Assembly: GCA_035570295.1 (NCBI GenBank)
Contig: DATMMA010000109.1
Location: 1 to 58,933, forward strand
Source of the DNA: Streptosporangiaceae bacterium
GTDB lineage: Bacteria > Actinomycetota > Actinomycetes > Streptosporangiales > Streptosporangiaceae
Direction of reading: 5' to 3'
DNA: 58,933 nt
The notes below the pieces were generated by a model. The model made no database searches, was not told where the DNA came from, and saw only the letters and a program-made list of their open reading frames with translations. This document shows positions 1 through 58,933 of the stretch, piece by piece. The position numbers and the translations under genes were made by a program. Within the stretch, counting starts at the first letter, position 1. Each line of letters opens with the position of its first letter.

Positions 1-924
1 ATCACAGTCCGGGAACGTGATGCGGGACTCGGCGGGCTCTCACTGACCGAAATGCCCTATCCGCACGCCGCCGAGAACGACGTCATCGTGCAGGTGCATG
101 CCGCGGGATTCACCCCGGGAGAACTGGACTGGCCGGGAACCTGGACTGACCGCGCAGGCCGTGACCGGACGCCGAGCGTGCCCGGACACGAGCTGTCGGG
201 TGTCGTCGTCCAGCTCGGGTACGGAACGACCGGCCTCACCGTCGGCCAGCGGGTGTTCGGGCTCAGCGACTGGACCCGCAACGGCTCTCTGGCCGAGTAC
301 ACCGCGGTCGAGGCCCGCAACCTCGCCCCGCTTGCGGCCGACATCGAGCACACGGTGGCCGCCGCGCTGCCCATCTCCGGGCTGACCGCGTGGCAGGGCC
401 TGTTCGACCACGCCCGCCTCACGACCGGCCAGACCATCCTGATCCACGGCGCCGCCGGCGGTGTCGGGTCCCTCGCCGTGCAGCTCGCCCGCCAGGCGGG
501 AGCCCGGGTCATCGGCACCGGCCGGGCCGCCGACCGGCACACCGTACTTGGTCTCGGCGCGGACGAGTTCCTGGACCTGCAGGCCGACAGGCTGCACGAC
601 GCGGGCGAGGTCGACGTGCTGTTCGACGTCATCGGCGGTGACATCCTGGACCGCTCCGCCGCGCTGGTCCGCGCCGGCGGCACGCTCGTCACTATTCCCG
701 CACCGCCGCAAGTCCGGCCCAACGACGGCCGGGCCATCTTCTTCGTCGTCGAACCCGACCGTGCCCAGCTGGCGGGCCTCGCCCAGCGAGTCCGCGACGG
801 ACAGCTAAAACCAATCGTCGGGGCCGTCCGGCCGCTCACCGAAGCGCCGGCAGCGTTCGCCCCCGGCCAGCGCACCCGCGGCAAAACGATCATCCAGGTC
901 GCTGACAGCTCCGCCGCGTCGTAA
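1..924 (+). CDS. NADPH:quinone oxidoreductase / Zn-alcohol-dehydrogenase-like protein (MDR superfamily); 5' end probably outside the window
   Basis: ORF 52..924. The frame stays open back to nt 1 (ITVRERDAGLGGLSLTE precedes the first Met). MDR motifs are present: PGHELSGVV, GQRVFG, and Rossmann GAAGGVGSLAVQLA. Confidence 0.85.
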   Translation: MTVRERDAGLGGLSLTEMPYPHAAENDVIVQVHAAGFTPGELDWPGTWTDRAGRDRTPSVPGHELSGVVVQLGYGTTGLTVGQRVFGLSDWTRNGSLAEYTAVEARNLAPLAADIEHTVAAALPISGLTAWQGLFDHARLTTGQTILIHGAAGGVGSLAVQLARQAGARVIGTGRAADRHTVLGLGADEFLDLQADRLHDAGEVDVLFDVIGGDILDRSAALVRAGGTLVTIPAPPQVRPNDGRAIFFVVEPDRAQLAGLAQRVRDGQLKPIVGAVRPLTEAPAAFAPGQRTRGKTIIQVADSSAAS

Positions 925-961
925 CTGGCCGCAGAAGACTGCCCGCGCCGCGCGACGCTGG

Positions 962-984
962 CTCTGTCCGCCCCGCGGACAGAG
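962..984. terminator. Hairpin between convergent genes (candidate bidirectional terminator)
   Basis: CTCTGTCCGC (962-971) and GCGGACAGAG (975-984) are perfect reverse complements with a 3-nt loop. The hairpin lies between the stop at 924 (+) and the stop at 985 (-). There is no strong U-tract. Confidence 0.4.
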
Positions 985-1383
985 TTACGCGGTGCCGGAG
1001 CGGGCTGACCGGCGTAGTCGCGGCAGCCGCCGGAGCCGCGACCAAGCGCGCGGCCGGGGCGCGCCAGGTAGCTCGGCGAACATCCGCCCGTCTCGGCTGC
1101 GCACCGGGTATTTGCGCAGCTGGTAGCCCACGGGCGAACGGCAGTCCCCGGTCCGCAGGTCGAAGCAGTACCAATGCCAAGGGCAGGTAACGGCGCCGTC
1201 GCGAACCACGCCGTCGGCCAGCGGCCCGCCGTTGTGCGGGCAACCGGCATCAGTCACCTGGAACTCGCCGTCCACATCGAAGACGGCGTACCGGCGGCCA
1301 TTATGTTTAATGGTCCATGCCAGGCGACGTTTAACGCCCGGCGCCCGGCGGGCGCGGCTGCGACGCAGCGGAACAAGCGTCAC
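985..1383 (-). CDS. Rieske [2Fe-2S] domain protein (NirD-like small ferredoxin subunit)
   Basis: ORF 985..1569 contains CPHNGGPL...CPWHWYCF (CxH...CxxH Rieske ligands). The long ORF start overlaps the upstream hydratase by 65 nt. An internal GTG at 1383 gives a typical 132-aa protein. The start is uncertain. Confidence 0.7.
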   Translation of the reverse strand: MTLVPLRRSRARRAPGVKRRLAWTIKHNGRRYAVFDVDGEFQVTDAGCPHNGGPLADGVVRDGAVTCPWHWYCFDLRTGDCRSPVGYQLRKYPVRSRDGRMFAELPGAPRPRAWSRLRRLPRLRRSARSGTA

Positions 1384-1504
1384 GCCGGGCTCGCCAGCTA
1401 GCTCCGCGTCTGCCGGCTTGCCGGCCGGGCGGCGTCCGCTGCCGGGCGCGGGTCCGGCCCCGCAGTCGGAGCCGCCCCGGTCGCCTTCGCCCCCCTTGGC
1501 CGGC

Positions 1505-2290
1505 TTAGCGGCAGGCGATCTCGACACTGCCGAGCCGGTCGACGGCAACGGTAACCACATCGCCTGCATGCATCGAGACTGCGGCCGTCAGGCCGCCGGA
1601 CAGCACCAGGTCGCCCGGGCGCAATCCATCGTTCTCGGTGGCTAGCGACCGCACCAGCCACGCGACGGCCGAAGCCGGATGGCCGAGCGCGGCGGCTCCG
1701 GCCGCGGTCGCGATCACTTCACCGTTGTGCTCGAGTAGCACGCCGAGCAACCGCAGGTCAAAGCCAGCTGCCGGGACCGCCGGACCGATGACGTACCGCG
1801 CGGCCGAGGTGTTGTCGGCTACTACATCTGCCGCAGTGAACGTGTAGTCCCGGTAACGCGAGTCGAGGATCTCGACGCCTACCGCCACAGCCGCCGTCGC
1901 GGCCATCACGTCGGCCGAGCTCACCGTCGGCCCGGCCAGACTCGCGCCCATAATGAAGGCAATCTCCGGCTCGGCCCGCGGCTGGATGTACTCGCCGGCC
2001 AGCACCGGCTCGCCCAGGTCGAGGGCGTTCGCGGCGGCCAGGAAGCCGCGCACCGGCTCATGAACGCCGACCTGCGCCTGCTTAGCGCGCGAGGTCAGCC
2101 CGAGCTTCCAGCCGGCCAGCGGCCCGGCTCCGGCGCGCAGGTGACGTTGTACGGCGTACCCGGCAGCAAGGTCGAAGCCGGGAAACTCGGCCGAGACCGG
2201 GGCGATCGCGATCCGGTCGGCCCTGGCCTTCGTCAGCCTGGCCGCGACCTCGGCGGCGTCGGCCGGCCAGCTGACCCCGGGCGTCGTCAT
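1505..2290 (-). CDS. 2-keto-4-pentenoate hydratase family protein (FAH fold, MhpD/XylJ-like)
   Basis: Motifs AGYAVQ, GWKLGLTSRAKQ and PRAEPEIAF are typical of the hydratase/decarboxylase family. The ATG at 2290 is preceded by GAGGTG, and a GTG at 2299 is an alternative start. The stop of the upstream paralogue (2301) is immediately adjacent. Confidence 0.8.
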   Translation of the reverse strand: MTTPGVSWPADAAEVAARLTKARADRIAIAPVSAEFPGFDLAAGYAVQRHLRAGAGPLAGWKLGLTSRAKQAQVGVHEPVRGFLAAANALDLGEPVLAGEYIQPRAEPEIAFIMGASLAGPTVSSADVMAATAAVAVGVEILDSRYRDYTFTAADVVADNTSAARYVIGPAVPAAGFDLRLLGVLLEHNGEVIATAAGAAALGHPASAVAWLVRSLATENDGLRPGDLVLSGGLTAAVSMHAGDVVTVAVDRLGSVEIACR

Positions 2291-2300
2291 GGGCAGCACC

Positions 2301-3086
2301 TCAATCCACTACGCGGACAGTTACCGGCCCGAGCCGGTCGAACTCCGCGCGGAACACGTCGCCGGCTCGCATCGGCACGGCCGCGTGCAACGCACCGGTC
2401 ATCACCAGCTGACCAGCCTCCAGCCCACCGCCCATCTCGCCCAGGGTGTTGGCGAGCCAGGCGACGACCGCGACCGGGTCGCCAAGCGCAGCCGCGCCGG
2501 CTCCGGTGTCGACAAGCTCCCCGGATCTGGTCAAGACCATGCCGATGAGCCGGGGGTCGAGGTCACCTAGCGGCACAACCCGGCTCGACACCGCGACTGC
2601 GCCGTTGGACGCCAGATCGGCAACCGTGTCCGCCAGCCGGATCCGCCAGTCCGCGAACCGCGAGTCGACAATCTCGACCGCGGCGACCATTCCCGCGATC
2701 GCCTGCCGTGCTTGCAACACGGTGACGCCAGGCCCGCGAAGATCGGCGCTGAGCACGAAAGCAATCTCGGCCTCGATTCTCGGCTGGATGAACCGACTGA
2801 GCGAAACCGCGTCTCCGCCGGCGTACACGGTAGACCCGAGTACCGGGCCGTGATCCGGTGAGCTGACCCCGATCATCTGTTGCATGGGCTTAGAGGTCAG
2901 CCCGACCTTGTACCCGATGACCTCATCGCCGTCGGTGAGCAGCAATCTGGTCAGCTGCTGCGCGATCGCGTACCCGTCGGCCATGCCGAGGTCGGGATCG
3001 GCGTCGGTAAACGGCTCGATGGCCTGCCTGGTGCGCCTTGCCTCATACAGCGCCCTGGCCTTGCCAGACGCATCAGTTAGCGGCAA
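2301..3086 (-). CDS. 2-keto-4-pentenoate hydratase / 4-oxalocrotonate decarboxylase family paralogue
   Basis: Motifs DGYAIAQQL, GYKVGLTSKPMQ and QPRIEAEIAF. It is a paralogue of the downstream gene, matching the classic XylI/XylJ-type tandem. TTG start at 3086, with GGAGG 9 nt upstream. Confidence 0.8.
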   Translation of the reverse strand: MPLTDASGKARALYEARRTRQAIEPFTDADPDLGMADGYAIAQQLTRLLLTDGDEVIGYKVGLTSKPMQQMIGVSSPDHGPVLGSTVYAGGDAVSLSRFIQPRIEAEIAFVLSADLRGPGVTVLQARQAIAGMVAAVEIVDSRFADWRIRLADTVADLASNGAVAVSSRVVPLGDLDPRLIGMVLTRSGELVDTGAGAAALGDPVAVVAWLANTLGEMGGGLEAGQLVMTGALHAAVPMRAGDVFRAEFDRLGPVTVRVVD

Positions 3087-3304
3087 TCTACTCAGCCTCC
3101 GTCAGCAGCGGGCCACTCAACCGGCCACCCGAGGTAGCCCAGCGAACGAAGACCCAGCGGCTCGACGATAACTGGCGGCGAGCGAGTTTCGCACGCGAGG
3201 CCGCCCGACCGTAGTGGGCTACGTTCGCCGCGACCTCGCGGTGCGGCTACTGCGCGGGCGCGCTCGTGCTCGGCGACGCTCAGGAGCGGGTGCAGGCGAG
3301 CTCG

Positions 3305-5098
3305 TCACCGCTCACGGCGCGCAGACCGCACTACCGTGCCTAAGTCACCTCGGGGCGGCCTGACCGGGCGGCGAGCTTGCGTCGCCGCGGCGCGCTTACT
3401 CGGCCGCGACGCAGACGGCAGGTCCTTCGGGGCGGATAGTGCCTTGCTGCGATCGCCAGTGGCCCGAGCCGGCTCGAGCGGACGGAGCTCGGGCGGTGCG
3501 GGCACGCGCTTGACTCGCGTCAGGATCGGCCGCTTGGCGGGCGTGCGGGCGCGGGCGAGGCGGCTGCTGATGCGGTGGGAGTCGTCGTCAGAGGTCAGGC
3601 ACCGGCCGGTCGACAGGTCGAACTGCCAGCCGTGCATCGCGCAGGTCAGGATCGAGCCGGTCATCTGGCCGAAGCGGCTCAGGTCGCCGCACATGTGCGG
3701 GCAGCGGCGCTGGATGATCCAGTCACCCAGCTGAATCTCCTCCTCGTCGTGGCTCCTGCGGGCGTACCAGCCTTCGGCGTACATCACCCGCTCTGGTGAC
3801 AGGCACTTAAAGAACGTGTACACGTACTCGTTATAGGGGCCGATCCGGCGGGCCCGGAACCGCATGCTCAGGAAGAGGCTGTTGACCCAGTCGGTCTGGT
3901 GGTCGGCGATCAGCCGCTCGACCAGTGGCCGGCCGATGCTGAACTGATAGCGGCAGGTCTCACCGGCGAAGGCGCGGACCTGGCCGGCCGGGAAGTCGAT
4001 CACAATCGGCTGCTCGTCGCCCGTGTCGAGCAGCACCGGGCCGCCTACTCCGGTCCGGATGTGATCGGCCAGCTCGAGCAGGGGCTCGAACCACGCCTTC
4101 AGCTCAGCCAGCACGTCGATCCCGGCGACTGGCCAGCGTCGCTTGCCCGCCGCGATCTTGTCCTGCATCCTGGCGGCGTAGTCGCGCAGGTACCGCGCCT
4201 TGTCGGTGAACGGCTCGAGGGCCTGCTCGGCGCCAGCTGGCCAGCGGACCTCGCAGTGGCCGGGGCCGACGTCGAGCACCGCGCCCGGCGTCATCAGGTG
4301 GCCGCCCTCGATGCCCCGGTCGCGCAGGTAATCCAGGAACACCGTCTGATCGGGGAAGGTGTTAGCCGGATCCCCGGTCAGGTCGTTCAGATCGAACAGT
4401 TCCTCATCGAGGAAACAAGGCGGGCCGGCGAAGGGCACCACGTTCCGGGCCCCGATCTCGGTCACGTATCGGGCCGCGCGGTCCATGCCGTTGGCCCGCT
4501 TCACCGCGCCGAACGACCGCTTGGCGGCCTCGGGCAGCTCATAAGCCCACGGCCACCAGATGGCCCCCGAGAACTGCAGCAGGTGGACGTCGTAAGGGCC
4601 GAACGACCGCAGCGCGTCCAGCTCGGTCGGCCGGGCGTCATTCTGGTTCAGCATCCGGGCGGTCCCGTCATCGACGGCCAGCACCGAATCCCCGAGCGGG
4701 CCGTCCGCCGGGGCCTGTAGCGCCTGCCCCATCAGCCGTAGCCCGCCCAGCTCGGCCACCTCGCCGCTGCGCAGCACGACGAACTCGGCGAACCCCAGCC
4801 GCTCCAGCGCCTCCCGCAGATCCGGCACCGGGAAGTCCGGCAGCAGCACTGTGGCCGACCGCGACACGTGCCGCCTCAGCAGCTCGGCATCAAAATGATC
4901 CTTGTGCAGGTGCGACACGTACAAGTAGTCCACCTTGCCGAAACGGTCCCAGTCCAGGCCGCTGTTATCAGGGAACACGAACCACGACTCGAAATACGCC
5001 GGGTTCACCCACGGGTCACACAAGATCGTCCCGTAGCTGGTCTCGACATGCAGCCCGGCATGACCCAGGCAAGTGATCCGCAATTCCCCCGCCCCCAT
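3305..5098 (-). CDS. MBL-fold metallo-hydrolase fused to a C-terminal Rieske [2Fe-2S] domain, with a basic Pro/Arg-rich tail
   Basis: N-terminal ITCLGHAGLHVE and HLHKDH (HxHxDH). C-terminal CPHMCGDL...CAMHGWQF (Rieske ligands). The ATG at 5098 gives MGAGELRITCLGHAG. The ORF track extends to a GTG at 5137. Confidence 0.8.
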   Translation of the reverse strand: MGAGELRITCLGHAGLHVETSYGTILCDPWVNPAYFESWFVFPDNSGLDWDRFGKVDYLYVSHLHKDHFDAELLRRHVSRSATVLLPDFPVPDLREALERLGFAEFVVLRSGEVAELGGLRLMGQALQAPADGPLGDSVLAVDDGTARMLNQNDARPTELDALRSFGPYDVHLLQFSGAIWWPWAYELPEAAKRSFGAVKRANGMDRAARYVTEIGARNVVPFAGPPCFLDEELFDLNDLTGDPANTFPDQTVFLDYLRDRGIEGGHLMTPGAVLDVGPGHCEVRWPAGAEQALEPFTDKARYLRDYAARMQDKIAAGKRRWPVAGIDVLAELKAWFEPLLELADHIRTGVGGPVLLDTGDEQPIVIDFPAGQVRAFAGETCRYQFSIGRPLVERLIADHQTDWVNSLFLSMRFRARRIGPYNEYVYTFFKCLSPERVMYAEGWYARRSHDEEEIQLGDWIIQRRCPHMCGDLSRFGQMTGSILTCAMHGWQFDLSTGRCLTSDDDSHRISSRLARARTPAKRPILTRVKRVPAPPELRPLEPARATGDRSKALSAPKDLPSASRPSKRAAATQARRPVRPPRGDLGTVVRSARRER

Positions 5099-5337
5099 CA
5101 ACACGGCCCACTGCGTCCCCGCCCGCCGGCAGCTCACGATCGCCCCGCTACGACCGCTGCCCCGGGCTCGGCAGTGCTTCCCTACCCCCTAGCCGCGCAG
5201 TTCTAGAAGCGATGCACATCTCCGATCGAAAATTTGCCAATGCTAGACGGCGCAAACTCTCCAGAAAGGGCCTATGGCCATGCCGAGCAAGGCTGAGGAG
5301 GAAGAGCAACGGCAGGCCAGCACGGCCCCCTACCGGT

Positions 5338-6672
5338 CTAAGCGAAGACAGACCGGTGCCGGTGAACGGCCTGCAGCGCGCCGATGGCGATCATGTCGGC
5401 GAAAATGGCGGAGCCACCGTAGGAGACGAACGGCAGCGGCACTCCCGTCACTGGCATGATGCCGATCGTCATGCCGATGTTGATAAATGCCTGGACCGCG
5501 AACCAAGCCACGATGCCGCCAGCGACCAGCGTGCCGAACTGGTCGTCTGCGCGCGCCGCGATCCTGATCGCGCACAGCAGCACAATGGCGAGCAACGCGA
5601 TGATCACCAGGCAGCCGATGAAGCCGATCTCCTCGCCGGCCACCGCGAAGATGAAGTCGGTGTGCTGCTCTGGCACGAACCCGCCGGCCACCAGCTGGCC
5701 GTGGAACAAGCCCTCGCCGGTCAGCCCTCCGGAGCCGATCGCGATCTCGGACTGATGAGCGCTGTAGCCGGTCCCGCTCGGATCGGCCGACGGGTGCAGG
5801 AACGAGGTAAGCCGGCCCAGCTGGTAGGCCTTGAGCAGGTGCAGTTGGAGAGCTCCGGTGGCGCCAGCCGCACCGCCCGCGAGCAGGGCGATCAGCCACC
5901 TCAGCCGGATGCCCGACAGCGCGATCATTCCGATCATCAGCGCGAGCATCACTATCACGACGCCGAGGTCAGGCTCGGCGAGTACGAGCAAGAGCGGCAC
6001 CACGCAAATGGCTAGCATGATCGCCAGCGCGCGCACCTTCGGCCGTCTCTCACGCCGCGGAAGGTCTCCGAGGATCATGGCGCCGACGAGAATGATGGAG
6101 AGCTTGGCGTACTCCGACGGCTCGATCTGGAACCCGGCGCCCAGCGAGATCCAGGACTTTGAACCGTTCACCGGTGCGGTCAGGCTGCCCAGCGGCAACA
6201 ATACGACAATCAGGCCAAGGCACGACGCGGCCAGCACGATCGGCGCGTACTGCCGCAGTTGCCGGTAGTCGAGCATGCTGACGCCCACCATCAGCACGAG
6301 CCCGATGGCGATGTTCAGAATGCTCTTGGTCAGGTACGGGTCTGACGTGTTCAACCCGTTGGTCGCGGTGGCTGACCAGACAAGCAGCGTGCCAAGCGTG
6401 CACAGCGCCAGCACCGCGGCGAGCAGGACCCAGTTCAGGTGCCGCAACGGCGAACCGGGCCCGAAGATCTGGCCAAGCAGCTGGCGCACCCGGCCCCGAC
6501 GGCCGCGGCGAAATTCCGGCCCGGACCCGAACCCGCCTCGCCGGGCGGTGCTGCCACCAAGCCGCACTGGCGGCAAGCCCCGGTATGAAGCCGAACCGGG
6601 TACCGGCGGGGCCGGTCGCTGGCTGGCCAGGCCCTGAGAGCTGCGCCAGGAACTCAACCGGCCCTCCCCCAT
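5338..6672 (-). CDS. rodA: Rod-shape peptidoglycan glycosyltransferase RodA (FtsW/RodA/SpoVE, SEDS family)
   Basis: Polytopic membrane protein with SEDS C-terminal signature GVPLPFVSYGGS. It lies immediately downstream of PBP2 with a 19-nt overlap, in the mre cluster context. Confidence 0.9.
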   Translation of the reverse strand: MGEGRLSSWRSSQGLASQRPAPPVPGSASYRGLPPVRLGGSTARRGGFGSGPEFRRGRRGRVRQLLGQIFGPGSPLRHLNWVLLAAVLALCTLGTLLVWSATATNGLNTSDPYLTKSILNIAIGLVLMVGVSMLDYRQLRQYAPIVLAASCLGLIVVLLPLGSLTAPVNGSKSWISLGAGFQIEPSEYAKLSIILVGAMILGDLPRRERRPKVRALAIMLAICVVPLLLVLAEPDLGVVIVMLALMIGMIALSGIRLRWLIALLAGGAAGATGALQLHLLKAYQLGRLTSFLHPSADPSGTGYSAHQSEIAIGSGGLTGEGLFHGQLVAGGFVPEQHTDFIFAVAGEEIGFIGCLVIIALLAIVLLCAIRIAARADDQFGTLVAGGIVAWFAVQAFINIGMTIGIMPVTGVPLPFVSYGGSAIFADMIAIGALQAVHRHRSVFA

Positions 6673-8852
6673 GGCTTGCCGCTGTCTGACTTGCCGCCGG
6701 CAGCCGTGTCCGCTGGCAGCTGCACGAAAGGCAGCGCACCCGCCGTCGGGGTGCTGCTCGGCGACGCGCTCACCGTCGGCGTCGTCTGCACGACCGTGCC
6801 CGCGCCGGTGATGTGCGGCGTAGCCGGCAGCTTGCCCCCTGGCAGTGCAGCCTTCTTGCCCTGCAGGCCGTAGATCGCATCCCAGATCTGCCGGACACCG
6901 GGGCCGGACACGTCGGCGCCAAACCCCGAGTCGGGGATCATCATGACGACCACGTACTTAGGGTTGTTGCACGGAGCGAACGACGCGAACACGGACGTCG
7001 AGTTCTTGCCGAACACCTGGGCAGTTCCGGTCTTGCCTGCCACGCACACCTGGTGCAGTGGGAAGCCCCGGAAGGTTCCGGCCGCGGTGCCCGAGGTGAT
7101 CACTCCTTGCAGCGCGCTGCGGATATAGGCAAGCGTGCCCTTGCTGGCCGGCAAGTGCCCCATGACCGGCGGGGTGATCTTCTGGACGACCTTGCCGCTC
7201 GGGCTGACCAGTTCCTGGCCGATCCGCGGGCTGTACAGAGTGCCGCCGTTGGCGAGTGCCGCGTACGCATCCGCCAGCTGCAGCGGCGTGACCGCGACGT
7301 AGCCCTGCCCGATTGAGGCGATGATCGCCTGGCCCGGCAGCCAGATGTTGCCGTACCGGCAGTCGTCCCACTCAATCTGCTGGATGTAGCTGCCGTTCTG
7401 GCGGCCGTACTTGCACCAGTTCTGGCCGGTGTGCGCATTGTCCTTCCAGTAGTAGTACAGCCACTCCCTGGTCGGGATTGTTCCGCCGCTCTCCTGCGGC
7501 AGGTCGACTCCGGTGCCCTTGCCGAATCCCCACTGCAGCTCGACCTTCTGCTCGAACTGCACTGGCGCCTTCGGGCTGGTCACTGTGTTGGCCTTGGGGT
7601 TGTCGTGCTGCCAGATCCGGTAACCCATGTTGTAGAACACGGTGTCGCAGGAGACCACGAGTGCCTGGTGCAGCGACATCTGGCCCTGGTTGCCCGAGTC
7701 ATTCATAAACGTGTGCCCGCCAACCCTGGTCGACGCCGGGCAGTCGTAGCTGCCGTTCAGCGAGTCACCGGACTTGACGCCCGCTGTCAGCGTCGTGACC
7801 TTGAATGTCGATCCCGGCGGGTACTCGCCTTGTGTGCCCCGCTCCAGGATCGGCTCGCCGTCGCGAGTGCCGAACAGCCGCTTGAACTCCGTCTCCGAAA
7901 GCCCGTTGGTCCACACGCTCGGGTTGTAGGTCGGATAGCTCGCCATCGCCACGATCCGGCCGGTGGTGGTCATCACGACGGCCGCGCCAGAGGTGGCACC
8001 CGGATTCGCCGCGTGCGCCGCCTGAACGGAGTTGGCCAGGATGTTCTCGGTTGCGATCTGCAGCGGGCCGTTGATGCTGGTCACCAGATTGTCACCAGCT
8101 ACCGGCTTGACGTCCTTGATGGTGGACGTCACCTGTCCGGCAGCGTTGGTCGCCACTTCGTTAATGCCGGTCGTCCCGCGCAGCGCGCTGTCGTACTGTC
8201 CTTCAAGCCCGGCCTGGCCGACCAGGTCCTCCCCGGTGAACCCGGTGACCGGCTGATGCAGCGCCGCTAGCTCCTGCGGGGTGATCGGCTGCAGGTAGCC
8301 GACCAGCCCGGCGGCGGCCGTCGCGAGCGGCTGGTTGTATTCGGTGACCGGCTGGATGTCGGCTGACACGCCTGGAAACGCGCTCTTGTCCTCCATCAGT
8401 TGCAAGGCCACCTGCTGGGACACGTTCTGCGCTACCGGGATCGGCTGATAGGGCGAGCCCTGCCAGCACGGCTGCTGCACCCCGGCCGTGCAGATGCGCA
8501 CGCTTTCGGTGAGGGTTTTGTCACTAATGTTCAGCAACCGGGCGAGCCGGGCAAGCTCGGCTTTGCCCCCGTCGGCTTGCTGCCCGAGAGTGGCCATGTT
8601 CACTGCCACGACGAGGGATGACTGATGGCCGACCATAACCTGGCCGGTGTCATCGAGGATCTGACCGCGGACGGACGGCGTGACGATGTCCCGCACCTGG
8701 TCCTGGCTGGCAAGCGTCAGGTATTTCGCGTGACTGCCGATCTGCAGGTCATATAGCCGCACGCCGAGCACGGCCAGTAGTCCCACTACGATCAGCGCAA
8801 TGCTCACCAGCCGGCGCTTCGATGCCGGAATCACCCTGCTCCTCCCGTCCAT
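6654..8852 (-). CDS. mrdA: Penicillin-binding protein 2 (elongasome transpeptidase)
   Basis: N-terminal TM. Transpeptidase motifs STFK (SxxK) and KTGTA (KTG). C-terminal Pro/Thr/Ala-rich tail. Located between mreD and rodA. Confidence 0.9.
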   Translation of the reverse strand: MDGRSRVIPASKRRLVSIALIVVGLLAVLGVRLYDLQIGSHAKYLTLASQDQVRDIVTPSVRGQILDDTGQVMVGHQSSLVVAVNMATLGQQADGGKAELARLARLLNISDKTLTESVRICTAGVQQPCWQGSPYQPIPVAQNVSQQVALQLMEDKSAFPGVSADIQPVTEYNQPLATAAAGLVGYLQPITPQELAALHQPVTGFTGEDLVGQAGLEGQYDSALRGTTGINEVATNAAGQVTSTIKDVKPVAGDNLVTSINGPLQIATENILANSVQAAHAANPGATSGAAVVMTTTGRIVAMASYPTYNPSVWTNGLSETEFKRLFGTRDGEPILERGTQGEYPPGSTFKVTTLTAGVKSGDSLNGSYDCPASTRVGGHTFMNDSGNQGQMSLHQALVVSCDTVFYNMGYRIWQHDNPKANTVTSPKAPVQFEQKVELQWGFGKGTGVDLPQESGGTIPTREWLYYYWKDNAHTGQNWCKYGRQNGSYIQQIEWDDCRYGNIWLPGQAIIASIGQGYVAVTPLQLADAYAALANGGTLYSPRIGQELVSPSGKVVQKITPPVMGHLPASKGTLAYIRSALQGVITSGTAAGTFRGFPLHQVCVAGKTGTAQVFGKNSTSVFASFAPCNNPKYVVVMMIPDSGFGADVSGPGVRQIWDAIYGLQGKKAALPGGKLPATPHITGAGTVVQTTPTVSASPSSTPTAGALPFVQLPADTAAGGKSDSGKPWGRAG

Positions 8853-10426
8853 TTACCGATGAGCGAGCCGCCCGACCGGCTTCCTGCGCGCTTGCGTGCC
8901 AGCCAGCTGCCACCAACGCGCCGGCCGGTCAGGAACGACAGCGGTGACCGCCTGCCGTAGCCGAAGCGCGGCTGTTTGCCGATCCGGGGCCTCGGTCCGC
9001 GCAGCGGGCTGCGGCCCGAGCCGCCGAGCATGCCCCCGCCGGGCGGGCCAGAAGCGCGCCGGCCGCTCGCTAGCCGCAGGCGGGGCGCGCCTGCGCGCCG
9101 TCGTGCCGTGCGGAACGTGCTGTGTTCCAGTACCCCGCCGGACACCAGCCCGTACGCACTCCCCAGTGAGCGGAGGCTGGAGCTACGGCGGAACCGCGGC
9201 GCCGCCGCGGACCGCCGGGCCGGGGCGGGAGCCGCGGTCTTGAACTTCACCTTCGGCACGACGCGGGGCACGCTGCGTGTCGTCAGAGCGGAGCGGCTGG
9301 TGCCCGTTCGCAGCCGGGGAGTCGCCGGGGCCGGCCGACTCGGCCGGGTGAGCGAAGCCGAGCCGAACGCCCGGCCCAGCGCACCATCGCCGCGGCGCCC
9401 GCCGAACCTGATCGGCGTACGGCCGCGTCCAGGTCCAGTGCTGGCCAAAGCTGTGGATCCGCTGTGCTGCCGGGTGGCTGAGCCGCCAGGCCGACCGCCC
9501 CGCGGCCGGAACTGCCGGCTCGCTCCCGCGAGCATGCCAGGATGCCGGCCCGGGCCGAAGCGCGGGCCTCCTCCCCTGCCGATAGCGCCGCTGCCGACGG
9601 AGTTGCCGATCGCGCCGTCGCCACGTCGGCCGCCGGCCAGCCGCAGGCTCGGCGGCGTACGTGACACGCGGCCGGCACTGCCCGGATGCCGCAGGCCTGA
9701 CGCCGAGCCGGCGACACCGCTTGCCGGGCGCAGGCGCGCGCGCGTCCGGCCGGACGGCTGCCGACCGTGATAGCGATCGTGGCCGCTGGTCAGCCAGCCA
9801 TCACCGGTCCTCGCAGCCGCGTGCACGAGCCGGGGGTGATGCCGGACTTGCTGGCGTTGCCGGCGCCTCTGGGCACGCTCCGAGCGCGTTGGCACGCCGG
9901 GCACGCCGCCCGCTGCCGCACCGGCGGCGAGTCCCTCCGCGAGCAGTGAGCCGACGACGACGACCAGGTACAGCACGAACGGGCAGAGAACGAGGTCGTA
10001 GCCGATCGTGGCAGGGAGTACGTCGCGGATCTCGGCAGTGGTGACTTGAGCAGGTTCGAGTACGAGTCCGAGCGCGGTGGACAGCGCCTCGGCCACGGCC
10101 ACCACGATCGCCATGAACACCGCCGACCACAGCGGCGACCTGCCCGCGATGCGGCCGAGCCGTCCGGCCGCCCAGCCCGCGAGGCAGAACACCAGCGCGT
10201 ACTGACCGACCAGCAGGCTGCCGGGCGGCGCCAGGTCCAGGCACAGGCCAGCCGCGAAACCGACGATGACGCCTGCCAGCGGGCCATCCGCCACAGCAAG
10301 CGCCGCGACCACGACGAGAACAACGTCGGGAACGCCGCCGCCTGGCAGCCGCAGCCCGTTCAGCACGGTGAGCTGCAGGACGATCGAGACGACAATGAGT
10401 ACCGGGGCGAGCCAGGCCTTGCGCAC
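8831..10426 (-). CDS. mreD: MreD with a long Arg/Gly/Ser/Pro-rich C-terminal extension
   Basis: The first roughly 165 aa are a multi-TM MreD-like core (LNGLRLPGGGVPDVVLVVVAALA...). The reading frame then continues for roughly 360 aa of basic low-complexity sequence. In the stretch I checked (9002-9050), third codon positions in this frame are almost all G/C, which supports real coding. Confidence 0.8.
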   Translation of the reverse strand: MRKAWLAPVLIVVSIVLQLTVLNGLRLPGGGVPDVVLVVVAALAVADGPLAGVIVGFAAGLCLDLAPPGSLLVGQYALVFCLAGWAAGRLGRIAGRSPLWSAVFMAIVVAVAEALSTALGLVLEPAQVTTAEIRDVLPATIGYDLVLCPFVLYLVVVVGSLLAEGLAAGAAAGGVPGVPTRSERAQRRRQRQQVRHHPRLVHAAARTGDGWLTSGHDRYHGRQPSGRTRARLRPASGVAGSASGLRHPGSAGRVSRTPPSLRLAGGRRGDGAIGNSVGSGAIGRGGGPRFGPGRHPGMLAGASRQFRPRGGRPGGSATRQHSGSTALASTGPGRGRTPIRFGGRRGDGALGRAFGSASLTRPSRPAPATPRLRTGTSRSALTTRSVPRVVPKVKFKTAAPAPARRSAAAPRFRRSSSLRSLGSAYGLVSGGVLEHSTFRTARRRAGAPRLRLASGRRASGPPGGGMLGGSGRSPLRGPRPRIGKQPRFGYGRRSPLSFLTGRRVGGSWLARKRAGSRSGGSLIGKWTGGAG

Positions 10427-10427
10427 G

Positions 10428-11366
10428 TCAGCCGCCCGGCCTCGTCGAAGGCGACGATCGGTTTCCGGCAGTACCCGGCCGGGCCGTCACCGTCACGGTG
10501 ACGGTCGGGCCCGGATGTGGCAGCGGGGGCAGCGCGGAGAAGCGGGGGTCGTGCTTGGGCGGCACGATGACGACGCCGACGATCCCGAGCGCGGTGTAAT
10601 CCACGAACGGGCGGACATCTGCTGCCTCAGTCAGCGCTCCGTTGACGTTGATCAGCTTGGTGATGACGCCGATCGGCACGCCCGGAACGAACGGCCGGTC
10701 GTGCTCAGATGCCGAGGTGACAAGCTCGTCGCCAGGTTTGAGCACTGCCGACGAGCTCAGCATCTGCAATCGCATGAGTCCGCTTCCGCTCGTGGTCACG
10801 CCAGGGCCGGTCACCGAGCCGAGCTGGCCGCTGGGCGCGACCGCGGCGCCGACGACCTGAGCCGGCGAGTCCGCCAGCCGGACCGTCGCGGTATTCGGGG
10901 TGACTGAAGTGACCTGACCGACCAGTCCGTCGCCGTTCAGCACCGTCTCGTCAGCCGTGACGCCGTTGCTGCTGCCCACGTCGATCGTGACAGTCTGCTG
11001 GTAGCCGGTGCCGACCGCGATGACGCTAGCTGCCAGCACCCGGTACTGCGCGGCACCTGCCAGCAACAGCAGCTTGCGCAACTGCTGCAAATCCGATTTG
11101 CTCAGCTGCTCGCCGCTCAGCTCCGCGCGCAGCTTGACCACCTGCTCCTGCAGGCTCTTCACCTGGCTCGCGGACGAGCTTCCGGCAGAGAAGAAGCGCG
11201 CCACCGCGCCGGTGCCATGCTCGGTTCCGCCAAATACATCGCCGGCGACGTTGCGGACGGCTCGCAGCACGGAGTTCGAGCCGTCAGAGTAGTCCAGCCC
11301 GATTAGCGCCAGCGCAACCACCAGCAACACGACGAGGACCACGCGGGTCCGTCGTGTGTCCCGCAC
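10428..11366 (-). CDS. mreC: Rod shape-determining protein MreC
   Basis: N-terminal TM, a coiled-coil region (LQEQVVKLRAELSGEQL) and a beta-rich C-terminal domain. Located between mreB and mreD. Confidence 0.9.
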   Translation of the reverse strand: MRDTRRTRVVLVVLLVVALALIGLDYSDGSNSVLRAVRNVAGDVFGGTEHGTGAVARFFSAGSSSASQVKSLQEQVVKLRAELSGEQLSKSDLQQLRKLLLLAGAAQYRVLAASVIAVGTGYQQTVTIDVGSSNGVTADETVLNGDGLVGQVTSVTPNTATVRLADSPAQVVGAAVAPSGQLGSVTGPGVTTSGSGLMRLQMLSSSAVLKPGDELVTSASEHDRPFVPGVPIGVITKLINVNGALTEAADVRPFVDYTALGIVGVVIVPPKHDPRFSALPPLPHPGPTVTVTVTARPGTAGNRSSPSTRPGG

Positions 11367-11435
11367 TCCGAATCACCTCGCCTGCGCCCGTCGCCTTCCT
11401 CCGCTGCCAGGTGGGGGCTGCGCCCCCAGACCCGG

Positions 11436-12467
11436 CTAGCGCCTGGATTCGGGCACCAGCACCTGCTGCAATGTGTCGAAGTCCTCCACGCACTTGCCGG
11501 TGCCAAGCGCAACCGAGTCAAGCGGATTGTCGGTGAGGTGGATCGGCATTCCGGTCTCTTCGCGCAGCCGCTCGTCCAGGCCCCGCAGCAGCGCGCCACC
11601 TCCGGTGAGCGCGATGCCCCGGTCCATGACGTCGCCGGCCAGCTCAGGCGGGCACTTGTCGAGGGTGGTCTTCACCGCGTCGACGATCACGGACAGCGGC
11701 TCCTCGATTGCCCGCCGGATCTCCTCGGCGGAGATCACGATGGTCTTCGGCAAGCCGCTGACCAGGTCCCGGCCGCGGATCTCGGCGTTCGGCTCGTCAT
11801 TCGACGGGTACGCCGAGCCAAGCGAGATCTTGATCTCCTCGGCGGTGCGCTCGCCGAGCATCAGCGAGTACTCCTTCTTGCCGAAGTTGATGATCGCCTG
11901 ATCGAGTTCATCGCCGCCGACCCGGATCGATTGTGACGTTACGATCCCGCCGAGCGAGATGACCGCCACCTCGGTAGTGCCGCCGCCGATGTCGACGACC
12001 ATGTTGCCAGTAGGCTCGTTGACCGGCAGGCCCGCTCCGATAGCCGCCGCCATCGGTTCCTCGATGATGTAGACGCGGCGCGCGCCCGCCTGGTGACCGG
12101 CTTCCTTTACCGCACTCTGCTCGACTCCGGTGATGCCGCTCGGCACCGCGATCACGATGCGCGGCTTGGCCAGGTGGCTGCGCCGATGCACTTTCTGGAT
12201 GAAGTACCGCAGCATCCGCTCGGTAACGTCGAAGTCGGCGATAACGCCGTCCTTGAGCGGCCGGACCGCGACGATGTTACCTGGCGTGCGGCCGATCATC
12301 CGTTTAGCTTCGACGCCGACCGCTACGATCTGGCCTGTATTGGTATTCAGCGCGACGACAGACGGCTCGTTCAGGACGATCCCGCGGCCGCGAACATACA
12401 CCAGTGTGTTCGCCGTACCGAGGTCGACAGCCATGTCGCGGCCCAGAAACGCCATCGCGTTGCTCAT
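11436..12467 (-). CDS. mreB: Rod shape-determining actin homologue MreB
   Basis: [47 protein letters not shown] and [16 protein letters not shown] at 12467 ([11 protein letters not shown]). A TTG at 12476 and an ATG at 12455 are alternatives. Confidence 0.95.
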
Positions 12468-12858
12468 GGAGAACAAGCACCTTCCAGCCAGATCGCCAAG
12501 CTATTACTACATTGTCCCGTACTGCCGCGGCTGAGACACGCGTTCGCGCCAGCCGGGCGGTCCCGCCGCACGCCTGTCAGGGCCAGCAGCAGAACGACAG
12601 GTACCCGGTTGCCCGTCACGCAATCGGACCTGCACCGTTCTGCGAGGGACGATTCGCTCGATCCAACGCGCTGGTGCGGCCGATAGTGCCAGCGACAGGT
12701 AACAGGTTGGGTACGACCTGCGGTTACTGCTCTCAGTGACAGAAAACTAACGCTCAGCTATGTCAGCGGCGCGCGACTTAGCCACCAGTTCGACACCCTA
12801 CAGAGCGGTGCTCGTCGCCCTTGCGGCCGGGCAGCGCGGTTGGTCCGCGCTTTGGCTG

Positions 12859-13182
12859 TCAGTGACCTGTGGCGTGCTCTACGCGATATCCGAGCCAGAT
12901 ACCGATGGCCCACAACACCGCGAAAATGCCGCCGAGAAAATACATAACAGGCACGATCGAGCCGGACGCTACAGCGAACACTTGCAGCATGCTTCCGCCC
13001 ACCAGGGTGACGGGCAGCGCGCGACGCGCGAGCGCCGCGAAAATAACGGCCGCGACCGCGGCGATGCCGCCAGTCAGGGCCGCGGCGTGCGGCGCCAGGT
13101 GGTCAATCTGCACCGCGACCGGAATTGCGAGGCCGATGACGATGGCCTCCATGATCAGCACGGTCGCGCAGAGCCGCTTCAA
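12859..13182 (-). CDS. Small membrane protein, DUF4233-like (conserved partner downstream of folC in Actinobacteria)
   Basis: 107 aa with 3-4 TM segments. Its start overlaps the folC stop (ATGA). Its position matches my recollection of the actinobacterial valS-folC-DUF4233 arrangement. Confidence 0.7.
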   Translation of the reverse strand: MKRLCATVLIMEAIVIGLAIPVAVQIDHLAPHAAALTGGIAAVAAVIFAALARRALPVTLVGGSMLQVFAVASGSIVPVMYFLGGIFAVLWAIGIWLGYRVEHATGH

Positions 13183-14624
13183 TCGAATTCACCCGTTCGA
13201 CCGGGTCGCGTCGGGCGTGATTCAGCCGACCCGTGCACGTTCCCGGCCCGGTCAGAAAGCAGGACGCGGGCATCGCCGGCGGTAATCACCGAACCGGTAA
13301 TCAGCACACCCGCTTTTCCTGGCCCGCCCTCTGCCGCGGCGTCCGCCTCGTCGGCGAGGGAGACCCCCAGCTCGATCGCATCGTCCAGCCGCTCAGCAAG
13401 CGTGACCCGGTCTGGTCCGAACACCGTGACAGCCACATCGGCGAGCGCAGCCGGGGCCATGGAACGAGGCGAGGAGTTGGCAGTCACCACCAGATGCGCG
13501 ACTACTGGCTCGAGTTCGTCCAGGATGCCGGCTACATCCTTGTCCTCGGCTACCGCGATGATCGCGATGAGATCGGTGAAGCTGAAAGCCTCCGTCAGCG
13601 CGGTGACAGAGGCGGCCATGCCGCCAGGATTATGCGCGGCGTCGAGAATCACGACCGGGCTGCGCCGGACGACCTCGAGCCGGCCGGGAGAACTGATCGT
13701 GGCCACGGCCCGCCGCACGATATCTGGGTCGAGAGCCGACGGCTCGCCGTCGCCAAGTTCGGCCTCCGCCGGCGTGCGTGCGAATGCTTCCACGGCGGCG
13801 ATCGCGCACGCCAGGTTGCCAGCCTGGTGCGCGCCGAATAGCGGCAGGAACAGGTCCGGGTAATCGCCTAGCAGGCCGCGGATCTCCACCTGCTGGCCGC
13901 CAACGGCCAGTTCCCGGCCGATGACGCCGAACTCCAGCCCTTCCCTGGCCACTGTCGCGCCTACATCGGCGGCCCGGCGCAGCAGGACCTCGGCCGCGGG
14001 GGGCGGCTGCTGTGCGAGAACCGCGATGGCGCCCGGCTTGATGATGCCGGACTTGTCCGCAGCGATCTCAGCCACTGTGGCGCCCAGGTACCGGACGTGA
14101 TCCAGGGAGATCGGCGTCACCACCGCCACGACGCCGTCGGCGACGTTGGTGTTGTCCCAGGTGCCGCCCATGCCTACTTCCAGGACGCAGACGTCAACCG
14201 GCGCGTCGGCGAACACTGAGAACGCCATGCCGACCAGCACCTCGAAGAACGACAGCGGCACGTCGTGCGTGGCATCGACAAGATCGAGGTAGGGCTTGAG
14301 CTCGTCGTACGCCTCGACGAACCGCTCGGCGTCCAGCGGCTGCCCGTCAACGCAGATCCGCTCGCCGACGTACGACAGGTGCGGGCTGGTGAACAGGCCG
14401 GTCCGCAGGCCACGGGCCCGAAGCAGCGACTCGATCATGCGAGCCGTGGAGGTCTTGCCGTTGGTACCGGTGACGTGGATCACCGGGTAGGCGCGCTGCG
14501 GGTCGCCCAGCAGAGTCACCAGCGCGGTGATCCGCTCGAGCGAGGGATCGACGGAGTGCTCGGGCCTCCGGGCGAAGATCTGCTTCTCGATCTCGCGCAG
14601 CCGGTCGGCGTAGTTACCTGTCAT
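13179..14624 (-). CDS. folC: Bifunctional folylpolyglutamate synthase / dihydrofolate synthase
   Basis: Mur-ligase P-loop HVTGTNGKTST and LEVGMGGTWDNTNV. The ATG at 14624 (MTGNYADRLREIE) lies 7 nt after the valS stop. The 5' extension in the ORF track (to 14897) overlaps valS and is R/S-rich junk. Confidence 0.9.
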   Translation of the reverse strand: MTGNYADRLREIEKQIFARRPEHSVDPSLERITALVTLLGDPQRAYPVIHVTGTNGKTSTARMIESLLRARGLRTGLFTSPHLSYVGERICVDGQPLDAERFVEAYDELKPYLDLVDATHDVPLSFFEVLVGMAFSVFADAPVDVCVLEVGMGGTWDNTNVADGVVAVVTPISLDHVRYLGATVAEIAADKSGIIKPGAIAVLAQQPPPAAEVLLRRAADVGATVAREGLEFGVIGRELAVGGQQVEIRGLLGDYPDLFLPLFGAHQAGNLACAIAAVEAFARTPAEAELGDGEPSALDPDIVRRAVATISSPGRLEVVRRSPVVILDAAHNPGGMAASVTALTEAFSFTDLIAIIAVAEDKDVAGILDELEPVVAHLVVTANSSPRSMAPAALADVAVTVFGPDRVTLAERLDDAIELGVSLADEADAAAEGGPGKAGVLITGSVITAGDARVLLSDRAGNVHGSAESRPTRPGRTGEFD

Positions 14625-14631
14625 GCCGCGA

Positions 14632-17469
14632 TCAGGCCGGCCTCTCGCCGGAATCGTTCGGGGCATCAGCGGCGGCACCCGGCAGGGCGGCGATGCGCTC
14701 GGTAAGCCTTGCCACCTCCTGCTGCGCAGCCGCGAGCCTGGCGCGGTTCTTCGCGACCACCTCGGCCGGGGCGCGCTCGACGAAGGACGCGTTCGCCAGC
14801 TTCCGCTCCACGCCCTGGATCTCCGCCTCGGCCGCCGCCAGGTCCTTGGCCAGCCGCTTGCGCTCCGCCTCGACGTCGATGCGCGCCGCAGTATCAAGCT
14901 CGATCGTCACGTCCTCAGCGTGCAGCGTCGCCGTCGGCGAGAAGTCCGCGCCTGGCTCGGATAGCCGCAGCAGCGCCCGGATCCTGCTCTCATGATCTGC
15001 CAGCGAGGTAGTGGCGATACCGGTCAGCCGCGCCGGCACCTGCTGTCCGGGTCGCAAACCCTGGTCTGAACGGAACCTGCGGACCTCGGTCACCAGCCGC
15101 ATCAGCGCGGAGATCTCCGTCTCGGCCGCCGGGTCGGTCGGGAGCACCGGGAGCGATTCCGCCGCGCCGTCGGCCACCTGGCCCGGCCAGCGGGCGATGA
15201 CCACGGACTCGCGGCCGGTCAGCGCAGTCCACAGTTCCTCGGTGACGAACGGCAGCAGCGGGTGGATCAGGCGCAGCAGCCGGTCCAGCACTTCGCCGAG
15301 CACCCGGCGAGTGGCGTCGGCCGCGGTATCGCCCGGCCCGTTACCAGCCAGGCCGTTACCCGCCTGCACAGGGCCTGCCAGCCCTGCTGCGCCAGCAAGT
15401 GCTGGCTTGGCCAGCTCGAGATACCAGTCGCAGACCTCGTCCCAGGCGAAGTGGTACAGCGCATCGCATGCCTTGGCGAACTCGAACTGGTCGAATAGCG
15501 CGTCAACCTCGGCGGTCACCGCGGCCAGCCGGGACAGGATCCAGCGGTCCACCGCGGTCAGGCTGCTTGCTGGGGGCAGGCCCGCGCTGTCCGCCGCGGA
15601 ATCTGCCCCGACGCCATTGAGCTGCGCGAACCGGACGGCATTCCACAGCTTGTTGCAAAAGTTGCGCGCGCCCGCGACCCATTCCTCGCTGACCGCGACG
15701 TCGCCGCCGGGCGTCGCGCCGCGGGCCAGCGTGAAGCGCGTGGCATCCGCGCCGAACCGGTCGATCCAGTCCAGCGGGTCAACCGTGTTGCCTCGGGTCT
15801 TGGACATCTTCTTGCCGAACTGGTCCCGGACCAGGCCGTGCAGCGCTACCTGCCGGAACGGCACTGCGTCTTCCGGCTGTCTGTCGGACATCGCATACAA
15901 GCCGAAAAGCATCATCCTGGCAACCCAGAAAAACAGGATGTCGTAGCCAGTGACCAGCACGCTGGTGGGGTAGAAGGCGCGCAAGTCCGGAGTATCGTCC
16001 GGCCAGCCGAGTGTGGAGAACGGCCAGAGCCCTGAGGAGAACCAGGTGTCCAGCACGTCCGGGTCCTGCCGCCAGCCCTCGCCGGCCGGCGCGGCGTCGT
16101 CCGGCCCGACGCAAACCACCTCGCCGTTCGGGCCGTACCAGATCGGGATGCGGTGACCCCACCACAGCTGCCGGCTGATGCACCAGTCGTGCATGTCGTC
16201 GACCCAGTCGAAGTACCGCGCGGCCATCTCCTGCGGGTAGATCCTGACCCGGCCGTCCCGCACCGCATCACCGGCCGCCTTGGCCAGCGGCTCGACCTTC
16301 ACGAACCACTGCAATGAGAGCCTGGGCTCGACAGTGGTGCCACAGCGCGAGCAGTGTCCGACAGCGTGCAGGTACGGGCGGCGCTCGGCGACGACGCGGC
16401 CCTCAGCCCGCAACGCCGCGAGCACGGCGGGGCGCGCCTCGAACCGGTCAAGGCCCTGGAACGGGCCGCCGGCCGTAATCACGCCGCGCTCGTCCATGAT
16501 GACTAGGCTCGGCAGGTCGTGCCGGCGGCCGATCTCGAAGTCGTCCGGGTCATGGGCCGGGGTCACCTTTACCGCGCCAGTGCCGAACTCCGGATCCACG
16601 TGCGGGTCGGCCACAACCGGGATTCGCCGGCCGGTCAACGGCAGCTCGATCTGCTTGCCGACCAGGTGCGCGTACCGCGGATCATCCGGGTGCACCGCTA
16701 CTGCAGTGTCGCCCAGCATCGTCTCGACCCGTGTAGTCGCGACCACTATCTCGCCGTCGCCGTCGCCATACCGGATCGAGACCAGTTCGCCATCGTCGTC
16801 GGAGTGCTCGACCTCGATGTCGGACAACGCGGTCAGGCACCGCGGGCACCAGTTGATGATGCGCTCCGCCTGGTAGATCAGCCCGTCCGTATACAGCCGC
16901 TTGAACATCGTCTGCACCGCACGGGACAGCCCGGCGTCCATGGTGAACCGCTCGCGGCTCCAGTCCACGCTGTCACCGAGCCGTCGCATCTGGCCGAGGA
17001 TGCGACCGCCTGACTCTGCCTTCCATTGCCACACCCGGTCGACGAACGCCTCGCGGCCGAGATCATGCCGGGATAGCCCGTCTTTGGCGAGTTCGCGCTC
17101 CACTACGTTCTGAGTCGCGATGCCAGCATGATCCATACCCGGCAGCCAGAGCGTGTTATAGCCCTGCATCCGGCGCCGGCGCACCAGCGCATCGATCAGG
17201 GTGTGGTCCAGCGCATGTCCGATGTGCAGCGAACCGGTGACATTCGGCGGCGGGATGACGATCGTGAACGACGGCGCCGCCGCCTCAGCATCTGCCCGGA
17301 AGTACCCCGCTGCTACCCACGCCTCGTACCGGCGGGCCTCGACCTCGCCAGGGTTGTACTGCGCAGGTAGCTTCGTCGCTTCCGTTCCGGTGGTCACGTC
17401 AGCAGAGTCTAGTGCGAAGGGCGCGGTGGCCTCGGCCGGCGCTAGGCGGGCTGGCTCAGGTCGGCGCAT
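14632..17469 (-). CDS. valS: Valine--tRNA ligase
   Basis: Class I signatures [13 protein letters not shown] (HIGH) and KMSKTRGN (KMSKS), plus a C-terminal coiled coil. The start is either the ATG at 17469 or the GTG at 17397. Confidence 0.95.
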
Positions 17470-17512
17470 CCCCTCTAATCCGGCCCGAGGCAGCGAGGCG
17501 ACGCTAACCGTG

Positions 17513-17531
17513 GGCCACGTTTACGCCCGCT
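17513..17531. repeat. Left copy of a 19-bp perfect inverted repeat (GGCCACGTTTACGCCCGCT); degenerate extra copies at about 17569-17588 and 17641-17655
   Basis: Its exact reverse complement is at 20113-20131. The two copies bracket the MarR/ABC module. Partial direct copies are ATGGGCCACTGTTTTACGC and GTGTACGCCCGCTTC. Confidence 0.8.
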
Positions 17532-17692
17532 GCCGCGCCGGGCCGAGGCCACCGCTAGGTGAGAGCGTTATGGGCCACTGTTTTACGCATATTGCTCAAT
17601 TCCCGCCCGTTGCGGGGAGGCGTCGCGACCCGTCGCCCGCGTGTACGCCCGCTTCTTGACCCCGCTCGCCAGCACTCCGCGAACCGGGACGA

Positions 17693-17722
17693 CTGAGATA
17701 GCACAAATTTGTGTTATCTCAG
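17693..17722. promoter_or_regulatory. 30-bp near-perfect palindrome, candidate operator of the adjacent MarR-type regulator
   Basis: CTGAGATAGCACAAA/TTTGTGTTATCTCAG, with one mismatch between the 15-bp arms. It is AT-rich in a 70% GC context and ends 22 nt upstream of the regulator ATG (17745). Confidence 0.6.
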
Positions 17723-17744
17723 TTCTGTCTGTAATCTCTTACGC

Positions 17745-18248
17745 ATGCCGACTGATGCTGAGATCACGTTCGCGGACCACGCCGGCCGTCTCTATGCCCG
17801 CCGCTACGGCATGGCGCCAATGGTGGGCCGGCTGCTGGGCTACCTGGCCATCTGCGACCCGCGCGAGCAGAGCATCGCGGAGCTGGCCGAGGCGTTGCTG
17901 GCCAGCCGCAGCGCGATTGCCGGTGCGGTCAAGACCCTGGATCAGCTCGGCCTGATCCGGCGGTCACGGGCTGCGGGCGAGCGGATGGACCGCATCTGGA
18001 TCGACATGAGCAGTCCCCGGTCGACGGGCTTCGACGTGACCGAATACCAGGAGCAGGGCGATCTGGCCCGCGAAGGCCTGGCGCTGCTGGCCGGTGAGCC
18101 GCCCGAACGGCGGGCGGTGCTGCTGGAGTGGGCGGCGTTCGCCGACTTCCTGGTGGCGCGGCTGCCAGAGCTAGAGAAGGACTGGAAAGACCACCGCGAG
18201 TCGCTGCGCGCCGCCGGCGAACTCCCGGACGCCCCACCGCATCACTGA
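17745..18248 (+). CDS. MarR/GbsR-type winged-helix transcriptional regulator
   Basis: MPTDAEITFADHAGRLY...GRLLGYLAICDPREQSIAELAEALLASRSAIAGAVKTLDQLGLIRR is a wHTH core. It is followed directly by an ABC exporter pair. Confidence 0.75.
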   Translation: MPTDAEITFADHAGRLYARRYGMAPMVGRLLGYLAICDPREQSIAELAEALLASRSAIAGAVKTLDQLGLIRRSRAAGERMDRIWIDMSSPRSTGFDVTEYQEQGDLAREGLALLAGEPPERRAVLLEWAAFADFLVARLPELEKDWKDHRESLRAAGELPDAPPHH

Positions 18249-18262
18249 AAGCGAGGAAACCC

Positions 18263-19243
18263 GTGACGATCAGCCTGACCGCGCCGGCGATCAGCGCCCG
18301 CGCAGTGCGCAAATCCTACGGCGAGCACATAGTGCTCGACGGAGTCGACCTCACCGTCGCCAAAGGCACCATCTTCTCCCTGCTCGGGCCCAACGGTGCC
18401 GGGAAGACGACGATGGTGCGCATCCTCTCGACCCTGATCCCGGCCGACAGCGGCGACATCCGGGTCGGCGGGCACGACGTGGTCACCGATCCGGACGCGG
18501 TGCGTGCCCTGATCGGCGTCACCGGCCAGTTCTCAGCGGTAGACAACTATCTCACCGGCGAGGAGAACCTGCGCCTGATGGCCGACCTTCGCCACCTCGG
18601 CCGCCAGGCCGGACGGCGCCGGATCGCCGAGCTGCTCGAACGGTTCGACCTGACCGGCGCCGCGCGCAAGCCGCTATCGACCTACTCCGGCGGGATGCGG
18701 CGCAGGCTGGACCTGGCGATGACGCTGGTCGGCCACCCGTCAGTGATCTTTCTCGACGAGCCCACCACCGGGCTCGACCCGCGCAGCCGCCGCACCATGT
18801 GGCAGATCATCCGGGAGCTGGTCACCGACGGCGTGACGATCTTCCTCACCACCCAGTACCTCGACGAGGCCGACCATCTGGCGGACTACGTCGCGGTGCT
18901 GGATCACGGGCGGATCGTCGCCGAAGGCACCCCCGCCGAACTGAAGCGCCGCATCCCCGGCGGGCACATCCAGCTCCAGTTCGCCGAACTAGACGCCCTG
19001 CGCGCCGCGGTCAGCATGATCCCGAACGCCACCCCGGACGACGATCAGCTGGTTATGCAGGTCCCCGGCGACGGCAGCATCGCCTCGCTGCGCCGTGTGC
19101 TCGACGAGCTGGACGACGCCCGCATCACCGTCGAGCACCTGTCGATCCACACGCCTGATCTCGACGACGTGTTCTTCGCCGTCACCGGCCACTCCGCCAT
19201 CGAACCCGCCACCCGCCAAGAAGAGGAAGCCCTCCAGCCATGA
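18263..19243 (+). CDS. ABC transporter ATP-binding protein (DrrA/daunorubicin-resistance-like)
   Basis: Walker A GPNGAGKTT, signature YSGGMRRRL, Walker B VIFLDEPTTGLD. GTG at 18263, with GAGGAAA 5 nt upstream. The ORF track's earlier start overlaps the regulator. Confidence 0.9.
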   Translation: MTISLTAPAISARAVRKSYGEHIVLDGVDLTVAKGTIFSLLGPNGAGKTTMVRILSTLIPADSGDIRVGGHDVVTDPDAVRALIGVTGQFSAVDNYLTGEENLRLMADLRHLGRQAGRRRIAELLERFDLTGAARKPLSTYSGGMRRRLDLAMTLVGHPSVIFLDEPTTGLDPRSRRTMWQIIRELVTDGVTIFLTTQYLDEADHLADYVAVLDHGRIVAEGTPAELKRRIPGGHIQLQFAELDALRAAVSMIPNATPDDDQLVMQVPGDGSIASLRRVLDELDDARITVEHLSIHTPDLDDVFFAVTGHSAIEPATRQEEEALQP

Positions 19244-20043
19244 CATCCCTCGCCTGCACCTTCGCCGATTCGGCGACGATGCTGCGCCGCAACCTCAAAC
19301 ACCAGCTCCGTTACCCGTCACTGACGGTCATGCTCGCAGCTTTCCCGATCGTGTTCCTGTTGCTGTTCGTCTACGTCTTCGGCGGCCAGCTCGGCGCCGG
19401 CCTCGCCGGGCACGGCGCCGGCGGCCGCGGTGCCTACCTCACTTACGTCGTCCCCGGCATCCTGATCATCACCGTGGCATCCGGCGCCCTCGGCACCGCG
19501 ATCTCCGTCGCCACCGACATGACCGGAGGCATCATCGACAGATTCCGCACCATGGCCATCTCCCGAGCCGCCGTGCTCACCGGCCACGTGATCGGCAGCC
19601 TGTTGCAAACCCTCGCGGTCCTCGTGCTCGTGGCCGGCGTTTCCCTGGCCATCGGCTTCCGATCCCACGCTAGCGCCCTTGAGTGGCTCGCCGCCGCCGG
19701 CGTACTCGCGCTGTTCGCGTTCGCACTCATCTGGCTGTCCGCAGCGCTGGGCCTAGCCGCCAAGAGCGTCGAAACCGCCAGTAACACGCCCATGTTCCTC
19801 ACCCTGCTGCCGTTCCTGTCCAGCGGGTTCGTCCCCACCGCCAGCATGCCCGCCGGGCTGCGCCAATTCTCCGAATACGAGCCCTTCACCCCGGTCACCC
19901 AGACCGTCCGCGGCTTTCTTACCGGCGGGCCTGTCGGCATGCACGCGATCGCCGCCATCGCCTGGAGTGCCGGCATCGCCCTGGCCAGCTACCTCTGGGC
20001 GGTTCGTCTCTATAACCGCCGCCGGGCAGCCGAGCCGAACTGA
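19240..20043 (+). CDS. ABC-2 type transporter permease (DrrB-like)
   Basis: Six predicted TM segments. Its start overlaps the ATPase stop (ATGA), which is the typical DrrAB pairing. Confidence 0.85.
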   Translation: MTSLACTFADSATMLRRNLKHQLRYPSLTVMLAAFPIVFLLLFVYVFGGQLGAGLAGHGAGGRGAYLTYVVPGILIITVASGALGTAISVATDMTGGIIDRFRTMAISRAAVLTGHVIGSLLQTLAVLVLVAGVSLAIGFRSHASALEWLAAAGVLALFAFALIWLSAALGLAAKSVETASNTPMFLTLLPFLSSGFVPTASMPAGLRQFSEYEPFTPVTQTVRGFLTGGPVGMHAIAAIAWSAGIALASYLWAVRLYNRRRAAEPN

Positions 20044-20112
20044 CGGCGTGATCCGCCAGGCATCCGACTGCCGCGCGCGGGCTCAGGCGCGGTGGCGCGG
20101 GCGGGCTGCGGA

Positions 20113-20131
20113 AGCGGGCGTAAACGTGGCC
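20113..20131. repeat. Right copy (reverse complement) of the 19-bp inverted repeat
   Basis: AGCGGGCGTAAACGTGGCC is the exact reverse complement of 17513-17531. Confidence 0.8.
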
Positions 20132-20241
20132 AGCCTGAGGGAGCACTAAACGCGTCTCGGGCCGACCAGGCGTCAGGTGGAGCGAACGTGTGCCAGCCCG
20201 CGGAGCAGTCCGCCCGCGCCAGTGCGAGCGGGGACAGAGAG

Positions 20242-21522
20242 CTAGGCGGACTTCTCGCGCGGTGTGCGGCGGGCGACGTCCCGCGGCACCAGGGTCGGGT
20301 TCACGTTCTCCAGGACGACTTCGGCACTGATGACGACCTTCTCGACGTCCTTACGGCTCGGCACCTCGTACATGACCGACAGCAGGACCTCTTCCAGGAT
20401 CGCCCGCAGCCCGCGCGCGCCTGTCCCGCGCAGGATGGCCTGGTCTGCGACAGCTTCCAGGGCATCGTCGGTGAACTCCAGGTCAACCCCGTCGAGCTCG
20501 AACAGCCGCCGGTATTGCCGGACCAGGGCGTTCCGCGGCTCGGTCAGGATCCTGATGAGCGCTTCGCGGTCCAGGTTGTGCACGCTGGTGATGACCGGCA
20601 GCCGGCCGACGAACTCGGGGATCATGCCGAACTTGAGCAGGTCTTCGGGCATTACGTCGGCGAACCGGTCGGATTCGGTCTTGTCCGTCTTGACCCGCAG
20701 CACGGCGCCGAAGCCCATGCCGCTCTTACCCACCCGCGACTCGATGATCTTCTCGAGTCCGGCAAACGCCCCACCGCAGATGAACAACACGTTGGTGGTG
20801 TCGATCTGGATGAACTCCTGGTGCGGATGTTTGCGGCCGCCCTGCGGTGGCACCGACGCCGTCGTGCCTTCCAGGATCTTCAGCAGCGCCTGCTGCACGC
20901 CCTCGCCGGACACATCACGCGTGATCGACGGGTTCTCGCTCTTCCGGGCAATCTTATCGATCTCGTCGATGTAGATGATCCCGGTCTCGGCCTTCTTGAC
21001 GTCATAGTCGGCGGCCTGGATCAGCTTGAGCAGGATGTTCTCGACGTCTTCACCGACATAGCCAGCCTCGGTGAGCGCGGTGGCGTCCGCGATGGCAAAC
21101 GGAACGTTGAGCAGGCGGGCCAGAGTCTGCGCAAGGAGGGTCTTGCCGGATCCGGTCGGGCCGAGCAGCAAGATGTTGGACTTGGCCAGCTCTACGCCGT
21201 CCTCGCCGGACCCGGACCGCTCTCCGCCGGACTGAATCCGCTTGTAGTGGTTGTAGACGGCGACTGAGAGGCCCTTCTTAGCCTTCTCCTGCCCGATCAC
21301 GTAAGAGTCGAGGAACTCGTAGATCTCTCGCGGCTTGGGCAGGCTGTCCCACTTGAGCTCAGTCGGCTCTGCTAGCTCTTCTTCGATGATCTCGTTGCAG
21401 AGGTCGATGCACTCATCACAAATGTAGACGCCGGGCCCGGCAATGAGCTTTTTAACCTGCTTCTGGCTTTTTCCGCAGAACGAGCACTTCAGCAGATCAC
21501 CGCCATCACCGATGCGTGCCAC
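20242..21522 (-). CDS. clpX: ATP-dependent Clp protease ATP-binding subunit ClpX
   Basis: N-terminal zinc finger [11 protein letters not shown]...CDEC, Walker A GPTGSGKT, Walker [10 protein letters not shown]. Confidence 0.97.
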
Positions 21523-21808
21523 CTAGTTACTCCCTCTGCCCTGCTGGTCAGCCAGCCCTGCTGGCTGGCCAGTCAATCGTGCCATCAGACGCGACGAACC
21601 TTGTGCTACTAACTGTGTCCTGAGCAAACTCTGTGCTAACCCACTGCCTACTACTGGTCCGTGTGCTTAAAGTCAACGCCGGCGTAGCCAGCGTCCGCAG
21701 AACCTAGACGGTACCGCGTCGGCGACCCTTGGTGTGGCCTAAGGGATACCGCGTCGGCGCTCCTGGTCCTGACGGCCGCCTGCCCGACGACTGTCCTGTC
21801 CAGAGGAC

Positions 21809-22570
21809 TTAGGACGACACTACCTCGCTCTTGCGCTTTAGCATCGTCAGAACTTCATCCACCATGCCGTACTCCTTGGCCTCCGCGGCGGTGAAGAACT
21901 TGTCCCGCTCGATGTCCCGGCGGACCCGGTCTTCATCCTGACCGGTGTGCCGAGCCAGGATGTTCTCCATCGAAGCCCGCATCCGCAGGATCTCCCTGGC
22001 CTGGATCTCCAGGTCGCTGGACTGGCCGTAGCCGCTTTCGACAGCCGGCTGGTGGATCAGGATCCGTGAATTCGGCAGCGCGAACCGCTTGCCCTTGCTC
22101 CCGGCCGCCAACAGCACCGCCGCAGCAGACGCCGCCTGGCCGAGACAATAGGTGTGGATCTCGGGCTGGATGTACTGCATGGTGTCGTAGATCGCCATCA
22201 TCGACGTCATCGACCCGCCCGGCGAGTTGATGTAGATGAGAATATCCCGGTTAGGGTCGATCGACTCGAGGGTGATCAGCTGCGCCATCACGTCGTTGGC
22301 GGATGCGTCGTCAATCTGTACTCCGAGGAAGATGATCCGCTCCTCGAAGAGCTTGTTGTACGGGTTCATCTCCTTGACGCCGTAGGACGTCCGCTCCACG
22401 AACGACGGCAGCACGTACCGAGACTCGGCCTGCTGCGGCCTGGCATATCCCGGTCCTGGATACCTGACGGCGCCGTAACCGGCGATTCCGTGTCGAGCGC
22501 TCACTTCTGGTCCTCCCTGGCCAATGCCGCCGACGATCCCGGAGCTGTGCATCACCTCGGGCTTGCTCAT
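21809..22570 (-). CDS. clpP: ATP-dependent Clp protease proteolytic subunit (ClpP2-type)
   Basis: [27 protein letters not shown], and [14 protein letters not shown] with the catalytic Ser. Its start overlaps the clpP1 stop (ATGA). The N-terminal roughly 50 aa are an extension. Confidence 0.93.
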
Positions 22571-23217
22571 GACACCGGGCCTATCGACGGCACCTCGCTC
22601 GCGTTTCTGACCACGTGGTCGACGATCCCGTAGTCGCGGGCCTCCTCGGCGGTGAACCAGCGGTCCCGGTCCGAGTCTTCCTCGATCTGCTCGACCGTCC
22701 GGCCGGTGTGCCCGGCGATGCGCTCGGCGAGCACCCGCTTGAGGAACAGGCTCTGCTCAGCCTGGATTCTGATGTCGGTCGCGGTACCGCCGATGCCGCC
22801 ATGGGGCTGGTGCATCAGGATGGCGGCGTGCGGCATCGCATAGCGCTTGCCCTGAGCGCCCGCGCACAGCAGGAACTGACCCATCGACGCAGCCATCCCC
22901 ATCGCATAGGTCGCCACGTCGTTCGGGACGTACTGCATGACGTCATAGATCGCCATTCCGGCATAAACCGATCCGCCGGGCGAATTGATATAGAGGCTGA
23001 TATCCCGCTTAGCATCCTCGGCCGCAAGCAGGATCAGTTCCGCGCAGATGCGGTTAGCCAGGTCATCATCGACCTGCTGGCCGAGGAAGATGATCCGGTG
23101 CCGCAGCAGGCGCTGGAACAGCATCTCGCTCAGCGGCTGAACCGGGGATTCGTTTGCCCTGGCAAGCACCCCGCTGCTGACGGCGATCTGCTGCCGGTCG
23201 TCGGGAGGCGTCGTCAC
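22567..23217 (-). CDS. clpP: ATP-dependent Clp protease proteolytic subunit (ClpP1-type)
   Basis: [44 protein letters not shown] at 23217, with AGGAGA 6 nt upstream. The ORF track extends to 23322. Confidence 0.93.
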
Positions 23218-23494
23218 GTGTGCTCTCCTGGTGTAGTTGGTCGCGCCTGTCGTTGACTGCGACCATAACCCGGCCGCGAGACGGGCTTCGCCGCCGAGTC
23301 CCGGTGTTCGCTTAAGGCGCACGCCACCGGGCCATTTTCCGGCTGTAGCGGCGCCTTCTCAAAGGCTTCCACCGGCAGCTCTATCGCAGACAGTGGCGCT
23401 GCGCGGCACGAGCCGCCGGCCGACAGCCGGGGCCTGAGCCGGAGCGGCGCAGCGGTGGCGGCCGGAGCTAGCGGCGAGTAGCGCCCTGCCGCCC

Positions 23495-24880
23495 TCAGTC
23501 CTCTTCGGACTCCTCGACATCGGCTTCGTCGAGATCCGCGTCGCCAGCCTCGGCTTCCTCGCCAGTTTCGGCCTCTGTCTTCACATAGACCGGCCGACCA
23601 GCCTCGTCAGTTACCCGGGCGCGCTCGGCGAGTACGGTCAGCGCGTTGCCCCGCAGCACATCAGCGGCCACCGCAGGCAGCTGGCCGTTGTCGCTGAGTT
23701 GCTGTGCGAGCCGGTCAGGGGCCACGCCCATCCGGTATGCCTGCTCCGTGACGTAAGCGCTCAGTTGCTCGCCTGTCACGCCCAGCTCCTCCTGGGAGGC
23801 GATCTTGTCCAGGATGAAACCGGCCTTCACCGAACGCCGGGCATCTGCCTCGAAATCCTCCTCGAGCTTGGCCTGCGTCGTATCCGCGGACTCCAGGTAG
23901 CTCTTCATGCTGATGCCAGCGCGCTCAAGCTGGTCGCGCATGGACTGACGCCGCGCCTCGATCTCGGCGGCGAGCAGCTTTTCCGGCAGCGGGATGTCGA
24001 CTCGCTCGATCAGCTCATCCAGCAGCCGTTCCCTGGCCTGGCCTGCCTGGCCTTGCTGCCGCATTGCCTCCAGCTGTCGCCTGGTCGATGCGCGCAGCTC
24101 GCCAACCGTGTCGAACTCGCTCGCCGACTGGGCGAACTCGTCGTCTAGCTCCGGCAGCTCTTTGACCTTCACCGAGTTGACGGTCACCAGCACGTCAGCC
24201 GTCTTGCCCGCCTGCTGGCCGCCTGCCAGTTCGGTCGTGAAGGTAGCGGACTCGCCAGCCGACATCCCCGTCAGCGCCTCATCGAGTCCGTCCAGCATGG
24301 ACTCGGTGCCCACCTCGTAGGACACGCCGGAGGCCTGAGCATCGTCGACCGCCTTGCCGTCGATCGTGGCAGCCAGGTCGATAGACACGAAATCACCGGT
24401 CTGCACCGGCCGGTCTACAGTCTTGAGCGAGGCGAACCGCTCCCGTAGCGCGCGAAGGTACTCCTCCACCTGGTCGGGATCCACTTCGGCGTTATCCACC
24501 GTTACCGACAGCTGCTCCAGGTCGGGCAACTCGAAGCTGGGCCGGACGTCGACCTCAGCGGTGAAGGCCAGTTCCTTGCCGTCGTCCAGCCTGGTGACCT
24601 CGATTTCGGCCTGCCCGAGGGGCACCACGTCATGCTCGGCGACCGCCTTGTTGTACAGCTCGGGTACTGCCTCGTTGACTGCCTGCTCGAGCACGTGTGT
24701 GCGGCCGATGCGCGTGTCAATGACCCGGGGCGGGACCCGACCAGGCCGGAATCCGGGGATCCTGACCTGCTTGGCCACCTCCCGGTAGGCCTTGTCGAGG
24801 CTCGGCTTGAGTTCCTCGAACGGGACTTCGATTGTCAGCTTGACCCTGGTCGGGCTTAGCTCTTCGACGTCGGTCTTCAC
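23495..24880 (-). CDS. tig: Trigger factor
   Basis: Starts MKTDVEELSPTRVKLTIEVPFEELKP. GFRPGRVP ribosome-binding loop and an acidic C-terminal tail. Sits upstream of clpP1P2X as in other actinobacteria. Confidence 0.95.
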   Translation of the reverse strand: MKTDVEELSPTRVKLTIEVPFEELKPSLDKAYREVAKQVRIPGFRPGRVPPRVIDTRIGRTHVLEQAVNEAVPELYNKAVAEHDVVPLGQAEIEVTRLDDGKELAFTAEVDVRPSFELPDLEQLSVTVDNAEVDPDQVEEYLRALRERFASLKTVDRPVQTGDFVSIDLAATIDGKAVDDAQASGVSYEVGTESMLDGLDEALTGMSAGESATFTTELAGGQQAGKTADVLVTVNSVKVKELPELDDEFAQSASEFDTVGELRASTRRQLEAMRQQGQAGQARERLLDELIERVDIPLPEKLLAAEIEARRQSMRDQLERAGISMKSYLESADTTQAKLEEDFEADARRSVKAGFILDKIASQEELGVTGEQLSAYVTEQAYRMGVAPDRLAQQLSDNGQLPAVAADVLRGNALTVLAERARVTDEAGRPVYVKTEAETGEEAEAGDADLDEADVEESEED

Positions 24881-25138
24881 CTGGGGTCGCTTCCTGGAAA
24901 GAGATCATTCCGCTGGCTGGCGCTCTCGCGCGGGCCGGACTTGCTGTCACTCACGGCTGTTGGGCGCCAAGTCTAGGCCAGTCCCGCCAGGTTCACCCGG
25001 CACGGGTGATGATCACGGGAACTCGGCCGCCGCACGATAGCGAAGTAGGAGTACTCGAGGTGTAGTCGGCGTGCCTCAGAACCGCGCAAGTGCGGTAGCC
25101 AGGCGCGAACCGGCCGTCCAATCCTCCAGGAGGCGAGA

Positions 25139-26170
25139 ATGACCGAACCGCGGAGCGGCCCGGCCAACCAGGGGGGTCAGCCAGGCGGGTACGGACCGTC
25201 GGGCAGCGGCCCGCCAGCCGATTCGGGCCAGGGCAACATCGGCTCCGGCGACATGGGACGGGCCAGTAGAGGCGCCAGCAGCGTCGGCGGACCCGGCCAG
25301 GAAACGGGAGGCTCAGGCCTTCCAGACGAGGGAACGCGTCAGGGTGCTGCCTCGGGCGAGGGCGCTACCCAGGGCGGCGTGAAGACGCGCACCACACCAG
25401 CTCAGGCCACAGTTCCGCAGCAGTACGGCCCGCAGGGTGAGCGCGCAATGGAAGGCGAAGCGGCCGGGGCGCCCGGCCTGGGAGCCAGGACCGCAATGAT
25501 CGCAGGTGCGGCGGGCCGGGCCTGGCCAGGGGTTCTCCTCTGCGGCCTGGGCATGATCGCGCTAGGCATCATGCTGCTGGTCTGGCCGGCTGCGGCGCTG
25601 ACCCTCGTCGCGGTCCTCATCGGCGCGGCCGTGCTCGTCGCCGGGCTCGTCAAGCTGTTCGAGGCGTTCACTGCGAGCAACCACAGTGGCGGCATGCGCG
25701 CGGGTTACATCGCGATCGGGCTGCTCGCCGTGCTTGCGGGGACCTACCTGATGCTGCACCACGCACTCAGCCTGTTCCTGCTCGCCTTCGTGACCGGCGT
25801 GTTCTTCATCGCGCACGGAGTCGCCGACATCGGCGCGGCGATCTCTGGCGACGTACCGGGCCGTACCTTGCGCGCTGTGCTCGGCGTGTTCAGCTGCGCA
25901 GCCGGGATCATCATGGTGGTGTGGCCCGCAATCAGCCTTGCCCTGCTGGTGACGCTTGTCGCCGCCTGGCTGCTGTTCTATGGCCTGGTGCTTGGCGGCC
26001 TCGCTTACAGCCTGCGCAAGGCGTCGAAGGAGGGCACTGGTGGCGCCGCGAAGGGCGCGCCGTCATTCAGGAGGAGAAAACTGGCCGCAAGCACGCGGTT
26101 AGCCGGCCGGCCGCCAGGCAGGCCAGTCGTGCACATAGGTCAGCACAGCGGTGACTCCGCCCGGAACTAG
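25139..26170 (+). CDS. HdeD/DUF308-type membrane protein with a Gly/Ser/Gln-rich N-terminal region
   Basis: Repeated TM hairpins with LLVWPAAAL and MVVWPAISL motifs typical of DUF308. AGGAGG RBS 6 nt upstream of the ATG. Confidence 0.7.
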   Translation: MTEPRSGPANQGGQPGGYGPSGSGPPADSGQGNIGSGDMGRASRGASSVGGPGQETGGSGLPDEGTRQGAASGEGATQGGVKTRTTPAQATVPQQYGPQGERAMEGEAAGAPGLGARTAMIAGAAGRAWPGVLLCGLGMIALGIMLLVWPAAALTLVAVLIGAAVLVAGLVKLFEAFTASNHSGGMRAGYIAIGLLAVLAGTYLMLHHALSLFLLAFVTGVFFIAHGVADIGAAISGDVPGRTLRAVLGVFSCAAGIIMVVWPAISLALLVTLVAAWLLFYGLVLGGLAYSLRKASKEGTGGAAKGAPSFRRRKLAASTRLAGRPPGRPVVHIGQHSGDSARN

Positions 26171-26199
26171 TAGTCCGGGCGGAGTCACCGCTTTATCTG
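26148..26199. terminator. Strong bidirectional intrinsic terminator between convergent genes
   Basis: 18-bp perfect stem GCGGTGACTCCGCCCGGA / TCCGGGCGGAGTCACCGC with an 8-nt loop (ACTAGTAG), followed by TTTATCTGT. The left arm encodes the last residues of the DUF308 protein. Confidence 0.7.
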
Positions 26200-29100
26200 T
26201 ATCGGAAAGATTGCTGCTTGGCGGGAGAGTGCCCCGCTATCCAGGCTTTGTCAGTAGTTCTGCCGCTGCGGGCGGCGTAACAGCGGATCGGGCGGCGTAA
26301 CAGCAGATCCAGCCGGCGGCCCTGAGCGATGGCCTGCCGCCGGTTCGCGACACCCAGCTTCCGGTAGACCGAGCTGAGGTGCGTCTTGATGGTGTTAATC
26401 GACAGGAACAGCGCCTCGGCGATCTCCTGGTTGGTCATGTGCGAGGGGAGGAACCGCAGCACGGCGAGTTCGCTGTCGGTCAGCAGAGCAGCAGGATGGC
26501 TCCCTGCCGGTCGCCGCAGCCGCCCGTCGAATCGGTCCAGGATCCGGCTGGCGAAGCCGGCGCTGCGGCTGGACGGCGAAACCAGGACGGTCAGTGCCGA
26601 CCTGACGGGCGGGCCTGCCGCGACAAACGGACCGCAGGCCTCTTCAGGCTCGGCGAGCGCCAGGGCCAGCGACAGCAACTCGGCGGCTTCACCGGACTGA
26701 TTGAGCCGCCGGTGGGCGACGACTGCGGTGAGCAACGCCGCGATCCGGTCAGTGACCGCGCACGTCCCGGCAGTGCCCGTGATGAGCGGCGTCACCTGCT
26801 CGATCGCACCCTTGTCGTCGCAGTCGGCGATCAGCAGCCTGGCCTCGCAGATGGCAGCCTCTGGCTGAGCCACCGCCTCGGCTGCCGCGGCAGGCGCGCC
26901 GGGCTCAGCAGGACTGCCGGGGTTCATCACCAGGTCAGCCAGCGTCACCCTGGCCCGTTCACGTTCGCCGGCGGCGAGGCTGATCTCGGCGTCCAGGACC
27001 GCGATGATCGCTGCAGCGCCGTACCCCCGGGCCGAGTGCGCCGGCAATTCCGGCACGCTGGGGCTATATCCGGCCTGCGCCGCGCCCGCGACCGCGTCGG
27101 TCAGCCAGCGGACTAGCCCGCGGGCACCGGCCAGGTTGCCCTCGGCCACCGCAAGCCTGGCTCGCAAGAAGCCGCTGAGAACGGCGATCGAGGGCTCGCC
27201 AGCCGGCCGCGGGGCCATTGCCGCGAGGTCAGCCTGGTCAAGCAGAGTTCCGGCAGCGTCCGGCTCATCCCTGGCCAGGCTGACCGCCGCCCCGGCGAGT
27301 GCCAGCACCGGGCGCAGGGCGTCGTCCGCGCCATGCGGTCCGTCGGAAACGCTGGCGGCTAGCCTGGCCGCAGCAGCCAGGTCGCCGTAGAGCGCGCAGG
27401 CGACTGCCTCAAAGGCGCGGCCTCGTTCCCGTAGCGCCAGCAGGGCGCCGGCCGACAGCTGCGAACTTGCATGCAGCAGCGCCACCCGGGCCAGCTGACT
27501 GTCGAACTCGCGCAGCGCGGCAAGGCCGAGAGCAAGCCAAAGTACCCCGACCGCGCGGTGCTCCGGCCTGCCGCGCGGGTCTGTGTGCACCTGGCTCGCC
27601 AGGGCCCACTCACGATCCAGCCAGCCCGGCGCGGCGGCGCTGACCGTGGCCTTGTGCAGAACCCGAAGTGCCGCGACCCAGATCTCAACCTCGCCCGGCT
27701 TCGAGCACGTATCCCCGGGGCCCTCTCCTCGCGCGCCAGGAGCTCCGGTTGTGGCGAGCACGCTCTCCGCTGTCTCCAGGTGCGGCAGCGCGCCGTCGGC
27801 GTCGCCCTGCCAGAGGCGCGCGGCGGCGAGCGCGACAGCGAGCATGCCATCGGCGGCTACCTGGCCGGGCGGCACCAAGGCGAGCGCTGCTTCCAGCACC
27901 GGCGCGGCTGGTGAGAGCAGGACCGCGGGCCCTGCGTCGCGCAGCAGTTCCACGCCGAACTCCCAGTCGCCGGCGCTGGCTGCTGCCTGCACGGCAGCAA
28001 GCACATCGCCCCGGTCTGCGTGCCATCGGGCGACTCGCCCTTGCAGCACCGGGACCTCGTCCGGCAGTTCACGGCACAGATCGGCGAACAGCACCTCGCG
28101 GAGCATGGGGTGGTACCGGTATTCGGCAGCGTCTGGCGATACCGGCTGCACCAGGCCGCAATCCCTGCTCAATTGCTCGAGCAGGCGAGCGGCGCCAGCC
28201 TCGTCCGTCAGGTCGCGGGCCAGGTCGGCCGGGACGGTCGGGGTCAGGCAGCTGCGCAGCATAAACGTCCTGACCCCGGGCGCAAGCTGGCTGAGCAGTT
28301 CGTCTCGCAGGTAGTCGGCGACCGGAGCCACCGGCCCGGTCGCCGTGCTGGCCGGGGGCGCCGGGCTGGCAGAGGACGCCGTGCTAGCCGAGACCGCTGG
28401 GCCGACCGGGGCCGCTGGGCCGACCGGAGCTAGGCCCGCCGGAGCTAGGCCCGCCGGAGTTGGGCCAGCCGGAGCTGGGCCGAGCGCGGTTAGCCGCAGG
28501 CCAGCCAACCATCCTTCGGTCCGTTTGAAGACCTGATCGCAGTCGGCCGGGTTAAGCGGCGCGCCGAGCATCGCGAAATATGCCGCGGTCTCCTCCGCCG
28601 TGCAGGCAAGGTCGGCGGCGCCGATGTCGGCGAGTTCGCCGGCCAGCCGGAGGCGCGCCAGCGCCAGGCCGGGCGCCGACCGCGAGGCCAGCAGCAGCCG
28701 CAATCCGGCCGGCTCGTGCCTGATCAGCTCGTCCAGGCCGGCCAGCGCTTCGCTTCCGGCCAGCAGATGCACGTCGTCGAGGACCAGCACCACCGGCTCG
28801 GCCGCGCGCCGGACGATCGCGGCCATCCATTGCGGGATCTCGGCGGCAGCGATGCCCGGCGGCGGGCCGGCGACGCCGGCTAGGCCGGGCGGCGCGGCCG
28901 ATCTGCTGGCCGTCATGGCGCCCGCACTGGACAGCGCAGCGGTCACGTATCGCCAGAACCGGCTCGGCTCGCGATCGGAGGCGTCGAGACTCACCCAGGC
29001 AGGCCGGTGGCTGGCTGGCTTCGCCGCTGCCCACTGAGCAGCCGCGACGGTTTTACCAGAACCTGGGGGCCCGGTCATCAGCGTGACGCGACGACTTACG

Positions 29101-29237
29101 CCAGCCTCGATGAGGTCGCCGACCCGGCGGCGCGGCAGGACCGCAAGCCCTGGCCGCGGCACCCGCAGCTTGTCCTCGAGCAGCTCGGCATCGAGCTGCG
29201 TCGCGGACAGCGCAGGACTGCTCACCATGCTCGTCAT
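26193..29237 (-). CDS. Large ATP-binding LuxR-family regulator (LAL / MalT-like)
   Basis: N-terminal P-loop GPPGSGKT, a long Ala/Leu-rich helical-repeat middle region, and a C-terminal LuxR HTH (LTDSELAVLRFLPSHMTNQEIAEALFLSINTIKTHLSSVYRKLGV). Confidence 0.85.
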   Translation of the reverse strand: MTSMVSSPALSATQLDAELLEDKLRVPRPGLAVLPRRRVGDLIEAGVSRRVTLMTGPPGSGKTVAAAQWAAAKPASHRPAWVSLDASDREPSRFWRYVTAALSSAGAMTASRSAAPPGLAGVAGPPPGIAAAEIPQWMAAIVRRAAEPVVLVLDDVHLLAGSEALAGLDELIRHEPAGLRLLLASRSAPGLALARLRLAGELADIGAADLACTAEETAAYFAMLGAPLNPADCDQVFKRTEGWLAGLRLTALGPAPAGPTPAGLAPAGLAPVGPAAPVGPAVSASTASSASPAPPASTATGPVAPVADYLRDELLSQLAPGVRTFMLRSCLTPTVPADLARDLTDEAGAARLLEQLSRDCGLVQPVSPDAAEYRYHPMLREVLFADLCRELPDEVPVLQGRVARWHADRGDVLAAVQAAASAGDWEFGVELLRDAGPAVLLSPAAPVLEAALALVPPGQVAADGMLAVALAAARLWQGDADGALPHLETAESVLATTGAPGARGEGPGDTCSKPGEVEIWVAALRVLHKATVSAAAPGWLDREWALASQVHTDPRGRPEHRAVGVLWLALGLAALREFDSQLARVALLHASSQLSAGALLALRERGRAFEAVACALYGDLAAAARLAASVSDGPHGADDALRPVLALAGAAVSLARDEPDAAGTLLDQADLAAMAPRPAGEPSIAVLSGFLRARLAVAEGNLAGARGLVRWLTDAVAGAAQAGYSPSVPELPAHSARGYGAAAIIAVLDAEISLAAGERERARVTLADLVMNPGSPAEPGAPAAAAEAVAQPEAAICEARLLIADCDDKGAIEQVTPLITGTAGTCAVTDRIAALLTAVVAHRRLNQSGEAAELLSLALALAEPEEACGPFVAAGPPVRSALTVLVSPSSRSAGFASRILDRFDGRLRRPAGSHPAALLTDSELAVLRFLPSHMTNQEIAEALFLSINTIKTHLSSVYRKLGVANRRQAIAQGRRLDLLLRRPIRCYAARSGRTTDKAWIAGHSPAKQQSFRYR

Positions 29238-29517
29238 CGCACCCCCGAGTGACTGACCGCAACGTCAGCCGCAGCGCGCGGGCCGGCGAAAGTGCGGATC
29301 CGATCGGTTGGCCGCCCGCGACCGCACTCACCCGTTGCGGTGAAACTGCAGCTCAAAGCCCCGTCTTCGGCATACCCCAGCGGGTGGCGCACCAATCAGA
29401 GCGACCCGCTATGTAGTGCTTCGCGAGGCAAGTTCCTCCCGCCGGTGCGCGACCCGGATCACCCGCGAAGTATGTTGCCGGGTCCTCGCGCCATCCGTAC
29501 CGTCCGCATGACCGCGG

Positions 29518-30186
29518 CTAGCGCACGACGCCCGTCAGCCCGAGAATGCCATCCAGCGTCAGCAGCACGCCGGCGACGCCGAGCCCCGCGACGGCGAGCA
29601 CGTGGCCGTGCGTCCGCAGCCATCTGTCGCAGGAGCGCAGCAACCAGGCGGTCCGGTCGGGTGCGAGCAGGTACAGAACGAAGGGCAGCCAGGCGAACAT
29701 CACTGTGATCGCGATGACCACTGCGATTCCCAGGACGCTGGCGGCAATGCTCGCCTTGGACGTGGCTACCACCTGGACCGCCGCGATAAACGTCAGGGAG
29801 GGCGCATACACCAGGAGACCGACGATGAACGCCGCCCACGGGTGCGGCCTGGCCATCAGCCTGGAGATGATTCGCTTGTCCCGCTTCGCCGGGTCGGGCG
29901 GCTTAGGCTTCCGCCGGCGCAGGTACGCGGCGGCCACCATCATCGTGGCGCCCAGGCCGAGCCGAAGGCCGTACCTCGGCTGATACTCACGCGATCTTTG
30001 CAGGTGCCCGGCTCGTAGCGCGACGAAGACGACGGCCGCGAAGATCACCGTCATCACGACGGCGCCGGCCAGGTAGATCAGCACGGTCCGGTGCGGGCGA
30101 GCCGAGCCCAGAAACACTGCGGAGACCAGCACCGCGGTCGGGGACAGGGCGGCCAGCACGGCCAAGCCGGCTGCCTCAGTAAGCAT
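29518..30186 (-). CDS. Polytopic membrane protein, possibly GAP/Sap (sulfolipid-addressing-like) family
   Basis: 222 aa, about 6 TM segments, with a central basic loop (RRRKPKPPDPAKRDKR). The family assignment is from memory of similar architectures only. Confidence 0.45.
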   Translation of the reverse strand: MLTEAAGLAVLAALSPTAVLVSAVFLGSARPHRTVLIYLAGAVVMTVIFAAVVFVALRAGHLQRSREYQPRYGLRLGLGATMMVAAAYLRRRKPKPPDPAKRDKRIISRLMARPHPWAAFIVGLLVYAPSLTFIAAVQVVATSKASIAASVLGIAVVIAITVMFAWLPFVLYLLAPDRTAWLLRSCDRWLRTHGHVLAVAGLGVAGVLLTLDGILGLTGVVR

Positions 30187-30396
30187 CGCGGCTGCGCGTC
30201 ACAGACAGCCAAGCCGGCTGAAACCGTCATACAGCTAGCCTTCCCGTCGCAGCGACTGGCGTCTCACCCGCCACGGGTGAACCGGCTTCACGCTGTGGCG
30301 CGGTTGCATGAGGCTAGCTGCCGGGTATCACCGGCCAGCAGCCGAAGCTACCCGGCCGACGACTATGGCTGTGCAGACGAGGGGACTGGGCAGGCG

Positions 30397-31368
30397 ATGA
30401 GCGGCAGCGAGGCAGCGACCACCGGTGCGCTCCGTCAGGTGCCGACGGCAGGGATGACGTGGATACCGGGCGGCCAGTTCCGGATGGGGTCGGCTGACTT
30501 CTATCCGGAAGAGCAACCGGTGCGCACGGTTGCCGTCGACGGGTTCTGGATCGATACCCGGCCGGTCACTGTTGCTGAGTTCCGCCGGTTCGTCAAGCAG
30601 ACCGGTTACGTGACGCTGGCCGAGCAAACGCCCGATCCTGCCCGCTATCCCGGTGCCGACCCGAATCTGCTGGTCGCCGGCTCGCTGGTCTTCCACAAAA
30701 CGCCGGGCCCGGTCGACTTGCGGGAGCTTGGCAACTGGTGGGATTACGCGCCTGGTGCGTGCTGGCGTCTCCCGGAGGGGCTGGCCAGCAATGCGAGCAG
30801 GCGCGATAAGCACCCAGTGACGCACGTCGCGTACCCGGACGCGCAGGCCTATGCCGGCTGGGCGGGCAAGGAACTGCCGACGGAGGCTGAGTGGGAGTAC
30901 GCCGCACGCGGGGGCCTCGACGGCGCCGTTTACGTCTGGGGCGATGACTTCACGCCGGGCGGGCAGCTTCTCGCCAACACCTGGCGTGGCGAGTTCCCCT
31001 GGCAGAACCTCGCTTTGGACGGGTATGAGGGCACCTCGCCCGTCGCCAGCTTCCCCGCGAATGGCTACGGGCTCTATGACATGACCGGGAACGTCTGGGA
31101 ATGGACCTCGGATTACTTCCAGCTAGGACACCGGCCTGACGAGGGTCCCGACTGGCCCAGCTGTGTGCCGCACCACCCGCGGCTGACCGCCGGTGATACA
31201 GGTGCGTTCCCGCCCGTCGACATCCCCCGCCGGGTTATCAAGGGCGGCTCGTACCTGTGCGCGCCCAGTTACTGCCTGCGGTACCGGCCGGCCGCGCGGC
31301 ACGGCGAGACGGCCGGCACCTCGACCGGTCACCTCGGGTTCCGGTGCGTGCTGAGACCTACGTTCTAG
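30397..31368 (+). CDS. Formylglycine-generating enzyme family protein (SUMF1/FGE-sulfatase domain)
   Basis: MTWIPGGQFRMGS, HPVTHVAYPDAQAYAGWAGKELPTEAEWEYAARGG, YDMTGNVWEWTSD, and KGGSYLCAPSYCLRYRPAAR with the Cys pair. ATG at 30397. Confidence 0.9.
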   Translation: MSGSEAATTGALRQVPTAGMTWIPGGQFRMGSADFYPEEQPVRTVAVDGFWIDTRPVTVAEFRRFVKQTGYVTLAEQTPDPARYPGADPNLLVAGSLVFHKTPGPVDLRELGNWWDYAPGACWRLPEGLASNASRRDKHPVTHVAYPDAQAYAGWAGKELPTEAEWEYAARGGLDGAVYVWGDDFTPGGQLLANTWRGEFPWQNLALDGYEGTSPVASFPANGYGLYDMTGNVWEWTSDYFQLGHRPDEGPDWPSCVPHHPRLTAGDTGAFPPVDIPRRVIKGGSYLCAPSYCLRYRPAARHGETAGTSTGHLGFRCVLRPTF

Positions 31369-31964
31369 GCTCCGTCCGAGCCGGCCGGACTACCTGTGCC
31401 AGCTTGCTCAGGGCCGGCCTGCCCAGTGCCAGTTTGCCCGGTTCCCTGCGATGGCCCGTGCAGCTGGCCCCGCGCACGGGTCCGGAAGAAACCGGTGATC
31501 AGGCTCACGGCCGTGCCGAGGAACACCAGGTTGAACACAATCTGCACGGTCACCGCCGCGCGTGCCAGCTGGCCGACCGGGTGCACGTCGCCGAAGCCCA
31601 CCGTCGCCAGCGTGCTGACGTTGAAATACAACGAGTCGGTTTTGGTGCGCAGCAGCGTGAATTGACCTGGCAGCCTGGCGAGAGACTCATCAGACCAGGA
31701 GAAGAACAGGATGGTCAGCGTCAGCAATAGGATCAGGCCGCGGATCCTGGCGTCCTCACCGGCCCGCAGCAGCCTTAGGACAGCCGCCAGGATGAGCGCG
31801 CCAAGCACCGCAGCTCCGAGGAAGAACATCACCGCCCAGGAGGTCTCGCGCATCGCGCCGGGCACCGGGAGCACGTAGTAGACGACGGTCGCGGCGGCTA
31901 TCAGGGCGACAGTGCCGGCCGCCGACCGCGAGTGTGATTGCGGACCGCTCACTGAACCGGGCAC
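31365..31964 (-). CDS. Potassium channel family protein
   Basis: Pore helix plus selectivity filter TLATVGFGDV flanked by TM helices. Its stop shares the palindrome CTAG with the convergent FGE stop. Confidence 0.8.
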   Translation of the reverse strand: MPGSVSGPQSHSRSAAGTVALIAAATVVYYVLPVPGAMRETSWAVMFFLGAAVLGALILAAVLRLLRAGEDARIRGLILLLTLTILFFSWSDESLARLPGQFTLLRTKTDSLYFNVSTLATVGFGDVHPVGQLARAAVTVQIVFNLVFLGTAVSLITGFFRTRARGQLHGPSQGTGQTGTGQAGPEQAGTGSPAGSDGA

Positions 31965-32021
31965 CCCCTGCGCCGCCGCTCCGATGTGCCAGCGTCTGCC
32001 GATTCTGGCACGACTGCGCCG

Positions 32022-32537
32022 TTAGTCAGCTGACAGACCGGAGCCGAGTTTCGTGATGATCTCGGTGACAACCTGGCCTGGCGGCGCGTCACCGGTCGGT
32101 ATCGAGTACACCCTGGGCTCGTCGGGCTCGGGCGGCTCGAGCGCGGCGAACTGACTGGCCAGCAGCGGTTCGTGAAAGAAGTGGCCTTTCCGGGCGTGCA
32201 GCCTGGCTTGATCCTGCGCCTGAGTAATGGCGAGAAACACCATTACCGCTTGCTCGCGGTGGCCGACCAGGTCGTCCCGGTATTTCCGCTTGAGTGCGGA
32301 GCAGGCGAGCACGGCCGACTGGCCACTGGCGATGATGTCATCCATCCAGGCGTCGATGGCCGCCAGCCAGGGCTTCCTGTCGTCGTCGGTCAGCGGCATC
32401 CCGGCTCTCATCTTCGCTACATTCGCTGCCGGGTGGAACCTATCGGCATCGGCGAATTGCCAGCCCAGCCGTCTGGCCAGCAACTGGCCGACAGTGGTCT
32501 TGCCGCTTCCGGCAACGCCGGCCACTACCACGATCAT
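32022..32537 (-). CDS. gntK: Gluconokinase
   Basis: MIVVVAGVAGSGKTTVG P-loop, DADRFHP, and LACSALKRKYRD. ATG at 32537. The upstream part of the ORF-track call is not kinase-like. Confidence 0.85.
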   Translation of the reverse strand: MIVVVAGVAGSGKTTVGQLLARRLGWQFADADRFHPAANVAKMRAGMPLTDDDRKPWLAAIDAWMDDIIASGQSAVLACSALKRKYRDDLVGHREQAVMVFLAITQAQDQARLHARKGHFFHEPLLASQFAALEPPEPDEPRVYSIPTGDAPPGQVVTEIITKLGSGLSAD

Positions 32538-32595
32538 CGGACGCGAGCCTAACGTGCGACCCTTTTCCTTAGACAAGTGACTCGGAAGGAGCAGC

Positions 32596-33978
32596 ATGGT
32601 GTCGCCCCGCCAAGTTGATGCCCTGGTTATCTTCGGTGCGACCGGGGACCTGGCCAAGCTGGAAACCTTCCCTGCCCTCGTCGGTCTGGTCGAGCGCGGC
32701 GTTCTCAATGTCCCGGTTGTCGGGGTAGCGATGAGCGGCTGGGGGCTGAACCAGTTCCGCGACTATGCGACGGCGTCGCTGAAGCTGAACAATATTGACC
32801 CGGCCAGCCCGGCAGCCACCCGGATGCTGAGCCTGCTTCGCTACGTCGACGGGGACCTCGATGATCCGGCCACCTATCAGGCGATGTCAGCTGCGATGGG
32901 TGACGGCCAGAACGCGCTCTTTTACCTTGAGGTGCCACCATCGCTGTTCGGCCGGATTGCCGAGGGAATCGCCGCCGCGGGCCGCGCTGGCAATGCGCGG
33001 GTCATGGTGGAGAAGCCGTTCGGTACCGACCTTGCTAGCGCGATCGCGCTCAACGCAACGATGCACAAGTACTTCCCGGAGGAGTCCATTTACCGGGTCG
33101 ACCACTGGCTCGGGCTCGAGCCGGTAGAGAACCTGCTGTTCGTCCGGTTCGCGAATTCGATTGTGGAGCCGCTGCTCAACCGCGCCCACGTGGCCAGCAT
33201 CCAGATCACCATGGCGGAGGGGTTCGACGTCGCCGCTCGCGGCAGCTTCTATGACAAAACCGGCGCGATCCGGGATGTGCTGCAGAACCACATGCTCCAG
33301 GTACTGGCAACCGTGCTAGCGGACCCGCCCGATGGCAACGGCCTGGCTTCCTGGCGCGACGTCAAATCGCAGATCATCGGAGCGCTAGAGCCGCTGAGCC
33401 CGCAAATGACCGTCCGCGGCCAGTACGACGGCTACCTCGATGTCAAGGGCGTCGCGCCGGGCAGCACTACCGAGACCTACGCGGCCGTCCGGCTGAGCGC
33501 GCAGTCCTGGCACTGGGCCGACGTTCCGATCCTGATCAGGGTCGGCAAGTGCCTGCCGGTGACCGCCACTGAGGTGGTGTTCAGGTTCCGCCGGCCGCCG
33601 CACGACGTGTTCAGCATCGGTGCTGCCGGGGGGGCTAACCAGTTGCGGGTGCGCATCTTCCCTGACGACCAGGCCGGCGTCACGTTGATCGGCAAACGGC
33701 CTGGTCCCGACCTTGCCCCGCAACTCCGCGAGCTTGCCTACTGCGGTGAAGCCGCAGAGCAGACGATCCGGCCGTATGACCGGTTGATCGGAGCGGCGCT
33801 CAGCGGTGAGCGGTACCTGTTCGCCCGGCAGGACACCGTCGAGGCCGCCTGGCGGGTAGTCCAGCCGGTCCTCGGTGACGTGGTGCCCGTGCAGCCCTAC
33901 GCCCGCGGGAGCTGGGGGCCGGCGCAGGCGGCCGCGCTGGTAACTGATGGCGATACCTGGCACGATCCGGCCGCCTAG
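32596..33978 (+). CDS. zwf: Glucose-6-phosphate dehydrogenase family protein (divergent signature)
   Basis: GATGDLAK dinucleotide motif, VEKPFG, RDVLQNHMLQ. The nonapeptide reads RVDHWLGLE instead of RIDHYLGKE. Confidence 0.8.
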   Translation: MVSPRQVDALVIFGATGDLAKLETFPALVGLVERGVLNVPVVGVAMSGWGLNQFRDYATASLKLNNIDPASPAATRMLSLLRYVDGDLDDPATYQAMSAAMGDGQNALFYLEVPPSLFGRIAEGIAAAGRAGNARVMVEKPFGTDLASAIALNATMHKYFPEESIYRVDHWLGLEPVENLLFVRFANSIVEPLLNRAHVASIQITMAEGFDVAARGSFYDKTGAIRDVLQNHMLQVLATVLADPPDGNGLASWRDVKSQIIGALEPLSPQMTVRGQYDGYLDVKGVAPGSTTETYAAVRLSAQSWHWADVPILIRVGKCLPVTATEVVFRFRRPPHDVFSIGAAGGANQLRVRIFPDDQAGVTLIGKRPGPDLAPQLRELAYCGEAAEQTIRPYDRLIGAALSGERYLFARQDTVEAAWRVVQPVLGDVVPVQPYARGSWGPAQAAALVTDGDTWHDPAA

Positions 33979-34031
33979 ACCGCCGTGCCGCAACGGCTGC
34001 TAACAGCGCCACGGGCGCGGGGGCTGATGCC

Positions 34032-34421
34032 ATGACGAACGCCGGGCACGAGCCCGAGCCTGCACCTGCCGGACCGCCGGCCGAGACCGAGCCGGATCCG
34101 CGCTTCACGCTGGCGAATGAGCGGACCTTCCTGGCCTGGAACCGGACCGCGCTGGCGCTGATCGCCGCTGGCCTCGCCATCGTGCAGCTGCTGCCGCCGT
34201 TTCCTGGCGTGCCGTTTGGCCGCCACATCGTCGGCATCCCGCTGATCGTGCTCGGAGCCGTGATCGCGGCGGCCGCTTACTGGGAGCTGAAGCGGAACCA
34301 GACCGCGATGCGACGTGGTGAGCCGCTGCCGCGGTCCGTCGTGCCGCGCCTGCTGTCAGCCACGATCGTCGGCGTGGCGGCGCTGGCAGCGGTTGTCGTG
34401 CTGCTATCGGTGACCCGGTAG
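34032..34421 (+). CDS. DUF202 (YidH-like) membrane protein
   Basis: LANERTFLAWNRTALALIAAG motif plus 3 TM segments. Confidence 0.7.
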   Translation: MTNAGHEPEPAPAGPPAETEPDPRFTLANERTFLAWNRTALALIAAGLAIVQLLPPFPGVPFGRHIVGIPLIVLGAVIAAAAYWELKRNQTAMRRGEPLPRSVVPRLLSATIVGVAALAAVVVLLSVTR

Positions 34422-34447
34422 ACGAGGCCCAGCATGAGTGTCACACA

Positions 34448-34759
34448 GTGAAACCGGAGCCAGACGACCCGGGCCTCGTCGATCCGGCCGACCGGACCCG
34501 GCTTGCCTGGAACCGGACGGCAATCGCGTTCGCGGCAATCGGCGCGGCCATGCTGAAGTCGAGCCCGGTTGCCGGCGTCGTCGTGCTGGTGCTGACCATG
34601 CCGATCTGGGCCGCCGCCCGCAGCACAGACGCCATCTCGCCGGCTCGCAGGCTCCGCCTGGTAACAGCCACTGTCCTGCTCGTGGCGACGGCAGCACTGG
34701 TCGTCGCATTCCTCGGGCACAGCCCGAGCACGCTCTCCGAGCTGCTGCATGGTCGCTGA
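34448..34759 (+). CDS. DUF202-like membrane protein (second copy)
   Basis: DRTRLAWNRTAIAFAAIGAAML motif. GTG start at 34448. Tandem to the first DUF202 gene. Confidence 0.65.
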   Translation: MKPEPDDPGLVDPADRTRLAWNRTAIAFAAIGAAMLKSSPVAGVVVLVLTMPIWAAARSTDAISPARRLRLVTATVLLVATAALVVAFLGHSPSTLSELLHGR

Positions 34760-35351
34760 TCGACCGCGGCTGCCGCCAGGTGGCGCCTCACCGCGGGCCA
34801 GGCTGCGCTGGCTGCTGATCGTGTTGGCCGTCATGGTGCTGCTGACCGCGGGCTGGCCGCTGCTCAACGCTGTTGTCCCTGACAACCAGAAGCTCGCGGC
34901 GGGCGCCTCGCTCCGGCTCGGGCCGAGCGGGCCGAACTCGGCCAGCGTCAGGATCGGGTCGGGCTGGACCCTCCGGCCAGCAGAGAGCGACCCGCGCCAG
35001 GGCTATCTGCTGCGCCGCGGCGCCGTCACCGTCTCGATCGGCTACGTATCACTGGCCGGCGTCGAGCAGGCAGCCGGGATCTGGAGCGGGTTGCGGCAGG
35101 TCCTCCGGGTCACCAATCCCGGCCTCCGGCTCGGTAAGCCGTCAGCCGTCACCAACAAGCAAGGCCGGCCGGGCCTGAGTGCTACCGCCACCGGCGCACG
35201 CGCCTACGGCCATGTGACCGATATTGCCGGACCGTCCGGCACCTACGCGATTCGGATAGTTGTGCTCGCCCCTCGTCACGCCAGACCGCTGACGGCGGCC
35301 ACCTCACTCCAGCTCATCCGCTCGCTGCGGTTCCCGGCGGCCTCGCGGTGA
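34749..35351 (+). CDS. Hypothetical protein with an N-terminal TM anchor
   Basis: RLRWLLIVLAVMVLLTAGWPLL is a TM segment, followed by a roughly 150-aa soluble domain. It overlaps both flanking genes (11 nt upstream; GTGA downstream). I recognise no motif. Confidence 0.5.
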   Translation: MVADRPRLPPGGASPRARLRWLLIVLAVMVLLTAGWPLLNAVVPDNQKLAAGASLRLGPSGPNSASVRIGSGWTLRPAESDPRQGYLLRRGAVTVSIGYVSLAGVEQAAGIWSGLRQVLRVTNPGLRLGKPSAVTNKQGRPGLSATATGARAYGHVTDIAGPSGTYAIRIVVLAPRHARPLTAATSLQLIRSLRFPAASR

Positions 35352-36436
35352 GCTTCCGCGGCAGTATCCGGGCGGTACGCATCAGCGCCGCGCTGCTCTG
35401 CATCTTCGGTGCCGGAGTGCTGATCTGGGAATTCGTCCGCTTCCTGGTGGTGTTCCCGCACGCCGGTGCGCTGGCCGCGGTGCTAGAGCTGCCGCTGGTC
35501 CTGATCGGCTTCGCCCTGCTGCGTCGGCTGCGGCCGACCCGTGCCCCCGCCCTCCTCTGGGCGGCTGCCGCACTGGTGTGGGGCGCTACCGCCGCGGCCG
35601 GGTGCGCCCTGCTGGCTAACCAGGGCCTCACCGGTCTGTGGGCCAAGAGCGAGGGGGTCACCTTCGCATCGGACTGGTCGGCCTCGCTGTCAGCGCCGCT
35701 GAACGAGGAACTGCTCAAGCTGTGCGGTGTCGTAATGGTCGGGCTTGCCGCGCCGCTAGCGATTAACGGGCCGCTGGACGGATTGGTCTACGGCGCGCTC
35801 ACCGGGCTCGGCTTCCAGGCGGTAGAAAACGTCACCTACGGACTCAATGCCATTGTCATGTCGGGCGGCACAGACCCGGGCCGCGCTGTGCTGAACTCCG
35901 CGCTGCTGCGGGTAGGCACGGCCGGCCTCGGCTCACACTGGACGATGACGGCAGTAGCGGGCGCCGGGGCCGGATACCTGATCCTGCACACCAGACGCAG
36001 GCGGCTGATCCGCGACGCCGCCCGCGGCGGTTACCCGGGCCGTCAACCCGCCGACGCTGGTGCGGGCCGACCGGGCCGACCGGGCCGACCAGGCCACGGG
36101 CCGCTGCTCGCCGCGGCAGCCTGCCTCGTCGCCGCTGTAGGGATGCACCTGTTGTTCGATGCCCCCGCAGTCGCGATCGAGCTCAAAGTCGCGGTGAACT
36201 TCGCCCTGGTCGCCATTCTCTACCTGCTGCTCAGCAGTGCGTTCCTGCACCGCGCCCGCGAGCTGCTGTCCACCGCGGCCGCTGCCGGCCTGCTCAGCAC
36301 CACGGAGGCTGGGTCTGTCCTGAGCCGTCGCCGCCGGCGGCAGGAGCTGCGCCGGATTGACCCGCCCGCGGAACGTGACAATCTCCGGAAAAGGCAGCAG
36401 GACATCCTTACAGAACTCGACGCCGAAGCTGCTTAA
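35348..36436 (+). CDS. PrsW-family intramembrane glutamic protease
   Basis: Multi-TM protein with NEELLKL (EExxK), GLGFQAVEN (FxxxE) and a downstream HWTMT His motif. Has a C-terminal basic cytoplasmic tail. Confidence 0.7.
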   Translation: MSFRGSIRAVRISAALLCIFGAGVLIWEFVRFLVVFPHAGALAAVLELPLVLIGFALLRRLRPTRAPALLWAAAALVWGATAAAGCALLANQGLTGLWAKSEGVTFASDWSASLSAPLNEELLKLCGVVMVGLAAPLAINGPLDGLVYGALTGLGFQAVENVTYGLNAIVMSGGTDPGRAVLNSALLRVGTAGLGSHWTMTAVAGAGAGYLILHTRRRRLIRDAARGGYPGRQPADAGAGRPGRPGRPGHGPLLAAAACLVAAVGMHLLFDAPAVAIELKVAVNFALVAILYLLLSSAFLHRARELLSTAAAAGLLSTTEAGSVLSRRRRRQELRRIDPPAERDNLRKRQQDILTELDAEAA

Positions 36437-36614
36437 AGCCGAACTGAAACTGAGTCGCGGCATAAACTGGCGCCTGACTGGGCATGCTGCGGCCGCTGAC
36501 TTACCTCCTGCCCGGCCGCGACAGCCGGGACGGCGGCGTCATGAGGTCTTCATGTTCCGTGGGTAGACCTGACGCCGGACACGCCCCGGCGGCATTAGGC
36601 GCCCCGGTGGCAAG

Positions 36615-37130
36615 ATGAATCGCGATTGGGGTCGCCGAGTGCCGAGATCGATGACGCCAGGCTGGGATGGCTCGGATGACTGGGACGGCTGGGACAGCAC
36701 GCCTGCCGGTAGCCCCCCGTCAGGCAGCAGCTATCCGCCGGCCGGGGCGCATCGGGGCCGCGGAGGCGACATGAATCCCGGCAGTGGTCGCCGAGTGCCG
36801 AGGTCGATGCCGCCAGGCTCGGACCGCGGGCGTACCGACGGTGGCTACCCGTCCGGCGGGAGCCTGCCGCCGGACGAAAGCTACCTGCCGGACGATAGCT
36901 ACCGGTCAGGCAGTAGCTATCCGCCGGCCGGGGCGCATCGGGGCCGCGGAGGCGACATGAATCCCGGCAGTGGTCGCGGTGTGTCGAGGTCGATGACGTC
37001 AGGCTCGGACCGCGGGCGTACCGATGGTGGCTACCCGTCCGGCGCGAGCCTGCCGCCGGACGAAAGCTACTGGTCGGACGATAGCTCCCGGTCTGGCAGT
37101 GGGTCAGGCAGCAGCTATCCGCCGAGCGGG
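36615..37130 (+). repeat. In-frame tandem repeat, 186-bp (62-aa) unit, about 2.7 copies
   Basis: GGCAGCAGCTATCCGCCGGCCGGGGCGCATCGGGGCCGCGGAGGCGACATGAATCCCGGCAGTGGTCGC at 36723 recurs nearly identically at 36909 (an offset of 186 bp). A third partial unit starts near 37107. The ORF start itself resembles the middle of the unit (MNRDWGRRVPRSM versus DMNPGSGRRVPRSM). Confidence 0.9.
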
Positions 37131-38312
37131 GGGCACCGGCGAAAGCGCCGGCCGGATAGGCCACCGCGCCGCCGGAACTGGGCTCCGCACATGCCGCGTT
37201 ACCTGTGGTCGCGCGTGCTGACGGCGGCGATCGTCGTCATCCTGATCCCGACCGGCTGGTCCGTGGGGCATGCGCTGACCATGCCAGGCGGCGGAACGTT
37301 CTCCGCTCGGATGGCCGAGTGGGCTCGCGACCACTACCTCGGGGCGGTTGTTACGTTCGGTGAATGGATCAGTTACCAGCCACCTAAGGTCGGCGGCAAG
37401 CCGTCGTTCGCGCTCACCGGCCCGAGCGTGGCTGCAGCGAAGGCCGCCCGCAAGGACAGTCACGGCAAGCCCGCGGCCGCCGTGGCGACCTGCCCGGCGA
37501 ATCTGAGGACATTCGCCGGCAAGCCGCTGCCGGGAGAGGGCGTCTGGCGCGTGCTCGGCACCGTGAACGGTGAACCCGCGATCTGCGGCACAGACCTCCG
37601 GTTCAGCAACGTCTACACCTCCTACGTGGCCGGCATCGCGTCGATGAACCAGAGCTTGCTGAAGTTCGAGCTGCGGCCCGGAACCCTGGATCCCGGCCCT
37701 GGCAACTGGAAGGCGGCGGACTACGTCCCGGCCGGGACCCGCCGCGGGCTGATGGCAACTTTCAACAGCGGCTTCAGGCTCAACGTTTCCGGCGGCGGCT
37801 TCTACCTCAACGGGGAGACGGACGGAACGCTGACAAGAGGGGTAGCCAGTGAGGTTTACTACCGCGACGGGCACATCGCGATCGGAGTCTGGGGCCGGAC
37901 GGTCCACATGACTCCGGACGTCGTCGGCGTCCGGCAGAACTTGCACCTGATCGTCATTAACGGCCAGGTGCCGAACTCGGTCGACAACAACGTCACGACC
38001 GCATGGGGTGCCACGCTGGGCGGCGGCTACAACGTCTGGCGGTCCGGCATCGGCATCACTAAGGACGGCCGCGTGATCTGGGTCTACGGTCCCGCGCTCA
38101 ATGTGCGGCAGCTGGCCTCGCTGCTGCGGCGAGCGGGCGCCATCACTGCCATGCAACTTGACATCAACCCGGCCTGGATGTCGTACGAGTACTACCTGCA
38201 CAGCCAGCGGGCCAACCCCAAGCCTGTCAACTTGCTGCCCAACCAGCAGGAGCCGGCCGACCGCTATTACTTCCCCAACAGCCGCGACTTCACCGCGGTC
38301 TACGCCAGATGA
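36615..38312 (+). CDS. Phosphodiester glycosidase (NAGPA/DUF2233-like) family protein, type-II membrane topology, with a repetitive N-terminal cytoplasmic region
   Basis: About 190-aa repeat region, one TM (VLTAAIVVILIPTGW), then ATFNSGFRL, GGFYLNGE, WRSGIGITKDGRVIWV and AMQLDINPAW, as in phosphodiester glycosidase family proteins. Confidence 0.7.
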   Translation: MNRDWGRRVPRSMTPGWDGSDDWDGWDSTPAGSPPSGSSYPPAGAHRGRGGDMNPGSGRRVPRSMPPGSDRGRTDGGYPSGGSLPPDESYLPDDSYRSGSSYPPAGAHRGRGGDMNPGSGRGVSRSMTSGSDRGRTDGGYPSGASLPPDESYWSDDSSRSGSGSGSSYPPSGGHRRKRRPDRPPRRRNWAPHMPRYLWSRVLTAAIVVILIPTGWSVGHALTMPGGGTFSARMAEWARDHYLGAVVTFGEWISYQPPKVGGKPSFALTGPSVAAAKAARKDSHGKPAAAVATCPANLRTFAGKPLPGEGVWRVLGTVNGEPAICGTDLRFSNVYTSYVAGIASMNQSLLKFELRPGTLDPGPGNWKAADYVPAGTRRGLMATFNSGFRLNVSGGGFYLNGETDGTLTRGVASEVYYRDGHIAIGVWGRTVHMTPDVVGVRQNLHLIVINGQVPNSVDNNVTTAWGATLGGGYNVWRSGIGITKDGRVIWVYGPALNVRQLASLLRRAGAITAMQLDINPAWMSYEYYLHSQRANPKPVNLLPNQQEPADRYYFPNSRDFTAVYAR

Positions 38313-39253
38313 CAACCCGCAGCCCGGAGACCGATAGCAGCCAGCAACCGCAAGCCGAGGCCCGCGCGGCGGCCTGGCCCCTGGCACTGGCCGGGCTTAT
38401 CGTCGCCGCGGTCCAGGCTGCCCGGCCCCGGCAGTGGCCGAAGAACCTGCTGGTGTTCACCGCACCACTAGCCGGCGCCACGCTGGGCCGGGCGGACGGC
38501 TTCGGTTACGCCCTGGTAGCGTTCGCGGCCTTCACCGCCGCATCGTCTGCCGTCTATCTGGTCAACGACGTGATGGATGCCCAGCGCGACCGGTTGCATC
38601 CGACCAAACGGCTGCGGCCGATCGCATCCGGCCGGCTGCCGCGCCGGGTGGCAATCGGTCTCGCCATCGCCCTGCTAGGTGTCGCCCTGCTGGCGAGCCT
38701 CGCGATCGGCGAGCCGCGGCTGGCGGGCGTCATCAGCGCCTACGTCACCATGTCCCTGCTCTACAGCCTCGGCCTGAAGCACGTGCCGGGCGCGGAACTG
38801 CTGGTGGTAGCTTTCGGCTTCGTGCTGCGCGCCATCGGCGGGGCCGTCGCCACGCACGTCCCGCCGTCCGCGTGGTTCCTGACCGTGTGCAGTCTCGGTG
38901 CGCTGATGGTGGCGATCGGCAAGCGCTACACCGAACTGTCGGTGCTGGGCGACGAGGCAGCTGCGCACCGGCCGGTGATGCGCTGGTACCGGCCATGGAT
39001 GCTGCGCGCCGGCCAGCGCGGCGCCATGATCGTGATGCTGGTCGCCTACGTACTCTGGGCGCTGGCCGAGCCGGACGCCTGGATGCGCGGCTGGCATCTG
39101 GCCAGCGCGGCGCCCCTCGCGGCCGCGCTCTTCCGGTTCGACCGGCTGACCGGCCTTGCTGACGGCCGTCCGGTTGAGGACCTGATCACCAGGGATCCGA
39201 CGATGATCTGCTGCGAGCTGACGTGGCTGACCACGTTCACGATAGGGCTCTGA
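38309..39253 (+). CDS. ubiA: Decaprenyl-phosphate phosphoribosyltransferase (UbiA-family prenyl-phosphate 5-phosphoribosyltransferase)
   Basis: RQWPKNLLVF, YLVNDVMDAQRDRLHPTKRLRPIASG, and a polytopic membrane profile. Its start overlaps the upstream stop (ATGA). Confidence 0.85.
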   Translation: MTTRSPETDSSQQPQAEARAAAWPLALAGLIVAAVQAARPRQWPKNLLVFTAPLAGATLGRADGFGYALVAFAAFTAASSAVYLVNDVMDAQRDRLHPTKRLRPIASGRLPRRVAIGLAIALLGVALLASLAIGEPRLAGVISAYVTMSLLYSLGLKHVPGAELLVVAFGFVLRAIGGAVATHVPPSAWFLTVCSLGALMVAIGKRYTELSVLGDEAAAHRPVMRWYRPWMLRAGQRGAMIVMLVAYVLWALAEPDAWMRGWHLASAAPLAAALFRFDRLTGLADGRPVEDLITRDPTMICCELTWLTTFTIGL

Positions 39254-40623
39254 TGACCGTCGCGACGGACAGGCTGGCGGACCGCTACGCTGCCGTTCGC
39301 CAGGTCATGACCGGGTTCGGCCGGATCGGCGGCTCCGCGGCCGCGGTCATCGGCCTGCCCAGCGTCGGCCGGCTACAAGAACTCATTGCCGCCGGGCCGC
39401 CGGCCGGCCTGATTGCCCGCGGATCCGGGCTGAGCTATGGCGACGCCGCGCTGAACCGGGACGGCCTGGTCGTGACTCCGGTCAGCACCTCGGCAGTAGA
39501 TCTCGACACGGACCGCCAAACCGTGACCGCCACCGCGAGCACGACCTTCGCCGAGATCCTCAGCCACATCGTTCCGGCGGGCTTCATCCTTCCGGTACTG
39601 CCTGCTACCCGGCACCTGACGGTAGGCGGCGCGATCGCGGCAGACGTGCACGGCAAGAACCACCGTCAGGCTGGCAGCTTGTCGGCCTGGGTCGAGCGGG
39701 TCGAGTTGCTTGACGGCACCGGCGAAGTGCGGCAGCTCAGCCTGGTGTCCGATCCGCCCGGCCTGCGGTCGACGGTCGGCGGCATGGGGCTGACAGGCGT
39801 GGTGCTCCGCGCGACGATCCGGCTGCGGCGGATCGAGACCAGCATGGTGCACGTCATCTCGCGCCGAGCGGCCGATCTCGACTCGGCGCTGAGCTTGCTC
39901 GAGGCGACGACGACGCAGTACTCAGTGGCCTGGATCGACGCGACCGCGTCTGGCAAATCGCTCGGCCGTGGTGTCGTGGAGGAAGCCGATCATGCGATCA
40001 GGGCCGACCTGCCCGGCGCGCGGAACGACCTGAGCTACCGCCAGCGGCGCCCGCGCCGGGGTCAGGCCACGCCAGTGGCCCTGGTAACGCCGCTGACCGC
40101 GCGGGCGCTGAGCGGCCTGCGGTTCGCCGCGGCCACGAAGGGGCGCTCTGGCCTGGCCGACCTCGCCACGTTCTTTCACCGGCTGGACGCGGTGCAAGGG
40201 TGGAATCAGGCCGTGAGCCCGCACGGGCTGGTCCAGTACCAGTTCGTGGTGCCGCTCGGCGCCGAGACCGTGCTCGCTGAGGTGCTGGCGTCGGTGCAGC
40301 GCCATCGCTGCGCACCAGTCTTTGGCACGCTGAGGAGATTTGGTATCGGCAGCGGCGGGCCGTTGTCGTTCCCGCTGGCCGGCTGGTGCCTGGCGGTCGA
40401 CATGCCGGCCGGGCAAGCTCAGCTCGGCCCCCTGCTCACCGGGCTGGACCTGCGAGTAGCTGAGGCGGGCGGCCGGATCGACCTGGCCAAGGACGTCAGG
40501 CTCGGCCGGTACGCACTCGAGTCGATGTACCGCAAGCTAACCGACTGGCAGGCTGTCAGGGCCCGGCTAGACCCCCGCGGAGTCTTCCAGTCCGACCTCG
40601 GCCGTAGGCTCGGCCTGTGCTGA
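39253..40623 (+). CDS. dprE1: Decaprenylphosphoryl-beta-D-ribose 2'-oxidase (FAD-dependent)
   Basis: TGFGRIGGS, ARGSGLSYGDAALN, and PVLPATRHLTVGGAIAADVHGKNH align closely by eye with my recollection of mycobacterial DprE1. The ATG overlaps the ubiA stop (TGATG). Confidence 0.85.
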   Translation: MTVATDRLADRYAAVRQVMTGFGRIGGSAAAVIGLPSVGRLQELIAAGPPAGLIARGSGLSYGDAALNRDGLVVTPVSTSAVDLDTDRQTVTATASTTFAEILSHIVPAGFILPVLPATRHLTVGGAIAADVHGKNHRQAGSLSAWVERVELLDGTGEVRQLSLVSDPPGLRSTVGGMGLTGVVLRATIRLRRIETSMVHVISRRAADLDSALSLLEATTTQYSVAWIDATASGKSLGRGVVEEADHAIRADLPGARNDLSYRQRRPRRGQATPVALVTPLTARALSGLRFAAATKGRSGLADLATFFHRLDAVQGWNQAVSPHGLVQYQFVVPLGAETVLAEVLASVQRHRCAPVFGTLRRFGIGSGGPLSFPLAGWCLAVDMPAGQAQLGPLLTGLDLRVAEAGGRIDLAKDVRLGRYALESMYRKLTDWQAVRARLDPRGVFQSDLGRRLGLC

Positions 40624-41405
40624 GTACCGGGTCCAAGGACCGCAGCCGGCCGGCCGCAGCGGGCGAGACCGCCGGGCGGCCGGGTCGCGTGCTGCTGATC
40701 GGTGGCACCAGTGAGATCGGGCTGGCAATCCTGGCGGCCCTGCGGCTCAGCCCGGCAGCTGCAGTCCTGCTCGCGGGCCGGGATGCCGAGCGGCTCCAAG
40801 CCGCGGCGGCCGCGCTACCCTGCCAGGCGACCGTACTTCGCTATGACGCAACTGAGCCAGGCGCCGGGCCCGCTCTCGCCGCCGCCGCCTTCAGTGACGG
40901 CCCTGTCGACCTGGTGATCTCGGCCGCCGGGGTGCTCACGCCCCAGGACCGCATGGACCAGGCTCCCGACGAGGCTGGCGTGCTCATCGAGACGAATTTC
41001 ACCAGCCACGTGACAGCGCTGCTCGCGCTGACCACGCGGATGCGTGCAGCGGGACGCGGCACGATCGTCATCCTGTCGTCGGTGGCGGCGATCAGGCCGC
41101 GTAAGGCGAACTTCGTGTACGGCGCGGCGAAGGCCGGCCTCGACGCTTTTGGCCGCGGCCTGGCGGACTCCCTGCACGGATCAGGCGTGCGCGTGCTGCT
41201 GGTCAGGCCGGGCTTCGTCATCGGGCGGATGACTGCGGGCATGGAGCCGGCCCCGCTGGCCACCACCCCCGAGCAGGTCGGCGCTGCCGTGGCGGCCGGA
41301 CTGGCCGGGCGGGCAAACCTGATCTGGGTGCCGCCTTCGCTCGGCCCGGCAGCTATCCTGATGCGCCTGATGCCGCGGCGCGTCTGGCGCCAGCTACGCA
41401 GGTAG
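40617..41405 (+). CDS. dprE2: Decaprenylphospho-2'-keto-ribose reductase (SDR family)
   Basis: VLLIGGTSEIGLAI Rossmann motif, SSVAA...YGAAKAG (SDR YxxxK). GTG start overlapping the dprE1 stop. Confidence 0.85.
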   Translation: MLSTGSKDRSRPAAAGETAGRPGRVLLIGGTSEIGLAILAALRLSPAAAVLLAGRDAERLQAAAAALPCQATVLRYDATEPGAGPALAAAAFSDGPVDLVISAAGVLTPQDRMDQAPDEAGVLIETNFTSHVTALLALTTRMRAAGRGTIVILSSVAAIRPRKANFVYGAAKAGLDAFGRGLADSLHGSGVRVLLVRPGFVIGRMTAGMEPAPLATTPEQVGAAVAAGLAGRANLIWVPPSLGPAAILMRLMPRRVWRQLRR

Positions 41406-41433
41406 CCCAGGGTCAGTACGGCTCGGAGAGATC

Positions 41434-42102
41434 ATGCGGGTGCTGGTCGCGGAGGACGACAGCGGGCTATGTGACGTGCTTGCCCGCGGCTTGCGAGAGC
41501 ACGACTATGTAGTCGACGCGGTGCGCAACGGCGAGGACGCTGTCAAGTACCTGCGCAGCTACAGCTACGAACTGGTGCTACTCGACTGGCGGATGCCGGG
41601 CATGTCCGGCCTGGATGTCGTGCGCTGGATGCGGCGGCACAACCAGCCAGCCCCGGTTTTGATGCTGACAGCCCGCGATGCGCCAGCTGACCGGGTTACC
41701 GGGCTCGACGAGGGGGCTGACGACTACCTGGTCAAGCCCTTCGACTTCGATGAACTGCTGGCGCGGATGCGCGCCCTGCTGCGCCGCCCGCCGGCGGTGC
41801 AGCAGCCCGAGCTTGCCGTCGGCGACCTGCGCTTCGATCCCGCGACCCGCGAGGTGCGGGTCGGCACCCGCCACCCCGTGCTCACGGCTACCGAGTTCGG
41901 CATCCTCGAGCTGCTGGTACGCAAGTCGCCGGCGGTCGTCCCGCGACGGTCGATCGCGGTGAACGTCTGGGACGACGAGTCGGATGCGATGGGATCCAAC
42001 ACGATTGACGTGCACCTGGCCCGGCTGCGGGCAAAGCTGGCTGGCGGCATGGTCAGGATCGAGACCATTCGCGGCGTCGGCTACCGCCTCGTGGAACGGT
42101 AG
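41434..42102 (+). CDS. OmpR/PhoB-family response regulator
   Basis: MRVLVAEDD, LLDWRMPGMSG (phospho-acceptor Asp), C-terminal winged helix (IETIRGVGYRL). GGAGAG RBS. Confidence 0.9.
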   Translation: MRVLVAEDDSGLCDVLARGLREHDYVVDAVRNGEDAVKYLRSYSYELVLLDWRMPGMSGLDVVRWMRRHNQPAPVLMLTARDAPADRVTGLDEGADDYLVKPFDFDELLARMRALLRRPPAVQQPELAVGDLRFDPATREVRVGTRHPVLTATEFGILELLVRKSPAVVPRRSIAVNVWDDESDAMGSNTIDVHLARLRAKLAGGMVRIETIRGVGYRLVER

Positions 42103-42105
42103 CCG

Positions 42106-43443
42106 ATGCGGCTGCGCGGCGGCGTGCCGCCGAAAGTGGTCCACGCGGCGAAGGTAGCGGCGGCCGCCAGCCTGCTCGTCGGCGTTGTCTACGCGGCCTG
42201 CGTGACCGTACTGGACCAGGTGGTAACGGCCAGGATGATCGAGGCGGTCGATGTCCGGCTGGCCGAACGGCTGTCTGACGTGCGCGAGATCGGCCTGCAG
42301 GCGCCGGATGAGGACGACATCGATTCAACTCCGGTCTACGTGTGGCAAGTGGGGCGGTCCGCACCGGTCTCGCGGGCCAGCCCCGGCGCGCCGGCGCTGC
42401 CGTCCAGCGTCCGCCTCCGACCGGATGGCGAGAAAACCGCCCGGCTGTCCGGAGCGCCGTTCCGGTTCGTCGCAGGCTCTGAAAACGGCGCCGGGCTGAT
42501 TGCCGGCCAGAGCTTGCAGAGCGTGGATCACCTGACCGCACTGCTGCGGGATGGCGAAGCTCTTGCGGCTCCTGTCCTGCTGCTGTCCGTGTTCGCCGGC
42601 GCGCTCACCATCGGGCTGCGTGCACTCTCCCCGGTCGAGCAGTCACGCCGGCGCCAGCTCGAGTTCACCGCGGACGCGTCGCACGAGTTGCGCTCGCCGC
42701 TGAGCGTGATCAGCGCGGAGACCAGCATCGCTCTCAGCGCCCCCCGGCAGCCGGCCGAATACCGTGCCGCACTGACCCGGATCGAAGACGAGAGCACCCG
42801 GCTGTGCAAGATCGTCGAAGACCTGCTCTGGCTGGCCCGGTTTGACTCGGCGCCGCCGCAGCCTCGTGAGGAGCCGCTGGACCTCGCGACCATCGCCGGC
42901 CAGTGCGCTGAGCGGTTCCGTGCGGTCGGCACCACCAGGGAGTTCGATATCGAGGTAGTGACGAGCGGATCCGCGCCAGCCTGGATTAGCGCCCCGCCGG
43001 AGTGGATCGACCGGCTGACCGGAGTGCTGGTCGACAACGCCTGCCGGTACGCCGGGGCAGGCGGGACAGTCCGGATCACCGTCGCGCATCGCGGCAGCAG
43101 AGTGACGATGACCGTCGAGGACACCGGGCCGGGCATCCCCGCTGAGCTGCGACCCTGGCTATTCGACCGGTTTCGCAGGTCAACCGAGCAGGGCGGCAGT
43201 GCGGGCCTTGGCCTCGCGATCGCCGACTCGATCGTCCGCTCGACCGACGGGCAGTGGCGGCTCGGCGATTCTGAGCTGGGCGGAGCGCTGTTCGAGGTGT
43301 CCTGGCGCCGCGTCGCCGTCCGGCAGCACGGCACTGTGCCCACGAAGCCAGGGTCGCCAGCCAGGCCGGAAGCGCCAGCCGGGCCGGAAACGCCAGTCAA
43401 TCCAGATCACGCTGGACGGTCCAGCCAGCCGACGGCGATGTAG
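42106..43443 (+). CDS. Sensor histidine kinase
   Basis: Two TM segments, H-box FTADASHELRSPLS, N/G boxes (DNACRYAG, DTGPGIP, GLGLAI). Starts 4 nt after the regulator stop. Confidence 0.85.
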   Translation: MRLRGGVPPKVVHAAKVAAAASLLVGVVYAACVTVLDQVVTARMIEAVDVRLAERLSDVREIGLQAPDEDDIDSTPVYVWQVGRSAPVSRASPGAPALPSSVRLRPDGEKTARLSGAPFRFVAGSENGAGLIAGQSLQSVDHLTALLRDGEALAAPVLLLSVFAGALTIGLRALSPVEQSRRRQLEFTADASHELRSPLSVISAETSIALSAPRQPAEYRAALTRIEDESTRLCKIVEDLLWLARFDSAPPQPREEPLDLATIAGQCAERFRAVGTTREFDIEVVTSGSAPAWISAPPEWIDRLTGVLVDNACRYAGAGGTVRITVAHRGSRVTMTVEDTGPGIPAELRPWLFDRFRRSTEQGGSAGLGLAIADSIVRSTDGQWRLGDSELGGALFEVSWRRVAVRQHGTVPTKPGSPARPEAPAGPETPVNPDHAGRSSQPTAM

Positions 43444-44756
43444 GCGGTCACGGCCGCCACGATGATCGGCGGCAGGAGGGCGACACCATTGCCGTACAGC
43501 AGCAGGGTCGCCACCAGCACGGCGGTCATCGGCAGCCTGAGCACTGCCGCGATCATCGCTCCGATGCCCATGGCGATTCCGGCTACCGCCGGCATGCCCG
43601 GCAGATGAGAGAGCGCGACACCCGCCACCGCGCCGACGAACACGGCGGGAAAGATCGGCCCGCCGCGAAAGCTGCTCAGCGATACGCCGTACGCGACCGC
43701 CTTGCAGGCCAGCAACAGCACGAGCACGCCAAGGCCGAAGCTGGCGCGATGGCTGACGAAGGGGCCGAGCTGGCTCTGGCCGGAAAACAGCACGTTAGCT
43801 GCTGATTTGCCGGTCAGCTGACTGAACAGTACGGCGAATCCGGCGACCACCAGTCCGGCCACCGGCGTCAGGACGAGCCGGCGCGGCGCCACTGCGTCCC
43901 GCAGCAGCAGCGCGAACCTCCGGATTGCCTCCGCCAGGACCGCCGCTGCCAGCCCGACCGGCAGGGCCAGGCCAATCTCGGCCAGGCTGGGCCGGGCGAA
44001 GTGCGGCAGGCCGGGGAGAGCGAGTGAGAACGTGCCAAGGCCGCTAAAGCGGCCGAGACCGGTGAACACTAGCGCCCCGATGCCGGACGCCAGCAGGCCG
44101 GGAACGAGAACTAGCTCCATCGTCGCGCCGCCGAGCCCGGCCGCTTCCATCAGCAGGAACGCGCCCGCAAGAGGCGACCCGAGTAGCGTGCTGACAGCCG
44201 CGAAACTGCCGGCCGCGGCGATGACCACCTTGGCCCGGTCGCTACCGCCTGCCCGCGCCCTGGCCACCGCCCAGGCGGCCACGCCACCACCGAGCGCGAG
44301 CAGCGGGGCCTCCGGGCCGAGCACGGCGCCAATGCTCAGCGTGCCCAGCGCCGCCAGGAACACGCCGGGAATGTCTCTGGGTGCCACCACACCGCCGGCC
44401 TTGAAGCCCTCGGCCGGCTCATGACCGGCCGTTCCCGGCAAGTACCTGATGACGAGAGCAACGGCAAGGCCCCCGATCAACAACAGCGGGAACGCCCACC
44501 AAAGTGGTGGCCGCGCCAGCCCGACGCCGGACGGCAGGCTGGTGAAAAGCAACCCTTGCAGCAGGCTGACCAGCGCCAGGAAGCCCCAGGCGAGCGCAGA
44601 GACGGGCACGCCGATGATCGCGGCCAGCAGCAGCAGCCGCAGGTAGGCGGGGCTGCGCATCAGCGCGACAGCATCGGCGGGCGTGCTCAGCTGCGATCTC
44701 CCCGGCGGCAGGCGCGATCGGACCGCCGGGATCCGGCGGTTTATCCCGACGTTCAA
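43407..44756 (-). CDS. ClC-family chloride channel / H+-Cl- antiporter
   Basis: 10+ TM segments, with GPEAPLLALGGG (GxEGP-type) and GGPIFPAVFVGA selectivity motifs. Its 3' end overlaps the kinase gene by 37 nt (convergent). Confidence 0.85.
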   Translation of the reverse strand: MNVGINRRIPAVRSRLPPGRSQLSTPADAVALMRSPAYLRLLLLAAIIGVPVSALAWGFLALVSLLQGLLFTSLPSGVGLARPPLWWAFPLLLIGGLAVALVIRYLPGTAGHEPAEGFKAGGVVAPRDIPGVFLAALGTLSIGAVLGPEAPLLALGGGVAAWAVARARAGGSDRAKVVIAAAGSFAAVSTLLGSPLAGAFLLMEAAGLGGATMELVLVPGLLASGIGALVFTGLGRFSGLGTFSLALPGLPHFARPSLAEIGLALPVGLAAAVLAEAIRRFALLLRDAVAPRRLVLTPVAGLVVAGFAVLFSQLTGKSAANVLFSGQSQLGPFVSHRASFGLGVLVLLLACKAVAYGVSLSSFRGGPIFPAVFVGAVAGVALSHLPGMPAVAGIAMGIGAMIAAVLRLPMTAVLVATLLLYGNGVALLPPIIVAAVTAYIAVGWLDRPA

Positions 44757-44871
44757 CTGCCCGCCCGGGGGTCAGTTCACTCCCCCGCCGCTCCGGCAGG
44801 CCTGTCCCGTCACATCGGTCGCCTGCCGGGTGTCAGTCTGGATGAGACCGGGGGGCGAAGGAAGTGAACAG

Positions 44872-45855
44872 ATGAGCGAGAACGACCTGGGCGGCTTGCT
44901 GGCGGGCGACAGCAACGGAGCGCCGGACGGCGGAGAGCGCGACTGGCTTGCGGATCGGTTCGAGGAGCAGCGGGCACACCTGCACGCGGTTGCCTACCGG
45001 ATGCTGGGCTCGCTCGACGACGCCGACGACGCCGTGCAGGACACCTGGCTGCGGGTGAGCCGTGCGGGCGCAGACGACGTGGCGAACCTCGGCGGCTGGC
45101 TGACTACGATCGTTTCCAGGATTTGCCTGAACATGCTGCGCTCCCGCAACGGCAGGCGCGAGGAGTCGCTGGAGGTGCGCCTTCCCGACCCGATCGTCAG
45201 CCCGGCGGCGAAATCGCAGCCGGAGGATGAGGCATTGCTGGCCGACTCGGTCGGCCTTGCACTGCTGGTCGTACTCGACGCCCTGACACCGGCCGAGCGA
45301 CTGGCGTTCGTGTTGCATGACATGTTCGGGCTGCCGTTCGAGGAGATCGCCCCGGTGGTCGGCCGGACTGCCGCGGCCGCACGGCAACTTGCCAGCAGAG
45401 CCCGGCGCCGGGTCTCCGGCGCCGGGCTCGCCGCGCCAGACCCCGACCTGGCCCGCCAGCGGGAGGTGGTCGATGCGTTCTTCGCAGCTGCCCGCGACGG
45501 TGACTTCGACGCCCTGCTGAAGGTGCTCCATCCCGGCGTTGTCCTGCGCATCGATGCGGGTGGCTTCCACGCTGCGGCGTCTATGGAGGTCCGCGGTGCG
45601 CCGGCCGTCGCGCGGCAGGCGCTCAGCGGCCTGACGAGCCTGCTGCAGGTCGTTCGCCTGACCCACGTCGTCGTCAACGGCGCCGCCGGAGTGGTCGCTT
45701 CCCGGCGCGACCTTCCCGTGACCGTCATTGGCTTCACCATTGCCGACGGCAAGATCGTCGAGATGGACTCGATCGCCGACCCCGAGCGCGTCCGCAGGAT
45801 CACGGCGGGTTCTGGCGTGGGGCCCGACGCGCCAGATTCCCCGCGCGAAGAATGA
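44872..45855 (+). CDS. ECF sigma-70 factor with a C-terminal SnoaL-like extension (SigJ / ECF41-like)
   Basis: Region 2 is HLHAVAYRMLGSLDDADDAVQDTWLR. Region 4 is LTPAERLAFVLHDMFGLPFEEIAPVVGRTAAAARQLASRARRR. A roughly 120-aa extra C-terminal domain follows. ATG at 44872 after GGCGAAGGAAG. Confidence 0.85.
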   Translation: MSENDLGGLLAGDSNGAPDGGERDWLADRFEEQRAHLHAVAYRMLGSLDDADDAVQDTWLRVSRAGADDVANLGGWLTTIVSRICLNMLRSRNGRREESLEVRLPDPIVSPAAKSQPEDEALLADSVGLALLVVLDALTPAERLAFVLHDMFGLPFEEIAPVVGRTAAAARQLASRARRRVSGAGLAAPDPDLARQREVVDAFFAAARDGDFDALLKVLHPGVVLRIDAGGFHAAASMEVRGAPAVARQALSGLTSLLQVVRLTHVVVNGAAGVVASRRDLPVTVIGFTIADGKIVEMDSIADPERVRRITAGSGVGPDAPDSPREE

Positions 45856-45918
45856 GGGACGGCCCGTCATCCCGGATGAAATCAGCGGTTCGCGAGAGAT
45901 CGGCGCGGGGGGGCGGCC

Positions 45919-46452
45919 TTAGGTTCGCTGCTCGCCCTGCCGGCTCGTTGCGGAGCGCAGGTGCCGGCGAGCCCTGCGCACTCGCCGCCAGCGGCCGACG
46001 GCCGCGATCAGGAGCGCCGCCAGAGCAGGCGCCAGCCATGCGATGTGCGGAAGCTCACCGGCACCAACGAGCGCGAAGACAGGCAATTCAGCAAGGATTG
46101 GCAGGACGACCAGGAGTATCTCGCCGGCCCCGGCGCGCGCCACCGGAACGGCTTGAGCAGGAACACTGGCAGTATTGATGACGCCGGCATAGCCCATGGA
46201 ACCAACGCCGCCAATATTGACTAGCTCCAATTTCGGTGGCGGCGCATCGTCCTTGTGCAGCAATGGACCGACGTCTGGCTCCTGCGCCAATTGCATTGAC
46301 TGGTAGACCGCGGGATCCGTAAGACTGATGCTGTCCCTGGACGTGGTTCCGTCGTCCTTGACCAGGTCCGTCGGCACGCCCTGGGAGAACCACCGGTACT
46401 CGTGCCGGTTAGCCGGATCCTCGTACCAGCCTTCCTTGACAAGCTCGGCCAT
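45919..46452 (-). CDS. Hypothetical membrane protein with an N-terminal DUF2510-like motif
   Basis: GWYEDPANRHEYRWFSQG resembles the GWYxDP...RYWDG repeat. C-terminal TM segments and a basic tail. The ATG at 46452 has a GAGGGGA RBS. The longer ORF-track start overlaps pstB. Confidence 0.5.
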   Translation of the reverse strand: MAELVKEGWYEDPANRHEYRWFSQGVPTDLVKDDGTTSRDSISLTDPAVYQSMQLAQEPDVGPLLHKDDAPPPKLELVNIGGVGSMGYAGVINTASVPAQAVPVARAGAGEILLVVLPILAELPVFALVGAGELPHIAWLAPALAALLIAAVGRWRRVRRARRHLRSATSRQGEQRT

Positions 46453-46510
46453 TCTGATCCCCTCTGGCGGGCCCGAGATGTGCCGGTCGCCGAGCGAACT
46501 ATAACCCCGA

Positions 46511-47338
46511 TCAACCAAATCGGCCATGCACGTAATCAGCAGTGCGGGGATCGACCGGACTCTCGAACAACTGGCGCGTCGCCCCGGATTCCACGATGGC
46601 GCCGGGCGTGTTCTCCGCTGCCAGGAAGAAGGCGCAGTTGTCGGAGACGCGCTGCGCCTGCTGCATGTTGTGCGTCACGATCACGATCGTGACCTGGTTC
46701 TCGAGCTCGCCGATCGTCTCCTCGATCCGCCTGGTGGAGGTCGGGTCAAGCGCCGAGCACGGCTCGTCCATCAGCAACACGTCCGGCGAGACGGCCAGCG
46801 CCCTGGCGATGCACAAGCGCTGCTGCTGCCCGCCGGACAGCGCTCCGCCAGGGGACTTGAGCCGTTGCTGCACTTCGCGCCACAGGCCAGCCCGGCGCAA
46901 GCTCGTCTCGACCAGACTGTCGGTGTCGGGGACTTTGATGCCAGACAGCTTCAGGCCGCTGGCCACGTTCTCGTAGATGGACATGGCCGGGAAAGGATTC
47001 GGTTTCTGGAACACCATCCCGATCCGGCGGCGTATGTCAGCTGGCCTGACGGCAGGCTGATAGATGTCCTGGTCGCCGAGCCTTACCTGGCCGGCCAGCT
47101 GCGCACCCTTCACCATTTCGTGCATGCGGTTCAATACCCGCAGGAACGTGGACTTGCCACAGCCGGATGGCCCGATGAGCGCGGTTACCTTGCCGGGCTC
47201 CATCCGCAGCGACACGCGCTCCAGCACCTTGTGGCCGCTGAACCAGGCGGACACGTTGCGCGCGTCGAGCCCCACCAATCCAGGGTCACGGGTCAGTGTC
47301 TCGGACGGGTAACTGTCAGTCACGGCGATATCGGTCAC
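46511..47338 (-). CDS. pstB: Phosphate ABC transporter ATP-binding protein PstB
   Basis: Walker A GPSGCGKST, signature LSGGQQQRLCIARA, Walker B LLMDEPCSALD, and the PstB-typical C-terminal TADYVHGRFG. Confidence 0.95.
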   Translation of the reverse strand: MTDIAVTDSYPSETLTRDPGLVGLDARNVSAWFSGHKVLERVSLRMEPGKVTALIGPSGCGKSTFLRVLNRMHEMVKGAQLAGQVRLGDQDIYQPAVRPADIRRRIGMVFQKPNPFPAMSIYENVASGLKLSGIKVPDTDSLVETSLRRAGLWREVQQRLKSPGGALSGGQQQRLCIARALAVSPDVLLMDEPCSALDPTSTRRIEETIGELENQVTIVIVTHNMQQAQRVSDNCAFFLAAENTPGAIVESGATRQLFESPVDPRTADYVHGRFG

Positions 47339-47367
47339 AGCAGGACTCCGGCCTGTTCGCAGGGTTC

Positions 47368-47395
47368 GGGTTCGGCAGTTCGGGTTCGGCAGTTA
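47368..47395. repeat. 14-bp tandem duplication at the stop codon of the sortase-like gene
   Basis: GGGTTCGGCAGTTC / GGGTTCGGCAGTTA, preceded by a partial GGGTTC. On the minus strand, CTGCCGAACC also ends the coding sequence (LPNL). Confidence 0.7.
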
Positions 47396-48262
47396 GTAGA
47401 GGTTCGGCAGCAGGCCGGCCAGGTTCTGGTACAGGTTCCACAGGATCGCGAGCACAGCGGGCACGATGACCAGGTACGCCGGCCAGCCAGACCAGCGGGC
47501 GGCGGCTGCTGCGCCGCCGAGGCTGGCTAGCACCAGCGCCAGGCCCCACAGCATGGCCAGCACGAGGGCGCCGCTGTCGCCGGCCATCGCCTGCTCAGCC
47601 GGACCGATGGCAGGCATCTGCACCGGCCCGTTGTGCGCGGTCGTCATCAGGTCCGCGTCGATCTCCAGGTAGTAGGCCGGGATTCCGGCCGAGCTCGACG
47701 TCAGCAGAACGAGGCGGTTCAGGTTGCTGTCGGTGACCGGGTGCTGGCTGTCACCGATGGCGACCACCTTGTATACCGACTTGCCCTGCTGGGTATACGT
47801 CGTGATCTCCTCGCCGGGGCGCAGCTCACTCAGGCGGGCGAACGGAGCGCCGAAGGTGGCGCGCCTGCCATAGATCACCGACAACCCGAGCTGGCCCGGG
47901 AGCGGAGTGTTTCGCAGGTGACCGGGGCCGAGGTCAAGCTGCGCGGCGGTCGTGCCCTCTACCACGATGACGTTGCGCAAGCCGATGCTTGCTGCGTCGA
48001 GTATGGCCACCGGCTGACCCAGGCCGGTCGGCCCGAGCGGCCCCAGATCCTGGCCGAGCTTGCCGGCGAACGTCGAGTACAGCCTGCTCTGGACAGCAGC
48101 TTCCTGAACCCGCGAGACACCGAACAGGTAGGCGAGGAATCCGCCGGTGAGCAGGCCCAGGAGGAGGAGGCTCGCACCGACGCAACGGGCAACCATGCTG
48201 CCGCGCGGCACGCTGGCCGGCTCGCCGGCAGCTCCGACCGGCTGCCGGGTCAGCACGGTCAC
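47393..48262 (-). CDS. Sortase-fold membrane protein lacking the catalytic His/Cys/Arg (pseudo-sortase)
   Basis: N-terminal TM, then VAILDAASIGLRNVIVVEGT...GPGHLRNTPLPGQLGLSVIYGRRATFGAPFARLSELRPGEEITTYT...LVLLTSSS. This aligns by eye with class E sortases (PGxxGNxxxxGHR...F..L..L.PGD...TLxTC). The GHR site reads GRR (AGG codon, 47864-47866). The TC site reads TS (TCG codon, 47696-47698). There are two extra C-terminal TM segments. The GTG at 48262 overlaps the upstream stop (GTGA), and an ATG at 48196 is an alternative start. Confidence 0.7.
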   Translation of the reverse strand: MTVLTRQPVGAAGEPASVPRGSMVARCVGASLLLLGLLTGGFLAYLFGVSRVQEAAVQSRLYSTFAGKLGQDLGPLGPTGLGQPVAILDAASIGLRNVIVVEGTTAAQLDLGPGHLRNTPLPGQLGLSVIYGRRATFGAPFARLSELRPGEEITTYTQQGKSVYKVVAIGDSQHPVTDSNLNRLVLLTSSSAGIPAYYLEIDADLMTTAHNGPVQMPAIGPAEQAMAGDSGALVLAMLWGLALVLASLGGAAAAARWSGWPAYLVIVPAVLAILWNLYQNLAGLLPNLY

Positions 48263-49851
48263 CGCGGCACCCGGCTGCGGCGCCGGCGGAGCAATGCGTA
48301 GACGGCCGGTGGCACCGCGACGACGACCAGGATCTCCACCGCGGTCAGCGTCCCGAGCACGGTGCTGTTGCCGCTGGTCGAGGCAACGTTGACCACCGTG
48401 CCGGTCACCGGACCCTCCGGCGGCGCGCCGGACGCCGCCGCCCCCGGCGCGCCCGCCACCGGTACTGCCGCGGTCACGCCCGCACTGGCCCCGGCGCTGG
48501 GGCTTGTGCTGGTCTGCTGGGCGGCGGTGGCTGACACCGCCTTGCCGTGCACGACAGTGCAGCTCAGCGGCTCGCCAGCCTTGTCGCATGGCGAGGGCTG
48601 CGGCGCGTCCACCAGCACGACGAGCTTGCCGTTCTTAATCGTCGGGTTGTCGCAGCCGCTGGACAGGCTCGGTGTCGGTTCGTGACCAGGGATCTTGCTC
48701 GACTGGGATAGCCCGCCTTCCACCAGGTTGAGCGGAAGCGGTGAGTAGCCAAGCTCGGCGGAGTACTGCTGGCCCGCGCACAGGAAGTAGTCGATGTACG
48801 TGCTGAGCGTCTTGCCGTCGGCCGGGGTGAAGTTAGCCGGGATCTTCGTCCCGGTCCTCGGCACGATCAGGTAGCTGTAGCTGGACAGCGGATAAGACCG
48901 CGGGTCCTTGAACGTGTAGACGTTGTCCAGGCTCTGCTGCAAGTAGTTGACGCTGCTGGGGTCTTCGTCGATCTGCGCCTGGGTCAGCGCGACCGCCACG
49001 TTGGAGGCGGTAGGCAGCACGTAGTAGCCGGCCGGGTTGAGCAGCTTGACCACCGGATAGTGCGAGTTGAGCGCGTAGGCGTACTCGTCGTACCCGATCG
49101 CCCCCTGACCGTAGCTCGCGGTGATATAGGTAGCGACGTTGTTCGATCCGTTCTGCGCGACAGAACCCGGGAACTGCGGGTAGAACTCGGTCTGCCCGCA
49201 GGGTGCCTTGACCCGGCCGTGGCTGACCTTGCTGCAGAACGCGTTCCACTGGGCCGGGAACTCGTGCGCCATCCACCGGGTGAGGAAGTAGGTCGCGCCG
49301 GACCCGTCCGCCCGGATCACCGGGATGATCCGCAAGCTGGGCAGCTGGGTGCCGTAGTCCTTGGTGATCTCCGGGTTGTCCCAGTTCGTGATCTGCCCGG
49401 TGAAGATCTTCATGATCGTCTCACCGGACAGTCTGAGGTTGGTGATCAGCTTGCCGCCGACGTCCAGGTGATACATGAAGGCGGTCCCGCCGGCCGTATC
49501 GGGGACGTAGGAGTAGCCGACCTGCGGGTGCTCGGCACCGCTCGCGTCGAACGGGTCCGTGCCGTTGCGGAACGGCGGATCGGACGCGCCGAAGTCGACT
49601 TGCTGATCCATGTAGTCCGCGCGCCCGGCTGCCGAGCCGTCCGGGTTGAAGTTCACCACGATGCCGTCAGCTCGCAGCGTCTGCGCCCATTGCAGCAATG
49701 CGACCGAACTCCACGATGAGCCAGAACCGCTGATCGCAATGTATTGCTGGTCGCTGCTGGCCAAGGCCGGCGACAGCGGCGCGAGCGATGCGAGTGCCGC
49801 TCCGACGGCGACCGCCAGCGTCCGTCCGGCCTGTGGCATCCGCACCCTCAT
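48259..49851 (-). CDS. pstS: PstS-type phosphate-binding protein with a Sec signal peptide, a Cys-containing linker and a C-terminal TM anchor
   Basis: ISGSGSS, VDFGASDPPF, VIRADGSGATYFLTRWM, GAIGYDEYAYA and ITNWDN match E. coli/M. tuberculosis PstS motifs as I recall them. Signal peptide MRVRMPQAGRTLAVAVGAALASLAPLSPALA. The C-terminus is ...TAVEILVVVAVPPAVYALLRRRRSRVPR. The ATG at 49851 (RBS GGAAGGAAG) overlaps the upstream stop (ATGA). Confidence 0.85.
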   Translation of the reverse strand: MRVRMPQAGRTLAVAVGAALASLAPLSPALASSDQQYIAISGSGSSWSSVALLQWAQTLRADGIVVNFNPDGSAAGRADYMDQQVDFGASDPPFRNGTDPFDASGAEHPQVGYSYVPDTAGGTAFMYHLDVGGKLITNLRLSGETIMKIFTGQITNWDNPEITKDYGTQLPSLRIIPVIRADGSGATYFLTRWMAHEFPAQWNAFCSKVSHGRVKAPCGQTEFYPQFPGSVAQNGSNNVATYITASYGQGAIGYDEYAYALNSHYPVVKLLNPAGYYVLPTASNVAVALTQAQIDEDPSSVNYLQQSLDNVYTFKDPRSYPLSSYSYLIVPRTGTKIPANFTPADGKTLSTYIDYFLCAGQQYSAELGYSPLPLNLVEGGLSQSSKIPGHEPTPSLSSGCDNPTIKNGKLVVLVDAPQPSPCDKAGEPLSCTVVHGKAVSATAAQQTSTSPSAGASAGVTAAVPVAGAPGAAASGAPPEGPVTGTVVNVASTSGNSTVLGTLTAVEILVVVAVPPAVYALLRRRRSRVPR

Positions 49852-52223
49852 GGTTTCTTCCTTCCGAGCGCTGGCAACCACCGGGCAAGGCGTGCTCCGC
49901 GGAGCCGCGTCAGCACTGCGGCGCTGCCCCTGCCAGCGACCAGGGCCGCGGAGCCAGCCGCCACCAGCAGGCAACCTCCGATCAGCAGGACCGGCAGCGC
50001 GTAGCGCGCGAGCCCGGCGGTGGCCGGATTGCTGACCAGGCCCAACCCGATCCGGTGATGGGCCTGACCAGCCGGCCTCGGGGGTGCGGTAGCCGACGCG
50101 GTAGCGCTGGCGCTCGCCGACACCGAACCCGCGGTCCCGTGATGCTTGCTACCGCCGGTCTGATCCAGCACCTCTTGGGCAGCCTTCAGCGTCTGCGTGC
50201 GCATGCTGCTGGTGAGCGGCAGGTAGCCCGGCGCCAGCTGGCCGGGCAGCTGACCGGGCCGCTGTCCGCTGCCCGCCACAAAATCGAGGAACTGCGCGAT
50301 CCTCGCGGCCTTCGTCTTCGAGATCCCGCCAGTCGGGACGAGCGCGTAGATGACCATCGTCAGCGGATAGGCGTTCTTCACCTTGCCGTGGTCGTTCTGC
50401 TGCTGGGTGATGTGGTTCCCGCCGGTTTGCATCTCGCCAAGCGCGGCAGCCATCGTGGCGTTCGTCGGCTCGACGTACTGGCCGGCCGGATTCTCGATCG
50501 CCGCGACCGGCAACTGGAATGCCGCCGCGTCGGCCTCGTCGAGGATGGCGAACAGCGCCCGGTCGCCGGGCGTCTCCGGGCTGAGCTTGTCGTAGTTGCC
50601 CTGCGCGTCCTTCACCCAGTTGGTCGCCGGATACCAGTTATCGACCTGGTACGCGGCCACCGCGCTGAGCGGGAACTGCGGGCTGTAGCGGTGCGCGACA
50701 GGAAGGTACGCGTCCATCGAGTTGAGCGTGTTCGTCGGCAGCTGCATCTTCAGGTAGCTCGTGTTGACGTGCTCGCCCCATGGGTCGAAGGTGCCGTCCG
50801 CGAACGACTTGGCGGCGCTGTTCGCGGCCAGCCACCGGGTGAGCTCATAGGTCATGTCGCTCTCGCCGCCCAGTACGGTCGGTATCTGGTACCCGTCGCC
50901 GACGCTCGCCACGTGCGGATTCAGCTTCTTGAACTCGGGATCGGCGAACAGGCTGATGGGGTCAGCGTCGACGGCGTTGTCGCAGCCGATGCTTTTGGGC
51001 GGCTTGCCGTTGCCGCAGCCCTCCTTGTCGAAGTCATAGGACTGCGTCAGCATCTTCAGCACCAGGCTCGGGTCAAGCCGAAGACGGCCCCGCGGCTGGC
51101 CGGTCCGCGGATTGTCCACCCAGTAAGTGATGGCGACCGACGAGATCGCGATTGGCGCATAGGTATACGGGTGCTTGCCGCTGCCGGTTGCGGGCAGCGT
51201 CGTCAGGGCCACGTCATCGAGCCCGCTCAGGAAGTCCTCCCTGGCCAGCGGCTCACTCTGGGCCGAGTCGTACTGGATATTCAGCGGATTGCTGCTTGCG
51301 CAGAGCGCGGACTGCCACTGGACCATGGCGCGCTCGGCCATCGGTGAGCCGATCACGCTGAAGTCAGGGCTGCGGACCGGGCAGTCGGCCGGGGTCGGCG
51401 AGAAATGCAGCGGCACGATGATCCGGTCGCGCCAGGAACACTGTCCGTACTGACTGCTAAAGGCCACCGAGCCGACGTCCGTCTGGTCGGTGTCCTGGCT
51501 GTGGTCGCCGCACCGGACCGGCGTGTCGAAGATATTGCCGCCCTGGGCCGGGACGATGACCAGCGAGCAGGCCTTGCTGTCCTTGCAGCCGAGTTGCTGA
51601 TCCTCTTCGGCGGTGAGCAACTGGATGGGCGCCTGGCCAGTCCCGTTGCGGCTCGTCGTGGCGTACGCGGTATTCATCGGGCCGTAGGCGCTGAAGGTGC
51701 CCGCCACGCCGCCGTTGTCCGCGCCGAAGCACTGACTCCACTTGGTCGGATGCGTTCCCTGGCACTCAGCGACCATGACCGGGTAATCGGTGCTGTCCGG
51801 CGAGTAGAGCGCGTCGCTGCTCGGGGTGAAACCCTGCCAGCGCACCTCGACGACCTGATTGGTCAGGTGCTTAGCCTGGCTCACGGTGACGTAGCTGTGG
51901 GAGGCGAACAGCCGCTTGCCGGCCGGGTCCCACAACCGCGGCCCCTCGACGACGATGCCGCCTCGCGGCGCGGCAGGTGGTTTGGCCGGGCCCGGCTGCG
52001 CTGGCGTGCTCGGGCTGGCGCTCGGACTGGCACTTGGCAAGGCGGTAGGGGACGTGCTTGGTGACGACGTGCTAGCCGTAGGCGACGGGCTGGGCGATGC
52101 CGCCGATGCTTGCGCGGCCCAGGGCAGCAGCACGCCGGACGCCATGAAGCCAGACGCTACGAAGAGTGCGCCGGCCAGCGCTGCGCGGCGGCGCCAGGCG
52201 GCGGTCATCGGCCTAGTTCGCAT
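49848..52223 (-). CDS. Large secreted protein: signal peptide, Ser/Pro linker, Cys-rich N-domain, degenerate PstS-like (PBP type 2) domain, C-terminal TM anchor
   Basis: The C-terminal half aligns by eye with the downstream PstS paralogue: IENPAGQYVEPTNATMAAAL vs LLNPAGYYVLPTASNVAVAL, AYPLTMVIYALVP vs SYPLSSYSYLIVP, and GGESDMTYELTRWL vs ADGSGATYFLTRWM. The anion-binding residues are replaced. The ATG overlaps the pstA stop (TGATG at 52221-52225). Confidence 0.7.
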   Translation of the reverse strand: MRTRPMTAAWRRRAALAGALFVASGFMASGVLLPWAAQASAASPSPSPTASTSSPSTSPTALPSASPSASPSTPAQPGPAKPPAAPRGGIVVEGPRLWDPAGKRLFASHSYVTVSQAKHLTNQVVEVRWQGFTPSSDALYSPDSTDYPVMVAECQGTHPTKWSQCFGADNGGVAGTFSAYGPMNTAYATTSRNGTGQAPIQLLTAEEDQQLGCKDSKACSLVIVPAQGGNIFDTPVRCGDHSQDTDQTDVGSVAFSSQYGQCSWRDRIIVPLHFSPTPADCPVRSPDFSVIGSPMAERAMVQWQSALCASSNPLNIQYDSAQSEPLAREDFLSGLDDVALTTLPATGSGKHPYTYAPIAISSVAITYWVDNPRTGQPRGRLRLDPSLVLKMLTQSYDFDKEGCGNGKPPKSIGCDNAVDADPISLFADPEFKKLNPHVASVGDGYQIPTVLGGESDMTYELTRWLAANSAAKSFADGTFDPWGEHVNTSYLKMQLPTNTLNSMDAYLPVAHRYSPQFPLSAVAAYQVDNWYPATNWVKDAQGNYDKLSPETPGDRALFAILDEADAAAFQLPVAAIENPAGQYVEPTNATMAAALGEMQTGGNHITQQQNDHGKVKNAYPLTMVIYALVPTGGISKTKAARIAQFLDFVAGSGQRPGQLPGQLAPGYLPLTSSMRTQTLKAAQEVLDQTGGSKHHGTAGSVSASASATASATAPPRPAGQAHHRIGLGLVSNPATAGLARYALPVLLIGGCLLVAAGSAALVAGRGSAAVLTRLRGARLARWLPALGRKKP

Positions 52224-53389
52224 CAGGGTTCCTCTATCCGGGGGGTAGACAGCCGCCGCTGCTGCCGCTTCGACAGCTCACCGGGGGCCTTGCCGCCGAT
52301 CAGCCGCGCAATCGTGAACAGCGCGAGCACGATGAGCATGAGCGCGAGCCCGGCGCCCATGCCGCGGGCGACGTAGTTCGGGTCCTGGCCGAAATCCAGG
52401 ATGCTGGTGATGATGACCGTGGGAAGTGTCGCCTGCCAGCCGTGGAAGGGGTTGGCGACCATCTCGTTGGTGAACCCGGCGGTCAGCAGGACCGGCGCGG
52501 TCTCCCCGATGCCGCGTGCCATGGCAAGTACGACGGTCGTGGTGAGACCGGAGCGGGCCGTCGGCAGGATCACCGTCCATACCGTGCGCCATTGACTGCC
52601 GCCGAGCGCGAATGACGCCTCGCGGAGCGTGCCTGGCACCACCCGCAGCACAACTTCAGCTGCCCTGATGACCGTCGGCAGCATCACGATCGCGACGGCC
52701 AGCGCGGCCGCGAAGCCGCACTCGGGCAGGCCGAGGCTGAGGATGGCCAGGGCGTAGACGAGCAGTCCGGCCACGATCGACGGCAGCGCGGTCATCGCGT
52801 TGACGATGGTCCGGACCGGACGCTCCAGACGCCCGCCGACCTCGGTCAGGAACAGCGCTGCCGCGATGCCAAGCGGGACGGACGCCGCGGTCGCCAGGCC
52901 GATCTGCTCGATCGATCCGACGGCAGCGTGCAGGATGCCGCCTTCGGTCAGCGGGCTGAGTGGTCCGCTGAATGCCATCGTGCTGGTCCAGAAATTCAGG
53001 TGCCTGACCGCTGGCAGGCCCTCGATGGCGCTGTAGCCGATCTGCTCGAAGACGACCGCGCAGGCAAAGATTCCGCCGCTGCTGAACAGCACGGCCATGA
53101 TCTTGTTCCTGACCACCAGCCTGGGCCACGTCAGTCCCGCGACCGCCAGGTAGATCAGCGCGAACAGCAGATACCAGCAGAGCCAGAACCCGAACGCCCC
53201 GCTGAACGGCAAGACCTGCTCGTACAGCAGCCAGGTCAGGCAGAGCGACGCCAGCGCTGACCCGGCAACCGAAAGCACGTCCTCCGGACTGACGCGGCGG
53301 ATCTGCAGAACGTCGTCAACGCCGGCGGAGTCGCCCAAATCGTGCCGCCTGACGCCATCGGAGGTGGTCATCTCCCCGTTCCCGCTCAT
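52223..53389 (-). CDS. pstA: Phosphate ABC transporter permease PstA
   Basis: Polytopic membrane protein with EAA-type loop LREASFALGGSQWRTVWTVILPTARSGL and ARGIGETAPVLLTAGF. Located downstream of pstC. Confidence 0.9.
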   Translation of the reverse strand: MSGNGEMTTSDGVRRHDLGDSAGVDDVLQIRRVSPEDVLSVAGSALASLCLTWLLYEQVLPFSGAFGFWLCWYLLFALIYLAVAGLTWPRLVVRNKIMAVLFSSGGIFACAVVFEQIGYSAIEGLPAVRHLNFWTSTMAFSGPLSPLTEGGILHAAVGSIEQIGLATAASVPLGIAAALFLTEVGGRLERPVRTIVNAMTALPSIVAGLLVYALAILSLGLPECGFAAALAVAIVMLPTVIRAAEVVLRVVPGTLREASFALGGSQWRTVWTVILPTARSGLTTTVVLAMARGIGETAPVLLTAGFTNEMVANPFHGWQATLPTVIITSILDFGQDPNYVARGMGAGLALMLIVLALFTIARLIGGKAPGELSKRQQRRLSTPRIEEP

Positions 53390-53405
53390 TTAATGATCGC
53401 CACCG

Positions 53406-54422
53406 TCAGTCCGCCGTCGCGGCGCCGGACCGCGACCGGTTGATGATGATCGCGGCTAGCGAATTCACGATCAGCGTGATGGCAAACAGCGCGAGACCAG
53501 CCGCCATCAGTGCGGACAACTGGTCGTACGTGGCGTAATTCCAGGCGCCCGCGATCAGCGCGGCGATCGAGTTGCCGCCGCTTTGCAGGATGCGCCAGTT
53601 GAGAGCCGGAGTCGGGCTGATGATCAGCAGCACGGCGATGGTCTCCCCGAGCGCCCGGCCGATGCCGAGCATGGCCGCTCCGACAACTCCGCCGCGACCG
53701 AACGGGAGAACAACTGTTCTGATCATGCCCCAGCGGGTTGAGCCCAGCGCGTAGGCAGCCTCACGCTCGCTCGCGGGCGCCTGCGAGAAGACCTCGCGGC
53801 ATAGCGACGTGATGATGGGGATGGCCATCAGCGAGACCACCATGCCGGCGATGGCAGGCGATCCGACGAAGGTCGACGCGCTTTGCGGGACGGTGATGCG
53901 GAACGGCGGGAACCACCCGATGTGGTGCGACAGCCACGCCATTGTCCCGATGACCCTCGGCATCAAGAAGGCCCGACCCCAGACCGCGTAGATGATGCTC
54001 GGGATCGCGGCCATCAGGTCGATGACGGCGATGAGGAAGCGCCGCAGCCGGCCGGGCGCGTATTCCGCGATGAAGATCGCTGCCGTCAGCGCGACCGGGA
54101 TGGCAATCACCGAAGCGATAGCGGCAATGATGATCGTGTCCGGCAGCATGCCGCCGATGCCGAACTGGTTGCCCACGAACACCCAGCTCTGCTTGGTGAA
54201 GAAGCTAAGGCCGTCGGCCCGCAACGCCCACATGCCGCGGTAGATCAGGAAGACCAGGATCATCGCCGTGATGAGGAAGCTTGACAACCCTGCTGCCCGC
54301 AGCACGCTGCGGAAGATCAGGTCGCCGCGCGAGCCGCGCGACGTAATCGTCCGGGGAACGTCGTCGCCGACCGATGCTGATGCTGGCGGGTTAGGGGCTG
54401 CAGGGCTAATTGCAACGGCCAT
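53406..54422 (-). CDS. pstC: Phosphate ABC transporter permease PstC
   Basis: EREAAYALGSTRWGMIRTVVLPFGRGG and GRALGETIAVLLII, with 6 TM segments. Confidence 0.9.
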   Translation of the reverse strand: MAVAISPAAPNPPASASVGDDVPRTITSRGSRGDLIFRSVLRAAGLSSFLITAMILVFLIYRGMWALRADGLSFFTKQSWVFVGNQFGIGGMLPDTIIIAAIASVIAIPVALTAAIFIAEYAPGRLRRFLIAVIDLMAAIPSIIYAVWGRAFLMPRVIGTMAWLSHHIGWFPPFRITVPQSASTFVGSPAIAGMVVSLMAIPIITSLCREVFSQAPASEREAAYALGSTRWGMIRTVVLPFGRGGVVGAAMLGIGRALGETIAVLLIISPTPALNWRILQSGGNSIAALIAGAWNYATYDQLSALMAAGLALFAITLIVNSLAAIIINRSRSGAATAD

Positions 54423-54484
54423 GGCGACGCCCCTCCCTTGCCGGTCGTCGTGGCCACGCAGGAAGTGGCCGTGTATCGGTGGTG

Positions 54485-54535
54485 CAAATGCATACTGTTC
54501 AACTCGACTTAATAGCTATTTATCAGACTCGCTTC
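54485..54535 (-). promoter_or_regulatory. AT-rich island upstream of pstC (candidate internal promoter)
   Basis: GCAAATGCATACTGTTCAACTCGACTTAATAGCTATTTATCAGACTCGC has GC far below the local roughly 70%. It lies between a terminator-like hairpin and the pstC start. I could not define -10/-35 elements with confidence. Confidence 0.35.
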
Positions 54536-54553
54536 GTGCGCGGCAACAGGCAA

Positions 54554-54580
54554 CGTCGCTGCACGGCTAATGCAGCGACG
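54554..54580 (-). terminator. Hairpin immediately downstream of the 204-aa gene
   Basis: CGTCGCTGCA / TGCAGCGACG is a 10-bp perfect stem with a 7-nt loop, 29 nt after the stop at 54609. On the minus strand it is followed by TTGCCTGTTGCC. Confidence 0.5.
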
Positions 54581-54608
54581 CCAGCCTGGGTTTGCCGGTT
54601 AGCTCAAG

Positions 54609-55223
54609 TCAGCTCGTGGTCTGCGTCTGGTAGGTGGTGCGGAACGTGCCGATCTGCTGACCCGCCTTGAAGTAGGTGGTGTGCAGTCCGTCGTTCAGGT
54701 AACGCGCGCCCGCCTTGGTGACGAACAGGGCGCTCGCAGTGAAAGTCTGAGTGGCTGGCGGGCCTGCGTTGGACGATCCCGACAGCGCGCCGCCCACGCT
54801 CACAAGCGAAACATGGCGGGTACCCGCAACCCCGCCGATCGTCCCTGCGTGGTAGCTGAACGCCAAGCCGGTAAGGGTGACCGACCGGCGCGTGCCGCCG
54901 TCGGTGAAAACCAGTCCGCCGGCCAGGTCGACACTGCCGGACGTGAGGATGTAGTTGCCGTCACCGCCCGACACCTGGAAGGCGATGATCTCGCGATTCC
55001 GGCCGGCTGAAGCACCGCCCGGAGCCTCGGGCAACACCACGATCCCGGCCCTGGCCAGCCCGTTGACCGTGGCGTGGTTGACGGCGATGCTGGCCGTGCC
55101 GCCGATGTCTTCGATGCCAGCCAGAGCTGGCGCGGCCGCCCCGCCCGCCAGAGCTAGCAACGCTGCCGCCAGGCACGAGCCGCCCGCTGCGACCGCAGCC
55201 GCTCGTGTCACCTTGTTGCGCAT
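54609..55223 (-). CDS. Secreted hypothetical protein (Gly/Thr/Ala-rich, beta-rich) inserted between the PstS-like gene and pstC
   Basis: Signal peptide MRNKVTRAAAVAAGGSCLAAALLALAGGAAAPALA. The mature protein is about 170 aa with no motif I can assign. GC3 is consistent with coding. Confidence 0.6.
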   Translation of the reverse strand: MRNKVTRAAAVAAGGSCLAAALLALAGGAAAPALAGIEDIGGTASIAVNHATVNGLARAGIVVLPEAPGGASAGRNREIIAFQVSGGDGNYILTSGSVDLAGGLVFTDGGTRRSVTLTGLAFSYHAGTIGGVAGTRHVSLVSVGGALSGSSNAGPPATQTFTASALFVTKAGARYLNDGLHTTYFKAGQQIGTFRTTYQTQTTS

Positions 55224-55231
55224 GTGGATTC

Positions 55232-55312
55232 CTTGTTCTTACTCGGCATGTTCTTGCTCGGGATGTCATTGCTCGGGATGTCATTGCTCGCGATGTCATT
55301 GCTCGCGATGAC
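55232..55312. repeat. 15-bp head-to-tail tandem repeat array (about 5.3 units), starting 9 nt upstream of the 204-aa gene start codon
   Basis: Units on the plus strand: CTTGTTCTTACTCGG, CATGTTCTTGCTCGG, GATGTCATTGCTCGG, GATGTCATTGCTCGC, GATGTCATTGCTCGC, then partial GATGACAAG. The units become more degenerate toward the gene start. Confidence 0.9.
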
Positions 55313-55322
55313 AAGTCCGTGT

Positions 55323-55370
55323 CCGGCTGACGGCGCCCGTCGCCTGTCGCGGGCGGACGCCGTCAGCCGG
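55323..55370 (-). terminator. Strong hairpin downstream of the PstS-like gene (terminator/attenuator candidate)
   Basis: CCGGCTGACGGCG (55323-55335) and CGCCGTCAGCCGG (55358-55370) form a perfect 13-bp stem around a GC-rich 22-nt insert. It lies 64 nt after the stop at 55434. Confidence 0.55.
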
Positions 55371-55433
55371 AGGCCGGCCGGCCCTCAGGTCGGCTCTCAG
55401 CTGGTCGTCAGCCGGCCTATCGGTAACAAAGGG

Positions 55434-56594
55434 TCAGGAGCCGAAGCCGCAAAGCTTCGTGGTGAGGAAGCCGTAATTGACGATGGCCTGCTGCGCTTCC
55501 TTGTTCGCGCAGAACCAGCCCTTGACCTTCGAGGTCGCCGATGCGAAGAACGGCTCGAGCCGGTTCGGGATGTGATCGCCGTTGGTGGACTTGGTGGCAT
55601 ACCAGACAAGGTCGTACAGCGGCCGCAGGAACGTCTCGCCCAGCTTCGTGTTGATCTTGGTCTTGGTGCCGGTGCCGACGGTGGCTTGCTGGATGCCGCC
55701 AGTTCCGAGGTTCAGCGCGCCGAGCTTCAGGGTTCCGTGCTCGTCACAGCCAAACGCGTTCTGGCTCTTGGTCGGCTTCCTGCCGCACTTGGCGTCGTGG
55801 TGGACCTGCGCGATGTACTTGCCCACCGAGTAGGGCGCGATGACCTCAGGAGCGGTCGTCGCATTCGTGAACACCGAGGCGGTGCCCTCGTTCTGCTGCA
55901 CGACGGTCGCGCAGGTCGGGAACGAGGAAATGCCCAGCGCCTTGAGCCAGAACTTGGTCACTCCGGTAGTGGACGCCGGCAGCGCGACGACGATCGGAGC
56001 ATCGGCGCCGCCGACGTCGCTCCATTTCGCGTCGGTGCAACTGAAGATGTCGTGCAGTTGCGACGGCGTCAGGTTCGCCGGCGCGTCCGTGGTGGAGTTG
56101 ACCGCGTAAGTCTCCGCGTCCTCGGCCAGGCGCACGTACAGGTCACCGTTCGGGGTCTTGTTCAGCGGGTCGCTCGAGCGGTAGCTAGCCTCGCGGGCGA
56201 AGTCGATGCAGTCATAGCCACGCGTCTTGACGTTCGCCTCGAAGGCGGTCAGGCCGAGTCCCGAGCCATCTGGCCGTGCCACAGACTTGCAACCTTGCTT
56301 AGTCACGATCGTGCTGGTCAGGTTGTTCGGGTTCTTCGGCGGCACCGCGTCCCAGCTGTAGATCCACGGGTGACTCTTGTTGTGCACTTTCTTGTGCGCC
56401 GCGTCGTAGTCAGCCGCCAGCTGATCGACCAAGAAGTCGTCGGTGTCGGAGCCCACGCCGACGACGTCATAGTTCCGCGGCACGATGGTTTTGCCATGGC
56501 TGGTGGGCGGGTCGGCCAGGGCCGGCGCCGCCGCCAGCGCGGTCACGGTGACCGATGCGGCGGCGATGGCAACCAGGCTCATGAGCTTGCGCAC
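55434..56594 (-). CDS. PBP-like-2 (PstS-family) substrate-binding protein, divergent, at the canonical pstS position
   Basis: Signal peptide VRKLMSLVAIAAASVTVTALAAAPALA, VGVGSDT, RPDGSGLG, and LTPSQLHDIFSCTDAKWSDVGG are typical of PBP_like_2 proteins. The GTG at 56594 lies 4 nt after AGGAGGA, and an ATG at 56582 is an alternative. Several Cys pairs. Confidence 0.75.
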   Translation of the reverse strand: MRKLMSLVAIAAASVTVTALAAAPALADPPTSHGKTIVPRNYDVVGVGSDTDDFLVDQLAADYDAAHKKVHNKSHPWIYSWDAVPPKNPNNLTSTIVTKQGCKSVARPDGSGLGLTAFEANVKTRGYDCIDFAREASYRSSDPLNKTPNGDLYVRLAEDAETYAVNSTTDAPANLTPSQLHDIFSCTDAKWSDVGGADAPIVVALPASTTGVTKFWLKALGISSFPTCATVVQQNEGTASVFTNATTAPEVIAPYSVGKYIAQVHHDAKCGRKPTKSQNAFGCDEHGTLKLGALNLGTGGIQQATVGTGTKTKINTKLGETFLRPLYDLVWYATKSTNGDHIPNRLEPFFASATSKVKGWFCANKEAQQAIVNYGFLTTKLCGFGS

Positions 56595-56649
56595 ACGTCC
56601 TCCTGCGCTTAGTCGAAGCCTGCCGGCGGGACTGAACACCGCAGGCTGG

Positions 56650-56750
56650 ACTCCTTGGATAGGTGCCCTATTCCTATCGGACTAGTCGGGTAGCGCCAAG
56701 GTGTATTCGGTGAATTTTCTATAACGACGATAGGAAAGGTTGCATATCCC
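56650..56750 (-). promoter_or_regulatory. Upstream control region of the pst locus, with nested inverted repeats and an AT-rich patch
   Basis: GGATAGG-TGC-CCTATTCC (56657-56674). TTCCTATCG (56671-56679) pairs with CGATAGGAA (56728-56736). AT-rich GGTGAATTTTCTATAACGACGATAGGAAAGG. On the minus strand there is a single weak PHO-box-like ATTCACC (56709-56715). Confidence 0.35.
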
Positions 56751-56831
56751 AGGGCGGTGCGGGAACGCGCGCTTGTGCCCGCCGATGTCCTATGTAGCTG
56801 CGCGCGTGCGCTCCGTGACATATTCGTCGGT

Positions 56832-57665
56832 TTAGTCCCCGGAGGCTCCACTCCCGCACTCATCTTCTGGCTGATCGTCAACGAGATGCCGGAGGAACGA
56901 CTGCGGCTCGCCGAGAAACTGACGCCAGCTGGCGACCAGTTCGAGCTCGTCCCAGCGGGCCGGCCGGAACCCCCAGCTGCCGAGCTCCAGGATCCGCGCA
57001 CCGGGAACGGCCGCGACGACCGGCGAGTGCGTCGCCACGATCACCTGGGCGCCTGCCCTGCCCAGGTCATGCAGCAACGCAACAAGCCCGAGGCTGGACA
57101 CGAACGACAACGGCGCATCCGGTTCGTCCATCAGGTAAAAGCCGGGCTGGTTGATCCTGGTGCGCAGCATCTCCAGAAACCCCTCGCCATGGCTGAGTTC
57201 GTGGAACCGCTCAGGCCGGCGCCCCCGATTCTCCTCCAGGTAGGTGTAGAGCCCATGCATGGTGTCCGCTCGCAGAAAATAACCCCACGCCGGATAAGCC
57301 GGTCCGCGCTCAGCCCACAGATGTGCGCCGACTCCGGGCTCGCTGGCACGGGTCTGGAAACTGCTCTTAGCCGATCCGCCCTGCGGGTTGAGGCCGCAGG
57401 CCTCAGCGATCAGCTCGACGACCGCCGACTTGCCCACGCCGTTCTCCCCGGTCAGCACGGTCACCCCGGCGGGCAGATCCAAGCCGTCGGCCAGGATCTG
57501 CGCCACTGCGGGCACCGTGGCGGGCCAGCGTGACGGGTCGACCTCGCTCCCCCCGTAGCGATGAACACGGCGGAACACCCGCCGGTCAGGCGGCTGGTTT
57601 GGACTCCCGCGGCTCTCCACCAACCGATAATGCGCCCTGGCCCCGGCCCGGGCTTCCGTGATCAC
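56832..57665 (-). CDS. AAA/ABC-like ATPase (COG3910-type predicted ATPase)
   Basis: Walker A GENGVGKSAV, Walker B FYLMDEPDAPLS, and ATHSP (H-loop). The true start is probably downstream of the GTG at 57665, because family members begin near the ...WPATVPAV region. Confidence 0.75.
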   Translation of the reverse strand: MITEARAGARAHYRLVESRGSPNQPPDRRVFRRVHRYGGSEVDPSRWPATVPAVAQILADGLDLPAGVTVLTGENGVGKSAVVELIAEACGLNPQGGSAKSSFQTRASEPGVGAHLWAERGPAYPAWGYFLRADTMHGLYTYLEENRGRRPERFHELSHGEGFLEMLRTRINQPGFYLMDEPDAPLSFVSSLGLVALLHDLGRAGAQVIVATHSPVVAAVPGARILELGSWGFRPARWDELELVASWRQFLGEPQSFLRHLVDDQPEDECGSGASGD

Positions 57666-57710
57666 GAAGACTTGTCCGTGCCATAACCCTGGTAAATCTT
57701 CGTGATCACG
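57657..57710. promoter_or_regulatory. Two identical 10-bp palindromes (CGTGATCACG) within a 14-bp perfect inverted repeat
   Basis: CGTGATCACGAAGA (57657-57670) and TCTTCGTGATCACG (57697-57710), with a 26-nt spacer. It lies between the amine oxidase stop and the ATPase gene. It could be a hairpin terminator or a pair of operator sites. Confidence 0.5.
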
Positions 57711-57727
57711 ACGAACTGAGGCCTTAA

Positions 57728-58933
57728 TCAGCAGTGCCCGCCCGGCGACGGCACATCAAGCGTCGGATTGCGCCCGAAGAACCCGGTGGGCTTGAGGGTG
57801 AAGCCGCATCGGGCGACTGGCATGACTGGCCACTCCTCCGGCCGCGGGAAGTGCGTCGGACCGAACGTGTGCCACAGCACGATATCGGCGCCGTCGATGT
57901 CACGGTCACCCGCGATGAAGGCAGGCAGCCCGGCACCGCCCGGGTGCTGGTTCACGAAGTCGCCCGCCGGATACCGCTGCGCCGGGTCGTACTGCGTGAC
58001 CCACAGGTGATTCGTCGCAAAGCCCGCCCGGCGAGCCACCGACGACGCCGGGTCGGCGAGCAGCGCCGGCGCTGCCTCGGGCCACAAGGTATAGCCGACT
58101 GGCCGGCCGAACCTGTTGACCTGCTCGGTGCTGACTACCCGCCAGGTCCGGCCGCGGGAGGCATCGGCCCGCCGCGTTGCCTCCGACTCAGTGCGCAGCC
58201 TGGTGACATGCTGCGCGATGGCGTTGCCGTAGGGGTTATCCGGCCCCACCGGCACGCCGCTGTAGTCGATCTCGTCAACCGCGTTCGCCAGCCCGTCCAC
58301 GGTCATGTCCAGCCGCGCGCTGAACAAGTGCTGGTGCACCGGTGCGCCGAGCCCGGGCGCCACTTCGGCGGAGTACGGGTAGTCACCTCCCGGATAGCCC
58401 GCGGTGAACAGCGTCCCGGTCAGTTTGATCTCGCACTCGATCGTGCCGTCAAGGTAGAAGTACCAGTAGAAGCCGTAGTCGTAATTGCCGACCGTGGTGA
58501 AGAACGAGACCACCAGGCGCCGCTGGCGCCGCGACTGGCTCGAGCCGTTGAAAATGTCGAAATGCTTCCACAAGATCCCGTGATCCTCTTCGTGGATGCA
58601 GATCGCGTTGCGGATCACCTTGGGCTCGCCGAAGTCATCCGCGACCGTCGCGTCAAGGTAGGCGATCTCGCCCAGGCAGTCACAGCCGAGCTCGAGCGAG
58701 TTCACCCACTTCCCGACCAGGTACTCCCCGGTGTCGAAGTACGTCTGCCAGTACCGGAACGCCGGGTCGCCGTACGGCACGACCATCTCCGGCACCGAGG
58801 CCCGGTAGATCACTGGTCGTTCCCGCCCGTCCTCGGTGATGCTGATCTGGTGCAGCGTCAGCCCTTCGCGGGCGTCGAAGCCGATCCGCATCGACCAGTT
58901 CTGCCAGGTCAGCTTCATCCCGTCCAGGGAGAA
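57728..58933 (-). CDS. Copper-containing primary amine oxidase (TPQ enzyme), C-terminal catalytic domain; 5' end outside the window
   Basis: [18 protein letters not shown] (TPQ precursor NYDY), Cu ligands HQHLF and [20 protein letters not shown]. The frame is open to the window edge. Confidence 0.9.

Follow-up and report, generated by a model that had tools for sequence, protein, structure and literature searches.

The locus and its genes

The window (the whole stretch of 58,933 nucleotides from a Streptosporangiaceae bacterium) carries a probable operon of phosphate transporter (Pst-type) genes on its minus strand, and all of the features that we describe are on that strand. According to ORF analysis, the gene order is pstC (53406..54422), pstA (52223..53389), a gene for a 791-amino-acid protein that we call Big (49848..52223), a gene for a 530-amino-acid PstS paralogue that we call PstS-ext (48259..49851), a gene for a 289-amino-acid sortase-like protein (47393..48262, with a GTG start), and pstB (46511..47338). 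The junction between pstA and the gene for Big is TGATG (an overlap of 1 nt), and the next two junctions are ATGA and GTGA, with overlaps of 4 nt each. A spacer of 54 nt separates the sortase-like gene from pstB, and there is a GGAG 9 nt 5' of the GTG of pstB. When we re-examined these ORFs and junctions, all of them were as an earlier, sequence-only reading had described. That reading also claimed translational coupling, and the tight overlaps are compatible with co-translation; the same stop/start overlaps are found at several junctions in relatives (L011, L013-L015, and L001). We expect that the genes of the operon would be co-transcribed and translationally coupled.

GC content is uniform across the locus (67.9% in the module versus 68.2% in the window), with no compositional break. 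There are no repeats or mobility genes at the locus, and a pattern scan upstream of the operon found no PHO-box-like sites.

Three other genes lie on either side of these six. Upstream of pstC are genes for a 204-amino-acid secreted protein (54609..55223) and a secreted 401-amino-acid protein (55434..56639). The 204-amino-acid protein has a signal peptide and no matches in Pfam or NCBIfam. It is a variable accessory: it is found in L001, L002, L009, L011, L018, L061, L067, L090, and L096, and is missing from some loci. The 401-amino-acid protein is similar to periplasmic binding proteins (Pfam PBP_like_2, 1.9e-9), and around the hinge it weakly matches structures of the PstS family. Its signal peptide is its single hydrophobic segment, at the N terminus, and it lacks a C-terminal anchor. 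At the hinge, the canonical Arg-x-x-x-Ser-Gly-Thr is replaced by L-P-A-S-T-T-G-V, so the canonical Arg is absent. Homologues are found upstream of pstC in L001-L003, L005, L009, L011, and many metagenome loci, and there are distant homologues in L012, L013, and L015. Judging from these homologues, the 401-amino-acid protein is a further recurring component that is often added to the core set.

Downstream, a gene for a 202-amino-acid membrane protein (45919..46527) starts within the end of pstB, with an overlap of 17 nt. This protein has C-terminal hydrophobic segments and no matches in Pfam or NCBIfam, and the gene is found at this position in close relatives only (L017-L020). The transcript probably ends with this gene. 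Directly after it there is a terminator-like hairpin (45856..45873) at which the operon may end, although the hairpin does no more than match a consensus, and shuffled sequences have at least as many such sites as the region does.

The permease and ATPase resemble but do not all match canonical Pst proteins

We compared the transporter proteins to the equivalog models of NCBIfam. PstC reaches its cutoff (TIGR02138, 240.1 bits, cutoff 196.45), while PstA and PstB are narrowly below theirs (TIGR00974, 183.8 bits, cutoff 193.45; and TIGR00972, 335.1 bits, cutoff 343.2). PstS-ext is also below the cutoff for PstS (TIGR00975, 159 bits versus 205). With PstA, PstB, and PstS slightly to clearly below these cutoffs, the substrate could differ. 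The match of PstA to TIGR00974 is confined to residues 96-364. It is preceded by an N-terminal extension of about 95 amino acids with two extra hydrophobic segments (amino acids 38-56 and 68-93).

A distant relative of this cluster, L014, has a separate canonical pstSCAB beside it, and all four of those proteins exceed the equivalog cutoffs (including PstS with 293.6 bits, PstA with 286.8 bits, and PstB with 383.7 bits). The canonical PstA of L014 has just 302 amino acids, versus 341-457 amino acids for the orthologues of the window's PstA.

Two membrane-anchored proteins with the PstS fold

The sequence-only reading held that PstS-ext and Big both have the PstS fold and C-terminal transmembrane anchors, and our analyses bear this out. 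PstS-ext (Pfam PBP_like_2, 3e-34) is 28% identical to PstS from E. coli (E = 9e-30). From its N terminus, it comprises a signal peptide, the PstS domain, a cysteine-containing extension, a low-complexity linker, a transmembrane helix with PP, and an RRRR tail. When aligned to E. coli PstS, it keeps the phosphate pocket, with 7 of the 8 phosphate ligands: S46 (T10 in E. coli), S73 (S38), D91 (D56), R180 (R135), D182 (D137), S184 (S139), and G185 (G140), with T141 replaced by A186. The C-terminal anchor region (amino acids ~470-530, nt 48262-48444) has the signature [VI][TS]G-x-VV-N, then the transmembrane helix, PP, and L-RRRR; the PP is present in 61 of 63 loci.

Big consists of a signal peptide, a Ser/Pro/Ala linker, a beta-sandwich (an Ig-like domain; amino acids ~85-280, nt 51384-51971), a PstS-fold domain with a remodeled pocket (amino acids ~285-690, nt 50154-51371), a low-complexity linker, and then a conserved juxtamembrane motif, a transmembrane helix, and a basic tail (together amino acids ~733-791, nt 49851-50027). 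Searches of Pfam and NCBIfam did not place it in any Pfam family and gave a weak match to the C-lobe of PstS only. The PstS fold was identified by comparing an AlphaFold2 model (pLDDT 70) to known structures with Foldseek: the best matches are PstS structures (E ~1e-14, TM-scores of 0.69-0.77, normalized by the target), and the matches include a cryo-EM entry for E. coli PstSCAB (9k3x).

In Big, canonical phosphate ligands are replaced (T10 by P294, D56 by T342, R135 by L451, and D137 by G453), and the loss of the phosphate pocket extends across the family. Of the two anchored proteins, PstS-ext is thus the only one that retains the phosphate pocket. Within the window's clade, Big has invariant pocket residues of its own (P294, T341, T342, G453, S455, and D456). 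Big also has ten invariant cysteines. We found 312 homologues of Big, and 120 homologues share the tail motif [S/N]-[A/P]-x-T-x-G-x-x-R-Y-x-x-P-x-L-L-I. The C-terminal anchors of both proteins are conserved in a sequence-specific way, but their linkers are not. In two loci (L007 and L008), Big and a protein similar to periplasmic binding proteins form a stand-alone pair with no transporter nearby, so Big may act independently of the permease.

The sortase homologue has lost its catalytic residues

The 289-amino-acid protein (Pfam Sortase, 5e-13) comprises an N-terminal transmembrane helix, a sortase beta-barrel (amino acids ~78-215, nt 47618-48031), and a transmembrane hairpin that ends in LLPNLY, for a total of three hydrophobic segments. 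Its length fits the 287-289 amino acids of 120 homologues. The Pfam match spans just 82 of 125 model positions, and the protein is far below the cutoff for class E sortases (NF033747, 62.8 bits versus 160). Its predicted structure (AlphaFold2, pLDDT 84) is nevertheless that of a sortase: the best 50 Foldseek matches are all sortases, including 4d70 (TM-score 0.76) and 5go6 (0.73). The best matches by both sequence and structure are class E and class D sortases.

The claim that this sortase homologue is catalytically dead also holds up. In the alignment to the class D sortase SrtD (4d70), the catalytic His, Cys, and Arg correspond to R133 (47864-47866), S189 (47696-47698), and A196 (47675-47677), so all three are absent. 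Among 121 close homologues, R133 is invariant, and positions 189 and 196 are each Ala, Thr, or Ser. In the broad family, all 55 members have Arg or Lys at the His position. There is no Cys at the catalytic position in any of about 295 relatives; the alignments covered the 121 close homologues, about 125 full-length sequences (those that aligned out of 150 representatives from clustering at 50%), and the 55 members of the broad family. Meanwhile, the barrel motifs VVEGT, GPGH, LPGQxG, and FGAPF are invariant or nearly so, as are R256, W257, P268, and LLPNL in the hairpin. The loss of the triad in every relative that we examined, together with the retention of these motifs, implies selection for a non-catalytic role, so we call this protein a pseudo-sortase. 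Public records nonetheless label its homologues as "class E sortase" or "sortase A." One database protein (P0322, 1211 amino acids) is a fusion of Big and the pseudo-sortase, which could be a frameshift artifact.

Before their transmembrane helices, PstS-ext has PVTG and Big has NPATAG, but the resemblance to LPXTG is limited to the window's own clade. These motifs are not conserved in distant orthologues, which weakens the case that the pseudo-sortase reads a sorting motif.

The six genes are conserved together

Of 10 genome loci, 8 have the same gene order, as do nearly all of the 80 metagenome loci, so the arrangement is not due to chance or to a feature of the assembly. Among the metagenome loci, pstB is directly downstream of the pseudo-sortase gene in 49 of 53 cases (it does not adjoin it in the other 4), and the pseudo-sortase gene is similarly linked to the genes for PstS-ext (48/50), Big (27/30), and PstA (17/18). 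The six-gene set is also found in Streptosporangiaceae MAGs. In Plantactinospora, Phytohabitans, a Jatrophihabitantaceae MAG, and two other MAGs, all six proteins are orthologous to those of the window, at 26-72% identity. The identities in distant clusters are 62-72% for PstB, 48-50% for PstC (L013-L016), 42-47% for PstS-ext (L012-L016), and 26-31% for Big (L012-L016).

Across distant Actinomycetota the gene order is permuted. It is pstB-pstC-pstA-...-PstS-big-sortase-like in L014-L016 and pstC-pstA-PstS-big-X-X-sortase-like-pstB in L012 and L013, and the stop of the gene for Big overlaps the start of the pseudo-sortase gene in L014 and L015. Distant clusters are flanked by secreted Ig-like (Big_3_5) proteins. 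We did not find any regulator that is consistently linked to the system.

The sequence-only reading had staked its proposal on the three accessory genes being conserved with each other and next to pst genes. Our comparison of gene neighborhoods found them together and adjoining pstA or pstB across Actinobacteria. Its description of the three genes as "spliced into" a canonical pst operon must be revised, however, because the pstC, pstA, and pstB of this locus are conserved as one set with the accessory genes. Since the six genes are orthologous as a set, and L014 has a canonical pstSCAB as well, this is a distinct paralogous Pst-type system and not an insertion. No Pfam or NCBIfam model provides a curated family that covers the six-gene system, and it is apparently a second, undescribed phosphate-type transporter of Actinobacteria.

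A proposed role for the system

We propose, with moderate confidence, that a single operon in the window encodes a paralogous Pst-type ABC importer, conserved in Actinomycetota, whose receptors are organized by a non-catalytic pseudo-sortase adaptor. The sequence-only reading had suggested an accessory surface scaffold or capture apparatus that would feed the Pst permease, and this idea, too, is a hypothesis. The core of the system is six proteins: PstB, PstC, PstA with two extra N-terminal transmembrane helices, the anchored PstS-ext, the anchored Big, and the pseudo-sortase with its three transmembrane segments. We infer that it is a phosphate importer with tethered receptors and a sortase-derived adaptor. 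PstS-ext, tethered through a long flexible linker to its C-terminal membrane helix, would hand phosphate to PstCA, with PstB providing the power, and Big might be an outer scaffold or a receptor for a different ligand. The ancestor of the pseudo-sortase may have been a class E-like sortase with both C-terminal signals (motif, transmembrane helix, and basic tail) as its substrates. The pseudo-sortase would now bind these signals of PstS-ext and Big without cleaving them, and as a non-catalytic membrane adaptor it could hold the two receptors, and perhaps a site for wall precursors, assembled beside the permease.

We considered other functions for the same proteins. The system might import something other than orthophosphate, or several ligands, with PstS-ext, Big, and the 401-amino-acid protein as receptors for different phosphorus or oxyanion compounds. 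The low scores of PstS, PstA, and PstB against the equivalog models, the specialized role implied by the canonical pstSCAB alongside in L014, the invariant pocket residues of Big in the window's clade, and the lack of the canonical Arg in the 401-amino-acid protein would all fit. But PstS-ext keeps nearly all of the phosphate ligands, PstC passes its cutoff, and Big's pocket residues are not conserved in its distant orthologues, which is a case against a single defined ligand, so we consider this reading unlikely, if worth bearing in mind. It is more doubtful still that the complex is mainly a sensor or envelope organizer for the status of phosphate or the wall, with the pseudo-sortase docking to lipid II or sites of wall synthesis. 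Pst systems signal through PhoU/PhoR, real sortases have lipid II as their second substrate, and a non-catalytic sortase fold, a paralogue beside a canonical pst, Ig-like proteins flanking the distant clusters, and the failure to find PHO boxes upstream are all compatible with such a role. However, the system has no consistent linkage to a regulator, NCBIfam does not identify the two-component pair nearby in the window as PhoPR, and selection has kept the importer complete, with its phosphate pocket intact.

Two more alternatives concern the sortase homologue and the origin of the operon. Both neighbors of the sortase homologue have C termini that resemble sorting signals (motif, transmembrane helix, and basic tail); its close homologues have an invariant S191; and in the window, Ser occupies the Cys position. 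Hence the protein might be an enzyme that uses other residues (such as a Ser nucleophile) to anchor Big and PstS-ext covalently to the wall. Given that all three catalytic positions are replaced, that the His position is always Arg or Lys in the broad family, and that the motif before the helix is not conserved across that family, we think this is very unlikely. Also, the position equivalent to Cys varies among Ala, Thr, and Ser, so it cannot be a conserved nucleophile. Finally, the departure from the textbook order of pstSCAB could suggest that a mobile element or a rearrangement recently placed the three genes in an ordinary pstSCAB operon to which they are functionally unrelated. We give this almost no credence: the uniform GC content, the lack of repeats or mobility genes, and the overlapping junctions speak against it, and it is contradicted by the conserved linkage and orthology of the set, with its own pstCAB, in distant families and by the separate canonical pstSCAB of L014.

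Comparison with known systems

PstSCAB, as known from E. coli and M. tuberculosis, shares with our system the PstC- and PstA-type permeases, the PstB ATPase, and a receptor with the phosphate ligands S38, D56, R135, D137, S139, and G140. M. tuberculosis has several PstS paralogues. In our system, the receptor gene is not the first in the operon; the receptors are on C-terminal transmembrane helices with long linkers, instead of having a lipid anchor or being free in the periplasm; PstA has two extra helices; there are two further PstS-fold proteins that lack the phosphate pocket; and a pseudo-sortase is an obligatory neighbor. Three of the four Pst proteins are under the equivalog cutoffs, and in L014 the system coexists with a true pstSCAB.

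The class E sortases of Streptomyces, SrtE1 and SrtE2, recognize the signal LAXTG. The pseudo-sortase has the same beta-barrel, N-terminal membrane anchor, and GPGH and LPGxxG motifs, but its His, Cys, and Arg are replaced family-wide and it adds a C-terminal two-helix membrane hairpin.

The "anchored repeat" ABC transporter cassette of Actinobacteria, described by Haft (TIGR03769-03773), pairs a transporter of the metal (TroA-like) type with a repeat protein that is anchored through LPXTG. It is likewise a conserved actinobacterial ABC importer that is coupled to a surface-anchored accessory protein, but none of these models matched the nine proteins from the window at E ≤ 0.01.

In the haem-uptake (Isd) locus of Staphylococcus aureus, isdC-D-E-F-srtB-G, a sortase gene also lies inside an ABC-importer operon. 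There, the ligand passes from the receptors to the binding protein of the transporter, and active SrtB links IsdC, whose signal is NPQTN, to the wall. Our system similarly has a sortase-type gene beside a surface receptor within an importer operon, and the tail of Big in the window reads NPATAG. But our sortase homologue is inactive, and its neighboring receptors remain anchored in the membrane; the class of ligand, the receptor fold, and the transporter family differ; and a relay is only hypothetical here.

Inactive rhomboids (iRhoms) are pseudoenzymes that act as adaptors. Their fold and biology are unrelated to those of the pseudo-sortase, which is only presumed to bind clients, but the analogy may be apt: both would be dead relatives of enzymes that act on membrane-anchored substrates, kept under selection and plausibly binding their clients instead of cutting them.

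Gene order and junctions

In the window, a gene for a 401-aa PBP-like protein (55434-56639, minus strand) is followed on the same strand by a 204-aa gene (54609-55223), pstC (53406-54422), pstA (52223-53389), a 791-aa ORF (49848-52223), a 530-aa ORF (48259-49851), a 289-aa sortase-like ORF with a GTG start (47393-48262), pstB (46511-47338), and a 202-aa ORF (45919-46527). The junction between pstA and the 791-aa ORF is TGATG, the 791-aa and 530-aa ORFs meet at ATGA, and the 530-aa and sortase-like ORFs meet at GTGA; a 54-nt spacer then separates the sortase-like gene from pstB, with GGAG ahead of the GTG of pstB. This arrangement of three genes between pstA and pstB, with its junctions, is exactly what the sequence-only reading had described. 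The GTG start of the sortase-like gene is supported by the length of its homologues (287-289 aa). The GC content of the three-gene module is 67.9%, as compared to 68.2% for the window, so there is no sign of foreign DNA.

A 15-nt unit (minus strand CATCGCGAGCAATGA, with variants) is present in about five tandem copies at 55234-55310, in the spacer from the 401-aa PBP-like gene to the 204-aa gene; it could be a set of binding sites for a regulator or a product of slippage. The 54-nt spacer ahead of pstB opens with two tandem copies of CTGCCGAACCCGAA (47365-47392), which echo the final codons of the sortase-like gene (CTGCCGAACCTC, coding for the conserved LPNL end) and look like a duplication of its 3' end. 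A scan for PHO boxes (GTTCAYYYRSG with at most one mismatch) gave 30 matches, versus 22 ± 5 expected, and none of them were in upstream regions. Scans for promoters and terminators found neither above shuffled controls.

The 202-aa ORF encodes a membrane protein and starts 17 nt ahead of the pstB stop. Its N-terminal motif (GWYEDP...RWF) is one that we take to be typical of DUF2510, and a Pfam search gave no match. L017-L020, the closest relatives, are the only loci in which this gene follows pstB. The region directly after the operon (41434-45855) encodes an OmpR-type regulator paired with a histidine kinase, a channel of the CLC type, and an ECF sigma factor that has a SnoaL-like domain at its C-terminus. 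We rejected the regulator/kinase pair (41434-43443) as a candidate for PhoPR: its best NCBIfam match is RppA/RppB, below the cutoff. Three genes in a row at 38309-41405, for a UbiA prenyltransferase, an ALO-domain FAD-binding oxidase, and a short-chain dehydrogenase, resemble the actinobacterial decaprenyl-phosphoryl-ribose (DprE1/DprE2-type) genes for arabinan precursors.

Conservation of the gene set

Soil metagenomes are the source of most homologues of the 791-aa and sortase-like proteins, and those with a name come from MAGs of "Streptosporangiaceae bacterium". Scanning a genome collection with the 791-aa protein alone reached close relatives only (10 loci). In eight of these, we found the order (PBP-like)-(204 aa)-pstC-pstA-791-530-(sortase-like)-pstB, or as much of it as the contig contains. 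The window's gene order is also kept in L011, whose 791-aa protein is 53% identical. The other two genome loci (L007 and L008) have the PBP-like and 791-like pair only. Each stand-alone pair (L007 8272-12133 and L008 8235-12100) consists of a 400-aa PBP-like gene together with a 791-like gene whose product carries the same tail at its C-terminus; the neighbors are LarC-like, LUD-domain, and DsbA-like genes, and there are no pst genes or sortase-like genes within 10 kb. This suggests that the PBP-like and 791-like proteins form a sub-module that is able to exist apart from the transporter.

A profile of the sortase-like protein identified 80 metagenome loci (43-99% identity). Counting loci with enough flanking sequence, pstB is directly downstream of the sortase-like gene in 49 of 53, a 530-type PstS is directly upstream in 48 of 50, a 791-type gene is upstream in 27 of 30, and pstA is upstream in 17 of 18. 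In some loci from long-read MAGs (L002, L006, L009, and L011), the 791-like, PstS-like, sortase-like, or pstB genes are split into two frames. These splits are most likely assembly indels rather than pseudogenes, given that the genes are whole in short-read loci of similar identity.

A profile built from divergent sortase-like proteins matched over 3,000 proteins at E ≤ 1e-10, with matches in cultured Plantactinospora and Phytohabitans as well as in Micromonosporaceae and Jatrophihabitantaceae MAGs. Distant clusters (L012-L016), which were reached via the sortase-like profile and neighborhood look-ups, contain the same six proteins in other orders. L012 and L013 have pstC-pstA-PstS (553-560 aa)-791-type (865-872 aa)-two to five unknown ORFs-(sortase-like)-pstB, and L014-L016 have pstB-pstC-pstA-(~230 aa)-PstS-791-type (916-940 aa)-(sortase-like). 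All six are mutual best matches of the window's proteins, at 62-72% identity for PstB, 48-50% for PstC, 43-49% for PstA, 42-47% for PstS, 37-41% for the sortase-like protein, and 26-31% for the 791-type protein. Relatives of the 401-aa PBP-like protein recur at the distant clusters as well. Secreted proteins with Ig-like Big_3_5 domains flank the distant clusters (L012 7262-8011 and 12131-13354; L013 12248-16191; L015 12549-19801; L016 858-2303), and the window's version of the cluster has none.

The sortase homologue

The 289-aa protein matches the Pfam Sortase family (5e-13) and scores 62.8 bits against the model for class E sortases (NF033747; cutoff 160). In its AF2 model (pLDDT 84), a sortase barrel sits between one transmembrane helix on the N-terminal side and two on the C-terminal side; the best 50 Foldseek matches are all sortases, and the TM-scores to SrtD and SrtE are 0.73-0.76. 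If it is aligned to the structure of SrtD (4d70), then the catalytic His is R133, the Cys of TLxTC is S189, and the catalytic Arg is A196. The protein has the fold of a sortase and departs from sortases at every catalytic position.

We found 443 homologues of this protein. Across 121 close homologues, R133 is invariant, and positions 189 and 196 are each Ala, Thr, or Ser. An exhaustive HMMER search (1.84 billion representatives) gave 148 clusters at 50% identity with E < 1e-30, which align from end to end, C-terminal membrane helices included; Cys is absent from the catalytic site in each of the ~125 full-length sequences aligned from this set. It is likewise absent in all members of a broader set of 55, in which the catalytic His position is Arg (54 sequences) or Lys (1 sequence). 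This set includes records for "class E sortase" from Phytohabitans suffuscus and "sortase" from Plantactinospora. Little or no variation is seen in the motifs VVEGT, GPGH, LPGQxG, FGAPF, and the terminal LLPNL, or in an R-W pair located between the last two helices. Judging from these alignments, the family is a pseudo-sortase under purifying selection.

Two candidate fusions, P0322 (1211 aa) and P0342 (980 aa), have a 791-like or PstS-like N-terminal part and a C-terminal pseudo-sortase. P0322, which retains the transmembrane helix of the 791-type protein, could be a genuine fusion or result from a frameshift, and the topology of P0342 is implausible; we do not count either as strong evidence.

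Two PstS-fold proteins

The 530-aa protein is 28% identical to E. coli PstS (E = 9e-30) and matches Pfam PBP_like_2 (3e-34), and from its sequence we consider it to be a true relative of PstS. S46, S73, and D91 align with the phosphate ligands T10, S38, and D56 of E. coli PstS, and R180, D182, S184, and G185 align with R135, D137, S139, and G140; the ligand T141 is replaced by Ala. It is the one protein of the set with an intact phosphate pocket. The PstS domain is followed by an extension that contains Cys, then by a low-complexity linker, a transmembrane helix, and RRRR.

The 791-aa protein, which has 312 homologues, comprises a signal peptide, a Ser/Pro/Ala linker, a beta-sandwich (amino acids ~85-280), a PstS-fold domain (~285-690), and another linker; it ends in a conserved juxtamembrane motif followed by a transmembrane helix and a tail of basic residues. 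It has no Pfam family, searching its sequence against PDB gave nothing useful, and hhalign to E. coli PstS aligned the C-lobe only, with low probability. The assignment of its fold is from the AF2 model (pLDDT 70), for which Foldseek identified PstS structures (E ~1e-14, TM-scores of 0.69-0.77 normalised to the target). Phosphate ligands are replaced (T10 by P294, D56 by T342, R135 by L451, and D137 by G453), and none are restored in the distant orthologues. Ten Cys are invariant in this family, which fits with an extracytoplasmic protein.

A paralogous Pst-type system

PstC exceeds the cutoff of its equivalog model (TIGR02138, 240 bits, cutoff 196), and the other three Pst proteins do not: PstA has 184 bits (TIGR00974, cutoff 193), PstB has 335 bits (TIGR00972, cutoff 343), and the 530-aa protein has 159 bits (TIGR00975 for PstS, cutoff 205). 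By these three of four models, and by its operon architecture, the system lies outside a strict definition of Pst. We predict from the sequences that it works like a Pst importer. In L014, a canonical pstSCAB with an OmpR-type regulator (12220-17028) adjoins the cluster with the pseudo-sortase, a few kb apart in the same MAG, and all four canonical proteins exceed their equivalog cutoffs (294 bits for PstS, 285 for PstC, 287 for PstA, and 384 for PstB).

The sequence-only reading had proposed that PstS-fold proteins and a catalytically dead sortase homologue were spliced into the pst operon. Much of this held up: the three genes are conserved together with pstA and pstB in genome, metagenome, and distant loci, both receptors have the PstS fold (by AF2 and Foldseek for the 791-aa protein and by sequence for the 530-aa protein), and the catalytic His, Cys, and Arg are all replaced among the relatives examined. 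But the splicing did not, as the set is conserved with permuted order and L014 has a separate canonical pstSCAB. A random insertion of three genes into a pst operon is contradicted by the conservation data. Instead, the window shows one of the gene orders taken by a Pst-type system that is old, paralogous, and self-contained.

C-terminal anchors

The tails of the 791-aa family have the form [S/N]-[A/P]-x-T-x-G-x-x-R-Y-x-x-P-x-L-L-I, followed by hydrophobic residues and then Arg/Lys; R740 and L746 are invariant, and the linker ahead of the tail is not conserved. The 530-aa family has [VI][TS]G-x-VV-N-[VL], about 12 residues, a transmembrane helix with PP in 61 of 63 sequences, and L-RRRR. Both anchors are conserved in sequence, beyond mere hydrophobicity, which suggests contacts within or at the membrane.

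The motifs in the window (NPATAG in the 791-aa protein and PVTG in the 530-aa protein) resemble LPXTG/LAXTG sorting signals, and the layout of motif, helix, and basic tail is that of sortase substrates. Distant orthologues retain only a G-x-x-(R/A)-(Y/W/F)-x-x-P element, or nothing, so we treat this resemblance as a lead and not as a result; the LPXTG-like motif is a feature of the window's clade and not of the whole family. We also rejected a pairing between a Glu in the transmembrane helix of the 530-aa protein and a conserved Arg in the pseudo-sortase: just 18 of 63 tails have the Glu, and the predicted topology places the two residues on opposite faces of the membrane.

Proposed mechanism

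We propose that the whole set is expressed as one translationally coupled transcript and that the 530-aa PstS would supply phosphate to PstCA, driven by PstB. The pseudo-sortase, as a descendant of a class E-like enzyme, would be a non-catalytic adaptor that binds the C-terminal ends of the receptors and holds them beside the permease, perhaps with help from the two extra helices of PstA. The 791-aa protein and the secreted 401-aa protein would be a scaffold or receptors for other ligands. In its full form, our tentative model is that an ABC importer has recruited a pseudoenzyme of sortase origin as a dedicated, non-catalytic subunit. This subunit would read the degenerate sorting-signal-like C-termini of two PstS-fold receptors and keep these receptors together, on wall-spanning linkers, in a multi-receptor harvesting complex on a second Pst-type permease. 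We give this model a modest chance of being correct.

The importer might instead have a different or broader range of substrates. This is plausible, given that only PstC of the four Pst proteins reaches its equivalog cutoff and that a canonical pst system coexists with the cluster (L014). A role in sensing or in organising the wall seems improbable to us. Residual enzymatic activity of the sortase homologue is unlikely, as the position of the nucleophile is variable.

Significance and relation to known systems

If the adaptor model is true, this would be the first functional role described for a dead sortase (a sortase pseudoenzyme), as well as a novel means by which monoderm bacteria tether binding proteins. 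It would also provide a model of how thick-walled bacteria arrange membrane-tethered binding proteins around an ABC permease. Pst is the textbook example of a high-affinity importer of phosphate, as sortases are of surface-anchoring enzymes; to our knowledge, this gene set, which is widespread in soil Actinomycetota, unites them in a form that is new to both fields. Its breadth is considerable (at least ~148 clusters of pseudo-sortases at 50% identity and over 300 homologues of the 791-aa protein). The finding is real. It is widespread, and surprising for the transporter and sortase fields alike; its function we infer. The system is experimentally accessible, as it is carried by cultured Plantactinospora and Phytohabitans, such as Phytohabitans suffuscus (BCB84282-BCB84288).

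Pfam and NCBIfam have no model for the 791-aa family and none that separates pseudo-sortases from true sortases. In public annotations, the pseudo-sortase is a "class E sortase" or "sortase A" and the 791-type receptor is a "hypothetical protein", so the family is currently mis-annotated: a dead enzyme is recorded as a sortase and a large receptor as hypothetical. From curated family libraries and public annotations, we know of no published description of the system, and an earlier one is possible.

The TIGRFAM models for anchored-repeat ABC cassettes do not match the window's proteins. In the isd locus of Staphylococcus aureus, srtB lies inside an ABC-importer operon and adjoins the gene for its NPQTN substrate IsdC, a protein that passes haem on to the transporter. 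This is the closest functional analogy that we know of. Unlike in isd, the sortase in the window is dead, and the receptors would therefore remain tethered to the membrane, on long linkers.

Follow-up and report, generated by a model that had tools for sequence, protein, structure and literature searches.

A conserved polytopic branch of the sortase superfamily that has lost the catalytic triad is encoded in actinobacterial Pst-type importer cassettes

The locus analyzed here raises the question of what a sortase homologue might do in a phosphate-transport operon once all three of its catalytic residues have been replaced. Sortases anchor proteins to the cell wall and, to our knowledge, are treated as cysteine transpeptidases without exception. 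An earlier note, drawn up by eye from the window (the whole stretch of 58,933 nucleotides of Streptosporangiaceae DNA that was analyzed), had placed such a gene at 47393-48262 and had suggested that its product holds the C-terminal tails of the two proteins encoded upstream rather than catalyzing transpeptidation.

The gene belongs to a minus-strand run of closely spaced or overlapping genes encoding, in this order, a short PstS-like protein, an unknown protein of 204 aa, PstC, PstA, a 791-aa protein, a 530-aa PstS homologue, the pseudo-sortase and PstB. The members of the run that are dealt with below are as follows.

55434..56639, minus strand: 401-aa divergent PBP_like_2 (short PstS-like) protein, the first cassette gene, kept in distant cassettes (Pfam, NCBIfam)
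53406..54422, minus strand: pstC, permease (Pfam, NCBIfam, synteny)
52223..53389, minus strand: pstA, permease (Pfam, NCBIfam, synteny)
49848..52223, minus strand: 791-aa protein with an N-terminal domain, a degenerate PstS fold, a C-terminal transmembrane (TM) helix and a basic tail
48259..49851, minus strand: 530-aa PstS homologue, the stop of which overlaps the pseudo-sortase start (Pfam, NCBIfam, PDB match)
47393..48262, minus strand: pseudo-sortase coding sequence, 289 aa (Pfam, PDB alignments, AF2, Foldseek)
46511..47338, minus strand: pstB, ABC ATPase, 54 nt downstream of the pseudo-sortase gene (Pfam, NCBIfam, synteny)

The phosphate-transport setting claimed for the gene was borne out by NCBIfam matches to PstC, PstA, PstB and PstS. 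PstC scored 240 against a cut-off of 196, while PstA (184 versus 193) and PstB (335 versus 343) fell just below their equivalog cut-offs; the PstS match of the 530-aa protein reached 159 versus 205, and this protein keeps the binding motifs and matches a PstS structure in the PDB (8ods) at 2e-26. PstC, PstA, PstB and a phosphate-binding PstS are thus encoded together, as is required of a Pst-type cassette, the substrate of which is probably phosphate. When the region upstream of the cassette was searched by eye for PHO boxes, no clear one was seen. The genes overlap by 1 nt (pstA and the 791-aa gene) or 4 nt (the 791-aa and 530-aa genes, and the 530-aa and pseudo-sortase genes), and these start/stop overlaps of 1 to 4 nt along four successive genes suggested translational coupling. 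At the last of these junctions, the GTG start of the pseudo-sortase overlaps the TGA stop of the upstream gene in the tetranucleotide GTGA, and this start is supported by an N-terminus, MT(A/V)L..., common to the homologues. An exact sequence look-up of the 289-aa protein returned no record.

The similarity of this protein to sortases was evaluated with profile, sequence and structure comparisons. The Pfam Sortase model (PF04203) matched it with 49.3 bits (E=5e-13; gathering cut-off, 26.6), the alignment covering only profile positions 7-82 of 125 and ending before the Cys. A phmmer search of the PDB yielded class E and class D sortases (5uus at 4.5e-11, then 4d70, 5go5, 5utt and 5cuw); these alignments placed GRR of the window protein on the GHR motif, and that to 4d70 placed S189 on the Cys. 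A profile built from 144 diverse family members reached SrtE 5go6 at 1.7e-26 and aligned 'GRratfGaPF' with 'GHRRTYGDPF', 'LtLvtAd' with 'LTLTTCE' and 'sgRlvVdAdL' with 'SHRLIVWAHL'. In this alignment R133, S189 and Y198 fall on His251, Cys320 and Arg329 of SrtE1, which form its catalytic triad (PMC5148588). The profile alignment could have told against the earlier note, either by placing a conserved His, Cys or Arg elsewhere or by finding no significant sortase similarity; instead, the similarity is significant, and Arg, Ser and Tyr stand at the His, Cys and Arg columns. Both of the codons that had been named for the replaced His and Cys were confirmed, and the catalytic Arg, thought to be lost somewhat downstream, was found replaced by Tyr198. 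The features of the pseudo-sortase are located as follows.

48116..48184, minus strand: TM1, N-terminal membrane anchor, residues ~27-49 (AF2 helix 20-70, hydrophobic sequence)
47648..48013, minus strand: sortase-fold beta-barrel domain, residues 84-205 (Pfam, NCBIfam, PDB profile alignment, Foldseek)
47864..47866, minus strand: Arg133 codon AGG at the catalytic His position, directly after beta4 (PDB alignments, family column)
47696..47698, minus strand: Ser189 codon TCG at the catalytic Cys position, end of beta7 (PDB alignments, family column)
47669..47671, minus strand: Tyr198 codon TAC at the catalytic Arg position, start of beta8 (family-profile PDB alignment)
47414..47575, minus strand: two added C-terminal TM helices, residues 230-256 and 259-283 (AF2; conserved full-length in 50%-identity representatives)
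47396..47413, minus strand: C-terminal LLPNLY with a conserved L-P-N, predicted to lie outside the cell and to adjoin the sortase domain

The sole Cys of the protein is C27, within TM1, and the extracellular domain contains none. With respect to the sortase superfamily (PF04203/MEROPS C60), therefore, the fold and the profile similarity are present, and the catalytic His, Cys and Arg are all absent.

An AF2 model computed from the 144-sequence alignment had a pLDDT of 95.1 and a pTM of 0.88, while a shallow alignment of 20 sequences had given an unusable model (pLDDT 50). The model is compact and consists of a long N-terminal helix (20-70), in which basic residues precede the hydrophobic segment 27-49 and a helical stalk follows TM1 to about residue 70, then the barrel and the C-terminal TM pair, the final 10-residue block having a pLDDT of ~97. 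The N-terminal TM that the earlier note described as kept and the two C-terminal ones described as gained were thus all seen in the model. All 50 top matches listed by Foldseek against the PDB (E<=0.001) were sortase chains, and the best were 4d70 (probability 1.0, TMt 0.80), SrtE 5go5/5go6 (0.72) and SrtE1 5cuw (0.67). The protein thus has the N-terminal membrane anchor typical of sortases, with a domain that is presumably extracytoplasmic, and the membrane topology as a whole is a predicted one.

The likeness to class E sortases on which the earlier note had relied held in one respect and failed in another. Class E enzymes are indeed the best sequence relatives, and the best NCBIfam match is class_E_sortase (NF033747); however, this match reached 62.8 bits against a curated cut-off of 160, over profile positions 2-159 of 211. 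Class E sortases are further marked by a conserved Tyr in the beta3/beta4 loop (GH-Y; Tyr229 of SrtE1), which reads the Ala of LAxTG (PMC5148588). The window protein has Leu116 at that position (GPGH-L116), and the family column is L or R. Another residue that contacts substrate in the SrtE1 groove, the Ala two positions before the His, is replaced by Y131; given L116 and Y131, the canonical groove may be remodelled or filled, as judged from the aligned residues. No dedicated model for the pseudo-sortase family was found in searches of the Pfam and NCBIfam libraries. These results indicated that the pseudo-sortase is a member of the sortase superfamily by fold that lacks the whole catalytic triad as well as both marks of class E, the curated score and the beta3/beta4 Tyr.

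The class E sortases in question are S. coelicolor SrtE1 (5CUW), S. avermitilis SrtE (5GO5), C. diphtheriae SrtF (5UUS) and A. oris SrtA (5UTT). They share with the pseudo-sortase the beta-barrel, an N-terminal TM anchor and an actinobacterial host, as well as the motifs VVEGT, GPGH, LPGQxG, G-x-R-x-T-F-G-x-P-F and L-x-L-x-T. Unlike them, the pseudo-sortase has Arg, Ser and Tyr for His, Cys and Arg, two extra C-terminal TMs and an LLPN terminus, and it is found within a Pst cassette rather than beside developmental genes or LAxTG substrates. The best structural match, the class D sortase 4D70 of Clostridium perfringens (TMt 0.80, rmsd 3.2 A, 162 columns), can be aligned with the pseudo-sortase in sequence through the TLxTC region; in contrast to the pseudo-sortase, it is catalytically active through its Cys, comes from another phylum and has no C-terminal TMs.

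To define the family, its profile was searched against 1.84 billion cluster representatives, which yielded 436 clusters (50% identity) at E<1e-30 from several actinobacterial orders and from metagenome-assembled genomes (MAGs); the best 150 of the 436 mostly align full-length, with both C-terminal TMs included. Close homologues (~287 aa, at least 64% identity) come from uncultured Streptosporangiaceae-like soil MAGs, and in these R133 and R134 are invariant and the Cys column reads A59/T34/S28. Column counts for the wider family were taken from 136 full-length sequences, namely 135 50%-identity representatives and the window protein. The His column (R122/K9/H5) is always basic, the Cys column reads A65/S53/G7/T4/V3/L2, and only about one family member in four has R in the Arg column. 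A second set, of metagenomic loci, was drawn with a hand-made degenerate DNA pattern that fixed the His column to Arg or Ser, so that only the Cys column is informative there; 118 of the 120 loci contained a family member, 108 members were complete through the C-terminal end (median identity to the window protein, 36%), and their Cys column reads A87/S13/T4/G4. The survey of orthologues for Cys that the earlier note had called for thus gave a uniform answer, as Cys never occupies the catalytic column, either among the 136 representatives or among the 108 metagenomic members. At the C-terminus, L-P-N hardly varies (L and P in 105 of the 108), and some members end in LPNT-x.

Comparison of the window gene with four orthologues gave dN/dS values of 0.18-0.26, indicating that the pseudo-sortase family is under strong purifying selection. 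With the fold kept, the catalytic residues lost and selection maintained, the protein is a pseudoenzyme by the operational definition. A sequencing error, which the earlier note had thought unlikely on the ground that each substitution takes at least two nucleotide changes, is ruled out more firmly by the family-wide loss and the purifying selection than by that codon argument. An incomplete full-text literature search retrieved nothing on pseudo-sortases or on sortases in pst operons. We conclude that pseudo-sortases form a large, conserved and undescribed branch within the sortase superfamily, one that is non-catalytic and polytopic and whose genomic role is new.

The association with the Pst genes was then followed across genomes. 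The order PstC, PstA, Big (791-aa type), PstS-long (530-aa type), pSrt (the pseudo-sortase) and PstB was found in 22 of 22 close genome loci. Six distant loci, from cassettes found in Amycolatopsis, Actinokineospora, Streptomyces sp., Phytohabitans and MAGs, have homologues of PstC, PstA, PstB, PstS-long, Big and PstS-short in a varying order, sometimes with extra secreted proteins. Among metagenomic loci, PstB lay downstream on the same strand in 37 of the 41 with at least 1.8 kb of flank, Big or PstS-long lay upstream in 33 of the 35 with at least 3 kb of flank, and at least one cassette homologue was present in 95 of the 108 overall. One locus (P0222) has a single 1211-aa ORF that fuses Big to pSrt in a topologically sensible way; the fusion counts as weak evidence, as it was found in a MAG built from error-prone long reads, where frameshifts occur often.

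The proteins encoded directly upstream of the pseudo-sortase are both anchored at the C-terminus. The 530-aa PstS homologue carries a Sec-type signal peptide that lacks a lipobox, contains a low-complexity linker and ends in a C-terminal TM with the tail RRRR; it keeps the motifs SGSGSSW, GSAAG, FGASDPP and RADGSGAT, which we take to match the phosphate-binding residues of E. coli PstS. The 791-aa protein gave no Pfam match above cut-off and no significant PDB sequence match (a chance transketolase, E=0.04), and its degenerate PstS fold was revealed only by hhalign against the neighbouring PstS family (residues ~291-657, probability 96.6% versus the 530-aa family); the binding motifs are replaced in this fold, and no known domain was recognized in the N-terminal 290 aa. 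Each of the two proteins has a short motif next to its C-terminal TM.

48400..48414, minus strand: GPVTG juxtamembrane motif of the 530-aa PstS, residues 480-484 (conserved in orthologues)
50013..50030, minus strand: NPATAG motif of the 791-aa protein, immediately ahead of its C-terminal TM (orthologues have NPxT[SA]G)

Within the close clade the pre-TM segments read EGPVTGxVVNLAS (530-aa type) and NPxT[SA]G(L/I)ARYA (791-aa type). The wider PstS-long motif is (V/I)TGxV(V/I)x(L/V)(A/P), in which the Pro is not conserved, and the most distant orthologues have just the TM, a PP motif and a basic tail; neither a sortase-like motif nor xPxTG was found in the distant Big and PstS-long tails. GPVTG had been considered as an LPxTG-like sorting signal, and this assignment was downgraded, since metagenomic tails do not conserve the Pro. 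In the loci L025, L028, L029 and L085, the product of the gene immediately upstream of pSrt ends in a canonical sorting signal (LASTG, LAATG, LPRTG or LATTG), followed by a TM and a basic tail, while the neighbours in the window carry GPVTG and NPATAG, not LAxTG.

Alongside the observed fold, the family-wide loss of the triad, the purifying selection, the membrane architecture and the strict cassette linkage with translational coupling, we set a model of function. The pseudo-sortase would be an accessory component dedicated to, and inherited together with, a distinct kind of Pst-type ABC importer cassette in actinobacteria. Its three TM helices, one N-terminal and two C-terminal, would pin the barrel close to the outer face of the membrane, the place at which genuine sortases encounter their sorting signals, and the barrel would have kept peptide recognition and lost cleavage. 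It could then capture the anchored PstS and the large PstS-fold protein by their juxtamembrane segments and TM anchors, and in other lineages likewise the neighbouring LAxTG/LPxTG proteins, so that the captured proteins would stay assembled beside PstCA. The protein's own LPN(L/T)x tail, which is C-terminal and predicted to be extracellular, may sit in the groove or gate it. We give about even odds (a probability of roughly 0.5) to the general form of this model, a non-catalytic scaffold or receptor for the C-terminally anchored binding proteins of the transporter, with peptide binding as its presumed basis. The full version is put forward more tentatively, as a possibility that we hold to be the less probable one: a family of dead sortases repurposed as sorting-signal receptors that tether C-terminally TM-anchored binding proteins, and in some lineages LAxTG/LPxTG proteins, to a Pst-type importer, with the LPN(L/T)x tail as a groove-gating pseudo-substrate. 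For the part of the model already contained in the earlier note, that the pseudo-sortase may hold the tails of the 530-aa and 791-aa proteins, the translational coupling, the strict co-occurrence, the GPVTG and NPxT[SA]G tail motifs and the canonical LAxTG/LPxTG neighbours of distant members are in favor, while the Pro of 'PVTG', which is not conserved beyond the close clade, and the tails of distant orthologues, which have no xPxTG, are against it.

Other explanations were weighed against the same data. If the triad had simply decayed in a functionless relic, or if the substitutions were sequencing errors, the loss of all three catalytic residues would be accounted for; however, hundreds of diverged homologues show the same state, dN/dS is ~0.2, many further positions do not vary and synteny persists across orders, so that these conservation data refute this reading, to which we assign a negligible probability. 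The protein could still be an enzyme that processes the C-terminal tails of cassette proteins with a different nucleophile (e.g., Thr188 or the Ser of the T-x motif) and with Arg or Lys at position 133 as the base. Position 188 is T or S in 134 of the 136 sequences, position 133 is always R, K or H, and proteins with canonical LAxTG/LPxTG motifs adjoin some family members, all of which would suit such an enzyme. The Thr of TLxTC, however, is conserved in real sortases too, for structural reasons, and the Arg column is not conserved; because the Cys column freely takes A, G, V and L, we consider this explanation very unlikely, and we know of no Thr/Arg sortase chemistry.

Two further explanations dispense with catalysis, and we regard both as improbable, though less so than the alternative nucleophile. 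The pseudo-sortase might act as a decoy or retention factor against a housekeeping sortase, binding signal-like tails and keeping transporter-associated proteins anchored in the membrane instead of being transferred to the wall. A sortase fold without the chemistry would fit that task, as would the neighbours that carry a cell-wall sorting signal (CWSS) and are encoded directly upstream in L025, L028, L029 and L085, but the partner tails are not canonical sorting signals in the clade of the window and in several distant cassettes, where there would be nothing to protect. Such a decoy would be one particular form of the binding model, and the data at hand do not tell the two apart. The other is a structural or regulatory subunit with no client tails. 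Its own LPN(L/T)x tail would fill the groove at all times, and the subunit would work on PstCA by way of its TM bundle, or else bind lipid II or peptidoglycan. The near-invariant C-terminal LLPN, predicted to be extracellular beside the barrel, the members ending in LPNT-x and the compact, confidently predicted model including its last residues are all consistent with a filled groove; the constant company of anchored binding proteins would then be left unexplained.

With the canonical PstSCAB system the cassette has in common homologues of PstC, PstA and PstB and a PstS with phosphate-binding motifs. It differs in that this PstS is anchored by a C-terminal TM and not by lipid, and in that two more PstS-fold proteins (one of them, of 791 aa, degenerate) and the pseudo-sortase, as a conserved seventh component, are added. 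Dead rhomboids, the iRhoms and Derlins, are conserved membrane pseudoproteases that bind clients rather than cleaving them. The logic is the same, a membrane-embedded protease fold with its catalytic residues lost, but fold, kingdom and clients are unrelated, and the comparison is an analogy only.

A large conserved branch that keeps the sortase fold, loses the chemistry and gains a new membrane architecture would be a clear case of a bacterial membrane pseudoenzyme. That it is strictly coupled to a Pst-like cassette whose PstS-fold proteins are anchored at the C-terminus points to an accessory subunit of ABC importers not described so far, and the cassette itself points to a distinct phosphate-scavenging apparatus in soil actinobacteria. 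If the receptor model is true, the family would represent a novel mode by which Gram-positive bacteria attach binding proteins to their ABC importers, as well as the first pseudo-sortase with a function. Among the named carriers are Amycolatopsis sp. GM8, Actinokineospora auranticolor, Phytohabitans, a Streptomyces sp. and Acidimicrobiales MAGs, and the role is directly testable, since all of these but the MAGs are cultured. In the databases the proteins of these carriers are labelled "sortase", "sortase A" or "class E sortase", and mis-annotation under the latter two names inflates the inventories of sortases and surface proteins in Actinomycetota.

The pseudo-sortase family ends in a nearly invariant C-terminal motif, LLPN(L/T/V)x-COOH, encoded at 47396-47413 on the minus strand in the window, and some of its members terminate in LPNT-x. 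This latter ending is similar to an LPxT sorting motif and is predicted to sit beside the protein's own sortase barrel. The C-terminal tail of the pseudo-sortase could represent an intramolecular pseudo-substrate. In the source databases, family members that lack the catalytic Cys (the homologous proteins P0002, P0003, P0278, P0307 and P0310, among others) carry the names "sortase A", "class E sortase" or "LPXTG-site transpeptidase", and the mis-annotation of this Cys-less family is systematic.

Canonical sorting signals were found next to the pseudo-sortase in several distant lineages, where a secreted protein with a C-terminal LAxTG or LPxTG signal is encoded immediately upstream of the pseudo-sortase gene, often with Big_3_5-domain proteins nearby. 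These genes are located in the following related loci from other genomes or metagenomes:

Sorting-signal protein genes directly upstream of the pseudo-sortase
L025, 6283-7875
L028 (Streptomyces sp. cassette), 7456-8922
L029, 8357-9004
L085

Furthermore, the Streptomyces sp. cassette encodes, directly after pstB (10844-11569), a 241-aa protein with VGH...TLQTC motifs. The pseudo-sortase cassette in this locus thereby probably has a true sortase, with the Cys retained, as its neighbour.

Comparison with the neighbouring PstS family (hhalign, 96.6%) revealed a degenerate PstS fold hidden in the 791-aa protein (49848-52223, minus strand), spanning residues ~291-657, and the phosphate-binding motifs of PstS are replaced in this region. 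The N-terminal domain of ~290 aa contains Cys, and homologues of 840 to 960 aa are present in every distant cassette. In one homologous locus (L151, 6001-9636), a PstB-PstC-PstA cassette, a single ORF of 1,211 aa (P0222) unites the 791-aa protein homologue, its transmembrane segment and the pseudo-sortase in one polypeptide. The contig belongs to a long-read MAG, and the ORF could be a genuine Rosetta-stone fusion or could equally have arisen artificially through a frameshift. Apparent frameshifts split cassette genes in many of the long-read MAG (MFD) contigs, including L001, L006, L014, L015, L017, L022 and L023, in which tblastn matches to these genes are interrupted by changes of reading frame. 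Caution is needed with gene calls and fusions taken from the MFD assemblies.

Within the cassette of the window, 5.1 copies of a 15-nt unit (plus-strand consensus TGTTCTTGCTCGGGA; 91% matches) are repeated in tandem at 55234-55310, between the 204-aa and short PstS-like genes and directly upstream of the former, and they may constitute a regulator-binding array. The genes flanking the cassette are as follows:

Window genes flanking the Pst cassette
38309-41405, plus strand, UbiA prenyltransferase, FAD_binding_4/ALO oxidase and short-chain dehydrogenase in a row
41434-43443, plus strand, pair of response regulator-like and sensor histidine kinase-like ORFs, identified by eye
43407-44756, minus strand, CLC-type channel
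44683-45855, plus strand, fusion of an ECF sigma factor with a SnoaL_2 domain
56832-57665, minus strand, 277-aa AAA_21/ABC-like ATPase with weak ABC_tran similarity, upstream of the cassette
57728-58918, minus strand, copper amine oxidase, upstream of the cassette

The 38309-41405 trio is presumably similar to the actinobacterial UbiA/DprE1/DprE2 arabinan-precursor cluster. Three items, namely the putative two-component pair, the CLC-type channel and the ECF sigma factor fusion, separate these arabinan-like genes from the Pst cassette, and the two-component pair recognized by eye could be a regulator of the cassette.
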